A stretch of 52,238 nt of DNA from NCBI GenBank assembly GCA_964437855.1, contig CAYTJE010000001.1, positions 1 to 52,238 on the forward strand, in the 5' to 3' direction. Made by a program: the position numbers and the translations under genes. Source of the stretch: an uncultured Anaerolineales bacterium (GTDB lineage: Bacteria > Planctomycetota > Phycisphaerae > FEN-1346). Under the pieces are notes generated by a model that worked only from the letters and a program-made list of their open reading frames with translations, did not search any database and had not been told where the DNA came from. How positions within the stretch are numbered: the first letter of the stretch is position 1; every line of letters begins with the position of its first letter. Shown here piece by piece: positions 1 through 52,238 of this stretch.

Positions 1-2
1 GG

Positions 3-494
3 ACCGGGCATGGGGGGTTCCGGAAACGTGCTCCCCGGTAATGGGACTTGAACCAGAAGAAACGGGGTCCCAGCAAGATCTGCCTGGCGGATCACGGGCT
101 ACGAGCCAGTTGGCTTCAGGAGGTTATCCCCCTTCACCCGCCTGGGTTGAGCGAGAATCCTCACCTCACGACCTTGGCAGGATACATCGCCGAGAGCGTA
201 ACGGGTAGCACCCTGGCGACGATTGGTTCGCTTGACCTGGCACACCTTCCCGAACGTTCAAATCAGCCGGAGATTGACTTTATCATGACCGTGGGTACCA
301 AGCGAGTGCCTCTTGAGGTCAAGTATCAGAAACGCATCGATGCGTTACGAGATACGGAAGGGCTCCGAACATTCATCGAGAATACCTCGAACAACGCACC
401 CTTTGCGGTCCTGGTGACCCAGACGGACATGCCGCCGCTGGACGACCCCCGAATCGTCACTCTCCCTCTTTCGAGCCTGATGCTTCTCAGATGA
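3..494 (+). CDS. AAA+ ATPase with DUF4143-type C-terminal region (5-prime partial, frame open to window edge)
   Basis: Frame is open from nt 3 with no upstream stop. The C-terminal pattern EIDFIM..KRVPLEVKYQKRI..LRTFIEN..VLVTQTD..IVTLPL matches the DUF4143 ATPase tail. GC is visibly lower than the rest of the window. Confidence 0.7.
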
Positions 495-557
495 GGCGGG
501 AGGCTTGCGGCGGCCGGTCCATCCACTTGTACGTGTTTAGCGTGGACTTCAGGCGCT

Positions 558-666
558 GTCATTTCGGCCGAGCCCTCGCCAAAGGCGAGGGCGAGCGGAG
601 AAATCTCGTTGTCCGAACACGCATAACGGCGAGATTCCTCGACTCGCTTCGCTCGCTCGGAATGAC
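558..666. repeat. MITE-like palindromic element, family B (GTCATyyCGAG...GAGATTCCTCG...CTCGGAATGAC)
   Basis: Termini GTCATTTCGGCCGAGC and GCTCGCTCGGAATGAC are inverted copies. Related copies lie at 5708-5805 and 7285-7391. It sits between two convergent genes. Confidence 0.7.
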
Positions 667-710
667 ACGCTAAACACGTCCATCCACTTCTTATCCCAGT
701 ACCCGTCCAC

Positions 711-1568
711 TCACATGTCCTTGAAGAGCGCGGGCTGCGGAGGCTCCGCCTTCACGCTGCGCATTCTGGGGCGCCGAAGCATGATCTTGGGGCGCGGAAA
801 GCGCCTTGGCTCCAGGCGGTGTCTCGCCATGGCGCAATACGCTTCGCTGATGTCAATCCCGATAAACCTCCGGCCGGTCGACTTGGCCGCCACGCAGGTG
901 GCCCCGGAGCCGTTGAACGGGTCAAGGACGATGTCCCCCGGAAAGTCTTCCGACGGCACCTCGGCGAACGTGTACATGAGAATCAGGCGCTGCGGAAGAA
1001 CCACCGGGAACGGGGCGGGATGGCCTCCGGTGCGCGCCACGTCTTCAGGGTACATGGGCCACACCTGCATCGTCAGGTTGACCCACTGTTCCTGGGACAG
1101 TTTGCTGGCTTCCTTGACAGCCTTGGGCAGTTTCCGGGGCTTGCCCGGCTTGACAAACACATTGATGAATTCAATGGTATTGTCTTCGTAGAGATTTGGG
1201 GGGTACGGGTAACTGCCGAACATCTTGACGGTTGTTTGTTTCTGCCAGATGTAGAGGCTGAACCGCTCAAAGGCGCAGGCCTCATCCCTCAGAATGGACG
1301 CCTCGATGTCGTTGTTCAAGTTCTTCAGGTGCCGCGTATGGCTCTTGTTCATCGCCTTCTTGGGAACGGGCACCCTGGGCGTGTTGATGCAGAGTTTGCC
1401 GTTCGGAACCAGGACGCGGCCGGCCTCGCGCCAAACCGCCAGGAGGTCGGCCAAGTAATCGTCATACGAGGGCTGGCCGATCTGCCCCTCCACGCCGTAG
1501 TCAACCAGGTTCCAATAGGGAGGGCTGGTGACGATCACGTGCACAGACTCTTCCGGCAACTCGGCCAT
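711..1568 (-). CDS. Beta-class DNA amino-methyltransferase, SPPY type (likely N4-cytosine; N6-adenine not excluded)
   Basis: VIVTSPPYW (motif IV) lies at the N-terminus and LDPFNGSGATCVAA (motif I, FxGxG) near the C-terminus, the order typical of beta-class MTases. No cognate endonuclease is visible. Confidence 0.85.
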   Translation of the reverse strand: MAELPEESVHVIVTSPPYWNLVDYGVEGQIGQPSYDDYLADLLAVWREAGRVLVPNGKLCINTPRVPVPKKAMNKSHTRHLKNLNNDIEASILRDEACAFERFSLYIWQKQTTVKMFGSYPYPPNLYEDNTIEFINVFVKPGKPRKLPKAVKEASKLSQEQWVNLTMQVWPMYPEDVARTGGHPAPFPVVLPQRLILMYTFAEVPSEDFPGDIVLDPFNGSGATCVAAKSTGRRFIGIDISEAYCAMARHRLEPRRFPRPKIMLRRPRMRSVKAEPPQPALFKDM

Positions 1569-1695
1569 GACGCGGGCGGCGTCGCCGCCTTCTGCGGTCT
1601 GCCATTCTAACGCCAGCCGGCACGACGGGTAAAGGAAATAGGGCGTTGGCTGCCGGGCTCTATGGCCGCGCTGAATACGGCTCTTCCGGGCCCGG

Positions 1696-2757
1696 CTACA
1701 TGGCGTCCGGGGAAGCGTGGCGGACGTAGATGCGCCAGCGGCGTTCCAGGTCCCTCAGGCCGAAGCCGTAGGCCTTGCGGAGGGCCTCTTCCTGCGGCAT
1801 GCCGTCCTTGAGGTTCTCGACGAAGGTCTTGAAGTGTCGCCGGCCGGCGGCCAGGAGGAAATCGACGAGCGTCAGGGCCACGCGGTACTGGCCGAGGGTC
1901 AGCAGCCCCCCCATCGGCACCTGGAAGATGGCGCGGATCGACCGGCCGGAGCGGGCGATGCGTTCGGCGGGTTCCCACTTCTGCGGGCGAAGGGCCTTGT
2001 CGTTGACGGTGGTCATGTACTCGGCCAGTCCCTCGTGGAGCCAGAGGGGCAGGCGGCCCTGCGTCTTGTACAACTCGAAGAAGGCGTGGGTGCCCTCGTG
2101 GGCGAAGAGTTCCTGGAGCCGGCGGGGGGCGTCGGTCTCGATGGGGATACAGATGTGGACCAGCGAGGGCCCGTCGGGGCCGTGCGCCTCGATGCCGAAG
2201 TAGGCCCCCGCCCGCGACGCCGCCATCATGCCGTCGAACCGCTTGGCGTACGCCTCGAAGCGGCGCCGGTGGCGAAACAGGATCAGCACGCATTTGCCGT
2301 CCCACACCCGCTCGCTCGCCGACAGGGCGAACTGCTTCAACAGGTTCCGGTACAGCGCCTCGGACCACCGGAGGAAGTTCAGGCTGACCCGTCGGCCGGC
2401 GTCGCTGAAGATGAGGTAGTGGCGGGTTTCGGCCATCTGGAGGTCGGTGCCAAGGGCCTTGTTGATCGTCTTGAGCCGCTTCTTCTGATGGGCGACGATC
2501 GCCTTCTGGTCGATGCCGCCGGAAGCGGTCCGCCAGTCGGCGGGGAGGCTGTAGAGTGCGCGGCCGGCCGGCGTGACGGCCGAGACGCGTTCCTCGTGCG
2601 ACCGCGGGGGCGGGGGCGGCTCGAACTCGATGGCCGACGCCCCGGTCCCCCAGGCCGACAGGGCGACCCCCGCCGCCACGCCGGCCGCCAGCGCGATCGC
2701 CCGCCGCCGCCACCTCCGGCCCCGATGCCCCATGTCGTGTGCTCCCCCGTGGCTCAT
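1696..2757 (-). CDS. DUF1570-like secreted metallopeptidase-fold protein (HExxH)
   Basis: Arg-rich N-terminus followed by a hydrophobic stretch (RRWRRRAIALAAGVAAGVAL). Contains HEGTHAF and a downstream HEGLAEY. Its ATG overlaps the hflX stop (ATGA at 2754-2757). Confidence 0.7.
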   Translation of the reverse strand: MSHGGAHDMGHRGRRWRRRAIALAAGVAAGVALSAWGTGASAIEFEPPPPPRSHEERVSAVTPAGRALYSLPADWRTASGGIDQKAIVAHQKKRLKTINKALGTDLQMAETRHYLIFSDAGRRVSLNFLRWSEALYRNLLKQFALSASERVWDGKCVLILFRHRRRFEAYAKRFDGMMAASRAGAYFGIEAHGPDGPSLVHICIPIETDAPRRLQELFAHEGTHAFFELYKTQGRLPLWLHEGLAEYMTTVNDKALRPQKWEPAERIARSGRSIRAIFQVPMGGLLTLGQYRVALTLVDFLLAAGRRHFKTFVENLKDGMPQEEALRKAYGFGLRDLERRWRIYVRHASPDAM

Positions 2758-4052
2758 GGCTCATCCGTTACGTGACAGGACGCCTCGGCCACGCGATGGA
2801 TTTCCGGAATCAGGCGCTCCGGCAGCCGGACGGTCTGGACGATGGCGGTGTCCGCGGTGTGCCGCCGGAGCACCTCGGCGTGCTGCCGGAGCCAGGCCAG
2901 GAGCCGGCCGTCGGCGGCGTCGGCCCGGACGGTGACCTCGCGCGGGGGCCCCATGAGCCGCTCGAGCACCGCCTCGGCGAGCCGATCGAGCCCGTCGCCG
3001 CGCGTGGCGCTGACGGCCACGGCACCGGGACGGCGGCGGCGGGACAGGTCGAGGTCGGCCTCGTTGGTCACAAGGTCCACCTTGTTCAGGACGACGAGTT
3101 GGGGCTTCTCGTCGCAGTCGATCTCGGCAAGCACCCGCTCGACCGCCTCCAGGTCGTCCTGGACGTGCTCGGTGGAGGCGTCCACGACGTGCAGCAGGAG
3201 GTCGGCGTGGACGGCTTCCTCCAGGGTGGCCTTGAACGAGGCGACGAGGTGGTGCGGCAGGTCGCGGATGAAGCCGACCGTGTCGGAGAGCAGGGCCGAC
3301 AGGCCGAACGGCAGGGGCCAGGCGCGGGTCCGGGTATCGAGGGTGGCAAAGAGTTTGTCCTCGACGTAGGCGCGGGCGTCGGTCAGGGCGTTCAGCAGGC
3401 TCGACTTGCCGGCGTTGGTGTACCCGACGAGTCCGACGGTAAGTTGGTCGCGGCGGGAGGCGACCTGGCGTTCCTTCCGGGCGTCGATCTCGGTGAGGCG
3501 GCGCTTCAGGTCGCGGATGCGCCGGCGGACGAGTCGGCGGTCGGTCTCCAACTGGGTCTCGCCGGGGCCGCGGGTGCCGATGCCGCCCTCGATCCGCGAC
3601 AGGTGCGTCCACAGCCGGCGCAGCCGGGGGTAGGTGTACTCCAGTTGCGCGAGTTCCACCTGGAGCCGGGCCTCGTGGGTGCGGGCGCGGGCGGCGAAGA
3701 TGTCCAGGATCAGTTCGCTGCGGTCGAGGGTCTTGACGCCGGTGCCGGCCTCCAGGTTCCGGACCTGGGCGGGCGTGAGGTCGGCCTCGAAGATGACGAC
3801 GTCGGCCTCGCGGTCGCGGCAGAGGGCCCGCAACTCCTGGACCTTGCCGTGGCCGATGTACGTGCCCGGATGGACCCGCCGGCGGCGCTGAATCATCGCG
3901 GCGACGACACGGGCGCCGGCGGTGTCGGCGAGGCGGCCGAGTTCGTCCAGCCGGTCGCGATGCGTCTGCTCGCCGTCGGCGTCGGAGATGACCTCCACCA
4001 GGACGGCCCGCTCCTTGACGACGGTGCGCCGGGTTCGTTTCAGTTCCTTCAC
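2754..4052 (-). CDS. hflX: GTPase HflX
   Basis: G1 GYTNAGKSSLLNALT, G3 DTVGFI and G4 NKVDL, plus an HflX-type N-terminal domain. GTG start with AAGGAGG upstream. Confidence 0.9.
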   Translation of the reverse strand: MKELKRTRRTVVKERAVLVEVISDADGEQTHRDRLDELGRLADTAGARVVAAMIQRRRRVHPGTYIGHGKVQELRALCRDREADVVIFEADLTPAQVRNLEAGTGVKTLDRSELILDIFAARARTHEARLQVELAQLEYTYPRLRRLWTHLSRIEGGIGTRGPGETQLETDRRLVRRRIRDLKRRLTEIDARKERQVASRRDQLTVGLVGYTNAGKSSLLNALTDARAYVEDKLFATLDTRTRAWPLPFGLSALLSDTVGFIRDLPHHLVASFKATLEEAVHADLLLHVVDASTEHVQDDLEAVERVLAEIDCDEKPQLVVLNKVDLVTNEADLDLSRRRRPGAVAVSATRGDGLDRLAEAVLERLMGPPREVTVRADAADGRLLAWLRQHAEVLRRHTADTAIVQTVRLPERLIPEIHRVAEASCHVTDEP

Positions 4053-4235
4053 CGGCTCAGTATCGCCTCCTTGAGGGGTTATCGGCTCGTTTCGGCGCTG
4101 TTCTCAATGGTATAGCGCCGGCGGCGCGGGGTCAATGCGGGGAGGCGGGAGGGGTGCCCTTCGAGCCGCGTGTGTAAGCACGCGGGTTCGCACAATCGGT
4201 GGCGCATGTATCGCACGCGAGTATCGCGCCGCCAA

Positions 4236-4270
4236 TCGAGCATACCCGCGACCTCACGGTCGCGGCTCGA
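4236..4270. repeat. REP-like hairpin, family E (TCGAGC..CGCGACC-TCAC-GGTCGCG-GCTCGA)
   Basis: The 28-nt string CCCGCGACCTCACGGTCGCGGCTCGAAA (4245-4272) is identical to 42135-42162 inside mtaB. It lies immediately downstream of the stop of the 4276-5712 gene. Confidence 0.75.
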
Positions 4271-4275
4271 AAACC

Positions 4276-5712
4276 CTACTCGCCATAGACGACCATCGCC
4301 GGCAAACGTTCATAGGTATCGACGCCCGCCGGCGGCGGGGGCGCCGGGTCGCGGAACCAGGCGAGCAGATACGGCCCGTCGCCGGTGCGGCGATGGGCGT
4401 CCCACCAGGCCAGGCTCCGCCCGGCCCAGGCCAGGTCGGCGTCGCCGCCGGTCTTCCACTCGACGGCCCAGGCGTCGAGGGGTTGCGTGCGGCCGTCGGC
4501 GTCGGTGGCCTCGCTGCCGTCGACCCGAAGCATCGCGACGGCGTCCGGCCGGTTCGACAAAGCGCGCAAGCCGGCCGGGCTCGGCTCCACCGCCTTGCTT
4601 TCGAAGGGCATGGGCTGCGTATCAAGCAGGTGGAGCAGAAACCGCGCCGCGCGGCTTTCGAAAGCAGGCGCTTCGCCCAGACAGAGTACGCCCTGCACCT
4701 TGTATAGGTCGTCGGACGAAGCCAACACGGGAAGCGGAAACGGGGTTTCTCGAGGTTTCGGCAACGGGAAGCGGGCAGCGGTGCCGCCGTGCGACGCCAA
4801 GCAGACAAAGTGCTCCAAGGCCGCGAGCGGCTTTCCACGTTCGGCATAGTACACGCGGGCTTCGCGGATGCTTGGCCCTTCTGGCCCGGCAAACAGAACG
4901 ATCAGGACGCTTGACGCAGCGGCTAGCAACAGCATTGCTCCCACCAGAAACGCACGGCGGCGCTGAAGCAGAAGGGCAGCCACGAGCACGGCCAGCGAAA
5001 AAAGGGCTAGGCCCAGCCAGATCGTTGTCGAGTCTGCTCCCGGCCCTGAAGCCTCAGCGAATAACCAACAAGTGTCCGGTTGAACCGTGGCCAGCATGCC
5101 CGGCGGGAAGGACGCCGACACGACCTGTAGGTCATCCGGCGGCCGGTAATGTACGACCCGCGCCCGGCCCGGCGGAGCGCCGTTATCGGTCACAATGACG
5201 TCCAGTAGGCCACAGCGGGCCGCCATGTTGAATTCGCCGGGCAAGGTGGAAGAGTAGTAAATGGAGCGAACCTCTCGACCATCCAGGGCTTTACGGAGAT
5301 CCCGTACAAGACGCGTACTCCCTCGCGTCATCATTCGCCCCACGATAGCCACGTTCTCGGAGACGGGGCGAATCGGGATATCCTCTATCTCGCTGACATC
5401 AACTATATCACCATCGCTGCTCTCGCACCCAACCGTCACAGACAAGGGGCCGCCAGCGTAGAAGACGGGGAAAACGAACTCTTCGGTTCGGCCGGGAGCC
5501 ACGTGAAGCGGCGCCACGATGTCAACCGGGCCGCCACAGGAAACGCGAGTCCGGTCGAAAGGCCGGTCCGAGTCGTTCGAAACAACCAGCGTCACAGGCA
5601 CGTAATAGCCGACGCGCGCCAGGCCGTCGGTGACGTCGAGGGAGGCGGTGACGTCGATGTCTGCGGCGAGGGCGGCGGGGACGGCGAGGAGGAGAAGGGA
5701 AAATGATGTCAT
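4276..5712 (-). CDS. Hypothetical secreted/membrane protein (signal peptide plus two central TM helices)
   Basis: Start chosen at ATG 5712, giving MTSFSLLLLAVPAALAADI, a signal-like N-terminus. The longer ORF to 6066 runs through a repeat and into the upstream gene. No recognisable domain. Confidence 0.6.
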   Translation of the reverse strand: MTSFSLLLLAVPAALAADIDVTASLDVTDGLARVGYYVPVTLVVSNDSDRPFDRTRVSCGGPVDIVAPLHVAPGRTEEFVFPVFYAGGPLSVTVGCESSDGDIVDVSEIEDIPIRPVSENVAIVGRMMTRGSTRLVRDLRKALDGREVRSIYYSSTLPGEFNMAARCGLLDVIVTDNGAPPGRARVVHYRPPDDLQVVSASFPPGMLATVQPDTCWLFAEASGPGADSTTIWLGLALFSLAVLVAALLLQRRRAFLVGAMLLLAAASSVLIVLFAGPEGPSIREARVYYAERGKPLAALEHFVCLASHGGTAARFPLPKPRETPFPLPVLASSDDLYKVQGVLCLGEAPAFESRAARFLLHLLDTQPMPFESKAVEPSPAGLRALSNRPDAVAMLRVDGSEATDADGRTQPLDAWAVEWKTGGDADLAWAGRSLAWWDAHRRTGDGPYLLAWFRDPAPPPPAGVDTYERLPAMVVYGE

Positions 5713-5805
5713 GCTGAGCGCCGCGACGCATCTCGCCTTGCTCCACAGCCAAAACAAAAGACCACGGCGAGATTCTTCGTCGCCCTGCGGGCTCCTCAGA
5801 ATGAC
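5708..5805. repeat. MITE-like palindromic element, family B
   Basis: The left end GTCATGCTGAGCG..CGACGCATCTCGCC and right end GGCGAGATTCTTCGTCG..GCTCCTCAGAATGAC are inverted copies. It fills the spacer between the debranching gene and the 4276-5712 gene. Confidence 0.75.
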
Positions 5806-5819
5806 AACCGGTTTGCCCA

Positions 5820-8042
5820 TCACGGCGCGCCCCCCGTCTCCTCCAGCATCCGCCAGATATGGATCGCGGCCGCCACCGACCACGCCTGGGCGATGCACCC
5901 GCCGGGTGCGTGCGGCGGGTCGCCGTCGTACACCTCGCCAATCTGGCCCAGACACGCCTCGTCCATGGCATCCACGAGCCCAGAGAGGATCTGCCCCGCC
6001 TCGCCCCGGGCACACTCGCGGCACTCGACGGCGAAGACGGCGTCGACGTACGGCCCCAGGAGCCACGGCCAGGCGGTGCCCTGGTGGTAGGCGGCGTCGC
6101 GCTCGTCCGGGCCGCCGCGGTACACCCCTTTATACGAGGGATGGGCCGGGTCGAGCGTCCTGAGGCCGCGGGGCGTCAGGAGCCGCTCGCGGACCGTCCG
6201 GACGACGGCCTTCGCGCGCTCGCCCCGCAGCGGCGCGTGCGGCAGGCCGACCGCGAAGATCTGGTTCGGCCGGATCGCGGGGTCGGGGGTGCCACCCGGC
6301 GCGATGCAATCGTACAGACACCCCGCGGCCTCGTTCCAGAAGAGGGCCTCGAAGGCGTCGCGGGCGGACGCGCGAAGGCCGCACGCCTCGGGCGCCTCGA
6401 CGCCGAGCGTCTCGGCCATCTCCTCCACGAGGGCGAGGCCCGAGAGCCAGAGGGCCTGGACCTCGACCGCCTTCCCGTGGCGGGGCGTGACGGGCCGACC
6501 GTCGGACGTGCGGGCGTCCATCCACGTCAGTTGCGTGTGCTCGTCACCGGCCAGGACGAGACTGTCGGCGTCGGCATGGATGCCGAACCGCGTGCCCTCG
6601 GCGCAGCGGCGGACGATGTCGCAGGCGACGGGCCAGAGCGAGGCGCGGGCGTGGTCGGCCCAGCCGGGGTCGTGGGGCACTTCCTGCTCGCCGCACCACG
6701 TCACGTACGCCGCCAGGGCCTGGAGGAACCAGAGGCCGGCGTCGACGGTGTTGTAGGCGGGCTCGCCGTCCTCCTCACCGAAGGAGTTGGGGATGAGACC
6801 ATCGGCAGCGGCGGCGGCGAACGCCTCCAGGACCATGGCGGCCTCCGCGGGCCGCCCGACCTCGATCGCCAGGCCCGGCAGGGCGATCATGGCATCGCGG
6901 CCCCAGTCGGCGAACCACGGGTAGCCGGCGATGACGGTCCGCAGGTCCTTGCCCGCGGCGCGGCGGCAGACGAGGAAGGCGTCGGCGGCGCGGCGGAGGG
7001 CGGAAACGGGATCGGTCGCGCTATCGGAGGGGCCGGAGCGGAGGGGGATATCCCGCCGCTCCCGCGGCGGGCTCGAAGGCATGGCGCGCGGCGGGCTCGG
7101 AGACGGCGGGTCGAAGACACAGAACAGGCGGCAGTCGCCGGGGCCGGAACCGCGGACGGTCCATCGGCCGGGCGCGAGGAGGTCCTGCGTGAAGTCAAAC
7201 CCGCGCTCCCGCTCGACGCGGACCTGGACGCCCTCGTACCACGTGGGCTCGCCGCCGGCCTCGACGGAAACATCCCCCTCGCTGTCATCCTGAGGCCCGC
7301 AGGGCCGAAGGATCTCGCCTTGGTCGTTCGCCGGCGCGCCGTTCTCACGGCGAGGTTCTTCGTCGCGGCTTCGCCGCTCCTCAGAATGACAGCCTTCCGG
7401 GACATCCGCCCACACGAACACGCCCGGCAGGCCCTCCGTCAGGACCCGCCAGCCGGGGGCGTCCTGGAGAAGTTCCGCGCGGAAGCGGTCGTGCTTGTGG
7501 CCCAGATGGTGCATCGACCGCAGGGCGAGCATCGGGGCCAGGTCGAGCGTCCAGTCGCCGTCGGCCTGGACCTCATAGGTGATGCATACGCCCGCCGCAT
7601 CCGGCAGCAGGTGGACCTCACGGGTCACCGTCGGCCCGGCGGCGCGGGAGACGAGGGCCACCCCGCTTGCGCGGCGGGTCTCCGCACCCGCCGCGTGGTC
7701 AACCAGACCGCCTATCCTGCGCGGTGGCTCCGCAGACCCACCGCGCGGCACATTATGGAACTCGAAGGCCACCGCCGAGCCGTCGGGATGAAAGCCGCCT
7801 GAGTACTCGGTGGTGGAGAGCCAGGCCTCGCCGTCGGCGGTCGCGAGCCGCTCGTCGATGTGCGAGAGGACGACGTGCCGCCCCAGCGGCGGCCGCAGCG
7901 CCGGCACCCACAGGCCGTGATACCGGCGCGTCGGACACAGGAGCACCGTGGAGGAGGCGTAGCCGCCGCCGCCGTCGGCCAGGAGCCACTCGGTGGCCAG
8001 GGCGCGGTCGAGGTCTCGCAGGTCGTCGGCGCGGCGGTGCAT
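5820..8042 (-). CDS. Amylo-alpha-1,6-glucosidase / glycogen debranching enzyme (bacterial-archaeal GDE type)
   Basis: N-domain GGGGYASSTVLLCPTRRYHGLW and C-domain GYPWFADWGRDAMIALPGL, with a long alpha/alpha-toroid-like tail. Start set at ATG 8042 (MHRRADDL...), because the ORF part upstream of it overlaps a repeat. Confidence 0.85.
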   Translation of the reverse strand: MHRRADDLRDLDRALATEWLLADGGGGYASSTVLLCPTRRYHGLWVPALRPPLGRHVVLSHIDERLATADGEAWLSTTEYSGGFHPDGSAVAFEFHNVPRGGSAEPPRRIGGLVDHAAGAETRRASGVALVSRAAGPTVTREVHLLPDAAGVCITYEVQADGDWTLDLAPMLALRSMHHLGHKHDRFRAELLQDAPGWRVLTEGLPGVFVWADVPEGCHSEERRSRDEEPRRENGAPANDQGEILRPCGPQDDSEGDVSVEAGGEPTWYEGVQVRVERERGFDFTQDLLAPGRWTVRGSGPGDCRLFCVFDPPSPSPPRAMPSSPPRERRDIPLRSGPSDSATDPVSALRRAADAFLVCRRAAGKDLRTVIAGYPWFADWGRDAMIALPGLAIEVGRPAEAAMVLEAFAAAAADGLIPNSFGEEDGEPAYNTVDAGLWFLQALAAYVTWCGEQEVPHDPGWADHARASLWPVACDIVRRCAEGTRFGIHADADSLVLAGDEHTQLTWMDARTSDGRPVTPRHGKAVEVQALWLSGLALVEEMAETLGVEAPEACGLRASARDAFEALFWNEAAGCLYDCIAPGGTPDPAIRPNQIFAVGLPHAPLRGERAKAVVRTVRERLLTPRGLRTLDPAHPSYKGVYRGGPDERDAAYHQGTAWPWLLGPYVDAVFAVECRECARGEAGQILSGLVDAMDEACLGQIGEVYDGDPPHAPGGCIAQAWSVAAAIHIWRMLEETGGAP
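7285..7391. repeat. Family B MITE-like element embedded in frame in the debranching-enzyme CDS
   Basis: GTCATCCTGAGGCCCGCAGGGCCGAAGGATCTCGCC ... GGCGAGGTTCTTCGTCGCGGCTTCGCCGCTCCTCAGAATGAC. It is translated as GCHSEERRSRDEEPRRENGAPANDQGEILRPCGPQDDS. Confidence 0.7.
7669..7746. repeat. REP doublet (family A) embedded in frame in the debranching-enzyme CDS
   Basis: Two hairpins: CGCGGCGGGT-CTCCGC-ACCCGCCGCG and GCGCGGTGG-N9-CCCACCGCGC. The span is 78 nt, or 26 codons. It is translated as ..VPRGGSAEPPRRIGGLVDHAAGAETRR.. Confidence 0.7.
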
Positions 8043-8110
8043 GGGGCGCTCCGAACGGACGAACCGCAACCTTACGGTTGCGGCTCGGGCGAAGCAAGTA
8101 TAAAAGGCCC

Positions 8111-8235
8111 TAACAGAAAGACATTCAACGCAGAGCACGCCGAGGACACAGAGAGAAACGACGCCTTCTTGAGTCAGAAGCAAGGCGCTCCTTCGTTCTC
8201 AGCGGTCTCTGCGCTCTCTGCGTTTCATTCTGTTA
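8111..8235. repeat. Inverted pair of family D units (AACGCAGAG-rich) with terminal inverted repeats TAACAGAA..
   Basis: The left end TAACAGAAAGACATTCAACGCAGAGC and right end CTCTCTGCGTTTCATTCTGTTA are inverted copies. The unit resembles those at 37890-37930 and 38049-38080. Confidence 0.65.
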
Positions 8236-8326
8236 GAGGTTGTAAGGCAGGCGGGCGCCGGCACTCGAGGCGGCGTCGGAGGCCACAGGCGTTTCGGCGG
8301 GGGAGGTCTGGAGCCGGATGGCCCCC
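8233..8326 (-). pseudogene. Displaced duplicate of the 3-prime end of the GH15-ferredoxin gene (remnant)
   Basis: 8284-8326 matches 8504-8546 at about 38 of 43 nt by eye. The remnant translates as GAIRLQTSPAETPV..., against GAIRLQTAPAETPV... in the intact gene. Confidence 0.5.
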
Positions 8327-8419
8327 GACTGTTCGCGCGGTGGGCCGGGAGACCCACCGCGCGGAATGGCTGCGACTGTTCGCGCGGTGGGCCGGGAGAC
8401 CCACCGCGCGGAATGGCTG
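8326..8419. repeat. Tandem duplication (2 x 47 bp) of a family A REP hairpin
   Basis: CGACTGTTCGCGCGGTGGGCCGGGAGACCCACCGCGCGGAATGGCTG occurs twice, identical and head to tail. Each unit contains the stem CGCGCGGTGGG / CCCACCGCGCG. Confidence 0.9.
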
Positions 8420-8434
8420 GAGGAGGCAGGACGG

Positions 8435-10843
8435 CTACTCGGCGGCCCGGCTCTCGTCGTCGCCGTTGCCGCCAGCGTCGCCGGCGCCGTCGCCCCCGGC
8501 GGAGACGGGCGTCTCGGCAGGGGCGGTCTGGAGCCGGATGGCCCCCAGGGGGCAGTACGTGACACACTCGCGGCACAGGACGCAGTCGTCGAGGCGGTCG
8601 GTGCTGATGTACGACTTGTCGTTGCACATCTCGAAGACGCCGGCCTCGCAGCGGGCCAGGCACACGCCGCAGCCGACGCAGTCGCGGGTGCTGACCGAGA
8701 GGGTGGCCGCCCGGCCGTCGCGCCGGAACGAGGCGGCCGCGACGAGGTCCGGGGTGGGCTCGTCGGTCTCGGAGACCTCGTGGGCCTGCTGCCAGGAGTG
8801 GCTGCGGACCTGGTGCCGGCCGAAGCGGTCCATGCGGAAGACGCTCCGGCCGCAGGTCGGGCACCGGTGCAGGTCCTCCAGTTTCTGGAGGTACTTCAGG
8901 AGCGTCAGGACCAGCGTGCCGTGGCTCCACGTCAGGGGGCTCACGGAGAGGGGCCGGCCGGTGTCGGGGTCCACCTGCTCGGCCAGGACGCCGGAGTCCA
9001 GGGCGTGGGTGACGGCCCACTGGAAGATCGGGAGGGCCTGTTTGAGTTCCTCGACCGTCTTGCCGCGGGCGATGGTGTAGTCGGCCAGCCAGATGGTGCA
9101 GACGAACCAGGGGTTGCCGGGGACGCCGCGGCGGTCGGCGGCGTCGAGATAGTAGGTGTCGCCGGCGTATCGGGCCAGTCCGCCCACGGGGGTCTTGACC
9201 CAGAGGGTCTGCTCGACGGCGTGCATGGTCTTTTCGACGCGGGGGTCGTCGGCCTCGAAGGCGTGGAACTTGAAGAGGGCAAAGAGGCTGGCGTCGACGG
9301 TGGGGTCCACCTCCACGCCGCCGTCGGGCGTCGGCACGAGCCGGCGGACGAACCGCTGGTGCTCGTCGCTCCAGAGGTGGTCGGCTATCCCCGCGCGGAC
9401 CTCCTCGGCGGCGCGGTCGTAGCGGTCGGCGTGGTCGGAGTCGCCGAAGACCCGGGCGAAGTTGCGGGCGGCGGTCAGCCCGCCGTAGACCGTGGCGCAG
9501 GTGTAGGTGTGGACGCCGTACCGCTCCTCCCACAGGTCGTAGGAGGGTTTGGGCAGGCCGGTCTCGGGGTCGCGGAAGTCGGCCATGAAGTCGGCGGCCT
9601 TGCGGATGAGGGCGTGGTACAGGGGGCGGACGTACTCGACGTCGCGGTACTGCCAGAAGTGCCGCCACAGCGCCCACAGGACCAGGGCGGTCTGGTCCTC
9701 CTGGATGGGCAGCCGCTGCACGCCGGCGACCATCCACGGGTGCCAGGACGAGGCCGGCGTCCCGTCCGGGTTGTACTTGTGCAGCAGGTACCCCTGGTCG
9801 GTCAGAAGGCGGGCGCACTGGGTATAGAAGCGGCACGTCAGGTCCGGGTAGCCGGCCAGGTCGAGGGCGTGGCAGACGAGGGCGGCGTCTCTCGGCCACA
9901 TGTAGGAGTAGGTGTCGCGGGAGAACTGGAGGACGTCGGAGTCGTTGGCGGCGACGACGGCGCCGCGGTTGTCGATCTGGGACCGCAGGATGAGCAGGCT
10001 CCGCTTGTAGAGGTCGCGGACGCGGTCCGGCAGGTTGCCGAAATTGCAGGCCGGCCCGTTGACCCACGCGCGCCAGTAGCCGAGGGTCCGCCGGAGCATC
10101 GTCTCCGGGGTGCGGTCCTTGAGCACGCCGTAAAGGTCGCGCAACTCGTCGAACGAGGGGGCGACCACCAGGTAATAGTAAACGGTGGCGGCGGCGCCCG
10201 CCTCCAGGGTAACCGAGGCCCCGATGGTCGAGTCGACGGCGCCCTGGCTGATGGGGTTGCCGGAGAGCCGGCCGTCCTCGGCGTCGCGCCAGGTGCCCTC
10301 GGCCCCGTGGAAGCCGCAGGCGCCGGTGGCGAACTGGTCCACGCCGTGGCGGTCGGCGCCGTCGGGCCCGGTCCGGCAGAAGCCGGCCAGCACGTACCGC
10401 GAGCCGCGGTAGTGGACGACGGCCTCCAGGCGCGGGTCGTAGTAGGCGGTGTCGCCCACCTTGGTGCCGTACATCGAGAGGTCCTGGTGCAGAAACAGGC
10501 GGATCTCGCGCCGGCGGTCGGCGGTGTTGGTGACCCGGATGCTGCGGAGGTAGACGTTGCGGTTGAAGTCGACCACGTCGTTGCAGACGAGCCGGACGGC
10601 CAGGTCGGCGTGCTCCAGGCGGACGTCGGTGACGAGGGTCTCGGGGAGGTAAAGGAGCGAGCGGTCCCACCCCGGGTCGGCGGTCCAGGCGAGGCGGTCC
10701 TCGGCCCAGACGCCGAACCGGCACGGGCCCCAGCCCGCGTGGTTCTCCTGGCCGACGTAGGGGAAGTACAGGTCGCGGATCTGGTACTCCGCGTCGAAGG
10801 CCAACAGCAGGTTGCCGTTGCCGACAGGGATATCGCGCGGCAC
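8435..10843 (-). CDS. Glycoside hydrolase family 15 (glucoamylase-like) fused to a C-terminal 2x[4Fe-4S] ferredoxin-type domain
   Basis: The N-terminal and catalytic region is GH15-like (MPRDIPVGNGNLLLAFD..., WPRDAALV, SWHPWM, LTWSHGTLV). The C-terminus has CVGCGVCLARC and CVLCRECVTYCP (8526-8683). GTG start with GGAG upstream. Confidence 0.85.
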   Translation of the reverse strand: MPRDIPVGNGNLLLAFDAEYQIRDLYFPYVGQENHAGWGPCRFGVWAEDRLAWTADPGWDRSLLYLPETLVTDVRLEHADLAVRLVCNDVVDFNRNVYLRSIRVTNTADRRREIRLFLHQDLSMYGTKVGDTAYYDPRLEAVVHYRGSRYVLAGFCRTGPDGADRHGVDQFATGACGFHGAEGTWRDAEDGRLSGNPISQGAVDSTIGASVTLEAGAAATVYYYLVVAPSFDELRDLYGVLKDRTPETMLRRTLGYWRAWVNGPACNFGNLPDRVRDLYKRSLLILRSQIDNRGAVVAANDSDVLQFSRDTYSYMWPRDAALVCHALDLAGYPDLTCRFYTQCARLLTDQGYLLHKYNPDGTPASSWHPWMVAGVQRLPIQEDQTALVLWALWRHFWQYRDVEYVRPLYHALIRKAADFMADFRDPETGLPKPSYDLWEERYGVHTYTCATVYGGLTAARNFARVFGDSDHADRYDRAAEEVRAGIADHLWSDEHQRFVRRLVPTPDGGVEVDPTVDASLFALFKFHAFEADDPRVEKTMHAVEQTLWVKTPVGGLARYAGDTYYLDAADRRGVPGNPWFVCTIWLADYTIARGKTVEELKQALPIFQWAVTHALDSGVLAEQVDPDTGRPLSVSPLTWSHGTLVLTLLKYLQKLEDLHRCPTCGRSVFRMDRFGRHQVRSHSWQQAHEVSETDEPTPDLVAAASFRRDGRAATLSVSTRDCVGCGVCLARCEAGVFEMCNDKSYISTDRLDDCVLCRECVTYCPLGAIRLQTAPAETPVSAGGDGAGDAGGNGDDESRAAE

Positions 10844-10881
10844 GTGCCGTCTCCATCCGCCCCCGCAGGGCGAAGCGGCGA

Positions 10882-10909
10882 ATTATAGCCGATGCGGCGG
10901 CGGCGTCAA
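10882..10909 (-). promoter_or_regulatory. Sigma70-like promoter for the GH15 gene: TTGACG-16-TATAAT
   Basis: On the minus strand the -35 is at 10909-10904 and the -10 at 10887-10882. It lies about 40 nt upstream of the GTG start. Confidence 0.5.
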
Positions 10910-10920
10910 CCAGGAGCCGA

Positions 10921-11031
10921 GGAACGTTCCCGGAAGTGTTTGTCGGCGCTTGGGCGGGGCCGGCTGAACCTTTTTGGGGGAACGGGAACGGGGAATGCGA
11001 AATGCGGAACGGGGAACGCGGAACGAACGGC
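10921..11031. promoter_or_regulatory. Perfect palindrome GGAACGTTCC plus an array of GGAACG/GGAATG half-site-like repeats
   Basis: The palindrome is at 10921-10930, just upstream of the -35. A G-rich array GGGAACGGGAACGGGGAATGCGAAATGCGGAACGGGGAACGCGGAACGAACGG lies at 10976-11031. Confidence 0.4.
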
Positions 11032-11050
11032 GGCGCCGGAGGCGGGCGGC

Positions 11051-12223
11051 TCAGGCGCCCGCGCGGGTGCGGAGGTTGTCTAAGACGTTCATGAAGTTGA
11101 TGTAGGAATCGTACGGCGACTCGTACGGATTGAAATACGTGTGCACGTCGCCGTCGGCGAACCACTTGGTGCACATGTAGTAGAAGTGGTCGGAGGTCTG
11201 GAGCCGGCGCCAGTCGTGGAGCAGGTCGGGGGCGGCGGCGGCCTTGACGGCCTCCTCCAGGCGGTAGAGTTCGTGCAGGGCGTTCGACTGCATGGCGTTG
11301 CCGAGCCAGGCCGAGAGGTCGCGTTCCATGTCGGCCCAGGAGACCATGTGGGGGACGTCGAGTTCGCCCTCCGGCTCGTAGGTCTCGACGGCCTGCGAGA
11401 GGGTCTTGAAATCGTTCTTCCCGTCCTTCATGACCCGTTCGGGCAGATGGTAGAGGAACGAGAAGATGCCCGACTCGGCCCACTGGTGCTCGCCGAACGT
11501 CTCGTAGTCCATGAACAGGTTGACCACGTACCCGTTGCCGTTGACCTGGTCGACCCAGCGGGCGAAGGTCTCGGCCTTCAGGGGCCATTCGGGCCAGGAG
11601 CGGTCGGAGAAGCGGAAGGCGATGTCGTCGGAGAGCCGATAGTTCTTCAGCAGGAGCCGGATCCGCTCGGCGCCCACCGGCTTGTAGATGAACGCCGGCG
11701 ACCGGTAGCCGAGGATGTGGTCGGCGCCTTCGGCCACGATGCCGGCGTATCCGAGTTCCTCGATGAAATGGGCCAGGTCGTTATTGTAGATGAGTTCGGT
11801 GTTCCGGAAGATGCGCGGCGACACGCCGAACGTCTCCTGCATCCTGGCCGACTGGGCCAGCACCTGCTCGCGGAACTCCTCCCGGCTGTAGAGGAACGCG
11901 AGGCTGTGGTAGTAGGTCTCGGCCAGGAGTTCCACGCGGCCGGTATCCACGAGCGCGCGGAACGAATCGACGACCTCCGGGGCCCACTGCTCGAACTGGT
12001 CCAGCGCCACGCCCGTGATGGAGTAGGAGACGGCGAACTCCGGGTGCTGGCGCAGCAGGTCCAGCATCAGGCGGTTCGACGGCAGGTAGCACCGCTGGGC
12101 CACCTTCCGGCAGACCTCGGCATTGTGGTACTCGTCGAAGTAATTGGCGTCGGAGTCGAAGACGCTGTACCGCCGGAGGCGAAAGGGCTGGTGAACCTGG
12201 AAATAAAAACATATGCTGGCCAT
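11051..12223 (-). CDS. Glycoside hydrolase family 57 (alpha-amylase / alpha-glucan-active enzyme)
   Basis: MASICFYFQVHQPFRLRRY... is a typical GH57 N-terminus, and FMDYETFGEHQW is present. The ATG at 12223 lies 2 nt after the GT4 stop. Confidence 0.85.
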   Translation of the reverse strand: MASICFYFQVHQPFRLRRYSVFDSDANYFDEYHNAEVCRKVAQRCYLPSNRLMLDLLRQHPEFAVSYSITGVALDQFEQWAPEVVDSFRALVDTGRVELLAETYYHSLAFLYSREEFREQVLAQSARMQETFGVSPRIFRNTELIYNNDLAHFIEELGYAGIVAEGADHILGYRSPAFIYKPVGAERIRLLLKNYRLSDDIAFRFSDRSWPEWPLKAETFARWVDQVNGNGYVVNLFMDYETFGEHQWAESGIFSFLYHLPERVMKDGKNDFKTLSQAVETYEPEGELDVPHMVSWADMERDLSAWLGNAMQSNALHELYRLEEAVKAAAAPDLLHDWRRLQTSDHFYYMCTKWFADGDVHTYFNPYESPYDSYINFMNVLDNLRTRAGA

Positions 12224-12225
12224 GC

Positions 12226-13566
12226 TTACGCCTTGGCGACGTCCTGGTACACGTCGAGGCACGCCCGGCCGGCGTCGAGCCAGACGAATTTGCGGACCTC
12301 GAACGCCCCGTGCTCCCGCAGCGTCTTCTGCAGCGGCGGGTGCCGCAGCACCGCCACGATCTTGTTCGCCATCTCGTTGATGTCCCAGAAGTCCACCTTC
12401 AGGGCGTGGGTCAGGATCTCGCTCACCCCGCTCTGCTTCGAGATCAGCACCGGCACGTCGCGCTGAAGCGCCTCCAGCGGCGCCAGGCCGAACGGCTCAG
12501 AGACGCTCGGCATGACGTACAGGTCCGCCATCTTGAACACCCGTTCCAGGTCGCCCCCGCTCAGGAACCCCGTGAACGTCACGCGGTGGCCGATGCCCAT
12601 GGCGGCGGCCAGTTCAATCATCCGCCGAATCATGTCCCCCGACCCCGCCATCACGAACTTCACGTTATCCATGACACCGAGGACCCGGCGGGCGGCGGCC
12701 AGGAAGTACTCCGGGCCCTTCTGCATGGTGATGCGGCCGAGGAACAGCACGATCTTGTCGCCCGTCTCGATGCGCTCGACAGTCGTCGGCACCGGCTCGC
12801 CGTCGATTGTGATGGCGTTGTAGACGACCCGGCATTTCGATTCCGGCACGCCGTAGCGCCCGGTCACGATGCTGCGGGTCAGCCGGCTGACGCAGATCAC
12901 CTGCCGGGCCCCGTGCATGCCGGCCCGTTCCACGTCGTACACCTGCTGGTTAACGGCCGTACCGCTCCGGTCGAACTCCGTCGAGTGCACGTGGACCACG
13001 AGGGGTTTGCCCGTCAGGGCCGACACGCTGAGCCCCGCGGGGTACGTCATCCAGTCGTGGGCGTGAATGACGTCGAACTCGTGTCGGCGAGCGATCTCGG
13101 CCACCAGGCGGGCGTAGCGGTGGACCTCGCTGAAGAGGTCGCCGCCGTAAAGGCCCAGTTCGCCGGTCACGCTTGCGGCGGCGCGGGCGGGCGCGGACGC
13201 CTCCGCCTCCGCCGGCGGCGCCGGCCGAGTAACCTGCCGCGGCCGCGACTCGCGCTCGCGCTGCTCCGCGTAGGCCCGCTCGGTCTGGTACGGGCTCAGC
13301 CCGGAATCGACCGGGATCAGCCGGACGTGCTCCAGGCCGTCCACGGTCCAGTAGGGCTGCTGCTCCCCCTGCCGCTGGTAGGCCTCCTCGGCCGAGAGCA
13401 CGTGGACGCGGTGAAGGGTGCGGCCGCCGCCGCCGCGGGGCAGGACGAACAGGATGTCCGTCCCCAGATCGCTCAGGGCCTTCGTCAGACCGTAGCAGGC
13501 GGTGCCCAGGCCGCCGCTGATGAACGGCGGAAACTCCCAGCCCAGCATGAGGACCCGCATGGTCAC
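12226..13566 (-). CDS. GT4/GT5-type glycosyltransferase (glycogen-synthase-like)
   Basis: MRVLMLGWEFPPFISGGLGTACYGLTKAL N-terminus and a C-terminal GT-B motif, PSVSEPFGLAPLEAL. Operonic with the GH57 gene. Confidence 0.85.
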   Translation of the reverse strand: MTMRVLMLGWEFPPFISGGLGTACYGLTKALSDLGTDILFVLPRGGGGRTLHRVHVLSAEEAYQRQGEQQPYWTVDGLEHVRLIPVDSGLSPYQTERAYAEQRERESRPRQVTRPAPPAEAEASAPARAAASVTGELGLYGGDLFSEVHRYARLVAEIARRHEFDVIHAHDWMTYPAGLSVSALTGKPLVVHVHSTEFDRSGTAVNQQVYDVERAGMHGARQVICVSRLTRSIVTGRYGVPESKCRVVYNAITIDGEPVPTTVERIETGDKIVLFLGRITMQKGPEYFLAAARRVLGVMDNVKFVMAGSGDMIRRMIELAAAMGIGHRVTFTGFLSGGDLERVFKMADLYVMPSVSEPFGLAPLEALQRDVPVLISKQSGVSEILTHALKVDFWDINEMANKIVAVLRHPPLQKTLREHGAFEVRKFVWLDAGRACLDVYQDVAKA

Positions 13567-13668
13567 ACCACCCGTCCCGTGACGCCTGTGCGCCTTGACG
13601 GCGCAGACTCCTATTGCCCCTCTGACTCATGTGCGGCGCGAAGGAAGATCACACTAACTCCCAACCCG

Positions 13669-13697
13669 ATTGTAAAACGCGGCCCGGCGCGTGTCAA
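13669..13697 (-). promoter_or_regulatory. Sigma70-like promoter for the GT4-GH57 operon: TTGACA-17-TACAAT
   Basis: On the minus strand the -35 is at 13697-13692 and the -10 at 13674-13669. Confidence 0.5.
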
Positions 13698-13807
13698 TCG
13701 CTTTGGGCCGAGGCCCCGGCAAGAATTCCATTAAGACCGGCCCCGCCGCGACGGGCGCCGCGCCCGGCGCTGCTGCCAGGGCAGAAAGCCCACCGGGCGC
13801 TTTTGCA

Positions 13808-13835
13808 TTGCATCGCGCCCGCGGCCATGTAAGAT
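13808..13835 (+). promoter_or_regulatory. Sigma70-like promoter, divergent from the previous one: TTGCAT-16-TAAGAT
   Basis: The -35 is at 13808-13813 and the -10 at 13830-13835, about 29 nt upstream of ATG 13864. Confidence 0.4.
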
Positions 13836-13863
13836 GCGCCTCGACCCGCAGCAAGGACCCCCC

Positions 13864-15477
13864 ATGGCTGACCCGCAGCGCGTCCTCGTGATCGGTCTGG
13901 ACGGCATGTCGCCGGAGGCGTTGGCGGCGTTGACCGCCCGCGGCGCCATGCCCACCCTCGCCGCGCTTCCGGACCGGGGCGTGGGCGGCGTGCTGGAGTC
14001 GACGGTCCCGCCGTTCACCTGCCCGGCCTGGCCCACCATGTGTACCGGCGTGGGGCCGGGCCGGCACGGCGTCTTCTCGTTCATCCACCGCCGCCCGCAG
14101 AGAGGCCGCGACGGCGCCCGCATCGTGGCGTCCACGGACCTGGCGGCCCCGCGGTTCTGGCAGTTGGCGGCCGAGGCGGGCCGGCGGGCCGCCGTCCTCT
14201 ACGTGCCGACCATGTACCCGGCCGATGCCGTCGAGCCGCTCTTCGTCAGCGGGTTTCCGGCGCCCGACCGACCGGACGCCGGCGCCGTGTACCCGTCGGA
14301 GGCCGAGGCGCCGCTGCGGCGGGCGGTCCCGGCGCTCCAGGAGTCCAACGTCTTCATGCAGGTCCGGCCGGCGCCGGGCGAATCCCCCCACGACGCCCGG
14401 CTGCGACACATCCGCGCCCACGCCGAGGCCGAGGCCGCACGCGTGACCCAGACCTTCGACCTCGCCGCCCGCGAGCGGCTCGACCTGGCGATGGTCGTCT
14501 TCAGTTTCCCGGACCGGGTCTTCCACCCGTACTACGGGTGCGTCGTGGCGGGGGAGGACGCGCCGGCGGACTGGCTGGCCCTCCGCGAGGGCCTCGACGC
14601 CGGCTTCGCCCGGATAGACGGCGTCATCGGCCACCTGCTCGAGCGGTTCGGCGAGCCGGCCACCGTGCTCGTCGTCAGCGACCACGGGTTCACCCGCAAA
14701 CGCGGCGCGTTTTACGTGGGCGAGTGCCTCCGGCAGGCGGGCCTGCTGAAGCCGGCCGGCTGGCGGTACCTCCTGAGCCGCCTCGCGAGGCGCGCGGGCT
14801 CCAAGGACGCCCGCCAGAGCCTCGTCGCGGAAGACCCCTGGGCCGACCCGTCCATCGACTGGCGGAAGACGCAGGTGTTCCCCGCCCACGACCACGAGCG
14901 GGGCCTCTTTGTGAACCTGGCCGGCCGGGGGCCGACCGGCGTCGTTCCCGCCGACGCCCGCGACGCCGTCCTCGACCGGGCCCGCGAGGCCGTCCTGGCG
15001 GTCCGCGACCCCGAGACGGGCGAGCGGCCGGTCCGCGCCGTCCGGCGCCGCGAGGCCGTTTACCGCGGCCCCTTCGTGGACCGGGCCCCCGACCTGCTGC
15101 TGGAGATGGAGACCGGCTGGCACCTTCGCCGGAAACTGGCCTCCCGGCGCCGCGGACGGACGCCCCTCCGACGGTCGGACACCATGGCGGGGATCCACCA
15201 TCCGGACGGCATTCTGCTGGCGTCCGGCCCCGCCGTCCGGCCCGGGGCGGCCCTGGAACGGCCCCAGATTCCGGACATCGCGGCCACGGTCCTGGCGCTG
15301 GCGGGCCTGGCGCCGGGCGAGGCGCTGGACGGCCGGTGCCTGGACGAGGTCTTCGACGTGCCCGCCGGTCCCGTGACCGTCCGGGGTACCGCCGCCGGCC
15401 GGTCGGAGGGCTCCGGCTATTCGGCCGAGGACGAAGCCGAGGTGGCCCGCCGGCTCGAGGACCTGGGGTACCTGTGA
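13864..15477 (+). CDS. Alkaline-phosphatase-superfamily nucleotide pyrophosphatase/phosphodiesterase (NPP-type)
   Basis: VLVIGLDGMS metal site and the PPFTCPAWPTMCTGVGPGRHGV nucleophile region. Start taken at MADPQRVLVIG. Confidence 0.8.
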   Translation: MADPQRVLVIGLDGMSPEALAALTARGAMPTLAALPDRGVGGVLESTVPPFTCPAWPTMCTGVGPGRHGVFSFIHRRPQRGRDGARIVASTDLAAPRFWQLAAEAGRRAAVLYVPTMYPADAVEPLFVSGFPAPDRPDAGAVYPSEAEAPLRRAVPALQESNVFMQVRPAPGESPHDARLRHIRAHAEAEAARVTQTFDLAARERLDLAMVVFSFPDRVFHPYYGCVVAGEDAPADWLALREGLDAGFARIDGVIGHLLERFGEPATVLVVSDHGFTRKRGAFYVGECLRQAGLLKPAGWRYLLSRLARRAGSKDARQSLVAEDPWADPSIDWRKTQVFPAHDHERGLFVNLAGRGPTGVVPADARDAVLDRAREAVLAVRDPETGERPVRAVRRREAVYRGPFVDRAPDLLLEMETGWHLRRKLASRRRGRTPLRRSDTMAGIHHPDGILLASGPAVRPGAALERPQIPDIAATVLALAGLAPGEALDGRCLDEVFDVPAGPVTVRGTAAGRSEGSGYSAEDEAEVARRLEDLGYL

Positions 15478-16478
15478 GCGCCGGCCCCCGGCCGCGCCAG
15501 GATGGATGCGCCGTGGACCCCGACCTGTCCGTCATCATCGTGGCCTACCGCTGCCGGGACGACCTGGCCCGGTGCCTGGAGTCGGTCCGGACAGGCGCGG
15601 CGTCGCTGTCCGCCGAGGTCATCGTGGTCGAGAACGCCAGCGGCGACGGGACCGCCGAGATGGTCCGCGAACGGTTTCCCGAGGTCCACCTGATCGCGAA
15701 CCGCGAGAACCGCGGCTTCGCCGCCGCCTGCAACCAGGGCCTGGCGGTCGCCTCCGGCCGGCACGTCCTGTTCCTGAACCCCGACACCCGGCCGGCCGAG
15801 GGCTCGCTCCCCACGCTGGTGGAGACGCTCGACCGGCATCCGGACGTGGGCGCCTGCGGGCCGCAACTCCGCGGCACGGACGGGGCCATCCAGCCGTCGG
15901 TCCGGACGGACCCGACGCTGGCGGCCCTGCTTCACCAGTTTACGCCGCTGCGTCTGCTGCGGCTGCTGGCGCCGGCGTACCGGCGGTACAAGCGGCGGGA
16001 CATGGATTTCCGGTCCCCCGCCGACGTCGATACCGTGATGGGAGCCGCCCTGTGCGTGCCCCGCCGCGTCCTGGACGAGGTCGGTCCGATGGACGAGCGG
16101 TACTTCGTGTACCACGAGGAGGCGGACCTGTGTCTGCGGATTCGGCGGGCGGGGTACCGCGTGCGGTTCGAGCCGGCCGCCCGGGTCGTCCACGTGGGCG
16201 GCGTGTCGGCCGGCCATGCGGCGGCCAACGTCCTGTACCTGCGGAGCCTGTACCGGTTTCTGTACAAGCATCACGGCCGGCTGAAGGGCGGGCTCATGGT
16301 CGCCGCGCTGCGGGCCGGCCTGTACCTGCGGGAGGCGATGCAGTTGCCGGCCCAGGCCCTGGCGGCCGGGGCGATGCTGGCCGTCGGGCAGGTCGACCGG
16401 GCCGGCCGGCGCGGCCGGCGGGCCTGGCGAGCCTTGCGCTATCTCGGCTGCGACGCCTGGCGAACGCTGTTCGTCTAA
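15474..16478 (+). CDS. GT2-family glycosyltransferase
   Basis: LSVIIVAYRC..., VVENASGDGT, NRGFAAACNQG, FLNPDT and a YHEEADLCLR pattern. The GTG start overlaps the upstream stop (GTGA at 15474-15477). Confidence 0.85.
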   Translation: MSAGPRPRQDGCAVDPDLSVIIVAYRCRDDLARCLESVRTGAASLSAEVIVVENASGDGTAEMVRERFPEVHLIANRENRGFAAACNQGLAVASGRHVLFLNPDTRPAEGSLPTLVETLDRHPDVGACGPQLRGTDGAIQPSVRTDPTLAALLHQFTPLRLLRLLAPAYRRYKRRDMDFRSPADVDTVMGAALCVPRRVLDEVGPMDERYFVYHEEADLCLRIRRAGYRVRFEPAARVVHVGGVSAGHAAANVLYLRSLYRFLYKHHGRLKGGLMVAALRAGLYLREAMQLPAQALAAGAMLAVGQVDRAGRRGRRAWRALRYLGCDAWRTLFV

Positions 16479-16496
16479 CCCTACAACGCTAACCTG

Positions 16497-16569
16497 TGCG
16501 CGGCCCGTACGGGCCGCGCAGGTCAAAAAACGCGACCTCCCGCGCGGCGGCCTTCCAGGGCCGCCGCGC
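16497..16569. repeat. Two family A REP hairpins in the spacer after the GT2 gene
   Basis: TGCGCGGCCC-GTAC-GGGCCGCGCA at 16497-16520 and GCGCGGCGGCC-TTCCAG-GGCCGCCGCGC at 16542-16569. Confidence 0.75.
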
Positions 16570-16600
16570 ATGAGATAATCCGATAGAACGGGGCATTCAG

Positions 16601-17629
16601 GTGCAGAACGGACGAGGCATGCCGGCACCGGACGCGATCGACGCCCCGCTCCGTCTCCGCCACGTGCCGTGCGATTACTGCGGCGCGGAGGAGGCCGAGC
16701 CCTGTCTTTCCGGGCCCGACCGCGTGTGCGGGTTGGAGGGCGAGTTCCACGTGGTCCGGTGCACCCGCTGCGGTCTGCTCCGGACGAACCCCCAGCCCGT
16801 GCCGGAGGACCTGGCCAAGGCCTACCCGCCTTCCTACGACGTGCACGCGGCCTCGGTGACGATTCCCGACCCTCCGACGGGGCTGCTGCGATGGGGCCTG
16901 GTCAACTATCGGAACTATCCCCTTGGCCGAAAGGCCCCCGCTATTGTACGCTGGGTGATGCTGCCCTGGGCCCGGCTGCGGCTTCGGGGGCGCAAGTTCG
17001 TCGATTACGTGCCGTACCGCGGCCAGGGGCGGCTGCTCGACTTCGGATGCGGCACCGGGGGCTACGTGGCCCGGATGGCGGCCGCCGGATGGAAGGCGGA
17101 AGGCATCGACCTGGTTCCGTCGGCGGTGGCCACCGGACGCCGGGCCGGCCTGACCCTTCACGAGGGGACCCTGCCGGGGGCGGCGCTGCCGACCGCCCAC
17201 TACGACGTGATCACCCTGTGGCACGTACTGGAACACGTACCGAGCCCGATGGCCACCTTGAAGGCGGCGCGGGACCTTCTGCGTCCGGACGGGCGGCTGG
17301 TGGTGGTGTGTCCGCTGATGGACAGCCTGGCGGCCGGGTGGTTCGGGGCCTCGTGGTTCGGCCTGCGGGAACTGCCTCGGCACCTGACGCATTTCACGCA
17401 GCGGACGCTGAGGCGTCACCTGGAGGCGGCCGGGCTGGAGGTGGAGCGGGCCCTGCCCATCCGCCGGCCCACGTTCATGCGCCACAGCCTCCTGCAGCGG
17501 GCGGAGGATACGGGCCGGGCACGGTACCGGTGGCTCGCGCAGTCGCGGACCCTGTCGCGCGGGCTGAGCCACCTGGCCCGGCTTCTTGGACGGACCGACG
17601 AGGTGCTGCTTGAGGCCCGGCGGGCCTAG
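16601..17629 (+). CDS. Class I SAM-dependent methyltransferase with an N-terminal Cys4 zinc-ribbon-like motif
   Basis: LLDFGCGTGGYV (motif I). CDYCG...RCTRCG lies at the N-terminus. The start could instead be ATG 16619. Confidence 0.8.
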   Translation: MQNGRGMPAPDAIDAPLRLRHVPCDYCGAEEAEPCLSGPDRVCGLEGEFHVVRCTRCGLLRTNPQPVPEDLAKAYPPSYDVHAASVTIPDPPTGLLRWGLVNYRNYPLGRKAPAIVRWVMLPWARLRLRGRKFVDYVPYRGQGRLLDFGCGTGGYVARMAAAGWKAEGIDLVPSAVATGRRAGLTLHEGTLPGAALPTAHYDVITLWHVLEHVPSPMATLKAARDLLRPDGRLVVVCPLMDSLAAGWFGASWFGLRELPRHLTHFTQRTLRRHLEAAGLEVERALPIRRPTFMRHSLLQRAEDTGRARYRWLAQSRTLSRGLSHLARLLGRTDEVLLEARRA

Positions 17630-17646
17630 CGCGACAGCGCTACTTC

Positions 17647-17750
17647 CCGCGCGGCGGGTCTCCCGGCTTCGCCGCGCGGAGGCAACAACAGCGTTTCCGG
17701 CGGCGCGGTGGCCCAGTCCATACGGAGGCGTATGCCGAGGGCCACCGCGC
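17647..17750. repeat. Two family A REP hairpins in the spacer before the radical SAM gene
   Basis: CCGCGCGGCG...CGCCGCGCGG at 17647-17679 and GCGCGGTGGCCC...GGGCCACCGCGC at 17703-17750. Confidence 0.75.
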
Positions 17751-17778
17751 AGAAGGCACAGCATGAAGGATGTGAGAC

Positions 17779-19269
17779 GTGAAGGTGCTCCTGATACGGC
17801 CGCCCCAGGCGTTCGCCCGTGGCGGTCATGTGGCCGTTCATGTGGATGTCCCGTTGGCCCTGATGTATCTGGGGGCGATTGCCGAACGGGCCGGCCACCA
17901 GGTCGTTCTGTTCGACGCCGCGGTCCAGGCGGACGCCGCGCCCCTGCGGTTCGACGACGAAGGCCGGCTCCACGTCGGGACCGATTGGGACGACGTGGCC
18001 CGGACGGTCGAGGCGGCGGCGCCGGACGTGATCGGCATCACCAGCCTGTACTACACGCAGATGCCGCAGGCGCTGGAGACGGCCCGGGTGGCTCGCCGCG
18101 CCTTGCCCGACGTGCCCATCGTGGTGGGCGGCGCGCCGGTGACGGTCCGGCCGGAGGACTACCTGGCCGAGCCGGCCGTCAGCATGGCCGTGGTGGCCGA
18201 GGGCGACGTGGCCCTGCCGCGGCTGCTCGAGGCCCTGGCGGGGGGGGCCGACCTCCGCGACGTCCCGAACCTGGTGTATCGCGCCGGCGGGGGCCTCCGG
18301 CGCAACCCGGGCGCGGCCTTCGTCGAGGACCTCGATGCGCTGCCCGACCCGGCGTATCACCTGGTGGACCTGCCGCGGTACATGCGGGCGCTCAGCCAGG
18401 ATTCGGCCGGGCGGTGGACATGGAAGCCCCGGCGCCTGATGACGGTCCAGACCAGCCGGGGCTGTCCGTTCGGGTGTACCTACTGCGCGGTCCGGTTGCA
18501 CATGGGCCGCCGGTACCGCGTGCAGTCGCCCGAGCGTGTCCTGTCGCACCTGCGGTTTATTGCAACGGACCCGGGCATCCGGCACATTCATTTCATCGAC
18601 GACAACCTGGGCCAGGATCAGGAGCGTTTTCACGCGATTCTCGACGGCCTGATCCAGATGAAACGCGAGGGCCTGCCGATGGTCTGGGACACCCCCATCG
18701 GCATGCGGACCGACCGGCTGACCTACGACCTCCTGGCCAAGGCCAAGGAGGCCGGCTGCCGGTCGATGTATCTGACCGCGGAATCCGGCTCGCAGCGCGT
18801 GCTCGACCGGGTGATCCGGAAGGGGCTGAAACTCGAGAAGGTCCTCCAGGCCGCCGACGCCTGCAAACGGCTCGGCATCAAGGCGCGGGCCGGCTTCATC
18901 ATGGGCCTGCCCGGCGAAACGCTCGAGGACATGCAGAAGACCATCGAGTTGGCCCGGCACCTCAAGCGGCGTTACGGCATCCGAGGCCACGTGTCCATGG
19001 CCACGCCCCTCTACGGCACGCCGCTGTATGAGACCTGCGAGCGGCAGGGCTACCTCAAGCAGGCGATGACGCCGGAAGCCGTCGCCCGGTCGTTCGCGGA
19101 GGGCGGCATGATCGAGACCGAGGACTGGACCGTGGCCGACCTCCGGCGGATGCGGGATGCCTTCCGGCGCCAGGACGGCTGGGTCCACCGGGCGGTCCGC
19201 ACGGTCCGCACGCGGCTCTTCCGCCTCGGTCGCGGCCCGGCACCCTACGCGAAGGAGACGGAGGGATGA
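17779..19269 (+). CDS. B12-binding-domain radical SAM protein (class B-like)
   Basis: A Rossmann-like B12-binding N-domain (KVLLIRPP..., IGITS, VVGG) followed by TSRGCPFGCTYC (Cx3Cx2C). There is no Cys-rich SPASM tail. GTG start, and the stop overlaps the sulfatase ATG. Confidence 0.85.
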   Translation: MKVLLIRPPQAFARGGHVAVHVDVPLALMYLGAIAERAGHQVVLFDAAVQADAAPLRFDDEGRLHVGTDWDDVARTVEAAAPDVIGITSLYYTQMPQALETARVARRALPDVPIVVGGAPVTVRPEDYLAEPAVSMAVVAEGDVALPRLLEALAGGADLRDVPNLVYRAGGGLRRNPGAAFVEDLDALPDPAYHLVDLPRYMRALSQDSAGRWTWKPRRLMTVQTSRGCPFGCTYCAVRLHMGRRYRVQSPERVLSHLRFIATDPGIRHIHFIDDNLGQDQERFHAILDGLIQMKREGLPMVWDTPIGMRTDRLTYDLLAKAKEAGCRSMYLTAESGSQRVLDRVIRKGLKLEKVLQAADACKRLGIKARAGFIMGLPGETLEDMQKTIELARHLKRRYGIRGHVSMATPLYGTPLYETCERQGYLKQAMTPEAVARSFAEGGMIETEDWTVADLRRMRDAFRRQDGWVHRAVRTVRTRLFRLGRGPAPYAKETEG

Positions 19270-20747
19270 ATCGCCGACGCTTTCTCCAGGCCCTGGCCGG
19301 CGGCGCCGCGGCGGCCATTCCCGAAGGCTTCGCCCGCGCCGCGGGCGCACCGGCCCGCCCCCGCGTGACCAAACCCAACGTCGTCCTCGTGCTCGTGGAC
19401 GACCTGGGATGGACGGACTCCAGCACGTACGGCTCCGAGTACTACGAGACGCCGAACCTCTCGCGTCTGGCGGCCGGCGGCATGACGTTCACCGACGCCT
19501 ACGCGGCGTGCGCGGTCTGCTCGCCGACGCGGGCGGCGGTAATGACCGGCCGGTGGCCGGCCCGGCTGGGCGTCACGGACTGGATCCGGGCGCGGTTCCA
19601 GGGCGGCACGATCCCCGAGGACCACGAGCCGCCCTCCGGGTGGTGGAGCCGGCCCGGCTTCAAACTCCGGTGCCCCGAGAACGCCCTCTGGCTGAACCTC
19701 TCGGAGATCACCATCGCCGAGGCCCTGAAAGCGGCCGGCTACGTCTCCTGCCACATCGGCAAATGGCACCTGGGCGCCGACCCGTGGTATCCGGACAAGC
19801 AAGGCTTCGACGTTAACATCGGGGGGTGCGACTTCGGCCAGCCGCCGTCGTATTTCGATCCGTACGAGAAGCGCCGGCAGGGGCGGATTCCGACCCTCGA
19901 GCCCCGCGCCGAGGGCGAGTACCTGACGGACCGCGAGGGCGACGAGGCCGCCCGCTTCATCCGGACCTCGGCCCGCGCCGGCCGGCCGTTCTTCCTCTAC
20001 ATGGCCCACTACGCCGTCCACACGCCCATCCAGGCCAAGAAGGACCTCATCGAGAAATACCAGGCGAAGCCCCCGACCGATCGGCATACGAACGCCACCT
20101 ACGCCGCCATGATCGAGAGCGTCGATACCGCCCTCGGCACCATCCTGAAGGCCCTGGACGAGGCCGGCGTGGCCGGCCACACCCTCGTCATCTTTACCAG
20201 CGACAACGGCGGCCTGGTGCCCATAACGCGGAACACGCCGCTGCGGGCCGGCAAGGGATACCCGTACGAGGGCGGCATCCGGGAGCCGCTCGTCGTCCGC
20301 TGGCCGGGCGTCACCACGCCCGGCAGCACGTGCGACGTGCCCGTGACGAGCGTGGACCACTTCCCGACGATCTGCCAGGCCGCCGGCGTGGGGCTTCCGA
20401 CGGACCGGGCCATCGACGGCGAGAGCCTCCTGCCGTTGCTCCGTGGCACGGGCGGCCTGAAGCGGGAGGCCATCTACTGGCACTTTCCGCATTACCGGCA
20501 GGGGCACCGCGTGCCGCCCTACAGCATCGTCCGCCAGGGCGACTGGAAACTCATCCGCTGGCACGAGGGCCCCACCTGGGAACTCTACCATCTGGCCGAC
20601 GACCTCTCCGAGACGAACGACCTCGCGCCCGCGATGCCCGAGAAGGTCCAGGCGCTGGACGCTCAACTGATGGCGCACCTTCGAGAGGTCGGCGCCAAGA
20701 TGCCCGAACCGAACCCGTCGTACAAACCGAAAGCCCGGAAAGGATGA
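19266..20747 (+). CDS. Sulfatase 1 (Cys-type, Tat signal)
   Basis: MNRRRFLQALAGGAAAA Tat-like signal, VDDLGW and CSPTRAAVMTGR (CxPxR). Confidence 0.9.
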   Translation: MNRRRFLQALAGGAAAAIPEGFARAAGAPARPRVTKPNVVLVLVDDLGWTDSSTYGSEYYETPNLSRLAAGGMTFTDAYAACAVCSPTRAAVMTGRWPARLGVTDWIRARFQGGTIPEDHEPPSGWWSRPGFKLRCPENALWLNLSEITIAEALKAAGYVSCHIGKWHLGADPWYPDKQGFDVNIGGCDFGQPPSYFDPYEKRRQGRIPTLEPRAEGEYLTDREGDEAARFIRTSARAGRPFFLYMAHYAVHTPIQAKKDLIEKYQAKPPTDRHTNATYAAMIESVDTALGTILKALDEAGVAGHTLVIFTSDNGGLVPITRNTPLRAGKGYPYEGGIREPLVVRWPGVTTPGSTCDVPVTSVDHFPTICQAAGVGLPTDRAIDGESLLPLLRGTGGLKREAIYWHFPHYRQGHRVPPYSIVRQGDWKLIRWHEGPTWELYHLADDLSETNDLAPAMPEKVQALDAQLMAHLREVGAKMPEPNPSYKPKARKG

Positions 20748-22201
20748 CGATGAACCGCCGACGCTTTCTCCGCCGAGCCGGCCTCGGTGCCGCCGCCCTG
20801 CTGGCCGGGGGCCGGTCCGCCGCCCGCGCCGCCTCTTCCGCCGACAAGCCCAACATCCTCTTCATCATGGTCGACGACCTGGGCAAGGAATGGGTCGGCT
20901 GCTACGGGGGCGAGGACATCGAGACGCCGAACCTGGACCGTCTGGCCGCCGGCGGCATGCGGTTCGAAAACGCCTACTCCATGCCGCAGTGCACGCCGTC
21001 GCGCGTCACGCTCCTGACCGGCCGGTACCCCTGGCGGACCGGTTGGGTCAACCACTGGGACGTCCCGCGATGGGGCGTCGGGTACTTCGACTGGAAATGC
21101 CATACCACGTACGCGAATATCCTGAAGACGGCCGGCTACGCCACCGCCGTCGCCGGCAAATGGCAGATCAACGACTTCCGCCTCGAACCGAATGCCCTCG
21201 AGAAGCATGGATTCGACCAGTGGTGCCTGTGGACCGGCGGCGAGGGCGGCAACCGCAAGTCCAACAAGCGGTACTGGGACCCCTACATCCACACCCGCGA
21301 CGGCAGCAAGACCTACGAGGGCCAGTTCGGCCCGGCCCTCTACACCGATTTCCTCATCGACTTCATGGCCCGCCACAAAGACGAGCCGATGGGCCTCTAC
21401 TTCCCCATGTGCCTGACCCACGGTCCCCAGGTCCACACCCCGGACGAGCCGGACGCCAAGGGCAAACTGGCCAGGCACAAGGCCATGGTCCGGTACACCG
21501 ACAAACTCGTCGGCCGGCTCGTGGGCGCCCTGGACGACCTCGGCATCCGCGACCGCACCCTCATCATCTTCACGACCGACAACGGCACGAGCGGCCGGTT
21601 CACGGGGACACTGAACGGCCACAAGGTGCGCGGCGGCAAGGGCAAGGAGAGCGAGGCCGGCGTCTGCGCCCCGTTTCTCGTCAACGGGCCGGGCCTGGTG
21701 CCGGCCGGCGTCGTGACCGATGCCCTGACGGACTTCACGGACCTGCTGCCGACCTTCGCGGACCTCGCCGGCGCGGCGGTGCCGGCCGACTGGCCGGTGG
21801 ACGGCGTCTCCATCGCCCCGCTGCTCCTGGGCCGGGCCGAAGATTCGCCCCGCCAATACATCCTGGCCATGGGGCACGGTCCGGCCGCCCTGGACAACGA
21901 GGGCGTGCGCGGCCGGGCCGACTACGCCACCCGCGTGATCCGCGACAAGCGGTTCAAGGTGTGGGTGGATCATCACGCGACGATCATCCGCCTGCACGAC
22001 CTGAAGGCCGACCCCTTCGAGGAGAAGAACCTCCTCGCGAGCGCGGAGCCGGAGCACAAGGCCGCCCTCGCCAAGTTCCAGGCCGTTCTCGACACCATGC
22101 CCAAGACCGACGCCCGGCCCAAGTACGAGCCGCGCGCGGCCAATCCGTGGGATCGCAAACCCGCCTCGGCCAAACGCAAGAAGAGAAAGAAGAACCCGTG
22201 A
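20744..22201 (+). CDS. Sulfatase 2 (Cys-type, Tat signal)
   Basis: MTMNRRRFLRRAGLGAAALLA, MVDDLG and CTPSRVTLLTGR. ATGA overlap with sulfatase 1. Confidence 0.9.
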   Translation: MTMNRRRFLRRAGLGAAALLAGGRSAARAASSADKPNILFIMVDDLGKEWVGCYGGEDIETPNLDRLAAGGMRFENAYSMPQCTPSRVTLLTGRYPWRTGWVNHWDVPRWGVGYFDWKCHTTYANILKTAGYATAVAGKWQINDFRLEPNALEKHGFDQWCLWTGGEGGNRKSNKRYWDPYIHTRDGSKTYEGQFGPALYTDFLIDFMARHKDEPMGLYFPMCLTHGPQVHTPDEPDAKGKLARHKAMVRYTDKLVGRLVGALDDLGIRDRTLIIFTTDNGTSGRFTGTLNGHKVRGGKGKESEAGVCAPFLVNGPGLVPAGVVTDALTDFTDLLPTFADLAGAAVPADWPVDGVSIAPLLLGRAEDSPRQYILAMGHGPAALDNEGVRGRADYATRVIRDKRFKVWVDHHATIIRLHDLKADPFEEKNLLASAEPEHKAALAKFQAVLDTMPKTDARPKYEPRAANPWDRKPASAKRKKRKKNP

Positions 22202-22257
22202 CCGCCCAGCGCGACCTCGCCGTGGCCGCGCGGGGCTCAAGACAGAAAGGAGACCCG

Positions 22258-23976
22258 ATGAACCGCCGCCAGTTTCTGCGAACCGCCGGTCTCGGAGCCG
22301 CCGCCTTCCTCACCGGGTGCCGGGCCGCCGCCCGTGCAGCCGCCCCGGCCAAGCGGCCGAACATCATCCTCATCATGTCCGACGACATGGGGTACTCGGA
22401 CCTCGGGTGCTACGGGGGCGAGATTGAGACGCCCACCCTCAATTCGCTAGCGGCCAAGGGCGTCCGCTTCACCCAGTTCTACAACACGGCCCGGTGCTGC
22501 CCCACGCGGGCCAGCCTGATGACCGGCCTGTACCAGCACCAGGCGGCCGTCGGCCACATGATGGGCGACCGCAACCTGCCGGGCTACCGCGGCGACCTGA
22601 GCCGGAATGCCGTCACCATTGCCGAGGCCGTCAAGCCCGCCGGCTACGCCGCCTACATGTCCGGCAAGTGGCACGTGACGCCCCACACCCGCCCGGACGG
22701 CCCCAAGCACAACTGGCCGCGGGCGCGCGGGTTCGACCGTTTCTTCGGCACCATCCACGGGGCGGGGTCGTTCTACGACCCGAACAGCCTGACCCGCGAC
22801 AACACCCAGATTCCGCCCGGCAAGGACTTCTATTACACCGATGCCATCAGCGACAATGCCGCCGGCTACATCCGCGACCACAGGAAGCAGAAACCCGACG
22901 CGCCCTTCTTCATGTACGTGGCCTATACGGCCGCCCACTGGCCGATGCACGCCCGGCCGGAAGACATCGCCCGCTACAAAGGCCGGTACGACGCGGGCTG
23001 GCAGGAGATCCGCCAGGCCCGGTACAAACGGATGCGCCGGATGGGCCTCCTGAAGGAGCCGTGGGACCTCTCGCCCCGCGACGCCAAACGCTGGGAACAG
23101 GTCTCGGAGGCAGACAAAAAGTGGCACGCCCGCCGCATGGAAGTCTACGCCGCCATGGTCACCGTCATGGACTCTGGGCTAGGCCGCATCGTCCAGGCCC
23201 TGAAGGAGACCGGCCAGTACGAGAACACGCTCATCCTCTTCCTCGAGGACAACGGCGGGTGCGCCGAGGAGTTCGGCAGCCGCGGCAAGCCGCGCAACCA
23301 CGCCAAAAACCTCAAGAAGGCCGAACCGATGGCCCCGGACGCCCTCCAGACCCACATGGTGCCGCCCGTCACGCGCGACGGCCGCCCCGTGCGCGTGGGT
23401 CACGGCGTAATGCCCGGCCCGGCCGACACGTACATCGCCTACGGCAAGGAGTGGGCGAACGTCTCGAACACCCCCTTCCGCCTGTACAAGCACTGGGTGC
23501 ACGAGGGCGGCACCGCCACGCCGCTCATCGCCCACTGGCCCGCCGGCATCCCGACGGACCGGCACGGGGCGATGGAGCGGCAGCCCGGCCACCTCATCGA
23601 CATCATGGCCACCTGCGTCGACCTCGCCGGCGCCGACTATCCCGAAACGTTCAAGGGGAACCGGATCACGCCGATGCAGGGCGTGAGCCTGGCCCCAGCG
23701 TTCCTCGGCAAAGACGTGGGCCGCGACGAGCCCATCTACTTCGAGCACGAGGGCAACCGCGCCATCCGCGACGGCAAGTGGAAACTCGTCGCCAAGGGCG
23801 CGGGCGGACCGTGGGAACTGTACGACATGGAGGCCGACCGCAGCGAACTCCACGACCTGGCCGGGAAGCACCCCGACCGCGTCCAGGCGATGGCCGAGCG
23901 GTGGGAGGCCTTCGCCCGCCAGGCCCACATGATCCCCTGGCCCTGGAAAGGCAAGTACCGACGCAAGAAGGGATAA
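22258..23976 (+). CDS. Sulfatase 3 (arylsulfatase-like, Cys-type, Tat signal)
   Basis: MNRRQFLRTAGLGAAAFL, MSDDMGYSD and CCPTRASLMTG. GAAAGGAG RBS at 22245-22252. Confidence 0.9.
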   Translation: MNRRQFLRTAGLGAAAFLTGCRAAARAAAPAKRPNIILIMSDDMGYSDLGCYGGEIETPTLNSLAAKGVRFTQFYNTARCCPTRASLMTGLYQHQAAVGHMMGDRNLPGYRGDLSRNAVTIAEAVKPAGYAAYMSGKWHVTPHTRPDGPKHNWPRARGFDRFFGTIHGAGSFYDPNSLTRDNTQIPPGKDFYYTDAISDNAAGYIRDHRKQKPDAPFFMYVAYTAAHWPMHARPEDIARYKGRYDAGWQEIRQARYKRMRRMGLLKEPWDLSPRDAKRWEQVSEADKKWHARRMEVYAAMVTVMDSGLGRIVQALKETGQYENTLILFLEDNGGCAEEFGSRGKPRNHAKNLKKAEPMAPDALQTHMVPPVTRDGRPVRVGHGVMPGPADTYIAYGKEWANVSNTPFRLYKHWVHEGGTATPLIAHWPAGIPTDRHGAMERQPGHLIDIMATCVDLAGADYPETFKGNRITPMQGVSLAPAFLGKDVGRDEPIYFEHEGNRAIRDGKWKLVAKGAGGPWELYDMEADRSELHDLAGKHPDRVQAMAERWEAFARQAHMIPWPWKGKYRRKKG

Positions 23977-23996
23977 GCGGGCCCCGCCCGTCGGCC

Positions 23997-24105
23997 GAGT
24001 CCCGACCGAGCCGGTCGCGGAAGCGGCCGGTTATCGCCTCCCGTCGTGGTCCGAGCCGCCGCGACTAACCCCGCCCCGCCGCTGCCGCGTCGGGCTGAGC
24101 ACGGA
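23997..24105 (+). repeat. Sulfatase-leader element, divergent copy c4
   Basis: Hairpins CCGGTCGC-GGAA-GCGGCCGG and CCCGCCGC-TGCC-GCGTCGGG, with a core ..CCCGTCGTGGTCCGAG. It ends 14 nt before the sulfatase 4 ATG. Confidence 0.5.
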
Positions 24106-24118
24106 GAAAGGCCCTCTT

Positions 24119-25618
24119 ATGAACCGCCGCACGTTTCTGCACTCGGCCGGCCTGGGGGCCGTGGGCCTGGCCCGGGCCGCCACCGCCATGGAGCGGGCCC
24201 CCAGCGCCGCTCGCTCGCGCTCGCGGCTAGCAGAGACAAACCGGGTCGCGACCGCCCCCCGAGCCGCGACCCTAAGGGAGCGGCCCAACATCCTCCTCAT
24301 CCTCCCCGACGACCAGACCTGGCGAGACAACGGCTGTTACGGCCACCCGGACGTCCGCACGCCGAACATCGACCGCCTGGCCGAGGCGGGCATGCGGTTT
24401 ACCCACTGCTTTACCGCGACGGCCATGTGCGCCCCCACCCGCCAGCAACTCTACACGGGCCTCTTTCCCGTCCGAAACGGCGCCTACCCGAACCACAGCC
24501 GCGTCTACGGCGGGACCCGGAGCATGGTCCACCACCTGAAGGCCCTGGGGTACCGGGTGGGCATCGCCGGGAAACACCACTTCGGCCCGCGCGACTCGTT
24601 CCCCTTTGAGAACCTCAAGCCCAAGGACGTGCCGGCGTTCATCGGCCGCAAGCCGGACGAGCCGTTCTGCCTCATCGTCTGCTCGCACAGCCCGCACCTG
24701 CCGTGGAAGGCCGGCGACGCCTCCGCCTACGACCCGGACGCCCTCACCCTGCCGCCCTACCTGGTGGATACGCCCGAGACGCGCGAGGCCCTCACGAAGT
24801 ACTACGCCGAGATCACGGACTTCGACCGCGAGGTGGGCGAGTGCATGCGGCACGTGCGTGAGGCCGGCGCCGAGAAGGACACGATCTTCATCTACACGAG
24901 CGAGCAGGGCGCCCAGTTCCCGCACGGCAAATGGACGTGTTACGACGTGGGCCTGCGCACCGCCCTGGTGGTCCGCTGGCCCCGTCGCGTCAAACCGGGC
25001 ACCACCACCGACGCCCTGGTCCAGTACGTGGACGTGGTGCCGACGCTGATCGAGGCGGCCGGCGGCGACCCGGCCCGGATCGACACCGGCTGCCCGGACG
25101 CCCGGGGCGAGACCGGCTTCGACGGCCGCAGTTTCCTCGGCGTCCTCCTCGGCCGGGCCGACACGCACCGCGACGCCGTCTACGGCGCCCACACCACGCG
25201 GGGCATCATCGCCGGGTCCGACTGTTACCCCATCCGCTCGGTCCGCACCCGGCGGTACAAGTATATCCGCAACCTGAACCACGAGTCGGCGTTCCACAAC
25301 GTCCTGATCCAGCGGGAGAAGTCCTACTGGCCGTCGTGGCAGGAGAAGGCCAAGACCGACCCCAAGGCCGCCTACCTGGTCCGGATGTACGAGCACCGGC
25401 CGGCCGAGGAACTCTACGACCTGCGGGCGGACCCGTGGGAACTGGAGAACCTGGCCGATGAGCCCGCCCTGGCCCGGGTCAAGGCCGACCTCCGCAAACG
25501 CCTGGACGCCTGGATGGCCCAGCAGGGTGATAAGGGCAACGCCACCGAGATGCAGGCCCGCCAGCGCCAGGGCCGCGGCAAGAAGAAGAAACGGGCCAAG
25601 GCCAAACCGGACGCCTGA
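24119..25618 (+). CDS. Sulfatase 4 (Cys-type, Tat signal; heparan/N-sulfoglucosamine-sulfatase-like)
   Basis: MNRRTFLHSAGLGAVGLA, LPDDQ and CAPTRQQLYTGL. The spacer between the signal and the mature domain is unusually long. Confidence 0.9.
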   Translation: MNRRTFLHSAGLGAVGLARAATAMERAPSAARSRSRLAETNRVATAPRAATLRERPNILLILPDDQTWRDNGCYGHPDVRTPNIDRLAEAGMRFTHCFTATAMCAPTRQQLYTGLFPVRNGAYPNHSRVYGGTRSMVHHLKALGYRVGIAGKHHFGPRDSFPFENLKPKDVPAFIGRKPDEPFCLIVCSHSPHLPWKAGDASAYDPDALTLPPYLVDTPETREALTKYYAEITDFDREVGECMRHVREAGAEKDTIFIYTSEQGAQFPHGKWTCYDVGLRTALVVRWPRRVKPGTTTDALVQYVDVVPTLIEAAGGDPARIDTGCPDARGETGFDGRSFLGVLLGRADTHRDAVYGAHTTRGIIAGSDCYPIRSVRTRRYKYIRNLNHESAFHNVLIQREKSYWPSWQEKAKTDPKAAYLVRMYEHRPAEELYDLRADPWELENLADEPALARVKADLRKRLDAWMAQQGDKGNATEMQARQRQGRGKKKKRAKAKPDA

Positions 25619-25674
25619 CCGCCGCGGGGCCGCCCTCGTCAGCCCGCCGGGGCGGCGGCGGGTTGGCTCGGCGG

Positions 25675-25703
25675 TTGACCGTGGCGGGTGGGCGGTTTAG
25701 AAT
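25675..25703 (+). promoter_or_regulatory. Sigma70-like promoter for sppA: TTGACC-17-TAGAAT
   Basis: The -35 is at 25675-25680 and the -10 at 25698-25703. AAGGAGA RBS at 25723-25729. Confidence 0.55.
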
Positions 25704-25736
25704 CCGGTCTGTTCCCGCGCCTTAAGGAGACCGGTT

Positions 25737-26795
25737 ATGAGCGATGGATCCTGGACGCCCGGAGGCCCCGGGTCCGCCGTGCCGCCGTCGTCCCCGCCGC
25801 CCGCGCAGCCGCCGCCCCGCCGCAGCCGCGTGCTGACGGTGCTCGGCACGATCGTCCTGGTCCTCTCGATCCTGGCGAACATCGTGCTGCTCCTGGTGGT
25901 GGTCGGCCTGATAGGCATGGTGGGGATGATGGGTGCCGGCGGCGGCGTGGTGGAAACGCCGCTGCTGGAGCGCACACTCGAGCGGGGTCCGGCGTCGACC
26001 AAGGTCGCCGTCGTGCGGATTCAGGGCCTCATCGAGGACACCCAGGCCGAGCGGGTCCGCCGGCAACTGGACAAGGCCGCCCGCGACGATGCCGTCCGGG
26101 CCGTCATCCTCCGCATCAACTCGCCCGGGGGGTACCTGACCGCCAGCGACGTCCTGTACCACCACATCCGCCGATTCGCCGAGGAAAGCGGCAAGCCGGT
26201 CGTGGCGGCGATGGACTCCGTGGCGGCCTCCGGCGGGTACTACGCCGCCTGCGCCGCCGAGACCATCGTGGCCCAGCGGACCACCGTGACCGGGTCGATC
26301 GGCATCATCGCCCAGTACTTCTTCCTGAACAGCCTGATGGAAGACAAACTGGGCATCCAGATGGTGACGCTGAAGCGCGGCCGGCAGAAGGACTGGCCGA
26401 ACCCCTTCGCGGCCGAGATGACCCCCGAACAGCGCGACTACATCATGACCTCGCTCCTGGACCCCGGCTACGACCAGTTCGTGGACGTGGTGGCCGAGGG
26501 GCGGGACATGGACCGCCCGGACGTGCTCCGCCTGGCCACCGGCCGCATCTTCATGGGCCCCGAGGCCCGCGCGAGCGGCCTCGTGGACGAGATCGGCTAC
26601 TTTGAGCGGGCCGTCGCCATCGCCAAGGAGAAGGCCGGCGTGGCCGAGGCACGGGTCGTCGAGTACGTCCAGCCGTTCTCCCTGATGAACCTGATGGGCC
26701 TGACGGCCAAGGCGGAGTCGCTGCTGGACCTGAGGCCGGAGACGCTGCCCGCCCTCTCCTCACCGCGAATTATGTACCTGTGGACGGGTCAGTAA
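25737..26795 (+). CDS. sppA: Signal peptide peptidase SppA (36K type)
   Basis: N-terminal TM helix, INSPGG, AASGGYYAA and TGSIGI motifs. Confidence 0.9.
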   Translation: MSDGSWTPGGPGSAVPPSSPPPAQPPPRRSRVLTVLGTIVLVLSILANIVLLLVVVGLIGMVGMMGAGGGVVETPLLERTLERGPASTKVAVVRIQGLIEDTQAERVRRQLDKAARDDAVRAVILRINSPGGYLTASDVLYHHIRRFAEESGKPVVAAMDSVAASGGYYAACAAETIVAQRTTVTGSIGIIAQYFFLNSLMEDKLGIQMVTLKRGRQKDWPNPFAAEMTPEQRDYIMTSLLDPGYDQFVDVVAEGRDMDRPDVLRLATGRIFMGPEARASGLVDEIGYFERAVAIAKEKAGVAEARVVEYVQPFSLMNLMGLTAKAESLLDLRPETLPALSSPRIMYLWTGQ

Positions 26796-26814
26796 TACGA
26801 CGGAACGGCCTTGT

Positions 26815-26836
26815 GCGCGGTCCGGACGGACCGCGC
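26815..26836 (+). terminator. REP-type hairpin after sppA, possible terminator
   Basis: GCGCGGTCC-GGAC-GGACCGCGC, followed a few nt later by a short T run (GTGTTTTC). Confidence 0.4.
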
Positions 26837-26898
26837 GACAGGGTGTTTTCGGGACGGCGCGGTCCGTACCCGCTGTGCCCGTCCCTTTCTGCTGCGCG

Positions 26899-26927
26899 TT
26901 GACACCTCCGCGACCGGCCCCTAAGAT
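26899..26927 (+). promoter_or_regulatory. Sigma70-like promoter for hemL: TTGACA-17-TAAGAT
   Basis: The -35 is at 26899-26904 and the -10 at 26922-26927. Confidence 0.55.
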
Positions 26928-26969
26928 GGTCTCTGACGGTTCCCCGCGACTCGAGTGTCGAGGTCCGGC

Positions 26970-28319
26970 ATGCACGGTGCGTCCGACGGCCCCCCCCTCC
27001 GAGGCAGCGCCGAGGCGCTGGCGCGCGCCGAGCGGGTCATGCCGGGCGGCGTCTCCAGCCCGGTCCGGGCTTACGGGGCGGTGGGCGGGCGGCCGCCCTT
27101 CATCGCCTCCGGCCGGGGAGCCCGCCTCACGGACATCGACGGCAACACCTATATCGATTACGTGTGCAGTTGGGGACCGCTCATCCTGGGCCACGCGCAC
27201 CCGCAGGTGGTGGACGCGGTGCGGGAGGCGCTGGAGGCGGGGGCCTCCTTCGGCGCCCCGACGCTTCGCGAGATCGACCTGGCCGAACGCGTCGCCGACG
27301 CCATGCCGCACGCCCAGCAGGTCCGCTTCGTCAACTCGGGGACCGAGGCGACGATGAGCGCCCTTCGGCTGGCGCGGGCGGCCACGGGGCGGCCCGGCGT
27401 CCTCAAGTTCGAGGGGGGCTACCACGGCCACGTGGACGGCCTCCTGGTGGCCGCCGGCAGCGGCGCCACGACCTTTGCTGCTCTGCGAAGCAACGAGGCT
27501 TCGCTGCGAAGCACGAGCGGCTCGCCGGCCAGCCCCGGCGTGCTCGCCGAGACCGTCCGGCACACGCACCTCGTGCCCTTCAACAACCTGGAGGCCGCCG
27601 CCGAGACGTGCGAGGCCCACGCCGACGCCCTGGCCTGTATCCTGGTGGAGCCGGTGGCCGGGAACATGGGCGTTGTGCCGCCCGCCGACGGATTTCTGGA
27701 CGGCCTCCGCCGATTGGCCGACCGGCACGGCCTGCTCCTGGTGTTTGACGAGGTGATGACCGGTTTCCGGGTAGCCCGGGGCGGCGCGGCCGAGCGATAC
27801 AACGTGACGCCCGACCTGGTGACGTTGGGCAAGGTCCTTGGCGGCGGACTGCCGGTGGGCGCCTACGGCGGCCGGGCCGACCTCATGCAGCAGGTCAGCC
27901 CCGCCGGGCCGGTGTACCAGGCGGGCACGCTGTCGGGAAATCCGCTGGCCATGGCCGCCGGAATCGTTACGCTGGACGTATTGGCCGAGCCGGGCGCCTA
28001 CGAGCAACTCGAGACGGCCGGCGCCCGCCTGGCCGACGGCCTGGCCCAGGCCGCCCGCGAGGCCGGCGTCCGGGCCCGCGTGCAGCGGGTCGGCTCGATG
28101 CTGTCACTGTTCTTTACGGATGGACCGGTAACCGATTACGCCTCGGCGAGGCGGTGCGACACGCAGGCGTTCGGGCGGTTCCACGGGGCGATGCTGGCCC
28201 GCGGCGTCTACCTGCCGCCAAGCCAGTTCGAGGCCTGGTTCGTGAGCCTCGCCCACGGCGAGGCGGAGATCGACCGGACCGTCGAGGCCGCCCGCGAGGC
28301 CCTGCGCGACCTCGCCTGA
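26970..28319 (+). CDS. hemL: Glutamate-1-semialdehyde 2,1-aminomutase
   Basis: PGGVSSPVRA, SWGPLILGH, NSGTEATMSALRLAR, DEVMTGFR and YQAGTLSGNP, collinear with HemL as I recall it. An alternative GTG start lies at 26955. Confidence 0.92.
   Translation: MHGASDGPPLRGSAEALARAERVMPGGVSSPVRAYGAVGGRPPFIASGRGARLTDIDGNTYIDYVCSWGPLILGHAHPQVVDAVREALEAGASFGAPTLREIDLAERVADAMPHAQQVRFVNSGTEATMSALRLARAATGRPGVLKFEGGYHGHVDGLLVAAGSGATTFAALRSNEASLRSTSGSPASPGVLAETVRHTHLVPFNNLEAAAETCEAHADALACILVEPVAGNMGVVPPADGFLDGLRRLADRHGLLLVFDEVMTGFRVARGGAAERYNVTPDLVTLGKVLGGGLPVGAYGGRADLMQQVSPAGPVYQAGTLSGNPLAMAAGIVTLDVLAEPGAYEQLETAGARLADGLAQAAREAGVRARVQRVGSMLSLFFTDGPVTDYASARRCDTQAFGRFHGAMLARGVYLPPSQFEAWFVSLAHGEAEIDRTVEAAREALRDLA
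27477..27518. repeat. 42-nt palindromic insert in frame in hemL
   Basis: GCGAAGC-AACGAG-GCTTCGC-T-GCGAAGC arms, translated as AALRSNEASLRSTS. This lies between AGSGA and SPGV, where E. coli HemL has only about 7 residues (from memory). Confidence 0.5.
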
Positions 28320-28392
28320 CGGGCCGCGGCGCGGCCGGTCTGCCGGTCCGCCCCGGCAAGCCGTGCCGAACAACAGTCCAGGGAGAGACGCC

Positions 28393-29295
28393 ATGGCTCA
28401 AGAGCAGAAGCGCGACCAGACGGTTCGTCTGCCCAATCCGAGCGCCCAGCCGTTCGTCGCCGCCCTGAAGACGGTGCGGTTCTTCGCCGTGCTGTTCTTC
28501 TGGGTGGCCATGGTGTGCGTCCTGGCCCACGTGGCGGCGTTCGTGTTGACCGAATGGGTGGGCCTGTACGAGGAGTCGGAGACCGACCCGCCGCCGGCCG
28601 AGATCCCGGCCGAGGCGGCCGCCTCCGCTCCCGCACCGTGGCTGGGCCTCGTGGAGTCGTCGGCCGTGGCAGGCCAGCCGGGCGAACTGTTCCCGAACGT
28701 CAAACCCGACCAGCCGGCGAAGGCGGCGACCGAGACGACCGACGCGGCACCGGCCGAACCGGAGACGCCTCCGCCCGCCCCGGAACCGGAGGCGAACGAG
28801 GAGGAGGGCGTCGTCGGCATGGGCGGCGGGACGGAGACGTCCGAGGAAGCGTTACCCGAGACCCCGGAGGACGGCCGCGGCGCCGCCTTCTATCGCCGGG
28901 TGACCGCCCGCGTGCTGCGCCCGGCCCGGGTGGTCGGCATCCTGGCGTCGATTCTGCTGGCGGTGACGGTGTTTCTGTACCTTCAGATCGCCCTGCTGGG
29001 CCGGCTGGCGGGGATCCGCCAACTGACCCGGGCCCTGTTTCTCCTGCTGCTCTTCCTGGTGACCGTCCTGCCGTGGAGCAACGTCTTTGAAGAGGTGCAG
29101 GTTACCGCGCTGTACGATTTTGCCCAACTTCTGTCGGACCACGCGGCGGGGGCGGGGGCCTCGGCGGACTGGGCCGAGGCGGGCCTGTACTACGGCCGGT
29201 ACTTCGTCTTCCCGGCAATCGGCGTGCTGCTGCTGGGTCTGGCAGGGCTCCACTTCGCCGGGGGTTACAGCCGGTCGGTCCTCGCGAACGAGTAG
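28393..29295 (+). CDS. Hypothetical membrane protein (N-terminal TM, acidic/Pro-rich linker, C-terminal TM bundle)
   Basis: Start at ATG 28393 with AGGGAGAGA upstream. Hydrophobic segments FFAVLFFWVAMVCVLAHVAAFVL and VVGILASILLAVTVFLYL. No known domain recognised. Confidence 0.6.
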   Translation: MAQEQKRDQTVRLPNPSAQPFVAALKTVRFFAVLFFWVAMVCVLAHVAAFVLTEWVGLYEESETDPPPAEIPAEAAASAPAPWLGLVESSAVAGQPGELFPNVKPDQPAKAATETTDAAPAEPETPPPAPEPEANEEEGVVGMGGGTETSEEALPETPEDGRGAAFYRRVTARVLRPARVVGILASILLAVTVFLYLQIALLGRLAGIRQLTRALFLLLLFLVTVLPWSNVFEEVQVTALYDFAQLLSDHAAGAGASADWAEAGLYYGRYFVFPAIGVLLLGLAGLHFAGGYSRSVLANE

Positions 29296-29315
29296 CCGGA
29301 CGGAGGCCCGTCACC

Positions 29316-30332
29316 ATGATCCGGTTCCGCTGTCCGCACTGCGACTCGCAGATGGAGGTGGACGAATCGTTCGCCGGGCAGCCGGCCCGGTGCCCCACGT
29401 GCGGGACGACCCTGAAGGTGCCGGCCGAAGACACCTCGCACGCCCGGGCGGCCCCGGCCGGGGGATCGCGGCGCGGCACGGCGCGCGTCATGATCGGCGG
29501 GGAAGACGTCGACGTGGTTCCCCCGCTGGATACGATGGTCATCGTCAGCCTGGTGTGTGTGGGGCTGGCGGTGGGGGTGTTTCTGCTTGCCGGCCTGACG
29601 AAGTTCGTCCGCCTGCCGTGGGCCGTGGGCGCGCTGCTGGGCATGCTGATGGCGCTGCTGGGCGTGATCGTGGCGATCCCGGCCTACCATAGCATCCGGC
29701 GGAGCAAGGGGCGGCGCCGCGGCCGGACCCACGCGATGATCGCCCTGGGGTCCGGGAGCGGCCTGTTTCTGATCTTCGCCGTCGTCGCGCTCGTCCTCTT
29801 TCTGCGTCACTTCTATATGCGTGCAACTTGCGAGGAGAACCTGGAGCACATCTACGTGGCCCTGCGCCAGTACGCCGATGACCACAAGGGCGCATTTCCG
29901 CCGGCGCTCGAGACCCTCGCGGACGAAGGGTACCTCCCCAGCGACCGCTGGCTCACCTGCCCGGCCCACGTCAAGGCGTCGATCGGCGAGAATACCTACG
30001 TTCTGACCCCCGAGATCAACGTCGAGGCCAAGCGCCCCGGCGGCGAGCCCTGGTGGCCGCCCGACACCATGATCGTCAGCGACGGCCGGCCCGACGCTCA
30101 CCAGGACGGCAAGGTCCGCGTGCTGCTCTTGAACGGCGAGATCAAACACATCCCCCTGTCCGAGTGGTACGCCTACCGGAAAACTCAGAACCAGCGCTGG
30201 AGCCGCATCGTCATGGAGCGGCGCGAGGCCCGGCCACGCAAACCGGGGCCACCGCCGGAGCGGCCGAAGACGCCGCCGCCCGCCAGCGGGGACCCATCGG
30301 CCGCCGGGACATCCAAGGAGACCGGCCCGTGA
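29316..30332 (+). CDS. Zinc-ribbon membrane protein with a DUF1559/pseudopilin-like C-terminal segment
   Basis: MIRFRCPHCDSQMEV..ARCPTCGTTLKVP, several TM helices, then CEENLEHIYVALRQYADDHKGAFPP, which resembles planctomycete H-X9-DG family heads. Confidence 0.6.
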   Translation: MIRFRCPHCDSQMEVDESFAGQPARCPTCGTTLKVPAEDTSHARAAPAGGSRRGTARVMIGGEDVDVVPPLDTMVIVSLVCVGLAVGVFLLAGLTKFVRLPWAVGALLGMLMALLGVIVAIPAYHSIRRSKGRRRGRTHAMIALGSGSGLFLIFAVVALVLFLRHFYMRATCEENLEHIYVALRQYADDHKGAFPPALETLADEGYLPSDRWLTCPAHVKASIGENTYVLTPEINVEAKRPGGEPWWPPDTMIVSDGRPDAHQDGKVRVLLLNGEIKHIPLSEWYAYRKTQNQRWSRIVMERREARPRKPGPPPERPKTPPPASGDPSAAGTSKETGP

Positions 30333-30658
30333 CGAACGAGCCCATCGAGACCGAGGCCGACCGCGACGACGGCCCGTCCGCCCTGATGAAGGCCCTGGCC
30401 GCGGTCATGCTCGTCATCCCCCTGGCGGGCATCGCCTGGCACGTGTACGTATCCCTAGCCCTGGACGACGAGGCCGTCTCCGCCTACCTCCGAAGCCTGT
30501 GGCTGAAGGCGCTGGCGCTGGTGGCGTTCTTCAACCTCCTGGGCAACTGGTTCCACTACCGCCACACCCGGATGAAGGTGGACCTCGCCTCGCGCATCCT
30601 GACCTACGTGTGGGTCATCTCGATGGTCCTCTTATTCCGGCGCGTCGTGAACTGGTGA
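30329..30658 (+). CDS. Small hypothetical membrane protein
   Basis: GTG at 30329 overlaps the upstream stop (GTGA), with AAGGAG at 30315-30320. Three predicted TM helices. Confidence 0.5.
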   Translation: MTNEPIETEADRDDGPSALMKALAAVMLVIPLAGIAWHVYVSLALDDEAVSAYLRSLWLKALALVAFFNLLGNWFHYRHTRMKVDLASRILTYVWVISMVLLFRRVVNW

Positions 30659-30697
30659 CGCCGGAACTGACGTGACCGCGGCACCGGGTTCCTTTGC

Positions 30698-31528
30698 GTG
30701 ACGGTTTCCGCCGACGAGAGGGATTCCGTGACCGATCTGGCCGTCGTCTTCCCGACTGCCGGCGAGTTCGAGAAGGCCCGCCGCGCCCTTCGCCACGCCG
30801 GGGCAGCCTACCGGGTCGTGGAGCCGCCCGTCGAGGTCGCCGACGTGGCCGTGCCGCTGCTCGTCCTGCCCGACGCCTCGCGCGGAGCCCTGCACGAGTC
30901 CTTACGCGCCGGCGTGATGATGGCCGGCCAGGTGCCTTACCGGGAACCGGCGGGCGACGTCCTGGCCGACCTGCCGCCCGCCCCGGCCGGCGCCGACGAC
31001 GTCGTCGGCCGCATCACCATCGCCTTCGTCGGCCCGTGCGTCGCCACCGCGGACGAGATCCGGTTCACGGCCCAGGTCCAGGGCGACCTGGCGCCGGTGA
31101 TGCCGTATCTGAACGCCACCCTCCCCGCCGGCACGTATGGACCGGAGGGGCCCACGTTCACCTTGATGGACGGTCAGCGGCTGGTGAATCTGTCGGGACA
31201 CCGTATCGCGGTCTCGCGCTGCCGCGAGATGCTCGACGCCTGGCGGACGCTGGCCAAGGTCAAACGCACGGTGCTGGACGTGTGGTCGCGGCGAGAGGGG
31301 ATTCAGCCAAGCACGGAGCGGCGCGTCCAGGTCACGGCCCTGGAGGTCTACCAGCGGACGCCGCAGATCAACTGCGGCGCCTGCGGCGAGCCGACGTGCA
31401 TGGCCTTCGCCGCCCGGCTCGTGGCAGGGGAGCAGCGGCCGGAGCACTGCACGCCGGCGCTGGAGGGCGAATACCAGCATCTGCGCGCGGGCCTGCGGGA
31501 GATCGCCGACCGCCTTGGGCTGGGATGA
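30698..31528 (+). CDS. (Fe-S)-binding protein: DUF3343-like N-domain plus a C-terminal CFeSP/RnfB-type 4Fe-4S domain
   Basis: C-terminal INCGACGEPTCMAFAARLVAGEQRPEHC. The N-terminal VVFPTAGEFEKARRALRHAGAAYRVV resembles DUF3343. The start is either 30698 (GTG) or 30728 (GTG with GAGAGGGA upstream). Confidence 0.6.
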   Translation: MTVSADERDSVTDLAVVFPTAGEFEKARRALRHAGAAYRVVEPPVEVADVAVPLLVLPDASRGALHESLRAGVMMAGQVPYREPAGDVLADLPPAPAGADDVVGRITIAFVGPCVATADEIRFTAQVQGDLAPVMPYLNATLPAGTYGPEGPTFTLMDGQRLVNLSGHRIAVSRCREMLDAWRTLAKVKRTVLDVWSRREGIQPSTERRVQVTALEVYQRTPQINCGACGEPTCMAFAARLVAGEQRPEHCTPALEGEYQHLRAGLREIADRLGLG

Positions 31529-31614
31529 CCGCCGAAACCCTCGACACGGCCCGCCCCGTGCCGTAGTTTAAGAGGTGTTGGGTACCACGGGTGGCTTGCC
31601 GCGCGCATGTAGCG

Positions 31615-31712
31615 AGGCGGCCGCCGGAGCGGCCGGCCATCTTCATCCGCCGTGGTAGATACCAGGGCCGATGAGGATGCCCCGACGGTTCCGCATCGGG
31701 CTCGGGCTCGGC
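31615..31712 (+). repeat. Sulfatase-leader element, divergent copy c3
   Basis: Hairpin CGGCCGC-CGGA-GCGGCCG, core CATCTTCATCCGCCGTGGTAGATACC, and hairpin CCCGACGG-TTCC-GCATCGGG. Confidence 0.5.
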
Positions 31713-31755
31713 GAGTCGGGAAACCCGCCGCGCGATTCTTTGTCAGGAGACCATC

Positions 31756-34329
31756 ATGTTCCGACCCACGCGACGTGAGTTTCTGAAGGCCGCAGCCGCC
31801 GGTGCGGCCGTCTCGGTCGCCCCGCACCTCGTCCGCCGTGCAGCCGGCGCCGTCACCAATCCGAAGGAACGGCCGAACATCCTCTGGCTGAGTGCCGAGG
31901 ACCTCAGCCCCACCCTGGGCTGCTACGGCGACTCTTGCGCCGACACGCCGAATCTCGACAAGTTTGCCGCCCAGGGCGTCCGCTACGACAACGCCTTCAC
32001 CCACGCGCCCGTGTGCGCCCCCGCGCGCAGTGGCATCATCACGGGGATGTACCACACGACGATCGGCACCTCGTGGATGCGATGCAGCGGCGTGCCGCCC
32101 GTCGAGGCCCGTTGCTTCCCCGAGTATCTGCGGGCGTACGGGTACTACTGTACGAACAACTCGAAGACCGATTACCAGTTCTCGCCCCCGCCCACGGCGT
32201 GGGACGAGTCGAGCCGGAAGGCCCACTGGCGCAAGCGCCCACGGAAGGACCAGCCGTTCTTCGCCGTCTTCAACTTCACCGTCACACACGAGTCGAGCAC
32301 CCGGCGGTGGAAGGAGGGCCAGCAGCAACACGACCCCGCCAAGGCCCCCGTCCCGCCGTACTACCCGGACACGCCCGTCGTCCGGCAGAACATCGCGTGC
32401 TACTACGACAAAGTGTCGCAACTGGATGGCCAGATCGCCGACCGCCTGAAGGAACTGGAGCAGGCGGGCCTCGCCGACGACACCATCGTCTTCTTCTGGG
32501 GCGACCACGGGTGGGGGCTGACGCGCGGCAAGCGGTGGGTGTACGATTCCGGCATCCGCGTGCCGCTCATGGTCCGCGTGCCGGAGAAGTGGCGCCGGTG
32601 GGCGGAGGCGGGCGTCGTCGGTTCGGTGGCCCCGGGGACGGTGGCGACGGAGTTTGCGCGGTTCCTGGACTTCGCCCCCACGGTCCTCAGCCTGGCGGGG
32701 GGGCTGATTCCCGACCACATGCAGGGCCGGGCCTTCCTGGGGCCGCAGAAAGGCAAGGAGCCCGCTTACGTCTACGCCGCCCGCGACCGCATGGACGAAA
32801 CGTACGACTGCATCCGCGCCCTCCGAGACAAAAAGTACAAGTATATCCGGAACTTTATGCCATACCTGCCCCGCGGCCAGATCATCAACTACATGGACCA
32901 GACGCCCATCCTGAAGGAGATGCGGCGGCTGCACGACGCGGGCAAACTCAAAGACGGTCCCCAGATGCAGTTCTTCGAACCCACCAAGCCCGTCCACGAA
33001 CTCTACGACATCACCCGCGACCCGCACGAGGTCCACAACCTGGCCGGCGACCCGAAGCACCAAAAAACCGTCGAGCGCATGGAGGCGGCCCTGTTTGCCA
33101 AGATGAAGGCCATCGGCGACGTCGGCCTCATCCCCGAGTGCGAGTTCGACCAGATGAAGGGTTCCGGCCGGACCGACCCGCCCGTCTTCACCGTCACCGG
33201 CGGCGGAAACGGCAAGGCCCAGATGGTCCGCCTGACGTGCCCGACGCCCGGTGCCTCCATCACCTACCAGGTCAGCGAGCCCCCCGAAGCCGGGGGCGGC
33301 ACGGTCCTTCTGCCCGCCGCCAAGGCCCGCATCCACGGCAACGGGGCCAAGAAGAGCGGCGACCACATCAGCCACTGGCGCGGCAAGGACACCTACGTGG
33401 CCTGGAAGGCGAAGGTGCCGGCCGCCGGCCGCATGCCCGTCTGGATCGCCCAGGCCAATGCCGGCGAGAGCGGATCCGAATACGAACTCGCCATCGGCGA
33501 CGCCAAACTCACCGGCCGCATCCAGCACACCAATGGCTGGGAGACATGGAAATGGGTCCGCGTGGGCGAGGTCACGCTCGAAAAGGGCGGCACGGTCGAG
33601 GTCCGCCTCACGCCCACGAAGCAGGTCCAGGGGCGGCTGGGGAACGTTCGGGCCGTCGCCATCGGCGGCGAGAAGCCCCCCGAGACCGCGCGGGGGGCGG
33701 CCTGGCTCCTCTACCACGAGCCCATCGAGGTCGCCCCGGGCGAGCGGGTCCAGGCCAAGGCCGCACGCCTCGGCTACGCCGCGAGCGCCACCGCAACGTT
33801 TACCTACGGTGACGCGGGCGAGCCGCCCGCCAAGCCGAAGCCCGATGAGACGCCGTGGCGGAAGAAGATTGACGAGAGCGGGATGATCGACCGGATTCTC
33901 GCCCTCAAGGCCTACGACGGCCGGTGGACCGAGGGAGAGCAGGCGTACCTGGCGGCCCTGGCCGACCCCACCGGCCCCGTCCGTTACTGGGCCGTGGTGG
34001 GGCTGCACCAGGCGTATGCGGACGGCCCGCCGCCGCGCAAGATCCTGGAGAAGGTCCGGGCGCTCCTCGCGGACGAGGCGCCGTCGGCGCCCATCGCCGC
34101 CGCCCACGCCCTGGTGGCCTGGGGTGAAACGGAGGCGGGCCTCGCGCGCCTGGTCGAGGCTCTGAAGGCACCGGGCGAGAAGACGCGGCTCCTCGCGGGC
34201 CACGTGCTGGAAGTCCTCGGCCCAAAGGCCAAACCCGCCGCCGCCGAAATCGAGAAGGCCGCCAACGGCCAGGGCGGCTACCCCGGCCGACTCCTCCCGC
34301 GCGTCGTCAAGGCGCTGAAGGAGGCGTAA
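31756..34329 (+). CDS. Sulfatase 5 (Cys-type, Tat signal) with a long C-terminal extension (Fn3-associated/CBM-like modules and HEAT-like repeats)
   Basis: RREFLKAAAAGAAV, SAEDLS and CAPARSGIITGM. The C-terminal half has TCPTPGASITYQV, a WETWKWVRVGEV beta-sandwich-like segment, and VRYWAVVGL/AAAHALVAWGE helical repeats. Confidence 0.85.
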   Translation: MFRPTRREFLKAAAAGAAVSVAPHLVRRAAGAVTNPKERPNILWLSAEDLSPTLGCYGDSCADTPNLDKFAAQGVRYDNAFTHAPVCAPARSGIITGMYHTTIGTSWMRCSGVPPVEARCFPEYLRAYGYYCTNNSKTDYQFSPPPTAWDESSRKAHWRKRPRKDQPFFAVFNFTVTHESSTRRWKEGQQQHDPAKAPVPPYYPDTPVVRQNIACYYDKVSQLDGQIADRLKELEQAGLADDTIVFFWGDHGWGLTRGKRWVYDSGIRVPLMVRVPEKWRRWAEAGVVGSVAPGTVATEFARFLDFAPTVLSLAGGLIPDHMQGRAFLGPQKGKEPAYVYAARDRMDETYDCIRALRDKKYKYIRNFMPYLPRGQIINYMDQTPILKEMRRLHDAGKLKDGPQMQFFEPTKPVHELYDITRDPHEVHNLAGDPKHQKTVERMEAALFAKMKAIGDVGLIPECEFDQMKGSGRTDPPVFTVTGGGNGKAQMVRLTCPTPGASITYQVSEPPEAGGGTVLLPAAKARIHGNGAKKSGDHISHWRGKDTYVAWKAKVPAAGRMPVWIAQANAGESGSEYELAIGDAKLTGRIQHTNGWETWKWVRVGEVTLEKGGTVEVRLTPTKQVQGRLGNVRAVAIGGEKPPETARGAAWLLYHEPIEVAPGERVQAKAARLGYAASATATFTYGDAGEPPAKPKPDETPWRKKIDESGMIDRILALKAYDGRWTEGEQAYLAALADPTGPVRYWAVVGLHQAYADGPPPRKILEKVRALLADEAPSAPIAAAHALVAWGETEAGLARLVEALKAPGEKTRLLAGHVLEVLGPKAKPAAAEIEKAANGQGGYPGRLLPRVVKALKEA

Positions 34330-34404
34330 CAGAAACGTATAGCACGGTGGGTCTCCGCACCCGCCGCGCAAGGTTTGTCATTCCGACCGAGCCGGCGCAT
34401 GCTC

Positions 34405-34518
34405 GTCGTTCGATCCCGCCGCGGGAGCGGCGGGTCATCACCATCCGCCGTGGTCGACAACCAAGGCAGACGCCGATGTCCGGCTGCTTCCGCAGCCGGC
34501 TCGAACGGCAAACAGGCA
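34405..34518 (+). repeat. Sulfatase-leader element copy c1 (114 nt, structured, inverted termini)
   Basis: GTCGTTCGATCC-[CCCGCCGC GGGA GCGGCGGG]-TCATCACCATCCGCCGTGGTCGAC...[CCGGCTGC TTCC GCAGCCGG]-CTCGAACGGCAAACAGGCA. It ends 25 nt before ATG 34544. Confidence 0.75.
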
Positions 34519-34543
34519 CCCCGCACAGCACGAAAGGACCGCC

Positions 34544-36145
34544 ATGAACCGTCGCAGGTTTCTCGAGACCGCCGGCCTCGGCGCCGCTGCCGTCGCCGGG
34601 GCGACCCTCGGGCCGCTCGCACGCCCGTCTTGCGCCGGCGAACCGGCAAGCGCTTCCGGCGGCGCGGGCGACCAGCGCCCCAACATCCTCCTCATCATGG
34701 CCGACGACGTGGGCTACGCGGACATCGGCTGTTACGGGTCGGAGATCCGAACGCCCACCCTCGACGGCCTCGCCCGCCGGGGTATCCGGTTCACCCAGTT
34801 CTACAACATGGCCAAGTGCAACCCGACCCGCTCGACGCTGCTGACGGGCCTGTACTTCCGCAAACGTCATGCGGAGAACGCCCGCTCGCTCGGCACGCTG
34901 ATGCGGCAGGCGGGCTACTACGCCGCCACCAGCGGAAAGGAACATTTTGACGGCTGGGTGCCGAAGCACTGCTACGCCACCGAGTCGTTCGACGACGCCT
35001 TCACCTTCTACGCCTGCACGCAGTACTTCATTCCGCCGGGGTGGGACTTCACCCGCCCGTTCCAACTGAACGGCGAGGTGCTCAGGCCCGAGGCGATTCC
35101 CGTCTCGCGCAAACCGTTCTACAAAACGGACGTCATCACCGACTACGCCCTGCGGTTCCTCGATAAGGCGGAGGCGGCCGAGAAGCCCTTCTTTCTGTAC
35201 CTGCCGTACCACGTGGCCCATTACCCGCTCCAGGCGCGGCCGGAAGACATCAAGAAATATCGCGGCCGCTACCGGAAAGGGTGGGATGCCGTCCGGGCCG
35301 AGCGGTTCGCCCGGCAGAAGAAACTGGGCGTCCTGCCGCCGAACACGACACTCTCCGAGCCGGAGGATAACATCTACCCCCACCGCGGCGACGATGAGTG
35401 GTCCTCCTACACCCCGTGGGACGAGGTACCCGAGAGCAAGAAAGGCCGCCTCGACCTGGAGATGGCCGTCTTCGCCGCCATGATCGACCGGATGGACCGG
35501 AACATCGCCCGGGTCCTGGCGAAGATCGAGGCCATGGGCCGGGCGGAGAACACCCTCGTCCTGTTCCTCGTCGACAACGGGTCGTGCCCGTTCGACAACG
35601 GCGGCAAGCGTGACGCCAACGCCCCGCTCGGCAGCGCGGGCTCGTACGCGTTCCTGCGGCCGGCGTGGGCGTGCGTCGGCAACACACCGTGGCGGTACTA
35701 CAAGCAGTACGGGCACGAGGGCGGCCCGCATACGCCCTTCATCGGCCACTGGCCGGGCGTCATCGAACCGGGCATCACGCACCAGGTGGGGCACGTGGCG
35801 GACATCGTGCCCACGCTCCTGGAGGCGGCGGGCACCTCGTATCCGCAGGAGGCCGACGGCAAGCCGACCCCCGCGCTGGACGGGTCGAGCCTGATGCCGA
35901 TCTTCCGCGGCGGGGCGCGGCCGCAGCCGGAGATCCTCGTCTCCGGCTGGAAAAACGCCAGGCGGATGGTCCGCGTGGGCGACTGGAAGATCGTCTGCGT
36001 CAAAAACCGCCCGTGGGAACTCTATCGGATGGACGCCGACCCCGCCGAGACAAACAACCTGGCCGATGCGCGGCCGGAGAAGGTCAAGGAGATCGTCGCG
36101 CAATACCAAGCGTGGCTCGAGGCGAACGACGCCAGGCCGACGTGA
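34544..36145 (+). CDS. Sulfatase 6 (arylsulfatase-like, Cys-type, Tat signal)
   Basis: MNRRRFLETAGLGAAAVAGATLGPLARP, MADDVGYAD and CNPTRSTLLTGL. Confidence 0.9.
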   Translation: MNRRRFLETAGLGAAAVAGATLGPLARPSCAGEPASASGGAGDQRPNILLIMADDVGYADIGCYGSEIRTPTLDGLARRGIRFTQFYNMAKCNPTRSTLLTGLYFRKRHAENARSLGTLMRQAGYYAATSGKEHFDGWVPKHCYATESFDDAFTFYACTQYFIPPGWDFTRPFQLNGEVLRPEAIPVSRKPFYKTDVITDYALRFLDKAEAAEKPFFLYLPYHVAHYPLQARPEDIKKYRGRYRKGWDAVRAERFARQKKLGVLPPNTTLSEPEDNIYPHRGDDEWSSYTPWDEVPESKKGRLDLEMAVFAAMIDRMDRNIARVLAKIEAMGRAENTLVLFLVDNGSCPFDNGGKRDANAPLGSAGSYAFLRPAWACVGNTPWRYYKQYGHEGGPHTPFIGHWPGVIEPGITHQVGHVADIVPTLLEAAGTSYPQEADGKPTPALDGSSLMPIFRGGARPQPEILVSGWKNARRMVRVGDWKIVCVKNRPWELYRMDADPAETNNLADARPEKVKEIVAQYQAWLEANDARPT

Positions 36146-36155
36146 AGCGCCAAGT

Positions 36156-36269
36156 GTCGTTCGAACCCGCCGCGGGAGCGGCGGGTCATCACCATCCGGC
36201 GTGGTCGATGACCTCGGTAGAGGCGGATGACCGGCTGCTCCCGCAGCCGGCTCGAACGGCAAACAGGCA
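36156..36269 (+). repeat. Sulfatase-leader element copy c2 (114 nt)
   Basis: Same length and ends as c1. There are about 12 mismatches by eye, mostly in the central 28 nt. It ends 27 nt before ATG 36297. Confidence 0.75.
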
Positions 36270-36296
36270 TCCCACGTGCAACCTGAAAGGAGCGCC

Positions 36297-37856
36297 ATGA
36301 ACCGCCGCACGTTTCTCGAAACGGCCGGCCTCGCCGCCGCCGCCGGGGCGACCCTCGGGCCGCTCGTCCGCCCGGCCCGCGCCGCCGGAGGCAAGAAGGA
36401 CGACCGGCCCAACATCCTCCTCATCATGGCCGACGACATGGGCTTCTCCGACGTCGGCTGCTACGGCGGGGAGGTCCGCACGCCGCACATCAACGGCCTG
36501 GCCCGCCGCGGCATCCGCTTTACCCAGTGCTACAACAACGCCAAGTGCGGGCCCACGCGGGCGTCGCTCCTGACGGGGCTGTACGACCAGCAGGTCGGTA
36601 CCCGGCCACTGAAGCACTGCGTGACCCTGGCCGAGGTCCTGAAGGCCGCCGGCTACCGGACCCTGATGACCGGCAAGTGGCACCAGAGCGAGATTCCCGT
36701 CCATCGCGGCTTCGACCGCTACTTCGGCCTGGCCGACGGGTGCTGCAACTTCTGGAACCCCGGCCGAGAGCGCGAGGGCGAGCCGCCCCCCGGCCGCAAG
36801 TGGAAACGCTGGCGGCGATGGGCCATCGACGACCAGGTCTTCCAGCCGTACACGCCCGAGGACCGCGACTTCTACACCACCGACGCCTTCACGGACTACG
36901 CCCTTAAGTATCTCGACCGGTACGGCAAAGAGGACCGCCCCATCTTCCTGTACCTGGCGTACACGGCCCCGCACTATCCGCTGCACGCCTGGCCGGACGA
37001 CATCGCCCGCTACCGCGACACGTACACGGTGGGGTGGGACGAAATCCGCCGACGCCGCTGGAAGCGGCAGGTGGCGATGGGCCTGACTGCCGACCACTGG
37101 GACCCCTCGCCGCGCGACCCCTCCGTCACCCCGTGGGACGAGGCGAAGGGCAAGGACGAATGGGCCCTGAAGATGGCCGTCTACGCCGCCATGATCGACC
37201 GCATGGATCAGAACATCGGCCGCGTGCTCGCCAAGTTCCGTGACCTCGGGCGCCTGGAGAACACGCTCGTCCTCTTCCTCTCGGACAACGGCGGATGCGC
37301 CGAGAACGTGAACAAGACGCCGGAGGTGCCACCCGGCCCACTGCCCTCGTACCGGACGGTCGATAAGCCGTGGGCGAACGCCTCGAACACACCGTTCCGC
37401 AAGTACAAATCGTGGGACCACGAGGGCGGCATCTGCATGCCCTTCGTCGTCTCCTGGCCGCGCGTCGTCACCGACGGCGGCCGCATCGACCGCCGCGTCG
37501 GCCACATCATCGACGTGATGGCCACCGTCTGCGACGTGGCGGGGGCCGAGTATCCGTCGGAATATGACGGCCACAAGGTCCTGCCCCTGGAGGGCAAGTC
37601 GCTCCGGCCGCTCATCGAGGGCAAGGACCGCGAGGGACACGAGGCCCTGTACTGGCAGTTCGGTGGCTCCAAGGCCGTCCGGGCCGGCCAATGGAAACTC
37701 GTCAAACACGGCAAGGCCGACTGGGAACTGTACGACATGGAAGCCGACCGCTGCGAACTTCGCGACCTCGCAACGCAGCACCCCGACCGCGTCGAACGGA
37801 TGGCCGGGATGTGGGACGACTGGCGCCGGCGCTGCGCCCGCGATTACAAGGGCTGA
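36297..37856 (+). CDS. Sulfatase 7 (arylsulfatase-like, Cys-type, Tat signal; tandem paralog of sulfatase 6)
   Basis: MNRRTFLETAGLAAAAGATLGPLVRP, MADDMGFSD and CGPTRASLLTGL. GAAAGGAG RBS at 36285-36292. Confidence 0.9.
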   Translation: MNRRTFLETAGLAAAAGATLGPLVRPARAAGGKKDDRPNILLIMADDMGFSDVGCYGGEVRTPHINGLARRGIRFTQCYNNAKCGPTRASLLTGLYDQQVGTRPLKHCVTLAEVLKAAGYRTLMTGKWHQSEIPVHRGFDRYFGLADGCCNFWNPGREREGEPPPGRKWKRWRRWAIDDQVFQPYTPEDRDFYTTDAFTDYALKYLDRYGKEDRPIFLYLAYTAPHYPLHAWPDDIARYRDTYTVGWDEIRRRRWKRQVAMGLTADHWDPSPRDPSVTPWDEAKGKDEWALKMAVYAAMIDRMDQNIGRVLAKFRDLGRLENTLVLFLSDNGGCAENVNKTPEVPPGPLPSYRTVDKPWANASNTPFRKYKSWDHEGGICMPFVVSWPRVVTDGGRIDRRVGHIIDVMATVCDVAGAEYPSEYDGHKVLPLEGKSLRPLIEGKDREGHEALYWQFGGSKAVRAGQWKLVKHGKADWELYDMEADRCELRDLATQHPDRVERMAGMWDDWRRRCARDYKG

Positions 37857-37889
37857 TCCCCGGGGGCCGGCGCCTTCGACGCTCCTCTC

Positions 37890-37930
37890 TTAACGCAGAG
37901 AGCGCAGAGGAACAGAGAGAACGCAGAGAA
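37890..37930. repeat. Family D unit (TTAACGCAGAGAGCGCAGAGGAACAGAGAGAACGCAGAG)
   Basis: Direct repeat of 38049-38080. Related inverted units lie at 8111-8235. Confidence 0.7.
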
Positions 37931-37944
37931 GACCTCAAGGCTGA

Positions 37945-37992
37945 GTAACAGCAAAGGCAAGTAACGGCGAAGGAGAGTAACGGCAAAGGCAA
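37945..37992. repeat. 3 x 16-bp tandem repeat GTAACRGCRAAGGMRA
   Basis: GTAACAGCAAAGGCAA, GTAACGGCGAAGGAGA and GTAACGGCAAAGGCAA in tandem. Confidence 0.8.
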
Positions 37993-38048
37993 CAGCGGCG
38001 GCCGGGACGACGCCGTAGCCCGGGCGGGCGGGTCCCGGCGGTTCGGTT

Positions 38049-38080
38049 TTAACGCAGAGAGCGCGGAGAACGCAGAGAAC
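38049..38080. repeat. Family D unit
   Basis: TTAACGCAGAGAGCGCGGAGAACGCAGAGAAC, in the same orientation as 37890-37930. Confidence 0.7.
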
Positions 38081-38228
38081 AACAAAACGGGAAAGATGCA
38101 GATACAGGGATAGCGTTATGCGACGTGTGGCCCGGCCGGCCTTGCCCGGCCGGGAGAAAGCCGGGTGCCACTGGCGGCTTGTCCGCCAGTGTGCGAAGCA
38201 AGCCGGTCAATGCCCGAAGGAGGCCGAC

Positions 38229-39440
38229 ATGCCACGCCGAATCGTCATTGCGAGCGTTCTTGCACTGGCCCTCGCCTTGGCCGCCGCGGCCCAGGCCGCC
38301 TGGCCTCGCCACACCATCGACGACTCCAGCCGCGGGGCCGACGGCACACGCCTCGCCGACGTCAACGGCGACGGCCGCCCGGACATCGTTACCGGCTGGG
38401 AAGAGGGCGGCATTACCCGCGTCTACCTCAACCCCGGGCCCGAGAAGGCGAAGGGCAAATGGCCGGCCGTCACCGTCGGCAAGACGCCCAACGTCGAGGA
38501 CGCCGTCTTCGTGGACCTCGATGGCGACGGCGCCACCGACGTCGTCACGTGCTGCGAGGGCCGGACGCGGACCCTGTTCGTCCACTGGGCGCCGAAGGTG
38601 CCGGACCGGTACCTGGACCCCGATGCCTGGACGACCGAGGCCGTGCCCGCCTCCAAGGGCCGGATGATGTGGATGTTCGCCGTGCCGGTCCAACTCGACG
38701 GCAAGCACGGCGACGATCTCGTCGCCGGCGGCAAGGGTGCCGGGGCCGCCGTCGGCTGGTTCCGGTCGCCCGCCAACCCGCGGAACCTGGCCGACTGGAC
38801 GTGGCACCCGCTCCAGAAGGTCGGCTGGGTCATGTCCATCCGCCTGGAAGCCATCGACACGGATGGCAACCTCGACATTCTGGTCAGCGACCGCAAGGGC
38901 CCGACGCGCGGCGTGTTCTGGCTTCGGAACCCCGGGCCCGACGCCGACCTGACGCGCGCCGAGGCGTGGAAACGCCACAACATCGGCGGTGCCGGCCGCG
39001 AGGTCATGTTCCTGACGACCGCCGACCCCGACCGCGACCGGCGCGAGGACGTGTTCGTGGCCACCAAGCCGCGCGACATCCTCTATCTGCGTCAGACGAC
39101 CCGCGGCGGGCGGGAGTGGAAAACCTACCCCATCCGCCTGCCCGAGACGGCCGGCACCGCCAAGGCCGTGGCCGTGGGCGATATCGACGGCGACGGCCGG
39201 AAGGACCTGCTCTTCTCGTGCGAGCACGCCACGCCGCCACGCTCCGGTGTCATGTGGCTCTCGTATGCGAAGTCGCCCACGGAGACCGCGTGGCAGGCCC
39301 ACGACGTCAGCGGCCCGGAGGGCGTCAAGTTCGACCTCGTCGTCCCCCGGGACCTCGACGGCGACGGCGACCAGGACATCCTGACGTGCGAAGAGCGGCA
39401 TAACCTCGGCGTCATCTGGTACGAGAATCCCAGGCGGTAG
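38229..39440 (+). CDS. FG-GAP/VCBS repeat protein (secreted)
   Basis: Signal MPRRIVIASVLALALALAAAAQA, repeated DxDGDGxxD(I/V/L) motifs (VNGDGRPDIV, DLDGDGATDVV, DIDGDGRKDLL, DLDGDGDQDIL), and AAGGAGG RBS. Confidence 0.8.
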   Translation: MPRRIVIASVLALALALAAAAQAAWPRHTIDDSSRGADGTRLADVNGDGRPDIVTGWEEGGITRVYLNPGPEKAKGKWPAVTVGKTPNVEDAVFVDLDGDGATDVVTCCEGRTRTLFVHWAPKVPDRYLDPDAWTTEAVPASKGRMMWMFAVPVQLDGKHGDDLVAGGKGAGAAVGWFRSPANPRNLADWTWHPLQKVGWVMSIRLEAIDTDGNLDILVSDRKGPTRGVFWLRNPGPDADLTRAEAWKRHNIGGAGREVMFLTTADPDRDRREDVFVATKPRDILYLRQTTRGGREWKTYPIRLPETAGTAKAVAVGDIDGDGRKDLLFSCEHATPPRSGVMWLSYAKSPTETAWQAHDVSGPEGVKFDLVVPRDLDGDGDQDILTCEERHNLGVIWYENPRR

Positions 39441-39479
39441 AAGTCCGTATGGCTGGGGTCGGCGGCACAGGCTTTTTCC

Positions 39480-39509
39480 TTGCAACGGCCGCCTGCCGGG
39501 AAGCATAAT
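39480..39509 (+). promoter_or_regulatory. Sigma70-like promoter: TTGCAA-18-CATAAT
   Basis: The -35 is at 39480-39485 and the -10 at 39504-39509, upstream of the TPR lipoprotein gene. Confidence 0.45.
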
Positions 39510-39572
39510 CGAGCCTTGCGGAAGGGTCGGTGCGTACTCGCCAGCCCGGCTTCAAGTCGAGAGGAGGGACCT

Positions 39573-40313
39573 ATGGCGTCGAGCAACGGTTCAGCGCGTT
39601 CGGCTGGCACCCCTCGGAGCCCCGGAATGCCCTGTCGCGGCCGAGCGCTCGGCCCCCACGGGCCGCGCCTGGCGGCGCTGCTCATCGTGGCCGTCGGCCT
39701 GGTGGCCGGCGGATGCGAGGACCCCAGCCTGCGATTTAACCGCGCGGGCATGGAGGCGTACCACCAGGGCAAGTACACCCAGGCCCGGGCCGCCTTCGAG
39801 GAAGCCATCGAGCAGAATCCTGACGTCGGCACTTACTACTTCAACCGCGGCATGTGCGAGCAGGCCCTCGGCCACCATACCGAGGCGATTTTCAACTACC
39901 AGATGGCCACGAAACTCGACGCCTCCATCGTGGGCGCCTACAAAAACGCCGCCGACTGTTACCTGGAACTCGGCAAGCCGGCGCAGGCCCGCGAGGTCCT
40001 CGAACAGGGCACCCGGGCCAACCCGTACACGGCCGAGGCCTTCATCAACCTGTCGCGGTTCTACGACGCCCGGGGCGATGAGTTCAACGCCAAACTGGCC
40101 ATGGCCAAGGCCGTCGCCGCCGACCCCGAAAACCCCGTGGCCCACCGCGAGTACGCCCAACTGCTGCTCAGGGTCGGCAAACGCGAGGAGGCCGTCAAGC
40201 ACCTTCGCAAGAGCATGCAACTTCAGCCGGTTCAGCCGGAGGTGTCGGCCCAACTGTCGGAACTCGCCCCGCCGGAGGACGAACTCCCGACCCCAAAACC
40301 CCAGAGCGAATGA
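39573..40313 (+). CDS. TPR-repeat lipoprotein
   Basis: GAGGAGGGA RBS, signal with lipobox-like LVAGGC, and several TPR-like helices (AIEQNPD.., ATKLDAS.., AVAADPENP..). Confidence 0.75.
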   Translation: MASSNGSARSAGTPRSPGMPCRGRALGPHGPRLAALLIVAVGLVAGGCEDPSLRFNRAGMEAYHQGKYTQARAAFEEAIEQNPDVGTYYFNRGMCEQALGHHTEAIFNYQMATKLDASIVGAYKNAADCYLELGKPAQAREVLEQGTRANPYTAEAFINLSRFYDARGDEFNAKLAMAKAVAADPENPVAHREYAQLLLRVGKREEAVKHLRKSMQLQPVQPEVSAQLSELAPPEDELPTPKPQSE

Positions 40314-41425
40314 ACGCCCACAAACCGGCCTACCGGGTTGGACCGCGCAACGGCTCGCATCAGCGAGCCGTTGGCTTTCTCGCCCTCCTCGCCGCCCTGG
40401 CCTCCGCCGCCCCTCGCGCGGCGCTGGCCTGGTCCGACCGCGGACATCGCCTGATCACCGAGGAAGCCGTCCGCCGGCTGCCCGAGCCCCTTCGCGGCCT
40501 GCTGGGGACCGAGGCCCACCTGGAGCGGCTCCGCCGGGCCTGCGTCGCCCCCGGCCGCCGCGCCCCTCAGGCATCCGAGCACCAGCCACCGCAGGAAATC
40601 CACCGCCACGTCTTCCGGATCGACGCGATCACGGACGAGCCGTACCCGTTCAAGACCTTTCCCCGGAAGCGAGCGGAGGCCGAGGCCCGGTTCGGCGCCG
40701 AGACCTTCCTTGAACACGGTACCGCGCCCTGGGCCGCCGCTGATGCCATGGAACGCCTGGCCGACGCCCTCGCCGCCGGCTGCGCTGAAGAGGCATTCAC
40801 GGCGGCCGGCGACCTTGCCCACTATGCCGCCGACCTCCATATGCCCCTCCACACCACCAGGAACCGCGATGGGCAACGCACCGGCAACCACGGCATCTAC
40901 AAGGCTCTGACGGTCGGGCTCGTCCACCGGTACCCAGAGTTCTACGAGAAAGCGGTCCGGAAAGGGCGGCAAATGGTCCGGTACCTCGACGCGCCGACCG
41001 ACCGGCTCTTCGACTGGCTCATCGCGGCCCACGGCCGGGTGAAGCCGATCCTGGAGGCCGATTCGGCCGCGAGGAAAAAGACCACGTATAACCCCGCCCA
41101 GCACCCCGAGGACCTGACGGATCCGGACGCGACCCGCGCCCGGCCGTACTACAAGACGCTCAAGGGCGAACTGGGCCGGCGCGGCTCGCCCGAGGCCGCC
41201 GCCCGACGCGACGCCGCCGCCCACCTGGCCGACCTGGTCTACACGGCGTGGGTCCGGGCCGGCAAACCGCTCTCGCTCCAGGCCGCGGCGCCCGCCGAGC
41301 AGGGGCCGTCCACGGTTCCGTACTGGCTTCTGGCACCGGCCATCGCCATGGTGATTCTGCTCCTTCTGCCCCGCCGGCGGCCGGACACACGCGGCGGCAA
41401 GGATTCGGGGCCGGGATCGCCGTAG
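40310..41425 (+). CDS. S1/P1 nuclease / zinc phospholipase C-fold protein with a C-terminal membrane anchor
   Basis: The predicted signal cleavage ..RAALA|WSDRGHRLI leaves an N-terminal Trp. DLAHYAADLHMPLHTT is present. C-terminal TM WLLAPAIAMVILLLL. ATGA overlap with the TPR gene. Confidence 0.65.
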   Translation: MNAHKPAYRVGPRNGSHQRAVGFLALLAALASAAPRAALAWSDRGHRLITEEAVRRLPEPLRGLLGTEAHLERLRRACVAPGRRAPQASEHQPPQEIHRHVFRIDAITDEPYPFKTFPRKRAEAEARFGAETFLEHGTAPWAAADAMERLADALAAGCAEEAFTAAGDLAHYAADLHMPLHTTRNRDGQRTGNHGIYKALTVGLVHRYPEFYEKAVRKGRQMVRYLDAPTDRLFDWLIAAHGRVKPILEADSAARKKTTYNPAQHPEDLTDPDATRARPYYKTLKGELGRRGSPEAAARRDAAAHLADLVYTAWVRAGKPLSLQAAAPAEQGPSTVPYWLLAPAIAMVILLLLPRRRPDTRGGKDSGPGSP

Positions 41426-41491
41426 CCTGCGTGGCCGTTCGAGCCGCCGGCCGGTTCGAAGCAGCGATGGGCAGGAAGCGGTGTATCTCCG

Positions 41492-42865
41492 ATGGCCGAC
41501 CCGTTCCGCACCTTCAAGGTGATCTCGTTCGGCTGCAAGGTCAATCAGACCGAGGGGTGGGCCCTGGCCGAGCGCCTTCGCGGTCTGGGCCTGCGCGAGG
41601 TCGGCCGCCGCGCCCGCGCCGACCTGGTCATCGTCAACACCTGCTGCGTGACGGCCGAGGCCGCCCGCCAGGGCCGACAGCGCGTCCGCCGGGCCCTTCG
41701 CCGTGACGCCGGCGTCGCGGTCACCGGCTGCGACGCGCACCCTGCGGCCGAGGACGCGGCGCTCGGCCAGATCGAAGACCTCCTGGCCCTGGAGGCCGAC
41801 AAGACCCGCCTCCTCGCCCGCCTCACGGACACGGGCCGGCTGCCGGAGGAGGCCGAGGGCGCCACCCGGAGCGGGCCGGAAGGCGAACCGGCGTCCCAGC
41901 CGCGGAGCCGGGCCTTGCTCAAGGTCCAGGACGGCTGCCCCGGCGGCTGCACGTACTGCATCGTGCCCAGGGTCCGGCCCCGCGTCCGCTCGTTGCCGCC
42001 AGAGGAGGCCGTCCGGACAGCCGAGCGCCTGGTCGCGGAGGGGTTTCGCGAGATCGTCCTCTGCGGCATCCACCTGGGGCTGTACGGCTGCGATCTCGCA
42101 CCGTTGTCGAGCCCCGACCGTAAGGTTGGGGGTGCCCGCGACCTCACGGTCGCGGCTCGAAAGGCAGGCGCGCCCGGCCTCGCCGACCTCCTTGCGCGCC
42201 TCCTGGCAATCGACGGCCTGGGCCGGGTGCGCCTGTCGAGCATCCTGCCCACAGAGGTGGGCGGCTCGCTGCTGGCGCTGATGGCGGCGGAGCCGGACCG
42301 CCTCTGCCCCCACCTGCACCTCCCGCTCCAGTCGGGCGACGACGAGGTCCTTTCGCGCATGGGTCGGCCGTACACGTCGGCCGATTTCCTGGGGGCCGTC
42401 GAGCGGGTCCGCGGGACGCTCGACGCGCCGGCCATCACCACCGACGTCCTGGTGGGCTTCCCCGGCGAGACGGACGCCGCGCTGGAGCGGACCCTCGCCG
42501 TGTGCCGGGAGGCCCGGTTCTCGCGGATGCACGTCTTCGGGTTCTCGCCCCGCCCGGGGACAGGGGCGGCCGAGGGGCCCGACCCCGTCCCCGGCGAGGC
42601 GAAGCGGGCGCGAGTCCGGCGGGCGGCGGCGCTCGGCGAGGAACTGGCCGAGGCCTACCGCCGCTGGCTCGTGGGCCGACGCGAGCAGGTGGCCGTCGAG
42701 ACGGTCCACCGCGACGGCGCCGCCGAGGGCCTGGCGGCACGCTACGTCCGGGTCCGGGTTCGCGGCCCTTTGCCGGAAGGCGCCGGCCGGCGGGACCTCG
42801 TGCCCGTGCGGCTCAAGGGCGCCGACGGCGAGGCGCTCGCGGCCCAACTCGAGCCGCAAACGTGA
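41492..42865 (+). CDS. mtaB: tRNA methylthiotransferase, MtaB/MiaB family (radical SAM)
   Basis: UPF0004 N-domain (KVISFGCKVNQTE, VIVNTCCVT), radical SAM LKVQDGCPGGCTYC, and a TRAM-like C-terminus. Confidence 0.85.
   Translation: MADPFRTFKVISFGCKVNQTEGWALAERLRGLGLREVGRRARADLVIVNTCCVTAEAARQGRQRVRRALRRDAGVAVTGCDAHPAAEDAALGQIEDLLALEADKTRLLARLTDTGRLPEEAEGATRSGPEGEPASQPRSRALLKVQDGCPGGCTYCIVPRVRPRVRSLPPEEAVRTAERLVAEGFREIVLCGIHLGLYGCDLAPLSSPDRKVGGARDLTVAARKAGAPGLADLLARLLAIDGLGRVRLSSILPTEVGGSLLALMAAEPDRLCPHLHLPLQSGDDEVLSRMGRPYTSADFLGAVERVRGTLDAPAITTDVLVGFPGETDAALERTLAVCREARFSRMHVFGFSPRPGTGAAEGPDPVPGEAKRARVRRAAALGEELAEAYRRWLVGRREQVAVETVHRDGAAEGLAARYVRVRVRGPLPEGAGRRDLVPVRLKGADGEALAAQLEPQT
42107..42160. 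repeat. Family E palindromic element (54 nt = 18 codons) in frame in mtaB
   Basis: The arms TCGAGCCCCGACCGT and ACGGTCGCGGCTCGA have one mismatch. It contains the 28-nt string that is identical to 4245-4272. Confidence 0.7.
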
Positions 42866-42948
42866 GTTCGCGATATCCGGCGGCGCAGCGCGTTCGTCGC
42901 CCGCCAAGGCGCGTACTCCCCTTCGACGGCGCCTCGCGGCTTACTACT

Positions 42949-43063
42949 ACAACGCTATGTCAGCATGGTGCGCGGCGGGTCTGGATTACCCACCGCGCCC
43001 GAATCGGGCATTCTGCGTCTGCGCGGCGGGTGCGGAGACCCGCCGCGCACGAGATAGCGTTGT
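42949..43063. repeat. Family A REP doublet bracketed by a 10-bp inverted repeat
   Basis: ACAACGCTAT ... [TGCGCGGCGGGT..ACCCACCGCGC] ... [TGCGCGGCGGGT-GCGGAG-ACCCGCCGCGCA] ... ATAGCGTTGT. Confidence 0.8.
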
Positions 43064-43100
43064 CGTGTTACGGGGCGGGGCCGAGACAGCCGCCTGTCCC

Positions 43101-43129
43101 TTGCAAGCGGCCGGGCCGGCCGCTACAGT
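43101..43129 (+). promoter_or_regulatory. Sigma70-like promoter for aroA: TTGCAA-17-TACAGT
   Basis: The -10 ends 7 nt before ATG 43137, which would give a leaderless or near-leaderless mRNA. Confidence 0.4.
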
Positions 43130-43136
43130 CTTGCCC

Positions 43137-44471
43137 ATGACCGCACGGGAGATACACCCCGCCGCCGGGCCGGTGTGCGGCCGGGTCCGGCCGCCGGGTT
43201 CCCGCAGCATCACCAACCGGGCGCTCGTGGTGGCGGCCCTGGCCGAAGGGGAGTCGGTCCTGGAAAACGTCGGCCTCTCCGGCGACACCCGCGTCTGCGC
43301 CGAGGCGCTGCGGACGCTGGACATCGCGGTCGAGGTGGACGAGGCCGGCCGCTCGATGCGTGTCGCCGGCTGCGGCGGCACGGTGCCGCCCGGCCCGAAG
43401 GACGTCTATACCGGCGAGTCGGGCACCGCCACGCGTTTCGTGACGGCCCTGACGGCCGCCGGCCGGGGGCGGTATCGCATCGACGGCGCCCCGCGGATGC
43501 GCGAGCGGCCGATTCAGGACCTGCTGGACAGCCTCTCGGCCTTGGGCGTCCGGGCCGAGAGCGAAGCGGGGACCGGGTGTCCGCCCGTGCGCCTCGAGAC
43601 CGCCGGCCTCCGGGGCGGCACAGTCAGCCTGAGCGGCGCGGTCTCCAGCCAATTTCTGTCGGGGCTGCTGATGGCCGCCCCGTCAGCCGACGGTCCGGTG
43701 ACGGTTGAGGTGGCCGGCGAACTCGTCTCCAAGCCGTACGTGGACCTGACCGCGGCCGTGATGGCGGCGTTCGGGGTCGAGGTCCAGCGCGACGGCTACG
43801 CGCGGTTCCGGCTAGACGCCCCGCGGGCCTACACGGGCCGGACCTACGCGGTGGAACCCGACGCGTCCAGCGCCAGTTACTTCCTGGCGGCGGCGGCGGC
43901 GACCGGCGGGCGCGTGACCGTCCAGGGCCTGGCCCGGACCAGCGCCCAGGGCGACGCCCGGTTCCCCGGCATCCTGCGCGCCATGGGATGCGAGGTCGTC
44001 TGGACCGACGACGGCGTCACGGTGACCGGCCCCGATCGGCTCTCGGGGCTGCGGATCGACATGAACGCGATGCCCGACATGGTGCTGACGCTGGCGCCGC
44101 TGGCGCTGGTGGCCCGCGGGCGGACCGTCATCGAGAACGTGGCGAACCTGCGCGTGAAGGAATCGGACCGGCTCTCGGCGCTGGCCACGGAATTGAAGCG
44201 GCTGGGCGCGAAGGTCGAGGAGCGGCCGGACGGCCTCGCGATCACCCCGCCGAAGACGATCCGCCCGGCCGAGGTCGCCACCTACAACGACCATCGCATC
44301 GCCATGGGCATGGCGGTGGTCGGCCTGGTCGTGGGAGGCGTGCGGATCGCCGACCCCAAGTGCGTCGCGAAGACGTACCCCGGCTTCTTCGAGGACCTGG
44401 AGCGGCTGGCGGGGGGCGGATCGGGCGCCGGGCAAGGCGATTCGGGCCACACAGGGAGCGACGTACCGTGA
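43137..44471 (+). CDS. aroA: 3-phosphoshikimate 1-carboxyvinyltransferase (EPSP synthase)
   Basis: PPGSRSITNRALVVAAL, GESGTATRF, RMRERPI, VSSQFLSGLLMAAP, LRVKESDR and DHRIAMG motifs. Confidence 0.92.
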   Translation: MTAREIHPAAGPVCGRVRPPGSRSITNRALVVAALAEGESVLENVGLSGDTRVCAEALRTLDIAVEVDEAGRSMRVAGCGGTVPPGPKDVYTGESGTATRFVTALTAAGRGRYRIDGAPRMRERPIQDLLDSLSALGVRAESEAGTGCPPVRLETAGLRGGTVSLSGAVSSQFLSGLLMAAPSADGPVTVEVAGELVSKPYVDLTAAVMAAFGVEVQRDGYARFRLDAPRAYTGRTYAVEPDASSASYFLAAAAATGGRVTVQGLARTSAQGDARFPGILRAMGCEVVWTDDGVTVTGPDRLSGLRIDMNAMPDMVLTLAPLALVARGRTVIENVANLRVKESDRLSALATELKRLGAKVEERPDGLAITPPKTIRPAEVATYNDHRIAMGMAVVGLVVGGVRIADPKCVAKTYPGFFEDLERLAGGGSGAGQGDSGHTGSDVP

Positions 44472-44950
44472 AGACGCCACGACTCATCACGGCGCTGGCG
44501 CTGCTGTCGGCGGTTGGGGTCTCGACCGGCTGCGGGGGGTGGCGGCTGGGGGGCACCCAGACCCGCCGCGACGTCTACATGAACCTGATGACCCCGCTGG
44601 AGCAGTCGAAATACCAGTACATGGAGGCCCTGGACAAGCCGGTGAGCCTTCGGCTGGCGTACCTCCAGGAGATTGGGGTTTATCAAACGTGGGCCGAACA
44701 GCCGAAAGATATGCAGGAGGCCATTCTGCGCCGGGAGGTCACCGAGGGCATGACGCCGGTCCAGGTGCAGATGGCCTGGGGGCATCCCGCCGCAAAACGC
44801 GACGTCACCCTCCCGGCCGAACGGGCGGAGGCCCATCGGCGCGAGGTCTGGGATTACGAGATCCGGTCTCACGGAATCGGCGGCAGCCAGTATGAGCGGA
44901 GCATCTGCTTCTGGGACGGTCACGTCCTGTGGGTCCGCGACGGCGGGTAG
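44468..44950 (+). CDS. BamE/SmpA-OmlA-like lipoprotein
   Basis: GTG overlaps the aroA stop (GTGA). Signal with lipobox VSTGC, and GMTPVQVQMAWGHP is typical of the SmpA_OmlA fold. Confidence 0.55.
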   Translation: MKTPRLITALALLSAVGVSTGCGGWRLGGTQTRRDVYMNLMTPLEQSKYQYMEALDKPVSLRLAYLQEIGVYQTWAEQPKDMQEAILRREVTEGMTPVQVQMAWGHPAAKRDVTLPAERAEAHRREVWDYEIRSHGIGGSQYERSICFWDGHVLWVRDGG

Positions 44951-46112
44951 CCGGACGCTGCGGGTGCTGCTGGTCTCGTCGCACCGGCCGCTGGCCGAGG
45001 AGGCCCGCGAGATGCTGGCCGACGCGGCGGTGACGGTTGACGTGACCGAGGAGGCCCCTCTTTCCCCACCCGTGGACGCCGACGCCGTCCTGATCGATCT
45101 GGCCGAGGAGGACGCCGGCTCCATGGAACGGGCCCTGGGCCTGGCAAGCCGCCTGAGCGACTGCCCCGTGCCAGTCCTGATCCTCAGCGACCCCCTGCCG
45201 CGCGAGAAGCGTATCGCCCTGCACCGGGCGGGGGCGATGGGGTTCGCCGCGCTGGACGAGGACCCGGAAGAACTGGCGGCTCGGATCGCGAGCCTCTCCG
45301 GCGCGACGCGGGCGGCCGCACGGGCCGTCAAGCGGCTGCGGGACCACTCCCGGCATCTGGACGAGCAGTTGCGGCTGGCCCAGCGTCTCCAGATGGATTT
45401 TCTGCCGCGGCGCCTGCCGGCGATGGCCTCCGGCCGCTTTGCCGCACGCCTTGAACCGGCCGCCTGGGTCGCCGGCGATTTCTACGACATCTTCCGGCTG
45501 GACGAAGAGCACGTCGGCTTTTACGTCGCCGACGCCGTGGGTCACGGCATACCGGCGGCGCTGCTCACGGTGTTCGTCAAGAAGTCGCTTCAGACCAAGC
45601 ACATCGAGGGCAAGCGGTACGCCCTCATCCCGCCGGAGGAGGCCCTCCGACTGCTGAACGCCGACCTGTTATCAGCGGAACTCCAGGAAACGCCCTTCAT
45701 CACGCTCGTCTACGGACTGTATCACGAGACCACCGGGGAGGTGGTGTACGCCCGGGCGGGGCATCCTGAGCCGCTGCTCCTGGGTCCGAAGGCCGCCATC
45801 GAGCCGCTCGGCAGCGACGGGCCGTTGTTGGGCATCTTCCCGGACGCCACGTTCGAGTCCCGTCGGCGGCATCTGGAGCCCGGCCAACGGCTGCTCCTCT
45901 ACAGCGACGGGGCGGAACGGGTGGACCCCGGCCGTGGGGCCAATCCGGACCGGCTGCGCGAGATCGTCCAGACGGCCGCCCTCCTGCCCCTGGAGGCCCT
46001 GCTCGACTCGGTCCTCGATGCCGTCCGCGGGGCCACCGGCGGCCAGCGTCTGGCCGATGACGTCACGCTCGTGGCGCTGGAGGTGACCGAGGGCGCCGGC
46101 GAGTCCGCCTGA
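44892..46112 (+). CDS. PP2C/SpoIIE-family phosphatase with an N-terminal receiver-like domain
   Basis: DFLPRRLP...GDFYDIF...[14 protein letters not shown]...LYSDG...[10 protein letters not shown]. The start is uncertain: ATG 44892 overlaps the upstream gene by 59 nt, and GTG 44964 is an alternative. Confidence 0.8.
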
Positions 46113-46145
46113 CCCGTTGCTCTGCCTTCCGCGGGGCCGTTTCCC

Positions 46146-46175
46146 TTGCAGCAGGGGGTCTGCCGGGCGTATAAT
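46146..46175 (+). promoter_or_regulatory. Sigma70-like promoter for hisF-pilT: TTGCAG-18-TATAAT
   Basis: The -35 is at 46146-46151 and the -10 at 46170-46175. Confidence 0.5.
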
Positions 46176-46272
46176 CCGGCCCGGATTGCCCGACCCCCAA
46201 GCGGCTGCCGGGAATCGCGGACCCGCGGCCCCGGCGGGGATCGGTCTCGAGGCCAAGGTACCCGAGCGCCCC

Positions 46273-47061
46273 GTGCTGGCGAAGCGGATCATCCCGTGTC
46301 TCGACGTCGACCGCGGCCGTGTCGTCAAGGGGACGCGGTTTGTCCGTCTGCGCGACGCCGGCGACCCGGTGCAGGTGGCGGCGCGGTACGATACCGAGGG
46401 TGCCGACGAACTGGTTTTCCTGGACATCACGGCCAGCCACGAGCGGCGGGACATCCTGCTGGAGGTGGTCCGCCAGACGGCCGAACAGGTCTTCATGCCG
46501 CTGACGGTCGGCGGCGGGGTGCGGACGCTGGCGGACATCCGCCGGCTCCTCCGGTGCGGGGCCGACAAGGTCTCGATCAACTCGGCGGCGGTGGCCGACG
46601 AGGATTTCGTCCGCCGGGCGGCGCAAGCGTTCGGCAGCCAGTGCATCGTCGTCGCCATCGACCCGAAGCGCGTTCGGGAAAACGGCCGGGAGGTCTGGCG
46701 CGTCCACATTCGCGGCGGACGGGTGCCGACCGACCGCGAGGCCGTCGCCTGGGCCCGGCGGGTCGAGGAACTTGGCGCCGGCGAAATCCTGCTCACCAGC
46801 ATGGACGCCGACGGCACCCGCGACGGGTACGACCTGGAGATGACCCGGGCAGTGGCCGAGGCCGTGCGCCTGCCCGTCATCGCGAGCGGGGGGTGCGGGT
46901 CCCCCGAGCACATCGTGGAGGTGCTGACCCGCGGCAAGGCGGATGCGGCCCTGGCGGCGAGCGTGTTCCACTGGCGGCAGTACACGATCGCCGAGGCGAA
47001 GTCGGCCCTGGAGCGGGCGGGTGTGCTGGTCCGGCAGCCGTTCGCCACCGCCGAGGGGTAA
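46273..47061 (+). CDS. hisF: Imidazole glycerol phosphate synthase cyclase subunit
   Basis: (V)[54 protein letters not shown] and ASGG. GTG start at 46273. Confidence 0.9.
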
Positions 47062-47096
47062 CGACCGGGTAACGTCTCCGACGGAGAGGGGCACCG

Positions 47097-48212
47097 ATGG
47101 CCACCGAGCCCAGCACGCCGGCAACGGATTTCGACGCGCTGCTCGCGCTGGCGATGCAGCAGGGTGCGTCGGACCTGCACCTGAAGCGCGGACGGCCGCC
47201 CATGCTTCGGATCAACGGGCGCATTCAGGTAACGGACCTCCCGCCACTGGACCCCGAGACGATCCTGGCCCACCTCGACGCGATCCTGGACGAACGCACC
47301 CGCCAGATCCTCCAGGAGACGGGCAGCGTCGATTTCTCTCGCGCGCTGGAAAGCGGCGACCGATTCCGACTCAACGTCTACCGTCAGCGGGGCGCGATCA
47401 GTGTGGCCGCGCGACGCGTGAGCCGCACCATTCCCACCTTCGACGAACTACACCTGCCCGGCGAGGCCCTGAGACGCATCAGCCAGGCGCAGCAGGGGCT
47501 GGCCATTTTCAGCGGCATGACGGGTTCGGGGAAGTCCACGAGCATCGCCTCGTGCATCGAGCACATCAACCAGCACCGGGCCTGCCACATCATCACGCTG
47601 GAGGACCCCATCGAGTACCTGTTCGAGGACAAGGAGGCGTTCATCAACCAGCGGGAGGTCGGCATCGACGTACCCTCGTTCGAGGCCGCGCTCCCCGCGC
47701 TGCTCCGCGAAGACCCCGACGTGGTGCTCATCGGGGAGATGCGGACGCGCGAGTCGCTGGCGGGCGCGCTGCGGGCCGCCGTCACCTCCCGGCTGGTCTT
47801 CACCACGGTCCACGCATCGGGCGCCGGGAGAGTGATCACCCGGCTGCTCCAACTGGCCGGTCCCCAGGACCATCAACGCGTGCGCGAGGCCCTCGCGAAC
47901 AATCTGGTAGCCGTCGTCTGCCAGAAACTCGTACCGACGGTCGATCCCAACGTGCCACGGGTGCCGGCCACCGAGGTCATGTTCGTCACCCCCGGCGTAC
48001 GCAAGGCCATTCTCGAGGGGGAGGAATCGCGCCTGGCGGGCCTGATCGAGGCCGGCCGGGACGCAGGCATGCACGACATGGTTCAAGACCTGGCCCGCCT
48101 CGTGCGGGAGGAATGGGTCGCGCCCAGCGACGCCTACGCGGCGGCGCCGAACGCAGAGGCCTTGAAGATGGCGATCCGCGGCATCGAGTTCAAGAAGGGA
48201 GGGCTCCGATGA
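47097..48212 (+). CDS. pilT: Type IV pilus retraction ATPase PilT family
   Basis: ASDLHL, Walker [10 protein letters not shown], Asp box ITLEDPIEY, Walker [12 protein letters not shown] and His box TTVHAS are all intact. Confidence 0.88.
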
Positions 48213-49996
48213 GGCGAGCGGGTCGGCCAGAGGGGATGCCTCGCCGAGGCCCGCGGACCCTGCTCGGGACGCTGGCCGTCGTGGCGCTGGTCCTGGCCGG
48301 CGGGGCCGCCGCACTCGGGGCAGAGACGGCCGACCGGGACCCCGCCTACTATCCCGCGGGGTTCCAATCGCCGGACCTGGCGCAGCCGGGCCTGGCCGTG
48401 GGGGGACTCGTTCGCGTCCTCCTGCTGACCCTGTTGGCCGGAGGCATTTTCTGCGTTGCCAACTGGGTGTTCGCCGACACGCGGCTCGTCGGCGCCAACC
48501 GGAGGCTCTGGAGCGCCTTCACGATCGGGACGGGGTTGACCGCGTTCGCGGCGGCGCTGCTGGTGCCGTGGTTCTCCGTGGGCCTGCCTCTGGGAATCGT
48601 GGTGTTCGTGGGGTCGGCATTGGCGTACGTGGTTCACCGCAACGGGAAGGTCACGCCGCCGCTTCGCGTGCTGACGGGCGCGCATTGGAAGCGGTTGACG
48701 CGTCGCGCGAGGGGGCGCGGGGGAGGACCCGCCCCCCAGGCCGCCGAGCCGGAGATCGCCTTCCTGGGCTACGACGACATCCCCCGTCGGCTGGAGGCCG
48801 ATTCGTTCCCGCAGGAACGGGCGGCTCGCGAAGTCAAGCGAATCGTGCGGGAAGGGATCGACCGGGAGGCCTCCGCCGCCGGCCTTATCGTCCGCCCGCA
48901 AAAGGCCGAGGTGCGCTACCGCGTAGGCAGCGAGATGGTGGCGGGCGGCGAGGTGGACCGGACGATCGCCGACGAGGCCGTCCGGGCCATCAAACGGCTT
49001 GCCAACCTGGATCCCGACGAGACCCGCAAGCCGCAGGAGAACCGGCTTCAGGCGGTCGTGGGCGGCCGGACCTACGACCTGCGGATCAAGACAGCCGGTA
49101 CGGTCCGCGGCGAACAAGTGGCCATCGGCATCCGCGACCAGGCGGCCACCAAACTCCGCCTTGACGACCTCGGGATGACCGAGGACCAGACGGTCACCTT
49201 GAAGGAGGCGCTCGACCAACGGCCGGGCCTGGTGCTGATTTCCGGCCCGAAGCACTCCGGACTCACTACCACGCTGCATGCGTGCCTGCGCTACGTTGAC
49301 CGGTACATCAACAACGTGGTGGCGTTCGAGCCGCGGAGCGACCTGACGGTCGAAAACGTGGAGCACCTCCAGGTGGACCAGGAAGACGGGCCGGTAGCGG
49401 CCTCGGAAGTCCGCAGCCGGCTCCACCTGGAACCCGATGTGATCGTCTTCGACTCGCTCTACGAGCCGGACGTCGCCCAGGTTCTGGCCGGCGCCGCCGC
49501 CGAGCATGCTCTGGTGCTTTCGGTCCGGGCCGGCGACTCGACGGAGGCCCTGACACGGCTGGGGCACCTGTTCGGCGACGGCGCGCTGCTCGGGCGCCAT
49601 CTCCAGGTCGTGGTGAACCAACGGCTGGTGCGGCTGCTGTGCCCCGAGTGCAAGGAAGCGTATCGACCGAACCCCGAGTTCCTTCGGAAGGCCAACCTCG
49701 CCGCCGAGGCGGTTGACACGCTGTACCGGCCGCCGGCGCGAACCGCGGTCACGGACGGGCAGGTGGAGGTCTGCCCGCGATGCCGGAACCATCGGTACAC
49801 CGGCCGGACGGGCCTCTTCGAGGTGATGCCCATCGACGAGGAGGCCCGCCGGTTGATCGCCCGCGGGGCGCTGGCCGACCTCAGAACCCATTGCCGAACC
49901 CTCGGCATGCGCAACCTCCAGGAAGAGGGCCTTCGCCTGATCATCGACGGCCGGACCTCCGTCGAAGAGGTCGTCCGGGCCATCAAGGCGAACTGA
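48209..49996 (+). CDS. Membrane-anchored GspE/PilB-family protein with degenerate ATPase motifs (predicted pseudo-ATPase)
   Basis: ATGA overlap with pilT. N-terminal TM helices. GspE-like core in which Walker A is GPKHSGLT (Leu replaces Lys), Walker B is DVIVFDSLYE and the His box is LSVRAGD. The CPECK...CPRCRNHRYTGR tetra-Cys motif is retained. Confidence 0.75.
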   Translation: MRRAGRPEGMPRRGPRTLLGTLAVVALVLAGGAAALGAETADRDPAYYPAGFQSPDLAQPGLAVGGLVRVLLLTLLAGGIFCVANWVFADTRLVGANRRLWSAFTIGTGLTAFAAALLVPWFSVGLPLGIVVFVGSALAYVVHRNGKVTPPLRVLTGAHWKRLTRRARGRGGGPAPQAAEPEIAFLGYDDIPRRLEADSFPQERAAREVKRIVREGIDREASAAGLIVRPQKAEVRYRVGSEMVAGGEVDRTIADEAVRAIKRLANLDPDETRKPQENRLQAVVGGRTYDLRIKTAGTVRGEQVAIGIRDQAATKLRLDDLGMTEDQTVTLKEALDQRPGLVLISGPKHSGLTTTLHACLRYVDRYINNVVAFEPRSDLTVENVEHLQVDQEDGPVAASEVRSRLHLEPDVIVFDSLYEPDVAQVLAGAAAEHALVLSVRAGDSTEALTRLGHLFGDGALLGRHLQVVVNQRLVRLLCPECKEAYRPNPEFLRKANLAAEAVDTLYRPPARTAVTDGQVEVCPRCRNHRYTGRTGLFEVMPIDEEARRLIARGALADLRTHCRTLGMRNLQEEGLRLIIDGRTSVEEVVRAIKAN

Positions 49997-50014
49997 CCCG
50001 CATCGGAGACCGCC

Positions 50015-51358
50015 GTGATCGTGAACCTGCTGGTCCTGGCCGCCGTCGCCACGGTCGCCGCCTTCGGCGCCATGCAGCGCCTGTACCGGGCGGCGCAGAT
50101 GCTGGTGGCGCTGATCCTGGCCGGGGCCCTGGCCTCCACGCTGGCCGGGCCATTGGCGGGGGTAATCTCCGCCTCCTCCAACAACCCGGACAGCACGTGG
50201 TACTATGTGGGGGACGCCATCTGCCTGTGGGGGATCCTGTGTGCGGCGCTGCTGGGCCTGCGGACAGCCGGCCACCGCCTGCTGCCGAACACGCCCCCCC
50301 TGCCCACCGTCGCCAGCCAGGCTGGCGGGGCCGTGGTCGGCGCCCTGGCCGGATACCTGGCCGTCGGCCTCTGCCTGATGATCGTCCAGATGCTGCCGGT
50401 CGCCCCCGCGCCGCTGGGCTACGAGCCGTTCCGATACCTCGAAGGAACCAGCCGCGCGAGCCCGGAGCGCGTCGTCCACGGAGACACCGCCTGGTTGGCC
50501 CCGGACCGGTCGGCCATCTGGCTGTTCGACACGATCACCGGAGGCGGCGCCGCTCCGGAAGGGGGAGCCCTCCTGGCACGCTACGGCGACACGTATCCTC
50601 CGCCGAGGATGCGGCCGCAGGACTATGCGCCCGCCGTGAACGTGGACGACTTCCTCTACTTCCACTGGTACCGGCGATGGCTCGCCGTCCGGTGGCGGAC
50701 CGGCCAGGCCCTGGGGCCTGTCCCCGAAGTCCCCTCGGGGGCGCCCGGCGAACACGGACTGGCCGTCGCGCACAAGCACCGCGAGACCCTCTACGGGATG
50801 CAACTCAAAACCTACCCCGCGGAGCGGTCGGCGTCGATCACCGGGTTCCCCGGGATCGAACCGCCCGAGGGGAAGGAGTTTCTGAAGGTCCGCATCCAGA
50901 TGGAACCGGAGACACGTCTGCCGAGGGCCATCGACTCGGCCCAGTTCTACCTGGTGGACGAGGCCGGCGGCCGACTGGCCGGCGCCCCGATGGTCCTCGG
51001 CGAAGCGCAGATGAACCAGGAGGGGCAACCCGAACCCGTGTCAACGTCCGTGTCGCCGCAGACCACGCCGCGGAACACGCGGTTCGCTTTCCCCGACGGG
51101 AGCCGCGAGGACGCCTGCCTCTGCACCGGCATGCGCTTCCTCTTCACCGAGCCCCGCCACCGGGACGCCAAGTTCTTCGTCTTCGCCGTGCCGAAGGCCA
51201 CCGCGACCCGGGCGATCCGGCTCCTCCTGGACCCCCGGGTTCCCCCGACCGCTGAATTGAACGAGGAAGGCTGGCCGGAGAAGGCGGACCCGGACAAGCC
51301 CCCCCCACCACAGGGGCACCGCGAACAGCGCAGCGGGTCTGGAGCGCCCGGGACCTGA
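50015..51358 (+). CDS. CvpA-like polytopic membrane protein with a C-terminal DUF4352-like domain
   Basis: Four N-terminal TM helices in a CvpA-like arrangement. The C-terminal part contains PEGKEFLKVRIQME...FYLVDEAGG. Confidence 0.55.
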   Translation: MIVNLLVLAAVATVAAFGAMQRLYRAAQMLVALILAGALASTLAGPLAGVISASSNNPDSTWYYVGDAICLWGILCAALLGLRTAGHRLLPNTPPLPTVASQAGGAVVGALAGYLAVGLCLMIVQMLPVAPAPLGYEPFRYLEGTSRASPERVVHGDTAWLAPDRSAIWLFDTITGGGAAPEGGALLARYGDTYPPPRMRPQDYAPAVNVDDFLYFHWYRRWLAVRWRTGQALGPVPEVPSGAPGEHGLAVAHKHRETLYGMQLKTYPAERSASITGFPGIEPPEGKEFLKVRIQMEPETRLPRAIDSAQFYLVDEAGGRLAGAPMVLGEAQMNQEGQPEPVSTSVSPQTTPRNTRFAFPDGSREDACLCTGMRFLFTEPRHRDAKFFVFAVPKATATRAIRLLLDPRVPPTAELNEEGWPEKADPDKPPPPQGHREQRSGSGAPGT

Positions 51359-51441
51359 CCCGTGAGGCGCGGTGGTGACGAAGCGCCACCGGGACCCCTC
51401 GAGGCGAGAACGCCACAAACTGCAAGGGAGCCACCACACGC

Positions 51442-52238
51442 ATGGAAGACCTGGCAAGACATCTGTGCGACTTGGCCAAACGGCGCGGCGTGGATTTCGC
51501 CGACGTCCGGGCGATCCAACGGGACGGCGAAAGCGTGCTCGTGCAGGACGGCCGGGCCGACAAACTCACCGCCTCCGCCGACCGGGGCATCGGCGTGCGG
51601 GTCCTGGTGGGGCGGGCCTGGGGGTTCGCCTCGGCCGACAGCCTCCAGCGCCGCCGGGCCGAGCAGTGCGTCGACGACGCCATCGCCCTGGCGAAGGCGT
51701 CCGAGGCCCTGGTCACCGACCCGGCCCGCATGGCCGAGACGACCCCTATCGAGGCCGAGGACCGGACCGAGCCCGAGGTCGCGCCCGGCGCGATGCCCGT
51801 GGCCGAGAAGATCGACCGCCTCCTGGAATACGAACGGGCCGGGCGGGCGACGGCCTCCGACGGGCAGCAGATCGTCAACTCCATCGTCAGTTACGCCCAA
51901 GCCTGGCACGAGGAGGTACTGGCGAACACCGAGGGCACCGTCCTTGAATCGGGCGGCAGCCGGGCCGTCGCCACCACGATGTTCGTGGCGACGGACGGCC
52001 GGATCCTTCAGCGCGGCACGGAACAGCGCGGCATCGTGGGCGGAGCCGAACTGCTGCGGCGCGTCGAGCCGGACGAGTTCAGCGTCCGGGCGGCTCAGAA
52101 GGCGCTGGCGGCCCTGGAGGCCCGGCCCGCCCCCGCCGGACGGTTCACCGTCCTCTTCCACCCGTCCATCACGGGCCTGCTGGTGCACGAGGCCCTGGGC
52201 CACAACGCCGAGGCCGACGCCGTCTGGGCCGGCGAGAG
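51442..52238 (+). CDS. tldD: TldD/PmbA-family metalloprotease (3-prime partial, runs off the window)
   Basis: DFADVRA...GIGVRVLVG..WGFAS...LVHEALGHNAEAD (HExxGH). There is no stop before the window end, so it is absent from the ORF track. Confidence 0.85.
   Translation, partial: MEDLARHLCDLAKRRGVDFADVRAIQRDGESVLVQDGRADKLTASADRGIGVRVLVGRAWGFASADSLQRRRAEQCVDDAIALAKASEALVTDPARMAETTPIEAEDRTEPEVAPGAMPVAEKIDRLLEYERAGRATASDGQQIVNSIVSYAQAWHEEVLANTEGTVLESGGSRAVATTMFVATDGRILQRGTEQRGIVGGAELLRRVEPDEFSVRAAQKALAALEARPAPAGRFTVLFHPSITGLLVHEALGHNAEADAVWAGE

Follow-up and report, generated by a model that had tools for sequence, protein, structure and literature searches.

How a palindromic repeat came to lie in frame within the gene for a glycogen debranching enzyme (GDE), and to what kind of element it belongs, are the questions raised by this locus, which forms part of a contig from a 70% GC, free-living Phycisphaerae lineage (the whole 52,238-nt stretch analysed is referred to here as the window). 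We consider it very probable that the repeat is a non-autonomous REP-type doublet (REPIN-like) which inserted into the GDE coding sequence in the ancestor of a Phycisphaerae subclade, and which is now translated as a disordered loop of 37 aa.

The host gene (positions 5820–8042, minus strand; 740 aa, typical orthologs having 656–670 aa) is one uninterrupted open frame for an amylo-alpha-1,6-glucosidase-type GDE. As the original prediction had proposed, the coding sequence is continuous and the element lies in frame within it: the motifs TRRYHGLW (upstream of the element) and YPWFADWGRD (downstream) share one frame, and Pfam recognizes GDE_N in two stretches and GDE_C at E 1e-109. The window protein (P0001 in alignment A2) matches 28 of 28 other sequences at every invariant column, and the gene order GH15–GDE–hypothetical–HflX is conserved among orthologous loci. 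Judging from dN/dS values of 0.24–0.34 (the pairs compared all carry the insert), the GDE gene is under purifying selection; this, together with the presence of the same gene in independent assemblies, argues against flanks that do not belong to a single gene. In an AlphaFold2 model pLDDT falls below 50 for residues 218–254, exactly the 37 residues encoded by the element, which are located between strands 208–213 and 258–263. The surface loop that had been expected is thus present in the model, and the segment is predicted to form a charged, disordered loop between two beta strands of the N-terminal beta-sandwich domain. A fold search confirmed the beta-sandwich plus (alpha/alpha)6 architecture and yielded nothing beyond it, and since a sequence search of the PDB matched only the C-terminal glucosidase domain, the insertion site lies in no solved structure. 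We infer translation of the loop from conservation of the reading frame, an argument that is partly biased because only intact ORFs come back as full-length proteins.

The palindrome itself (TGTCAT...ATGACA) spans positions 7283–7391 on the minus strand (109 nt) and, together with 7281–7282, supplies the codons for residues C218–S254; the peptide CHSEERRSRDEEPRRENGAPANDQGEILRPCGPQDDS is the translation of 7281–7391. Its inverted termini, already recognized in the original prediction, are GTCATCCTGAGG at 7284–7295 (plus strand) and GTCATTCTGAGG at 7379–7390 (minus strand), each to be extended by a terminal T/A, and the outer repeat reaches 7281–7295/7379–7393 (15 nt, 93% complementarity). The segment had therefore been correctly identified, with its position (7285–7391, about 107 nt) shifted by 1 nt. 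A further, inner pair of arms is found at 7299–7322/7346–7369. Folded as DNA the element reaches −32.3 kcal/mol (z −3.6), and the mRNA sense strand −61.4 kcal/mol (z −4.5), with an equally good fold in 0 of 200 shuffles. Two half-units make up the doublet head-to-head, their tags outermost. Half-unit 1 (7346–7391, minus, i.e. coding, strand) consists of the TGTC tag, an ATTCT stem, GA, the inner hairpin GCGGC-GAA-GCCGC, AGAAC, the CTCGCC tail and GTG. Half-unit 2 (7283–7319) is inverted, with its tag on the plus strand, and runs TGTC, ATCCT, GA, GGCCC-GCA-GGGCC, GA, AGGAT, CTCGCC. The spacer that separates them (7320–7345, unstranded) is similar in sequence to those found in other Phycisphaerae copies (GTGGTCGTTG...GTTCG).

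Two intergenic doublets in the window align with the GDE element, in agreement with the family membership claimed earlier for segments at 558–666 and 5708–5805, and we refer to these copies as family 1. One occupies 557–667 (plus strand, 111 nt) between the convergent genes 48–494 (plus) and 711–1568 (minus); the other, at 5707–5806 (minus strand, 100 nt), lies 13 nt 3′ of the stop codon of GDE and holds the ATG (5712–5710) of the next gene in its outer terminus. An nhmmer profile built from the six half-units and run against the 52 kb recovered the same six halves of the three doublets (E 3e-11 to 6e-6) and nothing significant beyond them (next E 0.11). The half-unit plan comprises a 5′ TGTC tag (present before the stem in 6/6 window half-units), a 5-bp stem beginning with AT and a tandem G.A internal loop, followed inwards by a CYGA 'foot' (CTGA or CCGA immediately 5′ of the inner hairpin in 6/6), a variable hairpin of 8–38 nt and the CTCGCC tail. 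Each half-unit is open in four of the six reading frames. Rfam gave zero matches for the whole window at gathering thresholds and chance-level matches only for 400–8200 at permissive E-values (for example Acido-Lenti-1 at 7052–7082, at 20.5 bits, the gathering score being 37). A hammerhead ribozyme, brought to mind by CUGAGGA followed by a stem, was rejected, as there is no GAAA after stem II and Rfam agrees.

Compared across syntenic orthologs, the GDE gene is seen with empty and with filled sites, and with elements that have been swapped, triplicated, truncated or flipped. At the site of the family-1 element (site B), two loci (L004 and L005) are cleanly empty and read GAT-AGC-GGC-AAC-GCC-GAG, and family-1 elements occupy the same position in L001, L002, L003 and L006, that of L003 being a lone half-unit. 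The original prediction of an extra loop of about 36 aa absent from orthologs was right as to the absence, the segment being missing from most orthologs, and too low as to size: the window GDE is 43 aa (129 nt) longer than empty-site orthologs, with the palindrome contributing 37 aa. About six extra residues that flank the palindrome, absent from empty-site orthologs, do not fit a simple insertion. Across orthologs the inserts measure +27, +43, +44, +46 and +65 aa, and all are stop-free. Half-unit 1 of the window, L001 and L002 is identical at 45/46 and 46/46 nt, against only 86% for the GDE core, and the right half-unit of the window differs wholesale from that of L001 and L002 (which have the compensated stem ATGCT/AGCAT). 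The insert peptides of the carriers are wholly different (CHSEERR..., CHSDRAAT..., with variable right halves), and an unrelated 120-nt palindromic element (REPQALPAGT...) is found at site B and again at a further loop, site C, within one and the same ortholog gene. No consistent direct repeat flanks the three window and four ortholog copies.

We also find two further repeat-bearing loops in the window GDE gene, which the original prediction had overlooked. Site A (7656–7742, minus strand) is an in-frame block of 27–29 aa with two hairpins of family 2 (7671–7694 and 7721–7744; 7 copies in the window vs 0.65 expected); the block is missing from L003 and most orthologs and coincides with pLDDT <50 at residues 100–125. 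Site C (7014–7097, minus strand) is a linker with an in-frame family-4 hairpin, CCCGCCGCGGGAGCGGCGGG, at 7052–7071 (5 copies vs 0.38 expected, those at 34415 and 36166 being exact), and a 39-nt match to 36160–36198 with 87% complementarity; here pLDDT is <50 for residues 316–343. The GDE gene thus holds three in-frame repeat-derived segments, each in a loop that AlphaFold2 predicts to be disordered, and in orthologs other elements occupy these same loops.

In a rough neighbour-joining tree the element is patchy and the empty allele P0010 falls inside the carrier clade, so that either a single insertion with subsequent loss or several insertions must be considered. Carriers share diverged but homologous flanks just outside the element (GCGAGGGGGAT, GCCAGGGGGAT, GCATGGGGGTC) which empty alleles lack, and this suggests a single founding event for family 1 at this site. 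Moreover, in L123 a second element interrupts a truncated family-1 half, which makes the events layered rather than alternative. Both observations weigh against recurrent, independent insertion at a hot spot (a loop or stretch of DNA that attracts hairpin elements) as opposed to one ancestral insertion followed by turnover. Recurrence would be in keeping with the presence of different elements (family-1 variants, the REPQALPAGT... element) at the same site in different orthologs, with the dissimilar right half-units and with the placement of P0010 among carriers, and we regard it as a serious, if the less probable, account. Co-option of the loop, with the inserted peptide serving a selected function, for example as a charged linker or an interaction site, seems to us very improbable: the insert has persisted over a divergence of dS ~0.3–0.45 and half-unit 1 is almost invariant in three genomes, but this conservation is at the nucleotide level, synonymous positions included, and is matched by a non-coding intergenic copy (99/100), while the peptides differ completely among carriers, the region is predicted to be disordered and many orthologs do without the insert. 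We consider it extremely improbable that the gene is dead or that the segment is lacking from the mature protein (as in a pseudogene, an assembly chimera, or removal or bypass at the RNA or translation level). The contig is metagenome-assembled and the mRNA hairpin is very stable (−61 kcal/mol), but the same architecture recurs in assemblies made independently by different projects (L001, L002, L003 and L006), the uninterrupted frame retains the full set of conserved residues with dN/dS <0.35, neither intein motifs nor a match to an Rfam ribozyme or intron turned up, and the inserts, of five lengths, are without exception divisible by three and free of stops, neither of which would be needed for removal before translation.

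A classic MITE, that is, a deletion derivative of a DDE-transposase IS moved by cut-and-paste, with the TG...CA terminal inverted repeats as transposase binding sites, is highly unlikely. The terminal inverted repeats (TGTCATYCTGAGG/CCTCAGRATGACA) and the small size (about 100–110 nt) would suit such an element, and TG...CA termini are reminiscent of the ends of IS3, IS481 and Mu. Against this, none of the three window or four ortholog copies shows a consistent target duplication of fixed length (old insertions may have shed short ones), half-units stand alone in many genomes and at site B of L003, no parent IS with matching ends occurs in ~900 kb around 132 copies, and the two arms are hairpins in their own right, each with compensatory changes, of which a protein-bound duplex repeat would need none. 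As no target duplication can be discerned, as the ~900 kb covered contains no IS partner, and as the arms are tagged, covarying hairpins, the label 'MITE-like' used in the original prediction is better replaced: the element is best described as a head-to-head REP-type hairpin doublet, akin to the REPINs reportedly described by Bertels and Rainey in 2011. Each unit forms a short hairpin of imperfect palindromic sequence, one end of which carries a conserved unpaired tag; two inverted units form a larger hairpin (z-scores −3.6 to −4.5), and three such doublets lie in the 52-kb window.

The Neisseria dRS3 unit has the form CGTC-ATTCCCGC-loop-GCGGGAAT-CCA, and GTC-ATTC...GAAT-C is common to dRS3 and family 1. 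Like the GTAG and CGTC REPs (Di Nocera et al. 2013, PMC3733652), family 1 combines a short hairpin with an unpaired 4-nt tag and an opposite short tail, occurs mostly as head-to-head dimers near the 3′ ends of genes and is sometimes intragenic; as in the CGTC class, the stem begins with AT and no transposase gene is associated or nearby in the loci examined. It departs from these REPs in its tag (TGTC vs CGTC or GTAG), in its stem (5 bp, G.A/G.A and a variable hairpin vs the 8–9 bp and 4–5 nt loop of CGTC REPs), in its tail (CTCGCC vs the 3-nt CCA of CGTC REPs) and in the extent of conservation, ~25 nt of frame being shared by ~20 phyla among the matches listed, vs the 4-nt tag of the published REPs. 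The GTAG and CGTC superfamilies cover eight phyla, members of the PVC superphylum among them; two of the Rickettsia elements, RPE-4 and RPE-6, are tagged REPs too, and intragenic REPs, many of them dimers adding 20–30 aa, have been reported in many species (PMC3733652). Rickettsia palindromic elements in general (Ogata et al. 2000, 2002, as given in PMC10969869 and PMC3733652) are, like family 1, dispersed palindromes found between genes and in frame in housekeeping genes, where they add tens of residues at fold-compatible positions, with several sites per protein possible; here too, the insertion is in frame, in a functional gene and at a structurally permissive site. Judged by the descriptions of RPE families in those accounts (RPE-1, ~150 bp), family 1 has no sequence relationship to them; unlike RPE, it is a doublet of tagged hairpins with a frame common to different phyla, and its host has a high-GC, free-living rather than a reduced, intracellular way of life and genome. 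Sequence membership in an RPE family is unlikely, given host lineage and GC content. The analogy with Rickettsia drawn in the original prediction is sound, the notability attached to it less so (intragenic REPs are already documented in many phyla); since palindromes inside genes are known from Rickettsia and other bacteria, we report a new example and not a new phenomenon. Bacterial MITEs with in-frame fusions (ERIC, BOX, Correia, Nezha; PMC10969869) are likewise small, non-autonomous, palindromic and dispersed, and occasionally intragenic with an open frame, but the definition of a MITE calls for target duplications and for terminal inverted repeats derived from an IS, and family 1 gives evidence of neither.

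The half-unit frame extends well beyond this lineage. Among the matches listed it is found in ~20 bacterial phyla, with TGTC again as the tag and many loci in each of the related MAGs JAWODB and CAZNYC; it is present in cultured Tannerella, Aeoliella and Neglectibacter, and viral contigs are nearly devoid of it. The stem is a real pairing, because its positions covary: of 106 distinct copies, drawn from many phyla, 70 have T-A as the Y/R pair, 33 have C-G, 3 have C-A and none has T-G, and fully compensated stems (ACCCT/AGGGT, ATCCT/AGGAT, ATGCT/AGCAT, ATTTC/GAAAT) occur. An inverted partner lies within 150 nt in 50 of 132 matches from other genomes, and half-units also occur singly in many genomes. 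In an Acidobacteriota MAG, family 1 lies in frame in an unrelated gene, for a family B DNA polymerase. ORF clustering over ~900 kb around 132 copies revealed no protein family that recurs beside the elements, and the genes enclosed by inverted copies are ordinary (nitrilase-like, kinase-like and one hypothetical). An association with a 23S-rRNA-IVS/Avd-like gene, variably present in the orthologs' glycogen operon, was considered and dismissed, as no half-units adjoin that gene. At the protein level, neither a word-indexed database search with the 42-aa insert (no candidate proteins) nor an exhaustive HMMER search with the 37-aa peptide against 1.84 billion representatives (0 matches at E <= 0.001) found relatives; the query is too short and compositionally biased. 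Literature searches with sequence and element-derived peptide strings returned nothing relevant, and the cross-phylum frame was found neither in Rfam nor in the open literature.

We suggest that the element probably moved as single-stranded hairpin DNA handled in trans by an HuH-Y1 (IS200/RAYT-like) enzyme, a mechanism which would leave no target duplication. The best candidate is the class 3 TnpA-Y1 group, in whose published REPs the CnGA foot recurs. Class 3 REPs (Quentin et al. 2018, PMC6006769) resemble family 1 in having this foot directly 5′ of an atypical hairpin (as in 6/6 window halves) and tandem G.A internal loops, and both occur in Planctomycetes and Acidobacteria, from which class 3 HuH-Y1 enzymes mainly come; class 3 REPs reach high copy numbers, with ~600 in Solibacter usitatus. 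PMC6006769 has no description of the outer TGTCATTC...GAATCTCGCC frame of family 1. The copies that orthologs have at this GDE site include CCGAGCTGCGACCGCACGGGAGCGG, which agrees at 22 of 25 positions with the published class 3 REP CCGAGCCGCGACCGTAAGGGAGCGG (Table S1 of PMC6006769). The class 3 core GCCGCGACC-GTNA-GGGAGCGG occurs 7 times in the window, at 5 loci, vs 0.21 expected, and is nested in family-1 half-units at the GDE site of L002, L003, L006 and L123; it is absent from the window's GDE copy, where the inner hairpins differ. The core within ortholog copies suggests which enzyme may mobilize them. No Y1 transposase is encoded in the 52-kb window, no class 3 HuH-Y1 gene was found in the window or the flanking loci examined, and a regex scan of 124 loci gave one RAYT-like ORF, which does not flank an element. 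Class 3 enzymes are rare (<0.3% of species; PMC6006769), which counts against them in view of the half-unit frame in ~20 phyla among the matches listed.

The 5707–5806 copy and the L001 copy at the orthologous site are identical at 99/100 nt, and the neighbouring gene shows a difference of 26% at its synonymous sites; element copies at orthologous sites are far better conserved than synonymous sites. Tentatively, and considering this reading rather doubtful, we raise the idea that the TGTCATTCYGA...GARGAATCTCGCC frame marks one ancient, pan-bacterial REP-type replicator, whose copies are actively maintained or homogenized by conserved trans-acting machinery (class 3 HuH-Y1 or other), which would account for 1 change per 100 nt against the 26% synonymous difference. 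If so, maintenance would act even on copies embedded in coding sequence, so that half-unit swaps, hairpin flips and layered insertions in the DNA would keep rewriting protein loops.

Finally, considering the insertion of a REP-type doublet in a Phycisphaerae ancestor, we suggest that the element survived because it landed in a loop tolerant of extra residues, added a multiple of three bases and happened to be read in a stop-free frame; the ribosome would now read through it, the enzyme would have remained functional, and selection would have preserved the frame even as the element underwent partial swaps, triplication or truncation, depending on the lineage. Selfish palindromes in genes, in the style of Rickettsia, are thereby extended to a high-GC, free-living Phycisphaerae lineage, and one enzyme in which three loops are permissive and no fewer than four repeat families occur offers an unusually complete natural experiment. 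The comparison identifies loops of the bacterial GDE N-terminal domain that tolerate 27–65 extra residues, and cautions annotators and users of structure prediction that low-complexity loops of this sort derive from repeats. In addition, it brings to light a half-unit frame conserved between phyla, for which class 3 HuH-Y1 is a concrete and testable candidate enzyme.

Our results place a palindromic repeat doublet of family 1 inside the reading frame of a glycogen debranching enzyme gene (GDE; 5820–8042, minus strand). The gene is a single open frame of 740 aa, whose product matches Pfam GDE_C (E 1e-109) and GDE_N, the latter in two separate stretches. GDE homologues number thousands, close orthologues typically having 656–670 aa, and when 29 of these proteins are aligned, that of the window agrees with the other 28 at all invariant columns and differs from them by three extra blocks, here called sites A, B and C, of which B is the family-1 element. 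Since the gene order GH15–GDE–hypothetical–HflX is identical in six of six fetched orthologue loci, these are true GDE orthologues. The dN/dS ratios of 0.24–0.34 (Nei–Gojobori, 646 shared codons), which include pairs where both genes carry the insert, point to purifying selection on the gene. With the frame open and the invariant columns kept, the proposal of a palindrome within one continuous GDE gene holds.

On the plus strand of the window (70 % G+C) the element occupies 109 nt at 7283–7391 and reads TGTCATCCTGAGG ... CCTCAGAATGACA, with outer arms at 7281–7295 and 7379–7393 (15 nt paired, 93 %) and an inner arm pair at 7299–7322 and 7346–7369; its folding energy is −32.3 kcal/mol (z −3.6) for single-stranded DNA and −61.4 kcal/mol (z −4.5) for the mRNA sense strand. 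The original prediction had found the element itself, with boundaries one base off, and the two further copies that it named are genuine family members, lying between convergent genes at 557–667 (111 nt) and, beginning 13 nt past the GDE stop codon, at 5707–5806 (100 nt). A profile of the six half-units (each one arm of a doublet and itself a hairpin) found those six halves in the 52 kb at E 3e-11 to 6e-6, the next-best match being at E 0.11. The outer terminus CAGCATGACA of the 5707–5806 doublet contains the ATG (5712–5710, minus strand) of a downstream signal-peptide gene (MTSFSLLLLAVPAALA...), as it also does in orthologue loci L001 and L006; in L002 and L003, where the doublet is missing, the repeat is a different one (GGATTGC / CTCAGGTA runs) and so is the start. 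The doublet may have donated a start codon to its neighbour. At the window edge, positions 1–1570 hold a C-terminal fragment of a DUF4143-like ATPase (48–494) and an N6/N4 DNA methyltransferase (711–1568, minus strand), appear unlike the rest of the window in composition and may be the edge of a mobile or defence-related island.

Comparison of orthologues at site B distinguishes empty from filled alleles. In L004 and L005 the DNA is uninterrupted (...TGGGCGGAT AGC GGC AAC GCC GAG GCC...), and a family-1 element occupies the same GDE position in the window and in L001, L002, L003 and L006. Counted against the empty site, the extra length is 43 aa in the window, 44 aa in L001 and 46 aa in L006 (all doublets), 65 aa in L002 (three half-units) and 27 aa in L003 (a single half-unit); L123 has 48 extra aa, from a truncated family-1 half together with another element, and L124 has 40 aa from a different element. 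None of these seven inserts contains a stop. The palindrome explains 37 of the 43 extra window residues, about six flanking ones (VPEG / EGDVS versus SGN) lying beyond it; orthologues without the extra segment, as foreseen originally, do exist, but the segment is 43 aa long and not about 36 aa.

An AlphaFold2 model of GDE derived from the alignment (mean pLDDT 69.7) shows the expected beta-sandwich and (alpha/alpha)6 barrel, with confidence below 50 at residues 100–125, 218–254 and 316–343. The stretch 218–254 is exactly the element-encoded peptide, identical to the one originally predicted, and sits between beta strands 208–213 and 258–263, in keeping with the anticipated loop; sites A and C match the other two stretches. 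No solved structure spanning this part of the GDE N-terminal domain was found. We infer that the element-encoded loop is translated.

The junction sequences of the site-B family-1 carriers have diverged yet are recognizably homologous, which suggests a single founding insertion. Later turnover, loss or repeated hits at the site are argued for by the right half-unit, which is wholly different between the window and L001/L002 with its stem compensated, by the three half-units of L002 and the one of L003, and by the empty allele P0010, which a rough NJ tree places among carriers. Copies of the element at orthologous sites have changed far less than the DNA around them: half-unit 1 (7346–7391) is identical at 45/46 and 46/46 positions among the window, L001 and L002, and the intergenic doublet at 5707–5806 matches L001:5221–5320 at 99 of 100, whereas identity over the GDE core is 86 %, with differences at 26–29 % of synonymous sites. 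Under a binomial model, 100 nt would differ at no more than one position with a probability of 7.5e-6 if the core rate applied and of 3e-12 if the synonymous rate did. Since the immediate flanks have diverged, this conservation is not accounted for by local gene transfer of the region; selection on the hairpin and homogenization among copies are candidates.

As to the class of repeat, each half-unit opens with TGTC and a 5-nt stem strand, continues with a variable inner hairpin that has GA on either side, and closes with the complementary 5 nt and CTCGCC. Five kinds of outer stem occur in the six window halves (ATTTC/GAAAT, ATTCC/GGAAT, ATGCT/AGCAT, ATTCT/AGAAT and ATCCT/AGGAT), a sixth pairing, ATTCT/AGAAC, having one mismatch. 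The pattern TGTCATTCYGA-N8-38-GARGAATCTCGCC, scanned against one representative genome per species, occurs at at least 116 loci. Among the matches listed, the 25-nt frame is present in about 20 bacterial phyla, including Planctomycetota, Chloroflexota, Acidobacteriota, Nitrospinota, Bacteroidota, Cyanobacteria, Patescibacteria, Omnitrophota, Bacillota, Deinococcota, Actinomycetota and several proteobacterial classes, and in cultured hosts such as Tannerella forsythia ATCC 43037, Aeoliella sp. SH292 and Neglectibacter caecimuris; among viral contigs, the pattern is present in just two of 2.9 million. At the Y/R positions, 106 distinct copies are T–A (70), C–G (33), C–A (3) or T–G (0), and a looser search found more fully compensated stems. 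An inverted partner lies within 150 nt in 50 of 132 matches, the genes between inverted copies are ordinary, and no recurrent protein family adjoins the listed copies. The frame has no Rfam family, and no description of it was found in the searchable literature. In some orthologous glycogen operons a gene for a 129–131 aa 23S-rRNA-IVS/Avd-like four-helix bundle sits between the glycosyltransferase and GH57 genes (L003:4856–5245, L006:1547–1942, L123:1500–1889 and L124:1407–1796; absent from L004), with no family-1 half-units flanking it.

Considering that the unit is a tagged, covarying hairpin that forms head-to-head dimers near gene ends, with no IS partner found around the 132 matches and no consistent target duplication found at its insertions, the element fits the REP doublets (REPINs) and not the MITEs; it was rightly called a palindromic repeat, and the term 'REP doublet' suits it better than 'MITE-like'. 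REPs have been sorted into GTAG- and CGTC-tagged superfamilies, CGTC units having 8–9 bp stems beginning AT, 4–5 nt loops and a CCA tail, and occurring chiefly as head-to-head dimers without an associated transposase (Di Nocera et al., PMC3733652). The family-1 unit resembles these in its dimer arrangement, AT start and lack of a nearby transposase, but departs from them in its tag (TGTC), its composite stem and its tail, and is therefore not filed as a CGTC REP. Class 3 HuH-Y1 genes, which are reported as rare and come for the most part from Planctomycetes and Acidobacteria, have on their flanks atypical hairpins that are present in high copy number and bear a CnGA foot on the 5′ side, e.g. 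CCGAGCCGCGACCGTAAGGGAGCGGA (Quentin et al., PMC6006769). Similarly, CTGA or CCGA directly precedes the inner hairpin in all six window half-units, and the published class 3 REP core lies inside the site-B half-units of L002, L003, L006 and L123, that of L006 matching at 22 of 25 positions. No class 3 HuH-Y1 gene was found in the window or the fetched loci. From the CnGA feet and the shared core, we suggest that such an enzyme would be the best candidate for mobilizing family 1. In the window the core occurs at five loci (seven strand matches versus 0.21 expected), with copies of GAGCCGCGACC-N4-GGNNGCGG at 4246–4268, 8064–8086, 42109–42131 and 42136–42158; one lies just upstream of the GDE start codon, and that at 4246–4268 belongs to a 46-nt-arm palindrome at 4160–4271.

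Other repeats have likewise entered coding frames. Site A (7656–7742), missing from L003 and most orthologues, carries two family-2 hairpins (GCGGCGGGT-N6-ACCCGCCGC; 7671–7694 and 7721–7744) of a type with seven window copies versus 0.65 expected. The loop of the 7671–7694 hairpin is GCGGAG on the window coding strand versus CTCCGC in L001 and L002; it has therefore been flipped, changing the peptide from AAGLRTRRA/P to AAGAETRRA. The GH15–GDE spacer is itself largely repeats, with two tandem family-2 hairpins GCGGTGGGCCGGGAGACCCACCGC (8337–8360 and 8384–8407) besides the class 3 REP at 8064–8086. Site C (7014–7097, in the GDE linker) holds a third-family hairpin, CCCGCCGCGGGAGCGGCGGG, at 7052–7071, with exact intergenic copies at 34415–34434 and 36166–36185 (five copies versus 0.38 expected); more distant orthologues have a helical linker of similar length there, so that the segment seems to have replaced such a linker rather than simply to have been inserted. 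In L123:6001–8205 and L124:6001–8208 sites B and C of the same GDE each hold, in frame, an unrelated palindrome about 120 nt long (peptide REPQALPAGT..DAQAN..VPATEGRGS..), which in L123 interrupts the truncated family-1 half at site B. A sulfatase CDS (start 24119) is a second window gene with an in-frame REP, of class 3 TnpA-Y1 type (CCGAGCCGCGACCCTAAGGGAGCGG, 24259–24283; peptide PRAATLRER), which follows the TAT signal peptide and precedes the conserved ERPNILLI sulfatase-domain start; in the paralogue at 22258 the linker is shorter by about 20 aa. Further, the Acidobacteriota MAG CAWIUZ010000202.1 carries two in-frame family-1 doublets (about residues 437–540, peptide VILSEAKNLA...) in a family B DNA polymerase (PolB-like ORF), between two Pfam DNA_pol_B stretches.

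Given several repeat families at GDE loops and the DNA polymerase case, in-frame repeat gain is, as in Rickettsia, a general process at work on permissive loops. The original observation is thus confirmed and its interpretation supported, but a case beyond Rickettsia is less remarkable than originally supposed, since intragenic REPs are already known in many species, above all Opitutus terrae and R. conorii, RPE-4 and RPE-6 of Rickettsia being CGTC REPs (PMC3733652). The GDE gene is a clean and richly documented instance of this known phenomenon.

Follow-up and report, generated by a model that had tools for sequence, protein, structure and literature searches.

A glycogen debranching enzyme gene of an uncultured member of the Phycisphaerae very probably carries, in the part that encodes a surface loop of its GH133-type product, an inserted doublet of REP-like hairpins that has been retained in frame as a tolerated passenger. 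The gene lies in a stretch of 52,238 nt taken from one metagenome-assembled contig (referred to below as the window). Doublets occupy this site in three related genomes as well, and comparison of the four suggests that the hairpin stems have persisted there over appreciable divergence, with other parts of the insert turning over.

Structure of the gene and of its insert

The gene and the parts of its insert are listed here in coding order.

5820-8042, minus strand: amylo-alpha-1,6-glucosidase / glycogen debranching enzyme gene (GDE_N + GDE_C), from its ORF, Pfam, ortholog names and Foldseek
7749-7757, minus strand: reshaped 5' junction, HNV, which is 2 codons shorter than the (E)AEPL of empty orthologs (ortholog comparison)
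7719-7746, minus strand: REP hairpin H1, the one read first, arms 7719-7730/7735-7746, encoding (P)RGGSAEPPR, residues 99-108 (family pattern, codon map)
7696-7718, minus strand: spacer between H1 and H2, encoding approximately RIGGLVDH (24 nt separate the 26-nt cores)
7669-7695, minus strand: REP hairpin H2, read after H1, with a 6-nt loop on a perfect stem of 10 bp, encoding AAGAETRR(A), residues 117-125
7656-7668, minus strand: non-REP tail of the insert, SGVA, residues 126-129, missing in empty orthologs and related in all four carriers

The open reading frame is intact (740 aa, ATG at 8042) and its product matches GDE_C (E = 1.2e-109) and GDE_N (E = 4e-37), PF12439 and PF06202 both scoring above their cut-offs, with the GDE_N match broken into two stretches. 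Orthologs in Phycisphaerae metagenome-assembled genomes (MAGs) are annotated as amylo-alpha-1,6-glucosidase, and a Foldseek search with the predicted structure matched GDE glucosidase domains, the model resembling C. glabrata GDE, human GDE and T. gammatolerans 7vma; the TIGR01561 score (313.8) is below the equivalog cut-off of 364. The product has the architecture of a GH133-type amylo-alpha-1,6-glucosidase, a GDE_N beta-sandwich followed by a GDE_C (alpha/alpha)6 barrel. The gene is under purifying selection, with dN/dS values of 0.25-0.37, which speak against a pseudogene, and with the family-invariant residues retained.

On the plus strand the H2 core (7670-7695) reads CGCGGCGGGT/ctccgc/ACCCGCCGCG and the H1 core (7720-7745) reads CGCGGTGG.../...CCCACCGCG, with 12-nt arms that are 92% complementary. 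The two hairpins are convergent ('><'), start 50 nt apart and, together with their flanking G and C, occupy 7669-7746 (78 nt). The minus-strand ORF reads through them as residues 98-124, VPRGGSAEPPRRIGGLVDHAAGAETRR, the doublet being out of phase with the codons (its first nucleotide is the third base of the P99 codon and its last is the second base of the A125 codon). The original prediction of two hairpins spanning these 78 nt and read through in frame is therefore confirmed by the stems, the family matches and the codon map. The predicted fold of the segment is dominated by H1 and H2 (RNA z = -3.1, DNA z = -4.0), and none of 200 shuffled sequences folded as well as the doublet DNA. Rfam returned only sub-threshold chance matches. 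A CRISPR, an attenuator and chance palindromes were ruled out because there are only two units, which belong to a genome-wide family with an exact 26-nt match 35 kb away.

The position of the insert in the protein was examined in an AF2 model built on an alignment of 89 sequences (pLDDT 86.7, pTM 0.87; a first run on 31 close orthologs was poor, with a pLDDT of 62.7). Residues 100-123 have a pLDDT below 50 and are placed in a predicted disordered surface loop between strands 92-98 and 127-133 of the N-terminal beta-sandwich, in agreement with the N-terminal location first proposed, and the only other low-confidence segments of the model are the two further lineage-specific inserts.

The hairpins belong to a dispersed, mostly intergenic family

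Seven copies of the family occur in the window, including the following intergenic ones.

8315-8408, no strand assigned: 47-nt unit tandemly duplicated, hairpins at 8336-8361 and 8383-8408, 27 nt past the stop of the upstream GH15-like gene
34343-34368, no strand assigned: single copy, 14 nt past the stop codon of the gene at 31756-34329
42971-43047, no strand assigned: doublet with starts 51 nt apart, hairpins at 42971-42997 and 43022-43047 (family pattern)

Copies in the window lie 14, 27 and 106 nt downstream of stop codons. Perfect hairpins with a stem of at least 10 bp are in excess (15 overlapping matches versus 1.8 expected from first-order Markov simulation). The resemblance of the intragenic doublet to intergenic ones, noted from the start, is real: the H2 core is the exact reverse complement of 43022-43047, and the convergent layout with a spacing of about 50 nt is common in the family.

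The family consensus is a 28-nt hairpin, G-CGCGGYGGG-TCTCCGYA-CCCRCCGCG-C. Searching about 14 MAGs with its 26-mer pattern gave at least 112 stretches, and the loci analysed, 889 kb from about 14 Phycisphaerae/Planctomycetota MAGs, contain 322 family hairpins. Only about 12 of the 322 fall inside long, high-GC3 ORFs, so that the family is predominantly intergenic. The Y and R positions of the stem covary (C-G 192, T-A 105, mixed 18). In a position-frequency table of 247 oriented copies, conservation is confined to the 28-nt core, the flanks beyond G(-1) and C(+26) not being conserved, positions -5 to -2 are weakly T-rich, and no GTAG or CGTC tag appears. Among 107 pairs of neighbours no more than 120 nt apart, 66 are convergent ('><'); the start-to-start spacings have modes at 50 (32 cases), 42 (18) and 49 nt (9), and some doublet spacer subfamilies recur in many copies. 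This is a REP family in the broad sense, being a short palindrome with a compensated stem, present in high copy number and mostly between genes. Judged by eye, no obvious RAYT candidate was found among the REP-flanked ORFs of the fetched loci; mobilisation by a RAYT-type transposase is assumed here by analogy.

The debranching enzyme gene is not the only one entered, as three further in-frame cases were sampled. Lysyl-tRNA synthetase carries the same REP in frame as a doublet in two orthologs and as a single copy in one, the others having none, and all of these copies lie in one variable loop; in related MAGs two other genes have the REP in frame as well, one within an HZS_alpha-domain protein and one within a NirDL-like linker. 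The intragenic REP cores measure 78, 76 and 71 nt, lengths that differ from those of the total inserts.

Insertion, age and turnover of the doublet

Comparison with orthologs, of which more than 100 are without the segment, indicates that it is an insertion and not ancestral sequence. As the original prediction implied, the peptide is missing elsewhere, that is, from 27 other orthologs of alignment A1 and from two N-terminal fragments, the exceptions being P0002, P0003 and P0006, in which the DNA at the site is itself a REP doublet. A search for further carriers with the N-terminal 120 aa of the protein returned two fragments, both empty. Outgroup orthologs and most in-clade orthologs have AEPLPR-LVS at the site and are 27 aa shorter; since the empty orthologs retain the outgroup motif, their state is ancestral and not the product of deletion. 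A contig from metagenome run X2 likewise has 141 unaligned nt in place of the 222 nt at the site, 81 fewer. Relative to empty orthologs the net extra length is 81 nt (27 codons), made up of the doublet, the short non-REP tail and the reshaped 5' junction, so that the 78-nt doublet underlying the proposed 26-codon insertion is real but the gain is one codon larger. In a comparison with MITEs, which have terminal inverted repeats and a target-site duplication, the two REPs act as inverted ends; no direct repeat that could be a target-site duplication was seen at filled versus empty junctions, which later indels have reshaped. P0016 (PPGG-AGVILVS, 4 extra codons) was considered as a partly deleted insert, but the arithmetic fits no repeat pair and the idea is speculation.

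In the three other carriers (71-78% identical) a doublet occupies this site in the frame seen here, laid out as H1, 24 nt and H2, and all four have the 50-nt start-to-start spacing and a span of 99 nt in common. With dS between carriers at 0.32-0.55, both hairpin stems are nearly invariant (those of H2 are identical at 18/18 positions in all pairs) while spacer, loops and tail vary. The H2 loop occurs in two forms, GCGGAG and CTCCGC, which are exact reverse complements of each other and are found in two carriers each; relative to the window it is inverted in L001 and L002, a flip that changes the peptide (AETRR versus LRTRR). The spacer of the window matches those of the three orthologs at only 5-8 of 24 positions; against L001 it is 5/24, despite 73% identity at 4-fold sites across the gene (P ~1.5e-7). 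None of about 90 doublet spacers sampled, in both orientations, is related to it above shuffled controls. The tail matches that of L003 at 11 of 15 nt, and the encoded ASGVALVS is identical. Intergenic family copies occur on two of the three other carrier contigs; on the third, L003 (4.3 kb), no copy was found outside the gene. These comparisons suggest an insertion that is old and common to several lineages, with turnover in the form of a flipped loop and a replaced spacer.

Origin and fate of the insert

We consider it most likely that the doublet is a tolerated passenger rather than an adaptation or a selected function. A doublet of this lineage-specific REP-like family would have entered the codons of the N-terminal beta-sandwich loop and would have survived because its 81 nt are a multiple of three, its read frame has no stop and the loop tolerates a change in length, leaving the enzyme functional with about 27 extra, predicted disordered residues. 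After insertion the arms would have stayed consensus-like, with one loop inverted and the spacer of this genome replaced. Such turnover probably came about through recombination, gene conversion or template switching that involved copies elsewhere in the genome, for which the identical arms could serve as homology.

We infer one gain, in the common ancestor of this genome and the two most closely related to it, but a single origin of all four inserts is not secure. P0006 is not grouped with the other three carriers (0-1% bootstrap values), its flanks resemble those of empty orthologs, and the sister group P0004/5/9 is empty. It is therefore conceivable, although we think it rather unlikely, that the doublets of the P0001-3 clade and of P0006 were gained independently at the same codon, with either the target CCGCG, similar to the 5' end of the REP, or a REP already present there as the equally doubtful attractor. 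The ancestral character of the empty orthologs agrees with such recurrent insertion, as do the L003 5' junction (8 codons longer, in flanks of the empty type) and the similarly patchy distribution at one loop of lysyl-tRNA synthetase. However, frame, spacing and span are alike in all four carriers, the non-REP tails of the window and L003 are related, the internal nodes of the ortholog tree have bootstrap values of only 43-70%, and an identical pattern would result from recombination between lineages over a short tract.

A second doubtful possibility is that the doublet in the gene still takes an active part in the REP population of the genome, its arms being held at consensus by recombination, gene conversion or a transposase that would flip loops, swap spacers or re-insert copies in multiples of three. 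If so, a coding stretch of an enzyme would be repeatedly rewritten by a population of mobile repeats with the protein left unbroken.

Tolerance or selection had both been offered to explain the retention of the frame, and tolerance is the better supported of the two because the loop that holds the insert is disordered and prone to indels. It seems improbable that the hairpins function at the mRNA or DNA level, or that the enzyme has acquired a use for the Arg/Pro/Gly-rich loop, with the arms under purifying selection; examples no more probable would be stabilisation of upstream mRNA, translation pausing between folding units or protein binding. Selection would fit the near invariance of both stems at this divergence, when spacer, loops and tail change, and a hairpin stability far above that of shuffled controls. 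Yet hundreds of intergenic copies have arms that are just as conserved, and this conservation thus characterises the family rather than the site. Moreover, the segment is dispensable in most orthologs, close ones included, proteins unrelated to this one contain the same REP, each time in a variable or disordered region, and the flip of the loop alters the peptide. Finally, although the source is a metagenome-assembled contig and REP depth reaches thousands in metagenome unitigs, where assemblies break, a chimera at a high-copy repeat or a still-open pseudogene is hardly credible, given a doublet at an identical site and frame in four independent assemblies from different samples, an intact ORF with full GDE_N and GDE_C matches, the low dN/dS and a model with high confidence to either side of the insert; the decay that could have undone the original prediction is thus not observed.

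Comparison with known systems

Rickettsia palindromic elements (RPEs), which are AT-rich, about 100-150 nt long and restricted to Rickettsia, reportedly lie in frame in many genes at positions on the protein surface that are compatible with both fold and function. The doublet resembles them as a palindromic repeat that adds an in-frame surface peptide, but the behaviour is only analogous: it is a pair of 28-nt GC-rich hairpins of unrelated sequence in another phylum, and belongs to none of RPE-1 to RPE-8. In REPINs the replicating unit is said to consist of two inverted REPs and a short spacer, to which the abundance of convergent doublets, the modal 50-nt spacing and the recurring spacer subfamilies correspond; unlike in REPIN/RAYT systems, no RAYT was found in the fetched loci, and the spacer of this copy matches no sampled copy. 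Inversions of hairpin loops with an unchanged stem are reported from non-coding chloroplast DNA. The H2 loop was similarly flipped to its exact reverse complement with the stem kept, but within a bacterial coding sequence and with an effect on the peptide; alternatively, the flip may reflect replacement by an oppositely oriented REP copy.

Such segments lengthen MAG proteins, split Pfam matches and produce low-confidence loops in predicted structures, and the REP signature accounts for these odd stretches without new domains or pseudogenes.

The closest parallel is with the GTAG- or CGTC-tagged REPs, short GC-rich stem-loops that are present in high copy number, mostly between genes and near gene 3' ends, and mainly as inverted dimers, with a minority inside known genes (Di Nocera et al. 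2013, PMC3733652). Their intragenic dimers encode 20-30 aa, in tRNA synthetases among others, and Opitutus terrae is an example from the PVC superphylum (PMC3733652). GC-rich hairpins, high copy number, inverted dimers and occasional in-frame copies in genes are common to both. In contrast, the present family has only G...C flanks in place of a tag, and its host is an uncultured member of the Phycisphaerae. The phenomenon of in-frame intragenic REPs is already known from other bacteria, and the present case is a well-documented further example, which adds uncultured Phycisphaerae and an untagged REP family to the known range of in-frame gene colonisation. It goes beyond the tagged REPs in that orthologs permit dating and reveal the inversion of a loop and the replacement of a spacer, which makes it a rare dated example (dS ~0.3-0.5) of an insert whose arms, total length and frame remain constant while loop orientation and spacer turn over.

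A REP doublet read in frame within the debranching enzyme gene

Two GC-rich hairpins lie between positions 7669 and 7746 of the window (plus strand), enclosed by a minus-strand ORF of 740 amino acids (5820-8042, ATG at 8042):

7670-7695, plus-strand view: hairpin H2, CGCGGCGGGT-ctccgc-ACCCGCCGCG, its 10-bp stem free of mismatches
7720-7745: hairpin H1, arms of 12 nt with 92% complementarity

Predicted single-strand folds of the region are dominated by both hairpins (z = -3.1 as RNA, -4.0 as DNA). The doublet is read in frame as residues 98-124 (VPRGGSAEPPRRIGGLVDHAAGAETRR) without interrupting the ORF, and is out of phase with the codons, its first nucleotide being position 3 of P99. It measures 78 nt on its own (28 + 22 + 28 nt), a doublet of 50-nt spacing having by chance a length that is a multiple of three. 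As family copies also occur in intergenic positions and the ORF runs uninterrupted through the doublet, the original prediction of two family hairpins read through in frame within the debranching (GDE) gene was correct.

The REP family

Reverse-complemented, segment 7670-7695 is identical to intergenic segment 43022-43047, and further family copies are present in the window:

8336-8361 and 8383-8408: two copies in 47-nt tandem
34343-34368: one copy
42971-42997: one copy

Perfect hairpins with stems of at least 10 bp are about eight times commoner in the window than in Markov-simulated sequence. A 26-mer pattern scan of species-representative genomes returned at least 112 stretches; among the matches listed, the hosts are about 14 MAGs of the Phycisphaerae/Planctomycetota, some of which bear an Anaerolineales label. 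The loci fetched, 889 kb in all, contain 322 family hairpins. Conservation is limited to a 28-nt core (G-CGCGGYGGG-TCTCCGYA-CCCRCCGCG-C); the flanks of these copies vary and the consensus contains no GTAG or CGTC tag. The Y/R stem positions covary (C-G 192, T-A 105, mixed 18). Neighbouring hairpins prefer start-to-start spacings of 50 nt (32 cases), 42 nt (18) and 49 nt (9), 66 of the 107 pairs no more than 120 nt apart are convergent, and certain spacer types are repeated across many loci in both orientations. This arrangement is REPIN-like, and the pair inside the GDE gene conforms to it, with the modal spacing and the usual orientation. An Rfam search gave nothing useful, and a search of the fetched loci for REP-flanked transposase ORFs gave no useful candidate.

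Two other perfect GC hairpins share one intergenic gap of the window. The first (16497-16520, TGCGCGGCCCGTACGGGCCGCGCA) is found again within a doublet spacer in locus L117; the second (16542-16569, loop CTTCCAGG) is similar to a REP sub-variant occurring 4-5 times in other loci. Phycisphaerae MAGs also share the family with MAGs whose records name them 'uncultured Anaerolineales bacterium' (L002, L010-L012 and others; records CAZNYC, CAZGKW, CAZEBQ, CAYGWP, CAYGZE and CAYVAM). CAZNYC, which contains L002, also has the syntenic GDE neighbourhood. The Anaerolineales label of these REP-bearing MAGs looks wrong.

The doublet as an insertion

The ortholog alignment proposed as a check (31 orthologs) shows that outgroups and most of the closest clade lack the segment, reading ...F-E-A-E-P-L-P-R-LVS... 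at the site. There the window's protein has 34 residues and the empty orthologs 7, so that the predicted insertion of 78 nt and 26 codons holds for the doublet itself, but the net gain is 81 nt, or 27 codons. Beyond the doublet, the insert comprises a non-REP tail of 13-15 nt that codes for SGVA, and compared with the empty orthologs its 5' junction is reduced by two codons. In one marine-sediment metagenome contig (run X2), 222 nt at the site are replaced by 141 unaligned nt, 81 fewer. The earliest-branching member of the close clade, P0016 (locus L008), has 4 extra codons (PPGG-AGVI) at the site homologous to 7656-7757; they resemble the head and tail of the insert minus the REP core and may represent either a footprint or a state preceding the insertion.

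A doublet occupies this site, in an unchanged frame, in three orthologs: P0002 (78% identical, locus L001), P0003 (76%, L002) and P0006 (71%, L003). In each of these loci two hairpins flank a 24-nt spacer and start 50 nt from each other; the stretch compared measures 99 nt in all four carriers. The window's gene is identical to those of the other carriers at 67-77% of 4-fold degenerate sites, with dS of 0.32-0.55; the insert is therefore not recent.

A neighbour-joining tree groups the window's GDE with P0002 and P0003 (70% bootstrap value) and places P0006 apart (0-1% support for joining), with empty orthologs in between. These retain the outgroup sequence and are therefore ancestral rather than products of deletion. 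Separate acquisition of doublets at a hot spot would fit this topology, as well as the L003 flanks, which are like those of empty-type orthologs with a 5' junction 8 codons longer. The carriers nevertheless agree in frame, spacing and a related non-REP tail (11/15 nt matching between the window and L003, with ASGVALVS identical), and independent gain seems less likely than not.

Probable exchange of loops and spacers

The H2 stems are identical (18/18) in every pair of carriers. The window and L003 have GCGGAG as the H2 loop; L001 and L002 have its exact reverse complement, CTCCGC. This flip between constant stems, within coding sequence (L001 2754-2779 and L002 5246-5271 versus window 7670-7695), is either a hairpin-loop inversion or the swap-in of an oppositely oriented copy. 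The spacers of L001 and L002 are homologous (20/24); that of L003 matches them weakly (12-13/24), and the window's matches the other carriers' at chance level (5-8/24), 5 or fewer matches with L001 having a probability of about 1.5e-7 at the gene's 73% neutral identity. No similar spacer was found among the other doublet spacers sampled. From these comparisons we infer that the arms stay at consensus while loop and spacer are exchanged, probably by recombination or template switching between copies with identical arms.

The host gene

Pfam identifies GDE_C (E = 1.2e-109) and GDE_N (E = 4e-37, in two stretches) in the host protein, whose closest database proteins are amylo-alpha-1,6-glucosidases from Phycisphaerae MAGs; a protein search with the N-terminal fragment gave nothing useful. 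The gene order GH57 / GH15 / GDE / unknown gene / HflX is conserved in relatives. An AlphaFold2 model from an 89-sequence alignment is confident (mean pLDDT 86.7, pTM 0.87; an earlier shallow-alignment model was not useful), and Foldseek matches it to the GDE glucosidase domain (yeast and human) and to the Thermococcus amylo-1,6-glucosidase 7vma. The model's pLDDT falls below 50 in three segments only:

residues 100-123: the REP doublet
residues 230-252: the other palindromic element of the gene (window about 7287-7392)
residues 322-342: a third lineage-variable stretch (window about 7017-7079)

Mapped on the GDE N-domain fold, as had been suggested, the doublet is predicted to form a loop of the N-terminal sandwich, joining its beta-strands 92-98 and 127-133. 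A pseudogene can be rejected, pairwise dN/dS against six orthologs being 0.25-0.37 and family-invariant residues being retained. Judging by sequence and model, the GDE is a working gene bearing a tolerated extra loop. As the gene is alive, the other carriers hold REP doublets and two of their three contigs also have intergenic copies, neither decay of the gene nor the same peptide in REP-free homologs, which the original prediction named as refutations, was found.

The second, longer palindromic element (7287-7392, minus strand, residues about 230-252) is also in frame, with CTGTCATTCTGAGG...CCTCAGGATGACAG as terminal inverted repeats; in metagenomes from mats and sediments, unitig depth over its left part (7345-7392) runs into the thousands. 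The third stretch matches columns 380-450 of the GDE ortholog alignment, and other orthologs have different repeated peptides there and at columns 250-330 (REPQALP..., DAQAN...ATEGRGSR, HSDRAATGRERGAEES), which suggests that across the clade the GDE reading frame includes several further repeat families. Upstream of the start codon, 8127-8224 is an inverted repeat unrelated to the REP family (28-nt arms, 75% complementary, 42 nt apart). Downstream, 4115-5820 (GC 0.66 versus about 0.71) corresponds to a gene that lacks a Pfam match in syntenic relatives, and fails the GC3 gene filter.

Other genes and known systems

When the 322 hairpins were checked for frames free of stops and high in GC3 on both sides, three more in-frame cases emerged:

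L099 5330-5403: doublet, class II lysyl-tRNA synthetase
L060 1043-1111: doublet, large protein with an HZS_alpha domain
L009 3736-3761: single hairpin, linker joining the two halves of a NirDL-like siroheme decarboxylase

In the lysyl-tRNA synthetase alignment, two proteins (P0123 and P0125) have the doublet, a third (P0130) a single REP and the rest none; every copy falls in the same acidic loop, a variable part of the catalytic domain. About 4% of the 322 hairpins are intragenic despite high coding density, which fits the usual removal of gene insertions and the survival of frame-preserving ones in loops.

REPs inside known genes of several species were reported by Di Nocera et al. 2013 (PMC3733652). 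Over half of them are dimers, which encode 20-30 amino acids; the host genes include tRNA synthetases, and the species with the most such REPs are Opitutus terrae (PVC superphylum) and Rickettsia conorii (RPEs). The present doublet behaves alike, but its family is without the GTAG/CGTC tag and resides in another host lineage. The in-frame REP doublet in GDE is a further instance of an already known phenomenon.

Follow-up and report, generated by a model that had tools for sequence, protein, structure and literature searches.

A class B radical SAM gene abutting a sulfatase array probably belongs to a glycosyltransferase-methyltransferase cassette of Phycisphaerae

In hopanoid cyclitol-ether synthesis, the B12-domain radical SAM enzyme HpnJ works with a family-2 glycosyltransferase (GT2), HpnI, as a ring-contraction pair. 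AprD4, the 1,2-diol dehydratase of apramycin biosynthesis, is reported not to use cobalamin, and no universal sequence motif for cobalamin binding is known. Formylglycine in sulfatases is made by FGE or by the radical SAM enzyme anSME, recognized here by a C-terminal SPASM domain with 7-8 cysteines holding two auxiliary [4Fe-4S] clusters; in PVC bacteria, hundreds of sulfatases depend on one anSME or on a small number of FGEs (PMC6388578). The DUF2304 proteins GacJ and Rv3632 are partners of GT2 polyprenyl-phosphate-sugar synthases (bioRxiv 10.1101/180810).

The window (the whole 52,238-nucleotide stretch of DNA analysed) carries on its forward strand a radical SAM gene (17779..19269) for a class B enzyme of 496 aa, with an N-terminal Rossmann domain of the B12-binding type ahead of the radical SAM barrel: residues 25-149 match Pfam B12-binding (PF02310; 76.7 bits, cutoff 32.1) and residues 224-392 match Radical_SAM (PF04055; 90.1 bits, 2.4e-25). 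Its CX3CX2C motif (C229/C233/C236) is invariant in 112 of 113 homologues, and three of the six cysteines in all (C327, C362, C420) lie outside this core. The enzyme may use cobalamin. The GTG start and its GGAAAGG-type Shine-Dalgarno sequence are both kept in relatives, and every orthologue with 60-85% identity is from Phycisphaerae/Planctomycetota. For the AlphaFold model (pLDDT 83.6), the best PDB folds found by Foldseek are AprD4, TsrM, MgmA, OxsB, CysS and TokK; these matches and the predicted beta-alpha pattern agree with class B architecture.

A reading of the DNA by eye (here the sequence-only reading) had already described a B12-type N-terminal domain and a Cx3Cx2C motif without SPASM-like cysteine clusters, and had concluded that the protein is not a canonical anSME; the domain searches and cysteine count agree on each point. 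Neither SPASM (PF13186) nor Fer4 matched the protein even at E<=5, and no anSME appeared among the 25 listed of its 29 NCBIfam matches, its PDB HMM matches or its top 50 Foldseek PDB matches. Because the needed cysteines are missing, the protein would lack the SPASM clusters, and with SPASM absent, only six cysteines present and no anSME among its sequence or fold matches, its assignment as a canonical anSME was rejected.

No NCBIfam equivalog reached its cutoff with this protein, or even a third of it: scores against cutoffs, in bits, were 166/750 for ApyD, 161/578 for HpnJ, 159/575 for the Sden_1168 P-methyltransferase, 114/481 for BchE, 98/650 for HpnR, 110/450 for BzaD and 107/360 for the MgmA-type model. 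With ApyD the top match and MgmA among the best folds, the enzyme could C-methylate a RiPP or protein in the manner of ApyD/PoyC/MgmA, with an unrecognised peptide as its substrate, but the ApyD score is far under its cutoff and neither a conserved small ORF for a precursor nor a set of peptidase and transporter genes flanks the cassette described below, so that we hold this to be distinctly improbable. The HpnJ and Sden_1168 scores just behind ApyD, the pairing of HpnJ with HpnI, and the weak resemblance of a neighbouring alkaline-phosphatase-superfamily protein to phosphonoacetate hydrolase suggest instead that the cassette may modify a lipid or a phosphonate, by HpnJ/HpnR-like hopanoid tailoring or Sden_1168/PhpK-like P-methylation, with the sulfatase adjacency accidental. 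This is unlikely, since all of the scores fall 3-4 fold under the family cutoffs and pathway genes, such as those for squalene-hopene cyclase or PEP mutase, are missing from the neighbourhoods examined.

The radical SAM gene had been taken to head a sulfatase operon, which proved wrong: three genes precede it on the same strand, making it fourth in the run, and the sulfatases follow. The run begins with a phosphodiesterase/alkaline-phosphatase-superfamily gene (13834..15477, forward strand; 547 aa, cytoplasmic; Pfam Phosphodiest, 2.4e-42), an optional member of the cassette whose orthologues lie upstream of the GT2 gene in L001/L019, L023 and L008 (homologous loci are cited by number); its nucleophile loop, FTCPAWPTMCTG, carries Thr and no CxPxR motif. 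Next comes the GT2 gene (15513..16478, forward strand; Glycos_transf_2, 3.6e-25; frame assigned by GC3), encoding about 321 aa without a TM helix; its best NCBIfam match is MftF-like and far below cutoff, and orthologues with 59-82% identity lie upstream of the following two genes in most loci. The third gene, MT23 (16601..17629, forward strand; Methyltransf_23, 1.5e-28), encodes a class I SAM methyltransferase of 342 aa whose N-terminus bears a CxxC...CxxC zinc ribbon; in L018, L073 and L075 this gene overlaps the radical SAM gene or lies almost against it. PDB sequence searches with these three proteins gave generic matches only.

Between MT23 and the radical SAM gene lies a 44-nt nested perfect palindrome (17705..17748, forward strand), which folds as a hairpin at -42.8 kcal/mol (z = -3.8). 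It is single-copy in the window, but its Logan word depth is 170, against about 10 on either side, and 17703-17754 is the only part to which many contigs connect; it is probably a dispersed REP-like repeat. No riboswitch or other RNA family reached Rfam gathering thresholds anywhere in the window, including the 149-nt spacer that holds this hairpin, and from 13834 to 25618 the sequence showed neither a consensus promoter nor a consensus terminator. Upstream, on the reverse strand, is a divergent glycogen-type cluster (5820..13566; GDE, GH15-ferredoxin, GH57, GT4, by Pfam). In L080 the sulfatase array comes straight after the corresponding GDE-GH15-GH57-GT4 genes and the cassette is missing from between them, and the cluster marks what appears from gene order to be the ancestral left flank of that array.

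All seven sulfatases that had been called Cys-type are so by both PF00884 (E 2e-35 to 7.5e-60) and motif, and all are on the forward strand. The first group consists of sulfatase 1 (19266..20747; S1 family, CSPTR at residue 85, Pfam Sulfatase 3.7e-55), sulfatase 2 (20744..22201, CTPSR), sulfatase 3 (22258..23976, CCPTR) and sulfatase 4 (24119..25618, CAPTR), the last gene before a promoter-like site at 25675-25703; the second group (31756..37856) consists of S5 (31756-34329, CAPAR, with a DUF5077+HEAT tail), S6 (34544-36145, CNPTR) and S7 (36276-37856, CGPTR). Each has one such motif, at the canonical position, and all seven fit C/S-x-P-x-R-x4-TG in the N-terminal active-site loop; the expectation of "CxPxR or CxAxR" thus holds for C-x-P-x-R (7/7), with C-x-A-x-R in none. 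An RRxFL twin-arginine motif with an Ala/Gly-rich h-region is present at all seven N-termini (Pfam TAT_signal matches S1, S3 and S5 below its gathering score). The 56 nt described between the sulfatase 2 stop and the sulfatase 3 ATG are there. The ATGA overlap claimed for sulfatases 1 and 2 depends on the start chosen: it exists with ATG 20744, but not with ATG 20750, 2 nt past the sulfatase 1 stop, which gives MNRRRFL as in the paralogues and is perhaps the more likely start.

Orthologues of the radical SAM gene were counted as distinct Phycisphaerae loci with at least 60% identity, with at least 1 kb of downstream sequence needed for the downstream count. In 20 of 24 assessable loci the gene next upstream is MT23, its most constant partner, and GT2 usually precedes MT23 (Pfam-annotated examples are L018, L019, L073, L074, L075 and L081); four orthologous loci have the radical SAM gene without MT23/GT2. 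The order radical SAM-DUF2304-AhpC-Redoxin is found in four distinct relatives with at least 80% identity and is taken as the ancestral arrangement; the window has no DUF2304, AhpC or Redoxin gene. In L019, a GT2+DUF2304 pair distinct from the cassette and a GT-C (PMT_2) gene are also close by. A sulfatase follows the radical SAM gene in just one of the 22 loci, L079, with the same junction as the window, and of the first 78 loci only L002/L024, upstream of the cassette, gave a match to an HMM made from the window's seven sulfatases. A sulfatase abuts the cassette in 3 of 7 distinct closest-clade loci (at least 79% identity), which may be more than chance. Judged by these neighbourhoods, the conserved partners of this radical SAM family are the GT2 and the methyltransferase, not sulfatases. 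The sequence-only reading had proposed a sulfatase-associated enzyme, perhaps a non-canonical maturase, whose family would be linked to sulfatases across genomes; the neighbourhood comparison essentially refutes the family-wide link and argues against the proposal itself.

Another possibility is that the enzyme was recruited to a polysaccharide-utilisation operon and acts on the (de)sulfated sugar of this locus, for example by AprD4-like dehydration or rearrangement. AprD4, a sugar 1,2-diol dehydratase, is its best PDB match by both sequence and fold, in both L079 and L080 the homologous array contains a beta-helix lyase-like gene, and the junction is kept in two lineages; but the identity to AprD4 is only about 21%, the sulfatases would be exported while the radical SAM enzyme is cytoplasmic, and the usual context of the gene (GT2, methyltransferases, DUF2304) is biosynthetic rather than catabolic. 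On balance such a recruitment seems highly improbable.

The ATGA shared by the radical SAM stop and the sulfatase 1 start (19266-19269), seen in the sequence-only reading, is real: an independent Logan contig of the source run, covering 18858-20498, shows zero differences. Sought in sequencing runs for RNA evidence of co-transcription, the sequence turned up only in three DNA runs, from one microbial-mat study. Aligned with L019, L079 and L080, the junction (19236..19269, forward strand) is a 10-codon C-terminal extension of the radical SAM protein, ending at the TGA that overlaps the ATG. The L019 stop lies 10 codons earlier, and the extension is common only to the window and L079, with sulfatase 1 orthologues of 86% identity in L079 and 80% in L080. 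It passes through the Shine-Dalgarno sequence of sulfatase 1, whose leader in L080 is GAAAGGAGAC. Because the radical SAM ORF overruns its ancestral stop through the sulfatase 1 ribosome-binding site, the overlap is a rearrangement scar, and the alignment points to the adjacency being a derived rearrangement limited to the window and one close relative.

The junction is kept in these two lineages at about 15% divergence. In the radical SAM tree the window and L079 pair in 0 of 200 bootstraps, and sliding nucleotide identity revealed no recombination breakpoint inside the gene. The genes downstream of the L019 cassette were sought past the sulfatase block in the window and none was found, so that flank replacement or translocation is indicated and a clean insertion of the block was rejected. 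In L079 a further sulfatase sits between MT23 and the radical SAM gene; it was considered as an orthologue of the first sulfatase of L080 or the upstream sulfatase of L002 and rejected at only 30-33% identity, so the three are taken as independent paralogues.

Could the lineage of the window and L079 nevertheless have co-opted the enzyme as a SPASM-less formylglycine maturase, or to modify the sulfatases in some other way before Tat export? Co-option would explain why the overlap with sulfatase 1 persists in L079 despite the gene between radical SAM and methyltransferase; the Tat-type N-termini imply maturation in the cytoplasm, where the radical SAM enzyme would also be; no FGE or anSME lies within 52 kb; and protein-modifying B12-radical SAM enzymes exist, MgmA (which methylates MCR) being among the best folds. 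Against it, 21 of the 22 loci with downstream sequence are not sulfatase-linked, the junction is a derived scar, the GT2-MT23 partners in the window are intact and conserved to the same degree as the radical SAM gene, this gene is not found beside the same sulfatase array in L080, and the protein has no SPASM and only three non-core cysteines. We consider co-option extremely improbable. More generally, because the radical SAM gene belongs to a conserved, putatively sugar-modifying cassette in relatives, its being a new sulfatase-activating enzyme is very unlikely.

That no FGE or anSME is in view was correct for the whole 52-kb contig: FGE-sulfatase (PF03781) matched neither the radical SAM protein nor any other ORF in the window, and PF03781 and SPASM were absent across its GC3-supported ORFs, even at E<=5 for unassigned ORFs. 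This is unremarkable, since one maturase can serve many sulfatases (PMC6388578); the gene for the FGE or anSME that serves these seven most likely lies in another part of the genome, the first of the two options in the sequence-only reading and one that fits all of the findings and the published biology. A SPASM radical SAM protein beside a 39% paralogue (L076) was tried as an anSME and rejected as irrelevant, because its best match, below cutoff, is a tungsten-cofactor maturase model. Our search for literature on the cassette, or on anSME in Phycisphaerae, found nothing specific.

The sequence comparisons show the domain content, the cassette synteny, the derived junction and the absence of SPASM. 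Together these favour a class B radical SAM enzyme from a cassette that tailors a glycoconjugate, joined only secondarily to a sulfatase array of the ordinary kind whose maturase is encoded elsewhere; we regard this account as a whole as likely. Counting against it are the junction kept in two lineages, the three closest-clade loci in which a sulfatase abuts the cassette, the four orthologous loci without MT23/GT2 and, in the window, a GT2 lacking TM helices and the missing DUF2304 gene. The GT2-methyltransferase-class B radical SAM cassette is widespread in Phycisphaerae and uncharacterised, with the putative order phosphodiesterase-like or small methyltransferase-like protein, GT2, Zn-ribbon methyltransferase and, as the last enzyme gene, the cytoplasmic radical SAM protein, to which the closest relatives add a DUF2304 membrane protein. 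Its product is probably a C-methylated or rearranged envelope glycoconjugate: the GT2 would build the glycoconjugate, the class I methyltransferase would O- or N-methylate it, and the radical SAM enzyme would modify an unactivated position by radical chemistry. For that last step a C-methylation mediated by cobalamin is most likely; the alternative is a rearrangement of the sugar in the manner of AprD4 or HpnJ. In the ancestry of this contig, the array of Tat-type, Cys-type sulfatases would already have stood next to the glycogen genes when a rearrangement brought the cassette's 3' end up against the leader of that array, and the radical SAM gene, its own stop lost, would read through the sulfatase 1 ribosome-binding site. 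Formylglycine on the seven sulfatases would be made by the FGE or anSME encoded elsewhere. Given the rearrangement origin, the cassette and sulfatase genes are probably co-transcribed here but would not be functionally coupled.

A third, B12-type route to formylglycine, if true, would be important for sulfatase biology and for aldehyde-tag biotechnology. Comparative genomics offers a cheaper explanation than a new maturase: rearrangement can produce tight gene overlaps in the sulfatase-rich Planctomycetota, and the present evidence favours that origin. The remaining interest, in a cassette whose radical SAM enzyme falls under no curated family, is modest.

Compared with known systems, the protein shares with anSME (AtsB/ChuR/anSMEcpe) the radical SAM core, the cytoplasmic location and, in this contig, a place beside Cys-type sulfatases; unlike anSME it has a B12-binding N-domain in place of SPASM, three non-core cysteines and orthologues that are not sulfatase-linked. 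Enzymes of the TsrM, TokK, CysS, OxsB, MgmA and GenK/Fom3 type have the same N-terminal Rossmann B12-binding domain and CX3CX2C barrel, but identity to solved class B members is only 18-23%, and the protein is shorter than TokK, CysS and OxsB. The GacI/GacJ and PpgS/Rv3632 systems resemble the cassette in that DUF2304 directly follows the radical SAM gene in four close relatives; the window lacks a DUF2304 gene, its GT2 is of a different, longer subtype without TM helices, and the Gac/Ppg systems, unlike the cassette, have no known methyltransferase or radical SAM enzyme (bioRxiv 10.1101/180810). HpnI/HpnJ likewise combine a GT2 with a B12-domain radical SAM enzyme, and HpnJ is the second-best NCBIfam match; the score of 161 bits against 578 and the lack of hopanoid genes nearby set it apart. 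Closest of all among PDB entries is AprD4 (6fd2; HMM 1e-26, Foldseek E 4e-24): identity is 21%, the NCBIfam AprD4 model gives 74 bits against a cutoff of 500, and no AprD3-like partner reductase is seen with the radical SAM gene, but the two proteins are similar in length and superpose with a TM of 0.70-0.76, and the substrate of AprD4 is a sugar, in keeping with the GT2/methyltransferase context of the cassette.

The radical SAM gene upstream of the sulfatases (here rSAM, 17779-19269, + strand) encodes a new, uncharacterised class B radical SAM member within a conserved cassette of GT2 and methyltransferase genes, and its place beside a sulfatase array is, on the sequence comparisons that follow, most likely the product of a rearrangement. 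The G+C content of the window is 70% and long spurious ORFs are common, and the gene map was set by third-position GC together with Pfam and NCBIfam scans. The segment at 1-2000 has a GC of 0.62, against ~0.70 elsewhere, and holds an N6/N4 DNA methyltransferase gene (711-1568, - strand); possible origins are foreign DNA or what is left of a restriction-modification system, here at the end of the contig.

The rSAM ORF is a genuine gene of 496 aa, with hundreds of homologues and with a GTG start and Shine-Dalgarno sequence kept among relatives. The B12-binding-type N-domain and Cx3Cx2C motif seen in the sequence-only reading are confirmed by Pfam (B12-binding, residues 25-149, 76.7 bits; Radical_SAM, 224-392, 90.1 bits; C229/C233/C236), and the enzyme is of class B type. 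No NCBIfam model reaches its equivalog cutoff, the top scores being ApyD (166 bits, cutoff 750), HpnJ (161, cutoff 578) and the Sden_1168 P-methyltransferase (159, cutoff 575). The rSAM profile matches the PDB sequences of AprD4, MgmA (9ccb), OxsB, TokK, CysS and TsrM, and Foldseek with the AlphaFold model (pLDDT 83.6, pTM 0.83) returns the same set (AprD4 E 4e-24, TM 0.70-0.76), with anSME absent from its top 50 PDB matches. Three of the six cysteines lie outside the core motif, a number insufficient for an anSME's two SPASM clusters, and the earlier view that this is no canonical anSME stands. Each of these three (C327, C362, C420) is kept in 87-91% of the 113 homologues compared, which extend down to 35% identity, and together they may form one auxiliary metal or cluster site undescribed for this subfamily.

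The seven PF00884 sulfatases (S1-S7, in order along the window) were correctly counted as Cys-type, all carrying C-x-P-x-R; the alternative motif proposed for some, C-x-A-x-R, occurs in none. All open with an RRxFL twin-arginine motif, and by sequence they appear to be ordinary S1-family enzymes with Tat-type signals, requiring formylglycine formation in the cytoplasm. S5 (31756-34329, + strand, 857 aa) has a C-terminal extension matching DUF5077 and HEAT repeats, and between the two sulfatase groups lies a 276-aa protein (30698-31528, + strand) whose C-terminal part is a PF04060 ‘FeS’ domain (CdhD/acetyl-CoA synthase gamma N-terminal type). As first read, no maturase is in view: neither FGE-sulfatase nor SPASM matches any window ORF, permissive thresholds included, and the one further radical SAM gene (41492-42865) encodes a methylthiotransferase of MiaB/MtaB type. 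This is expected, since one anSME matures many sulfatases and strains holding hundreds of them carry a single one (PMC6388578); formylglycine in all seven would be made in the cytoplasm by an FGE or anSME not on the contig.

On the same strand (+), rSAM is preceded by phosphodiesterase-like (13834-15477), GT2 (15513-16478) and Zn-ribbon class I methyltransferase (MT23, 16601-17629) genes, so that it is not the head gene that had been proposed. A consensus scan, which is weak evidence, detects neither promoter- nor terminator-like sites in 13834-25618 (+ strand) and places promoter-like sites ahead of the next two genes. In the four proteins of the cassette no stretch of 19 residues reaches the hydrophobicity typical of a TM helix, so all four are probably cytoplasmic.

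Window proteins were mapped onto 81 loci, drawn from collections of genomes and metagenomes and from exact-protein look-ups. Orthologues of rSAM at 60-85% identity all come from Phycisphaerae/Planctomycetota metagenome assemblies; the window contig itself is from a microbial-mat metagenome. Once near-identical contigs had been merged, 24 distinct orthologous loci could be assessed, and in 20 of these MT23 lies directly 5' of rSAM, with a 4-nt overlap in one (L018) and spacings of 3-10 nt in two others (L073, L075); GT2 precedes it in most, and ahead of GT2 is either the phosphodiesterase-like gene or a methyltransferase-like gene of 226-235 aa (the latter in 18 loci). Four loci have rSAM without MT23 or GT2: in three it follows ClpX/GpsA, and in the fourth its only cassette neighbour is a phosphodiesterase-like gene, which lies 3' of it on the other strand. 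The cassette partners are also missing from a more distant subgroup (48-52% identity). The closest clade (at least 79% identity) includes four distinct relatives, L019, L022, L023 and L081, in which rSAM is followed by DUF2304, AhpC/thioredoxin and redoxin genes, none of them present in the window. The conserved partners of rSAM are GT2 and one or two SAM methyltransferases, joined in the closest relatives by a DUF2304 membrane protein. In a Phycisphaerales MAG (L076, 5863-8584), a 39% identical rSAM paralogue lies directly 3' of a 362-aa radical SAM/SPASM gene, beside GT2 and GT4; that gene was rejected as an anSME, its best model being a tungsten-cofactor maturase, below cutoff.

The suggestion that rSAM might be a sulfatase-associated maturase finds no support in its neighbourhoods. 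The seven sulfatases of the window were combined into a profile, and its search of every six-frame ORF in the first 78 loci finds one sulfatase gene, upstream of the cassette (L002/L024). Among the 22 distinct orthologous loci that extend at least 1 kb beyond the 3' end of rSAM, only one has a sulfatase there, and its junction is the window's own. Two informative loci, L079 and L080, were found by searching from the sulfatase side. L079 reads small-MT-like, GT2, MT23, unrelated sulfatase, rSAM, S1, S2, beta-helix, S3, S4, SppA, HemL, its SppA and HemL being 90-91% identical to the window's; it has the same ATGA overlap of rSAM and S1, and since junction and neighbours are common to both, the two split after the junction arose. 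L080 (S1 80% and glycogen genes 66-88% identical to the window's) runs from GDE, GH15, GH57 and GT4 directly into a sulfatase, S1, S2, beta-helix and more sulfatases, with no cassette at this locus, and two other contigs of its metagenome (L023, L025) carry the cassette without a sulfatase. L080 also shares the window's fusion (8435-10843, - strand), in which a GH15 glucoamylase-like protein ends in a 2x[4Fe-4S] ferredoxin domain. The fused gene is part of a glycogen-type cluster, GDE-GH15-GH57-GT4; a redox domain on a glycoside hydrolase is an unusual combination.

The overlap itself is real: the rSAM stop (TGA, 19267-19269) and S1 start (ATG, 19266-19268) coincide at 19266-19269 as reported, and one contig of an independent assembly of the source run covers 18858-20498 with zero differences. 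In an alignment with L019, the rSAM ORFs of both the window and L079 run 10 codons beyond the ancestral stop (...GRGPAPYAKETEG), across GAAGGAGACGGAGGG, the S1 Shine-Dalgarno region, which aligns with the S1 leader of L080 (GAAAGGAGAC), and close at the first stop met in frame, which is the TGA that overlaps the S1 ATG. Given this extension, the overlap is best read, from the alignments, as a by-product of a rearrangement that brought the 3' end of the cassette up against a pre-existing sulfatase array, at its leader, and not as ancient coupling. In the rSAM protein tree, which also includes L023 and L002, the window and L079 are never sisters (0/200 bootstraps) although they have the derived 3' end and the downstream gene order in common. 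MT23 and GT2 of the window are nearest those of L079, its rSAM nearest that of L019. The discrepancy might come from recombination within the cassette or from variation in rate, and the verdict is unaffected.

Further downstream, S3 does start 56 nt beyond the S2 stop, and the claimed ATGA overlap of S1 and S2 depends on which of two in-frame ATGs, 6 nt apart (site 20744-20752), starts S2: it holds with 20744 but becomes a 2-nt gap with 20750, which may be the true start, its product MNRRRFL matching the paralogues' MNRRxFL N-terminus. In L079 (10186-12156) and L080 (12939-15182), S2 and S3 are separated by a gene for a beta-helix protein (Pel9A-like lyase), the two copies sharing 83% identity; the window lacks it and has only the 56-nt gap (22202-22257) there. 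Sulfatase 4 of L079 is apparently fragmented.

The unrelated sulfatase of L079 (3787-5214, ~30% identical to any in the window) interrupts the otherwise constant adjacency of MT23 and rSAM. In the window the same spacer holds a 44-nt nested perfect palindrome (17705-17748, + strand; GCGGTGGCCC..CATACG-GAGG-CGTATG..GGGCCACCGC; fold -42.8 kcal/mol, z -3.8). Its word depth in the source run is ~17x that of its flanks and many source-run contigs connect to 17703-17754 alone; it is probably a dispersed REP-like repeat and, given the shared position, may mark a hot spot of recombination or serve to process or stabilise mRNA. Together with the window/L079 junction and the upstream gene in L002, the L079 insert makes sulfatases mildly clustered around the cassette in the closest clade, perhaps by chance in sulfatase-dense genomes. 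Because this clustering is not formally separable from chance, two other roles keep some small weight: a lineage-specific, sulfatase-related one, which we consider very improbable, and a catabolic one on a sugar substrate, to which we give barely better chances.

The cassette would instead build and tailor an envelope glycoconjugate. The DUF2304 proteins GacJ and Rv3632 have been documented to activate GT2 polyprenyl-phosphate-sugar synthases (bioRxiv 10.1101/180810), and near the L019 cassette are a GT-C (PMT_2) gene and a second GT2 and DUF2304 pair. The class I methyltransferase would carry out O- or N-methylation and rSAM would act on an unactivated carbon by a radical mechanism, C-methylation mediated by cobalamin being most likely; another possibility is a sugar rearrangement, like those of AprD4 or HpnJ.

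Follow-up and report, generated by a model that had tools for sequence, protein, structure and literature searches.

The window analysed here, a 52,238-nucleotide stretch of DNA, contains seven sulfatase genes (S1-S7, all seven with Pfam PF00884), four of which are each preceded by a structured element of ~105-115 nt. This arrangement raises the question of whether the element belongs to the sulfatases, as a regulatory leader would, or has a wider distribution. All four elements are on the plus strand, as are the genes that they precede. The copies c1 (34405-34518, S5-S6 spacer) and c2 (36156-36269, S6-S7 spacer) end 25 and 27 nt before the start codons of S6 (34544-36145, ATG at 34544) and S7 (36297-37856, ATG at 36297), and c1 begins 75 nt past the S5 stop codon. 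The copy c3 (31611-31714, 5' region of S5) ends 43 nt before the ATG of S5 at 31756 (31756-34329; a sulfatase with DUF5077 and HEAT repeats in Pfam), and c4 (23997-24105, S3-S4 spacer) ends 13 nt before that of S4 at 24119 (24119-25618). All of them sit at transcribed 5' or intercistronic positions. We found that the element is not a sulfatase-specific switch, because related Phycisphaerae carry the same family at other kinds of site, among them the spacers of cell-shape genes and the region after rho. Instead, the four elements probably represent an old, low-to-moderate copy repeat family of inverted REP dimers (REPIN/BIME-like) that is spread among high-GC, Phycisphaerae-like bacteria of one uncultured clade.

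The copies c1 and c2 are full elements of one type (type I), with covariance-model scores of 111 and 109 bits. Both are 114 nt long and they differ at 11 positions, ten of which fall within element positions 44-85. In c1, the type I hairpins are CCCGCCGC-GGGA-GCGGCGGG (hp1) and CCGGCTGC-TTCC-GCAGCCGG (hp3). The other two copies are divergent homologues of type II that are 62-69% identical to c1 and c2, and the hairpins of c3 are GCGGCCGC-CGGA-GCGGCCGG (hp1) and CCCGA..TCGGG (hp3). They score 88 (c3) and 71 bits (c4) against a covariance model that was itself built partly from these two copies. The c4 element is a decayed copy: it has only 25 Watson-Crick pairs out of 46 and folds with a z-score of -1.3. 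In the window, the hairpin 1 pattern has eight matches against 0.43 expected and the core pattern six against 0.9 expected. Half of the spacer between the two hairpin units is conserved sequence, CATCCGCCGTGGT. The original prediction, which placed four copies before S4-S7, holds for these descriptive points: the distances to the ATG are 13-43 nt; the ~12 central mismatches claimed between the equally long c1 and c2 are 11; and none of the four named parts (hairpin 1, core, hairpin 3, inverted termini) is missing. The spacing given for the remaining sulfatases was also borne out, as S1 overlaps the gene upstream, the S1-S2 gap is 2 nt and the S3 spacer is 56 nt, and so were the compensatory changes, namely the C:G to G:C change at pair 3 of hairpin 1, the U-G wobble in c4 and the hairpin 3 swaps in c3.

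The consensus fold of ten copies is a four-helix junction composed of the closing stem, P1, a long P2 and P3. In this model, 81.3% of the pair cells are paired and 14 pairs are changed on both sides, a count that was matched by eight of 500 shuffles; in none of the 500 was the fraction of paired cells, the covariation score or the count of doubly changed cells as high as in the real alignment. P2 comprises 20 pairs, none of them invariant and five changed on both sides, with 74% of its cells paired, while its 5' strand (CAUCCGCCGUGGU) is kept in sequence. In the eight copies that were outside the model building, P1 is paired at 8/8 in all and P3 at 8/8 in seven, and among these copies whole stems have been swapped, as in GCGACC-GTGA-GGTCGC. 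Structure rather than sequence is therefore what is conserved in this family. Each element is bounded by a conserved closing stem, CGAG...CTCG, and the hp1 loop on the plus strand is a GNRA loop (GGAA, GGGA, GTAA or GTGA), while the hp3 loops are the complements (TTCC, TCCC, TTAC or TCAC), a rule that also holds in divergent relatives. The reverse complement of hp3 fits the hp1 pattern with two mismatches in c1, c2 and c4. The predicted RNA stability ranges from -48 to -73 kcal/mol. A single long-hairpin fold was rejected, as it showed no covariation and its column pair 25-107 is unpaired in all ten copies. The four helices abut, and the junction contains no conserved unpaired bases. A search of Rfam 15 gave no hits at gathering thresholds, and permissive searches returned miRNA-like hairpin noise only; a riboswitch or other curated cis-regulatory RNA was set aside on the missing Rfam match and the lack of conserved unpaired bases that could form a pocket.

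Pattern and covariance-model searches revealed further members of this family on other Phycisphaerae-like contigs. Several of these lie in the mre operon: both spacers of mreC-mreD-pbp2 are occupied in L009, the mreC-mreD spacer in L017 and L015/16, and the mreB-mreC spacer in L020/21. Further copies were found between LNT and HEAT genes (L019), after a convergent rho (L005), after a convergent FAD oxidoreductase gene (L002), before a metallophosphoesterase gene (L003), between a PQQ-propeller gene and a prenyltransferase-like gene (L001) and as a tandem array of 109 nt x 2.8 copies (L007). Outside the window, the pattern-scan loci contain eight copies, one of which has a sulfatase as its neighbour; this copy (L006) adjoins the 5' end of the gene in inverted orientation. 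Both orientations relative to the neighbouring genes occur, as is seen from L002, L005 and L006, and the element typically starts 0-25 nt past the upstream stop codon. The exact core pattern was present in two of 185,579 species genomes, with one match in each, and in five real metagenome contigs; the covariance model added a second, pattern-negative copy in one of these two genomes (L017). Judged from the exact-core matches, the copy number appears to be low; the 52-kb window has four strict copies and the other contigs have one to three each. Since c3 and c4 are only 62-69% identical to c1 and c2, the copies within this genome are old and bear no sign of recent bursts.

Orthologous spacers revealed that the element comes and goes. 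The mreD-pbp2 spacer, which is filled in L009, is 54-55 nt long and element-free in L017 and L020, and the 38-nt mreC-mreD spacer of L020 also lacks the element. The site upstream of S5 is empty in the L011 orthologue and holds a different palindrome in L010, and the orthologues of S7 in close relatives likewise have an empty upstream site. L010 has no copy at all, and in L011 none was found close to a sulfatase gene. With regard to transcription starts, a conserved promoter-like site is located downstream of the element in L009b, L003 and L020, and elsewhere upstream. One of the upstream cases is TCGACA-N17-TAGTTT at 31541-31569 (plus strand) before c3, which emerged from the alignment of the window with L010 and L011; it is a candidate promoter that is conserved in the three genomes and lies below the promoter-scan threshold.

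The window also contains other repeats and more distant relatives of the element. For a second family of hairpins, GCGGYGGGT-N6-ACCCRCCGC, the window contains seven copies where 0.08 would be expected; one of them is located just upstream of c1 (34344-34367, plus strand) and another abuts c3 (31708-31731). Between the former and c1 lies TGTCATTCCGACCGAG (34376-34391, plus strand), a motif that marks the terminus of a third type of repeat; it has three matches against 0.07 expected and also terminates a folded palindrome at 549-668. The S5-S6 spacer is thus a mosaic of three repeat types, consisting of a second-family hairpin, a third-type terminus and c1. Beside hflX, with no sulfatase nearby, a relative with the same architecture was identified at 4149-4289 (plus strand, covariance model 46 bits, supported by its fold and the Pfam annotation), in which two short hairpins accompany a long central hairpin and the closing stem is TTCGAGCC/GGCTCGAA. 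Two hairpin modules of the superfamily are in frame within a MiaB-like radical SAM gene (42095-42179 in 41492-42865, plus strand, covariance model 26 bits), and this insertion is shared with the L011 orthologue. A partial element with the closing stem and an exact hp1 was found by pattern, covariance model and Pfam at 7005-7088 (minus strand). It is inserted in frame in the gene of the glycogen debranching enzyme (5820-8183) and separates the N-terminal domain of the enzyme from the C-terminal one. The polA gene of L005 also contains an in-frame insertion of a divergent relative. The divergent relatives share the architecture and have different stems, and the in-gene copies are such relatives or fragments rather than members of the strict family of the sulfatase array.

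These properties resemble those of known bacterial repeats. REPINs, or REP doublets, are inverted doublets with a hairpin-forming spacer in which compensatory changes are common (Bertels & Rainey 2011, PMC3116915). Head-to-head REP dimers lie 3' of coding regions, where the adjacent ORFs are unidirectional or convergent, include heterodimers and also occur within replication and repair genes, and the GTAG- and CGTC-tagged REP super-families have a conserved unpaired tetranucleotide at one stem end (Di Nocera et al. 2013, PMC3733652). As in these systems, our element consists of two short conserved hairpins inverted around a less conserved, compensated hairpin spacer, with a total length of ~100 nt. 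It lies outside genes, in most cases shortly after a coding region and between co-directional or convergent genes; its two units differ from each other as in heterodimers; occasional in-gene copies include one in a DNA polymerase gene; and the same genome harbours several repeat families. In contrast to the tagged REPs, the element has variable bases 5' of its closing stem (CGTC in c1, TGTC in c2 and L002, CCTC in L003, GTAG in c3, GCCT and others), and this variable tetranucleotide is 7 nt from hp1 rather than adjoining it. The element further differs from REPINs in that its units are perfect 8-bp hairpins with a GNRA loop that fold into a four-helix junction and not a single long hairpin, the spacer is conserved in sequence over half its length (CATCCGCCGTGGT), no RAYT was found in the window or the related loci, and the host belongs to the Phycisphaerae, unlike the hosts described. 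Classical REPINs number hundreds per genome, an abundance far above the apparent copy number here.

BIMEs of Escherichia coli are mosaics of inverted REPs and other short motifs. The present element is unrelated to them in sequence and resembles them in its mosaic spacers, as between S5 and S6, in its intercistronic position in operons and in an expected effect on the stability of mRNA segments. The Rickettsia palindromic elements, which differ in phylum, sequence and GC content, also occur both between genes and in frame within genes; the counterparts here are the divergent relatives or fragments in polA, in the MiaB-like gene and in the gene of the glycogen debranching enzyme. ERIC and Correia-type MITEs are likewise imperfect palindromes of ~100-150 nt in transcribed intergenic regions, with stable RNA hairpins able to alter mRNA stability or processing. 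Our element differs from them in that no target-site duplication was seen, the conserved terminal inverted repeats measure just 4-8 bp and the internal hairpins covary independently. Integron attC sites consist of an imperfect palindrome between R''/R' core sites; they follow promoterless cassettes and have an integrase in the vicinity. An attC site was rejected here, as the termini GTCGTTCGA / TCGAACGGC depart from the consensus RYYYAAC ... GTTRRRY, no integrase was found and copies occur in housekeeping operons.

The original prediction offered two readings, a leader or operator of the sulfatase regulon and a MITE subfamily. The former, in which a regulator or ligand would control S4-S7 via the element, would explain why all four copies are on the sense strand upstream of sulfatase starts while the five remaining junctions of this 12-kb stretch (23.9-36.3 kb) lack it, a count that weighs against the repeat model (nominal p ~0.008). 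The conserved promoter-like motif before c3, the high conservation of the S7 copy in L012 and the sulfatase next to the L006 copy also fit this reading. It is nevertheless very unlikely, and it fails because the copies in other genomes, at the mre operon, rho, the FAD oxidoreductase gene and the phosphoesterase gene, lack a bias toward sulfatases or orientation. Most copies found independently of sulfatases adjoin unrelated genes, and where sulfatase genes in close relatives have a spacer of their own, the element is missing from it (none of three in L010, none of three in L011). In addition, c4 has decayed, the junction has no conserved unpaired nucleotides of the ligand-pocket kind, and a sequence-specific operator is difficult to reconcile with type I and type II stems in one genome and with stems wholly replaced in relatives. 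The proposed check on transcription starts was split, with the promoter-like site upstream of c3 agreeing with a leader and those downstream of the element in L009b, L003 and L020 disagreeing. The MITE-subfamily proposal was broadly borne out, as the element is a dispersed, pseudo-palindromic and insertion-polymorphic repeat; its character is closer to an inverted REP dimer (REPIN/BIME) than to a classical MITE, with no target-site duplication or transposase seen. We rate as the least probable a classical MITE, that is, a deletion derivative of a DDE-transposase IS mobilised via terminal inverted repeats with target-site duplications, even though the size of ~105-115 nt, the inverted termini, the insertion polymorphism and the copies inside genes are consistent with one. 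Comparison of filled and empty sites (L009b with L017 and L020; c3 with L011) revealed no flanking direct repeat, conservation of the termini among copies is limited to CGAG/CTCG, the arms are each kept as their own hairpin rather than mutually identical, and no related IS or transposase was seen.

Conservation of c2 bears on a further reading. The orthologue of c2 in L012 (7893-8006) is 96% identical (101/105), compared with 72.5% at fourfold sites and 26/36 in the adjacent 3' flank, so some constraint exists on this copy. Judging from this comparison, strong constraint acts on the sequence of the S7 copy, which points to purifying selection at the locus for a host-level or structural function. 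This counts against the repeat model, since a purely selfish element does not predict purifying selection at c2, and the model likewise leaves the conservation of the P2 5' strand CAUCCGCCGUGGU unexplained. The missing transposase, the low apparent copy number and the age of the copies within this genome also weigh against it. The element may be a host-beneficial, general-purpose structured RNA rather than mobile DNA. As a module between cistrons or at 3' ends, it would stabilise, process or terminate transcripts; purifying selection would maintain it, and many operons, the sulfatase array among them, would have recruited it independently. The strong covariation in P1, P2 and P3, the usual start 0-25 nt after a stop codon and the low apparent copy number agree with such a module, as do the better folding of the sense strand in 10 of 13 co-directional copies and the excess of G-U pairs over A-C mismatches on the model strand (36 versus 20). 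This strand asymmetry is weak, however, and absent in the window copies (10 versus 12). We consider this reading unlikely given that both orientations occur, orthologous spacers carry the element only sporadically, relatives are in frame within coding regions, and the GNRA-complement loops of hp3 fit inverted DNA units rather than a single-strand RNA design. It also overlaps with the explanation that we prefer, as REPs are often both mobile repeats and functional RNA elements at once.

In the inverted REP-dimer model, a pair of short REP-like hairpins (hp1 and hp3) would surround the ~20-bp imperfect hairpin P2, and the single strand, either mRNA or ssDNA, would fold into the four-helix junction. 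Copies would be gained, lost and duplicated, and their modules swapped, in intergenic spacers in either orientation, with occasional in-frame insertion within genes. The anatomy suggests spread by REPIN-like mobilisation of folded ssDNA or by recombination; no RAYT/Y1 (PF01797) or other transposase is present among the Pfam-annotated genes of the window and ~250 kb of related loci. In the window, such repeats would by happenstance fill the four spacers before S4-S7, and there they must share a transcript with the sulfatases; they would sense nothing tied to sulfated polysaccharides. The most probable effect of the elements is a generic RNA effect of the REP/BIME type, in which the stable structure may shield the mRNA that precedes it against 3' exonucleases or attenuate read-through in part, and would set neighbouring cistrons apart.

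The window has a G+C content of 70%, and the names of the closest matches to its proteins point to uncultured Phycisphaerae and Planctomycetota. Pfam confirmed seven sulfatase genes on the + strand: S1 (19266-20747), S2 (20750-22201), S3 (22258-23976), S4 (24119-25618), S5 (31756-34329), S6 (34544-36145) and S7 (36297-37856). The S1-S3 genes are tightly packed (S1 overlaps the gene before it, S2 begins 2 nt after S1, and S3 follows S2 by 56 nt), and S4-S7 each have their own spacer of 142-228 nt. We also noticed that a B12-binding-domain radical SAM gene (17779-19269) overlaps the S1 start by 4 nt (ATGA). Its product may or may not be tied to sulfatase maturation, because its architecture differs from that of the usual SPASM-type anaerobic sulfatase-maturing enzyme.

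The original prediction placed structured elements of ~114 nt in front of the sulfatases with their own spacer, and four homologous elements were found there, all on the + strand: c1 (34405-34518) upstream of S6, c2 (36156-36269) upstream of S7, c3 (about 31611-31714) upstream of S5 and the degenerate copy c4 (about 23997-24105) upstream of S4. As proposed, c1 and c2 are equal in length (114 nt), their 11 differences being nearly all central, and the divergent copies c3 and c4 are clear homologues in the alignment, with 62-69% identity to c1/c2. The elements do end shortly before the sulfatase ATGs, at 25 (c1), 27 (c2), 43 (c3) and 13 nt (c4). The core pattern has six matches in the window against 0.9 expected, and the hairpin pattern eight against 0.43. 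A recent tandem duplication of an element together with its gene was ruled out as the source of c1 and c2, since the S6 and S7 proteins are only 49% identical and such an event fails to explain the 90% identity between the two elements. All four copies precede sulfatases and the remaining five junctions of this 12-kb stretch are unoccupied, a placement with a nominal chance of about 1 in 126 in a window that was selected for this very pattern. Copies cluster in adjacent spacers of other genomes as well (L009 and L007), and the sulfatase pattern is not repeated in relatives.

Scanning revealed no σ70 promoter between an element and its start codon, where there is no room for one; consequently, the elements must be co-transcribed with S4, S6 and S7. 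Near-consensus σ70-type promoters are present in two element-free spacers, TTGACC-17-TAGAAT (25675-25703) before an S49 peptidase gene and TTGACA-17-TAAGAT (26899-26927) before an aminotransferase gene. A candidate promoter before c1, TTGTCA-N17-CATGCT, was dropped because its TTGTCA belongs to the terminus motif of another repeat family, the third described below.

The element is pseudo-palindromic: about 20 nt past its core, ATCNNCATCCGCCGTGGT, the opposite strand carries the core again, and the reverse complement of the hairpin near its right end (hp3) resembles the one near its left end (hp1). Ten copies from five sources, aligned with MAFFT, served to examine the fold. In a four-helix model, a closing stem (CGAG...CTCG, longer in some copies) encloses P1, an 8-bp helix with a GNRA loop, P2, an imperfect central helix of about 20 bp that holds the core, and P3, an 8-bp helix whose loop is complementary to GNRA. 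The model pairs 81.3% of the cells of the alignment. Its paired fraction, covariation score and number of doubly changed cells were equalled by none of 500 shuffles, its 14 doubly changing pairs were matched by 8 of 500, and slid controls reached only 31-48% paired. The alternative, hp1 and hp3 pairing as simple terminal inverted repeats of a single long hairpin, showed covariation no higher than the shuffles, and its column pair 25-107 is unpaired in all ten copies, so each short hairpin is kept for itself.

The stems come in two types. In type I (c1 and c2), hp1 is CCCGCCGC and hp3 is CCGGCTGC; in type II (c3 and c4), hp1 is CCGGCCGC and hp3 is CCCGnnGC. Both types occur within single genomes, two copies of each in the window and one of each in L009. 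The predicted folding energy of the element RNA is -48 to -73 kcal/mol. Two tests of strand asymmetry gave weak signals: the counts of G-U pairs and A-C mismatches are 36 and 20 over all copies and 10 and 12 over those of the window, and the sense strand folds better than the antisense strand in 10 of 13 co-directional copies. The whole window had no match in Rfam at gathering thresholds, and two permissive single-copy searches returned just generic miRNA-type hairpins far below threshold. ARAGORN detected no tRNA or tmRNA, and the T-arm likeness of TTCGAGCC is a coincidence.

Copies outside the window were sought with one exact-pattern scan each of a species-genome and a metagenome collection. 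Together these gave seven real loci and two chance matches, L004 and L008 of the metagenome collection, which lie within coding sequence and lack hairpins; viral contigs gave none. Neither scan returned the window itself, so both collections lack its source genome, and looking up the exact S7 protein gave no record. A covariance model of the element (R1, built partly from the window copies) found further copies, both in the pattern-scan loci and in others retrieved by way of protein homologues. Their contexts, read from Pfam and gene lists, are diverse. L009 has the order mreC-element-mreD-element-pbp2 on a single strand, and L019 carries a copy between LNT and HEAT-repeat genes. The L005 copy lies directly past the stop codon of a convergent rho gene, and the L002 copy lies 5 nt past that of a convergent FAD oxidoreductase gene. 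In L003 the copy is upstream of a promoter-like TTGACA...TATAGT and then a metallophosphoesterase gene, and in L001 it is flanked on one side by a PQQ-propeller gene and on the other by a gene of prenyltransferase-like type. L007 contains a tandem array (121-424) of 2.8 units of 109 nt that are 97% identical; every unit has the element's left half, with hp1 and the core, and only the last ends with a complete hp3. Among the copies found independently of sulfatases, the L006 copy alone adjoins a sulfatase, at its 5' end and inverted. The orientation of copies relative to neighbouring genes is mixed. The L001 contig (CAZNYC010000131.1) carries an Anaerolineales MAG label despite a full Phycisphaerae-type element, 71% G+C and planctomycete-like genes, and it may be mis-binned.

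Orthologous sites show that the element is gained and lost. The mreD-pbp2 spacer has a copy in L009 and is 54-55 nt long without one in L017 and L020. Likewise, the mreC-mreD spacer is occupied in L009, L015/16 and L017 and is an empty 38 nt in L020, where (L020/21) the copy lies in the mreB-mreC spacer instead. Downstream of the L009 mreD-pbp2 copy is a promoter-like TTGATT-N17-TACGAT that is conserved before pbp2, which puts this copy at the 3' end of a transcript rather than in a leader. This motif stands directly before pbp2 in five related contigs (L009, about 1530-1565; L015, L017, L019 and L020), and a similar conserved one, TTTGCC-N17-TATAGG/TATAAG, precedes mreC; such motifs could help to define the promoters of this lineage. 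At the sulfatases, the relatives L010 and L011 (BLASTP identity of the S7 orthologues, 84-85%) each have three sulfatase genes and no copy in the vicinity of any, even though several of these genes have spacers of 188-409 nt. The S5 5' regions of the window, L010 and L011 share a promoter-like TCGACA-N17-TAGTTT, which is followed by c3 in the window, by a short empty site in L011 and by a different palindrome in L010.

Compared with L010 and L011, only L012, the closest relative (S7 88% identical by BLASTP), keeps the copy upstream of S7. Here c2 and its orthologue are identical at 101 of 105 positions, while identity is 72.5% at the fourfold-degenerate sites of S7 (n=255) and 72% over the 36 nt from the element to the start codon. 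Judged by these identities, the element is under strong constraint at the S7 locus, above that on first and second codon positions. For the mre copies of L009 and L017, by contrast, identity is just 80%. The L012 copy has a c1-like left flank and a c2-like interior and right flank, and the gene order of L012 4270-7800 is swapped relative to window 31756-36145: the first gene joins an S6-like body (85% identical) to an S5-type signal peptide (MFQPTRRKFLK...), and the second, broken into two ORFs, has an S5-like body behind another signal peptide. The swap could stem from recombination inside the regions that encode the signal peptides, or from faulty assembly. The flank mosaic and the gene order are compatible with recombination at the element, without proving it.

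R1 matches of 25-58 bits have the same architecture and a CGAGCC...GGCTCG closing stem with other hairpin stems, such as GCGACC-GTGA-GGTCGC and CCCGACC-GTAA-GGTCGGG. Divergent relatives lie beside hflX in the window (4149-4289) and at L003 1523-1643, L002 2638-2775 and L019 4554-4674, and the L015 and L020 mre copies are chimeras of modules. Others lie within genes. In L005, an in-frame relative (3861-3975) lies in the linker between the 5'-3' and 3'-5' exonuclease domains of polA (2305-5151, - strand), and another (7005-7088) lies in an interdomain linker of the window's glycogen debranching enzyme gene (5820-8183, - strand). These recall Rickettsia palindromic elements, which are also repeat units inside coding regions. 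A MiaB-like radical SAM gene of the window (41492-42865) carries two in-frame hairpin modules (42095-42179) that encode roughly ...LAPLSSPDRKVGGARDLTVAARKAGAP...; the insertion is shared with the orthologue in L011 (about 14851-14935) and is therefore old and tolerated.

The spacers are mosaics of further repeats. A second hairpin family, GCGGYGGGT-N6-ACCCRCCGC, has seven copies in the window (7671-7694, 7721-7744, 8337-8360, 8384-8407, 31708-31731, 34344-34367 and 43023-43046) against 0.08 expected; the fifth and sixth directly adjoin c3 and c1, and the hairpin also occurs in L012 and L015 spacers. A third, longer palindromic type, with termini TGTCATTYCGARCGAG ... CGAAATGACA, is found at 549-668 in the window and at 8451-8650 and 10560-10760 in L019, and a solo terminus (34376-34391) lies just upstream of c1. 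Within ORFs (the glycogen debranching enzyme ORF and ORF 4276-6066), it yields a recurrent 'HSEE..RDEE'-like peptide.

What the element is can be weighed from these results. The original prediction offered either a leader or operator of a sulfatase regulon or a repeat subfamily. The former is not supported, as the copies are mostly next to unrelated genes, in mixed orientation, and are absent from the L010 and L011 sulfatases. The wholesale replacement of stems and the two subtypes per genome argue against a sequence-specific operator, and a junction without conserved unpaired bases together with the lack of an Rfam match argues against a riboswitch. The latter reading agrees with the dispersal across unrelated loci, the insertion polymorphism and the occurrence in both orientations. 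Its more specific form, a MITE, stands as far as repetition and polymorphic insertion go; against a classical MITE, the comparisons of filled with empty sites show no target-site duplication and the arms are not kept alike.

The features of the element agree with what has been published on REP dimers, REPINs and BIMEs. REP doublets or REPINs are inverted pairs whose spacer forms a hairpin and often shows compensatory changes (PMC3116915). REP dimers mostly follow coding regions, at sites where the neighbouring ORFs are co-directional or convergent, with heterodimers preferred and copies inside replication and repair genes (PMC3733652). The repeat-family reading is supported, and the element is probably a further case of REP-dimer/REPIN-like repeats. 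It would go too far to place it in the REPIN family proper, since no RAYT was found among the annotated genes of the window and the related loci, no consistent GTAG or CGTC tag runs across the copies, and the copy number seems low. The sequence conservation of the P2 5' strand across genomes is left unaccounted for by the repeat model, as is the strong constraint on c2 at the S7 locus.

By analogy with REP/BIME elements, the very stable structure would act in RNA as a 3' barrier or partial attenuator that separates cistrons, and the copies would serve in DNA as recombination substrates. We also considered that the element is not merely selfish but a selected, portable four-way-junction module that sets cistron stability or read-through and recombines sulfatase cassettes. 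This bolder proposal seems rather improbable to us. Two features would mark the module, a design that stops hp1 from pairing with hp3 and a conserved P2 core. The lineage would place it at operon junctions, and its copies, as dispersed direct repeats, would recombine and so reshuffle sulfatase gene cassettes, of which the L012 copy, with its c1 left flank, c2 interior and right flank and altered gene order, gives a hint.

For annotation, a tempting but false 'sulfatase riboswitch or operator' is replaced by a defined repeat family of a poorly studied, uncultured Phycisphaerae clade, which now has a covariance model and a set of clearly occupied and clearly vacant sites. The family extends the REP-dimer/REPIN-like architecture to a high-GC PVC lineage and presents a variant built of perfect REP-like GNRA hairpins, which give the element its fold as a four-helix junction. 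Very stable predicted structures stand directly before the ribosome-binding sites of four sulfatase genes, and the elements may influence relative sulfatase expression and the rearrangement of the array, in a generic rather than a regulon-specific manner.
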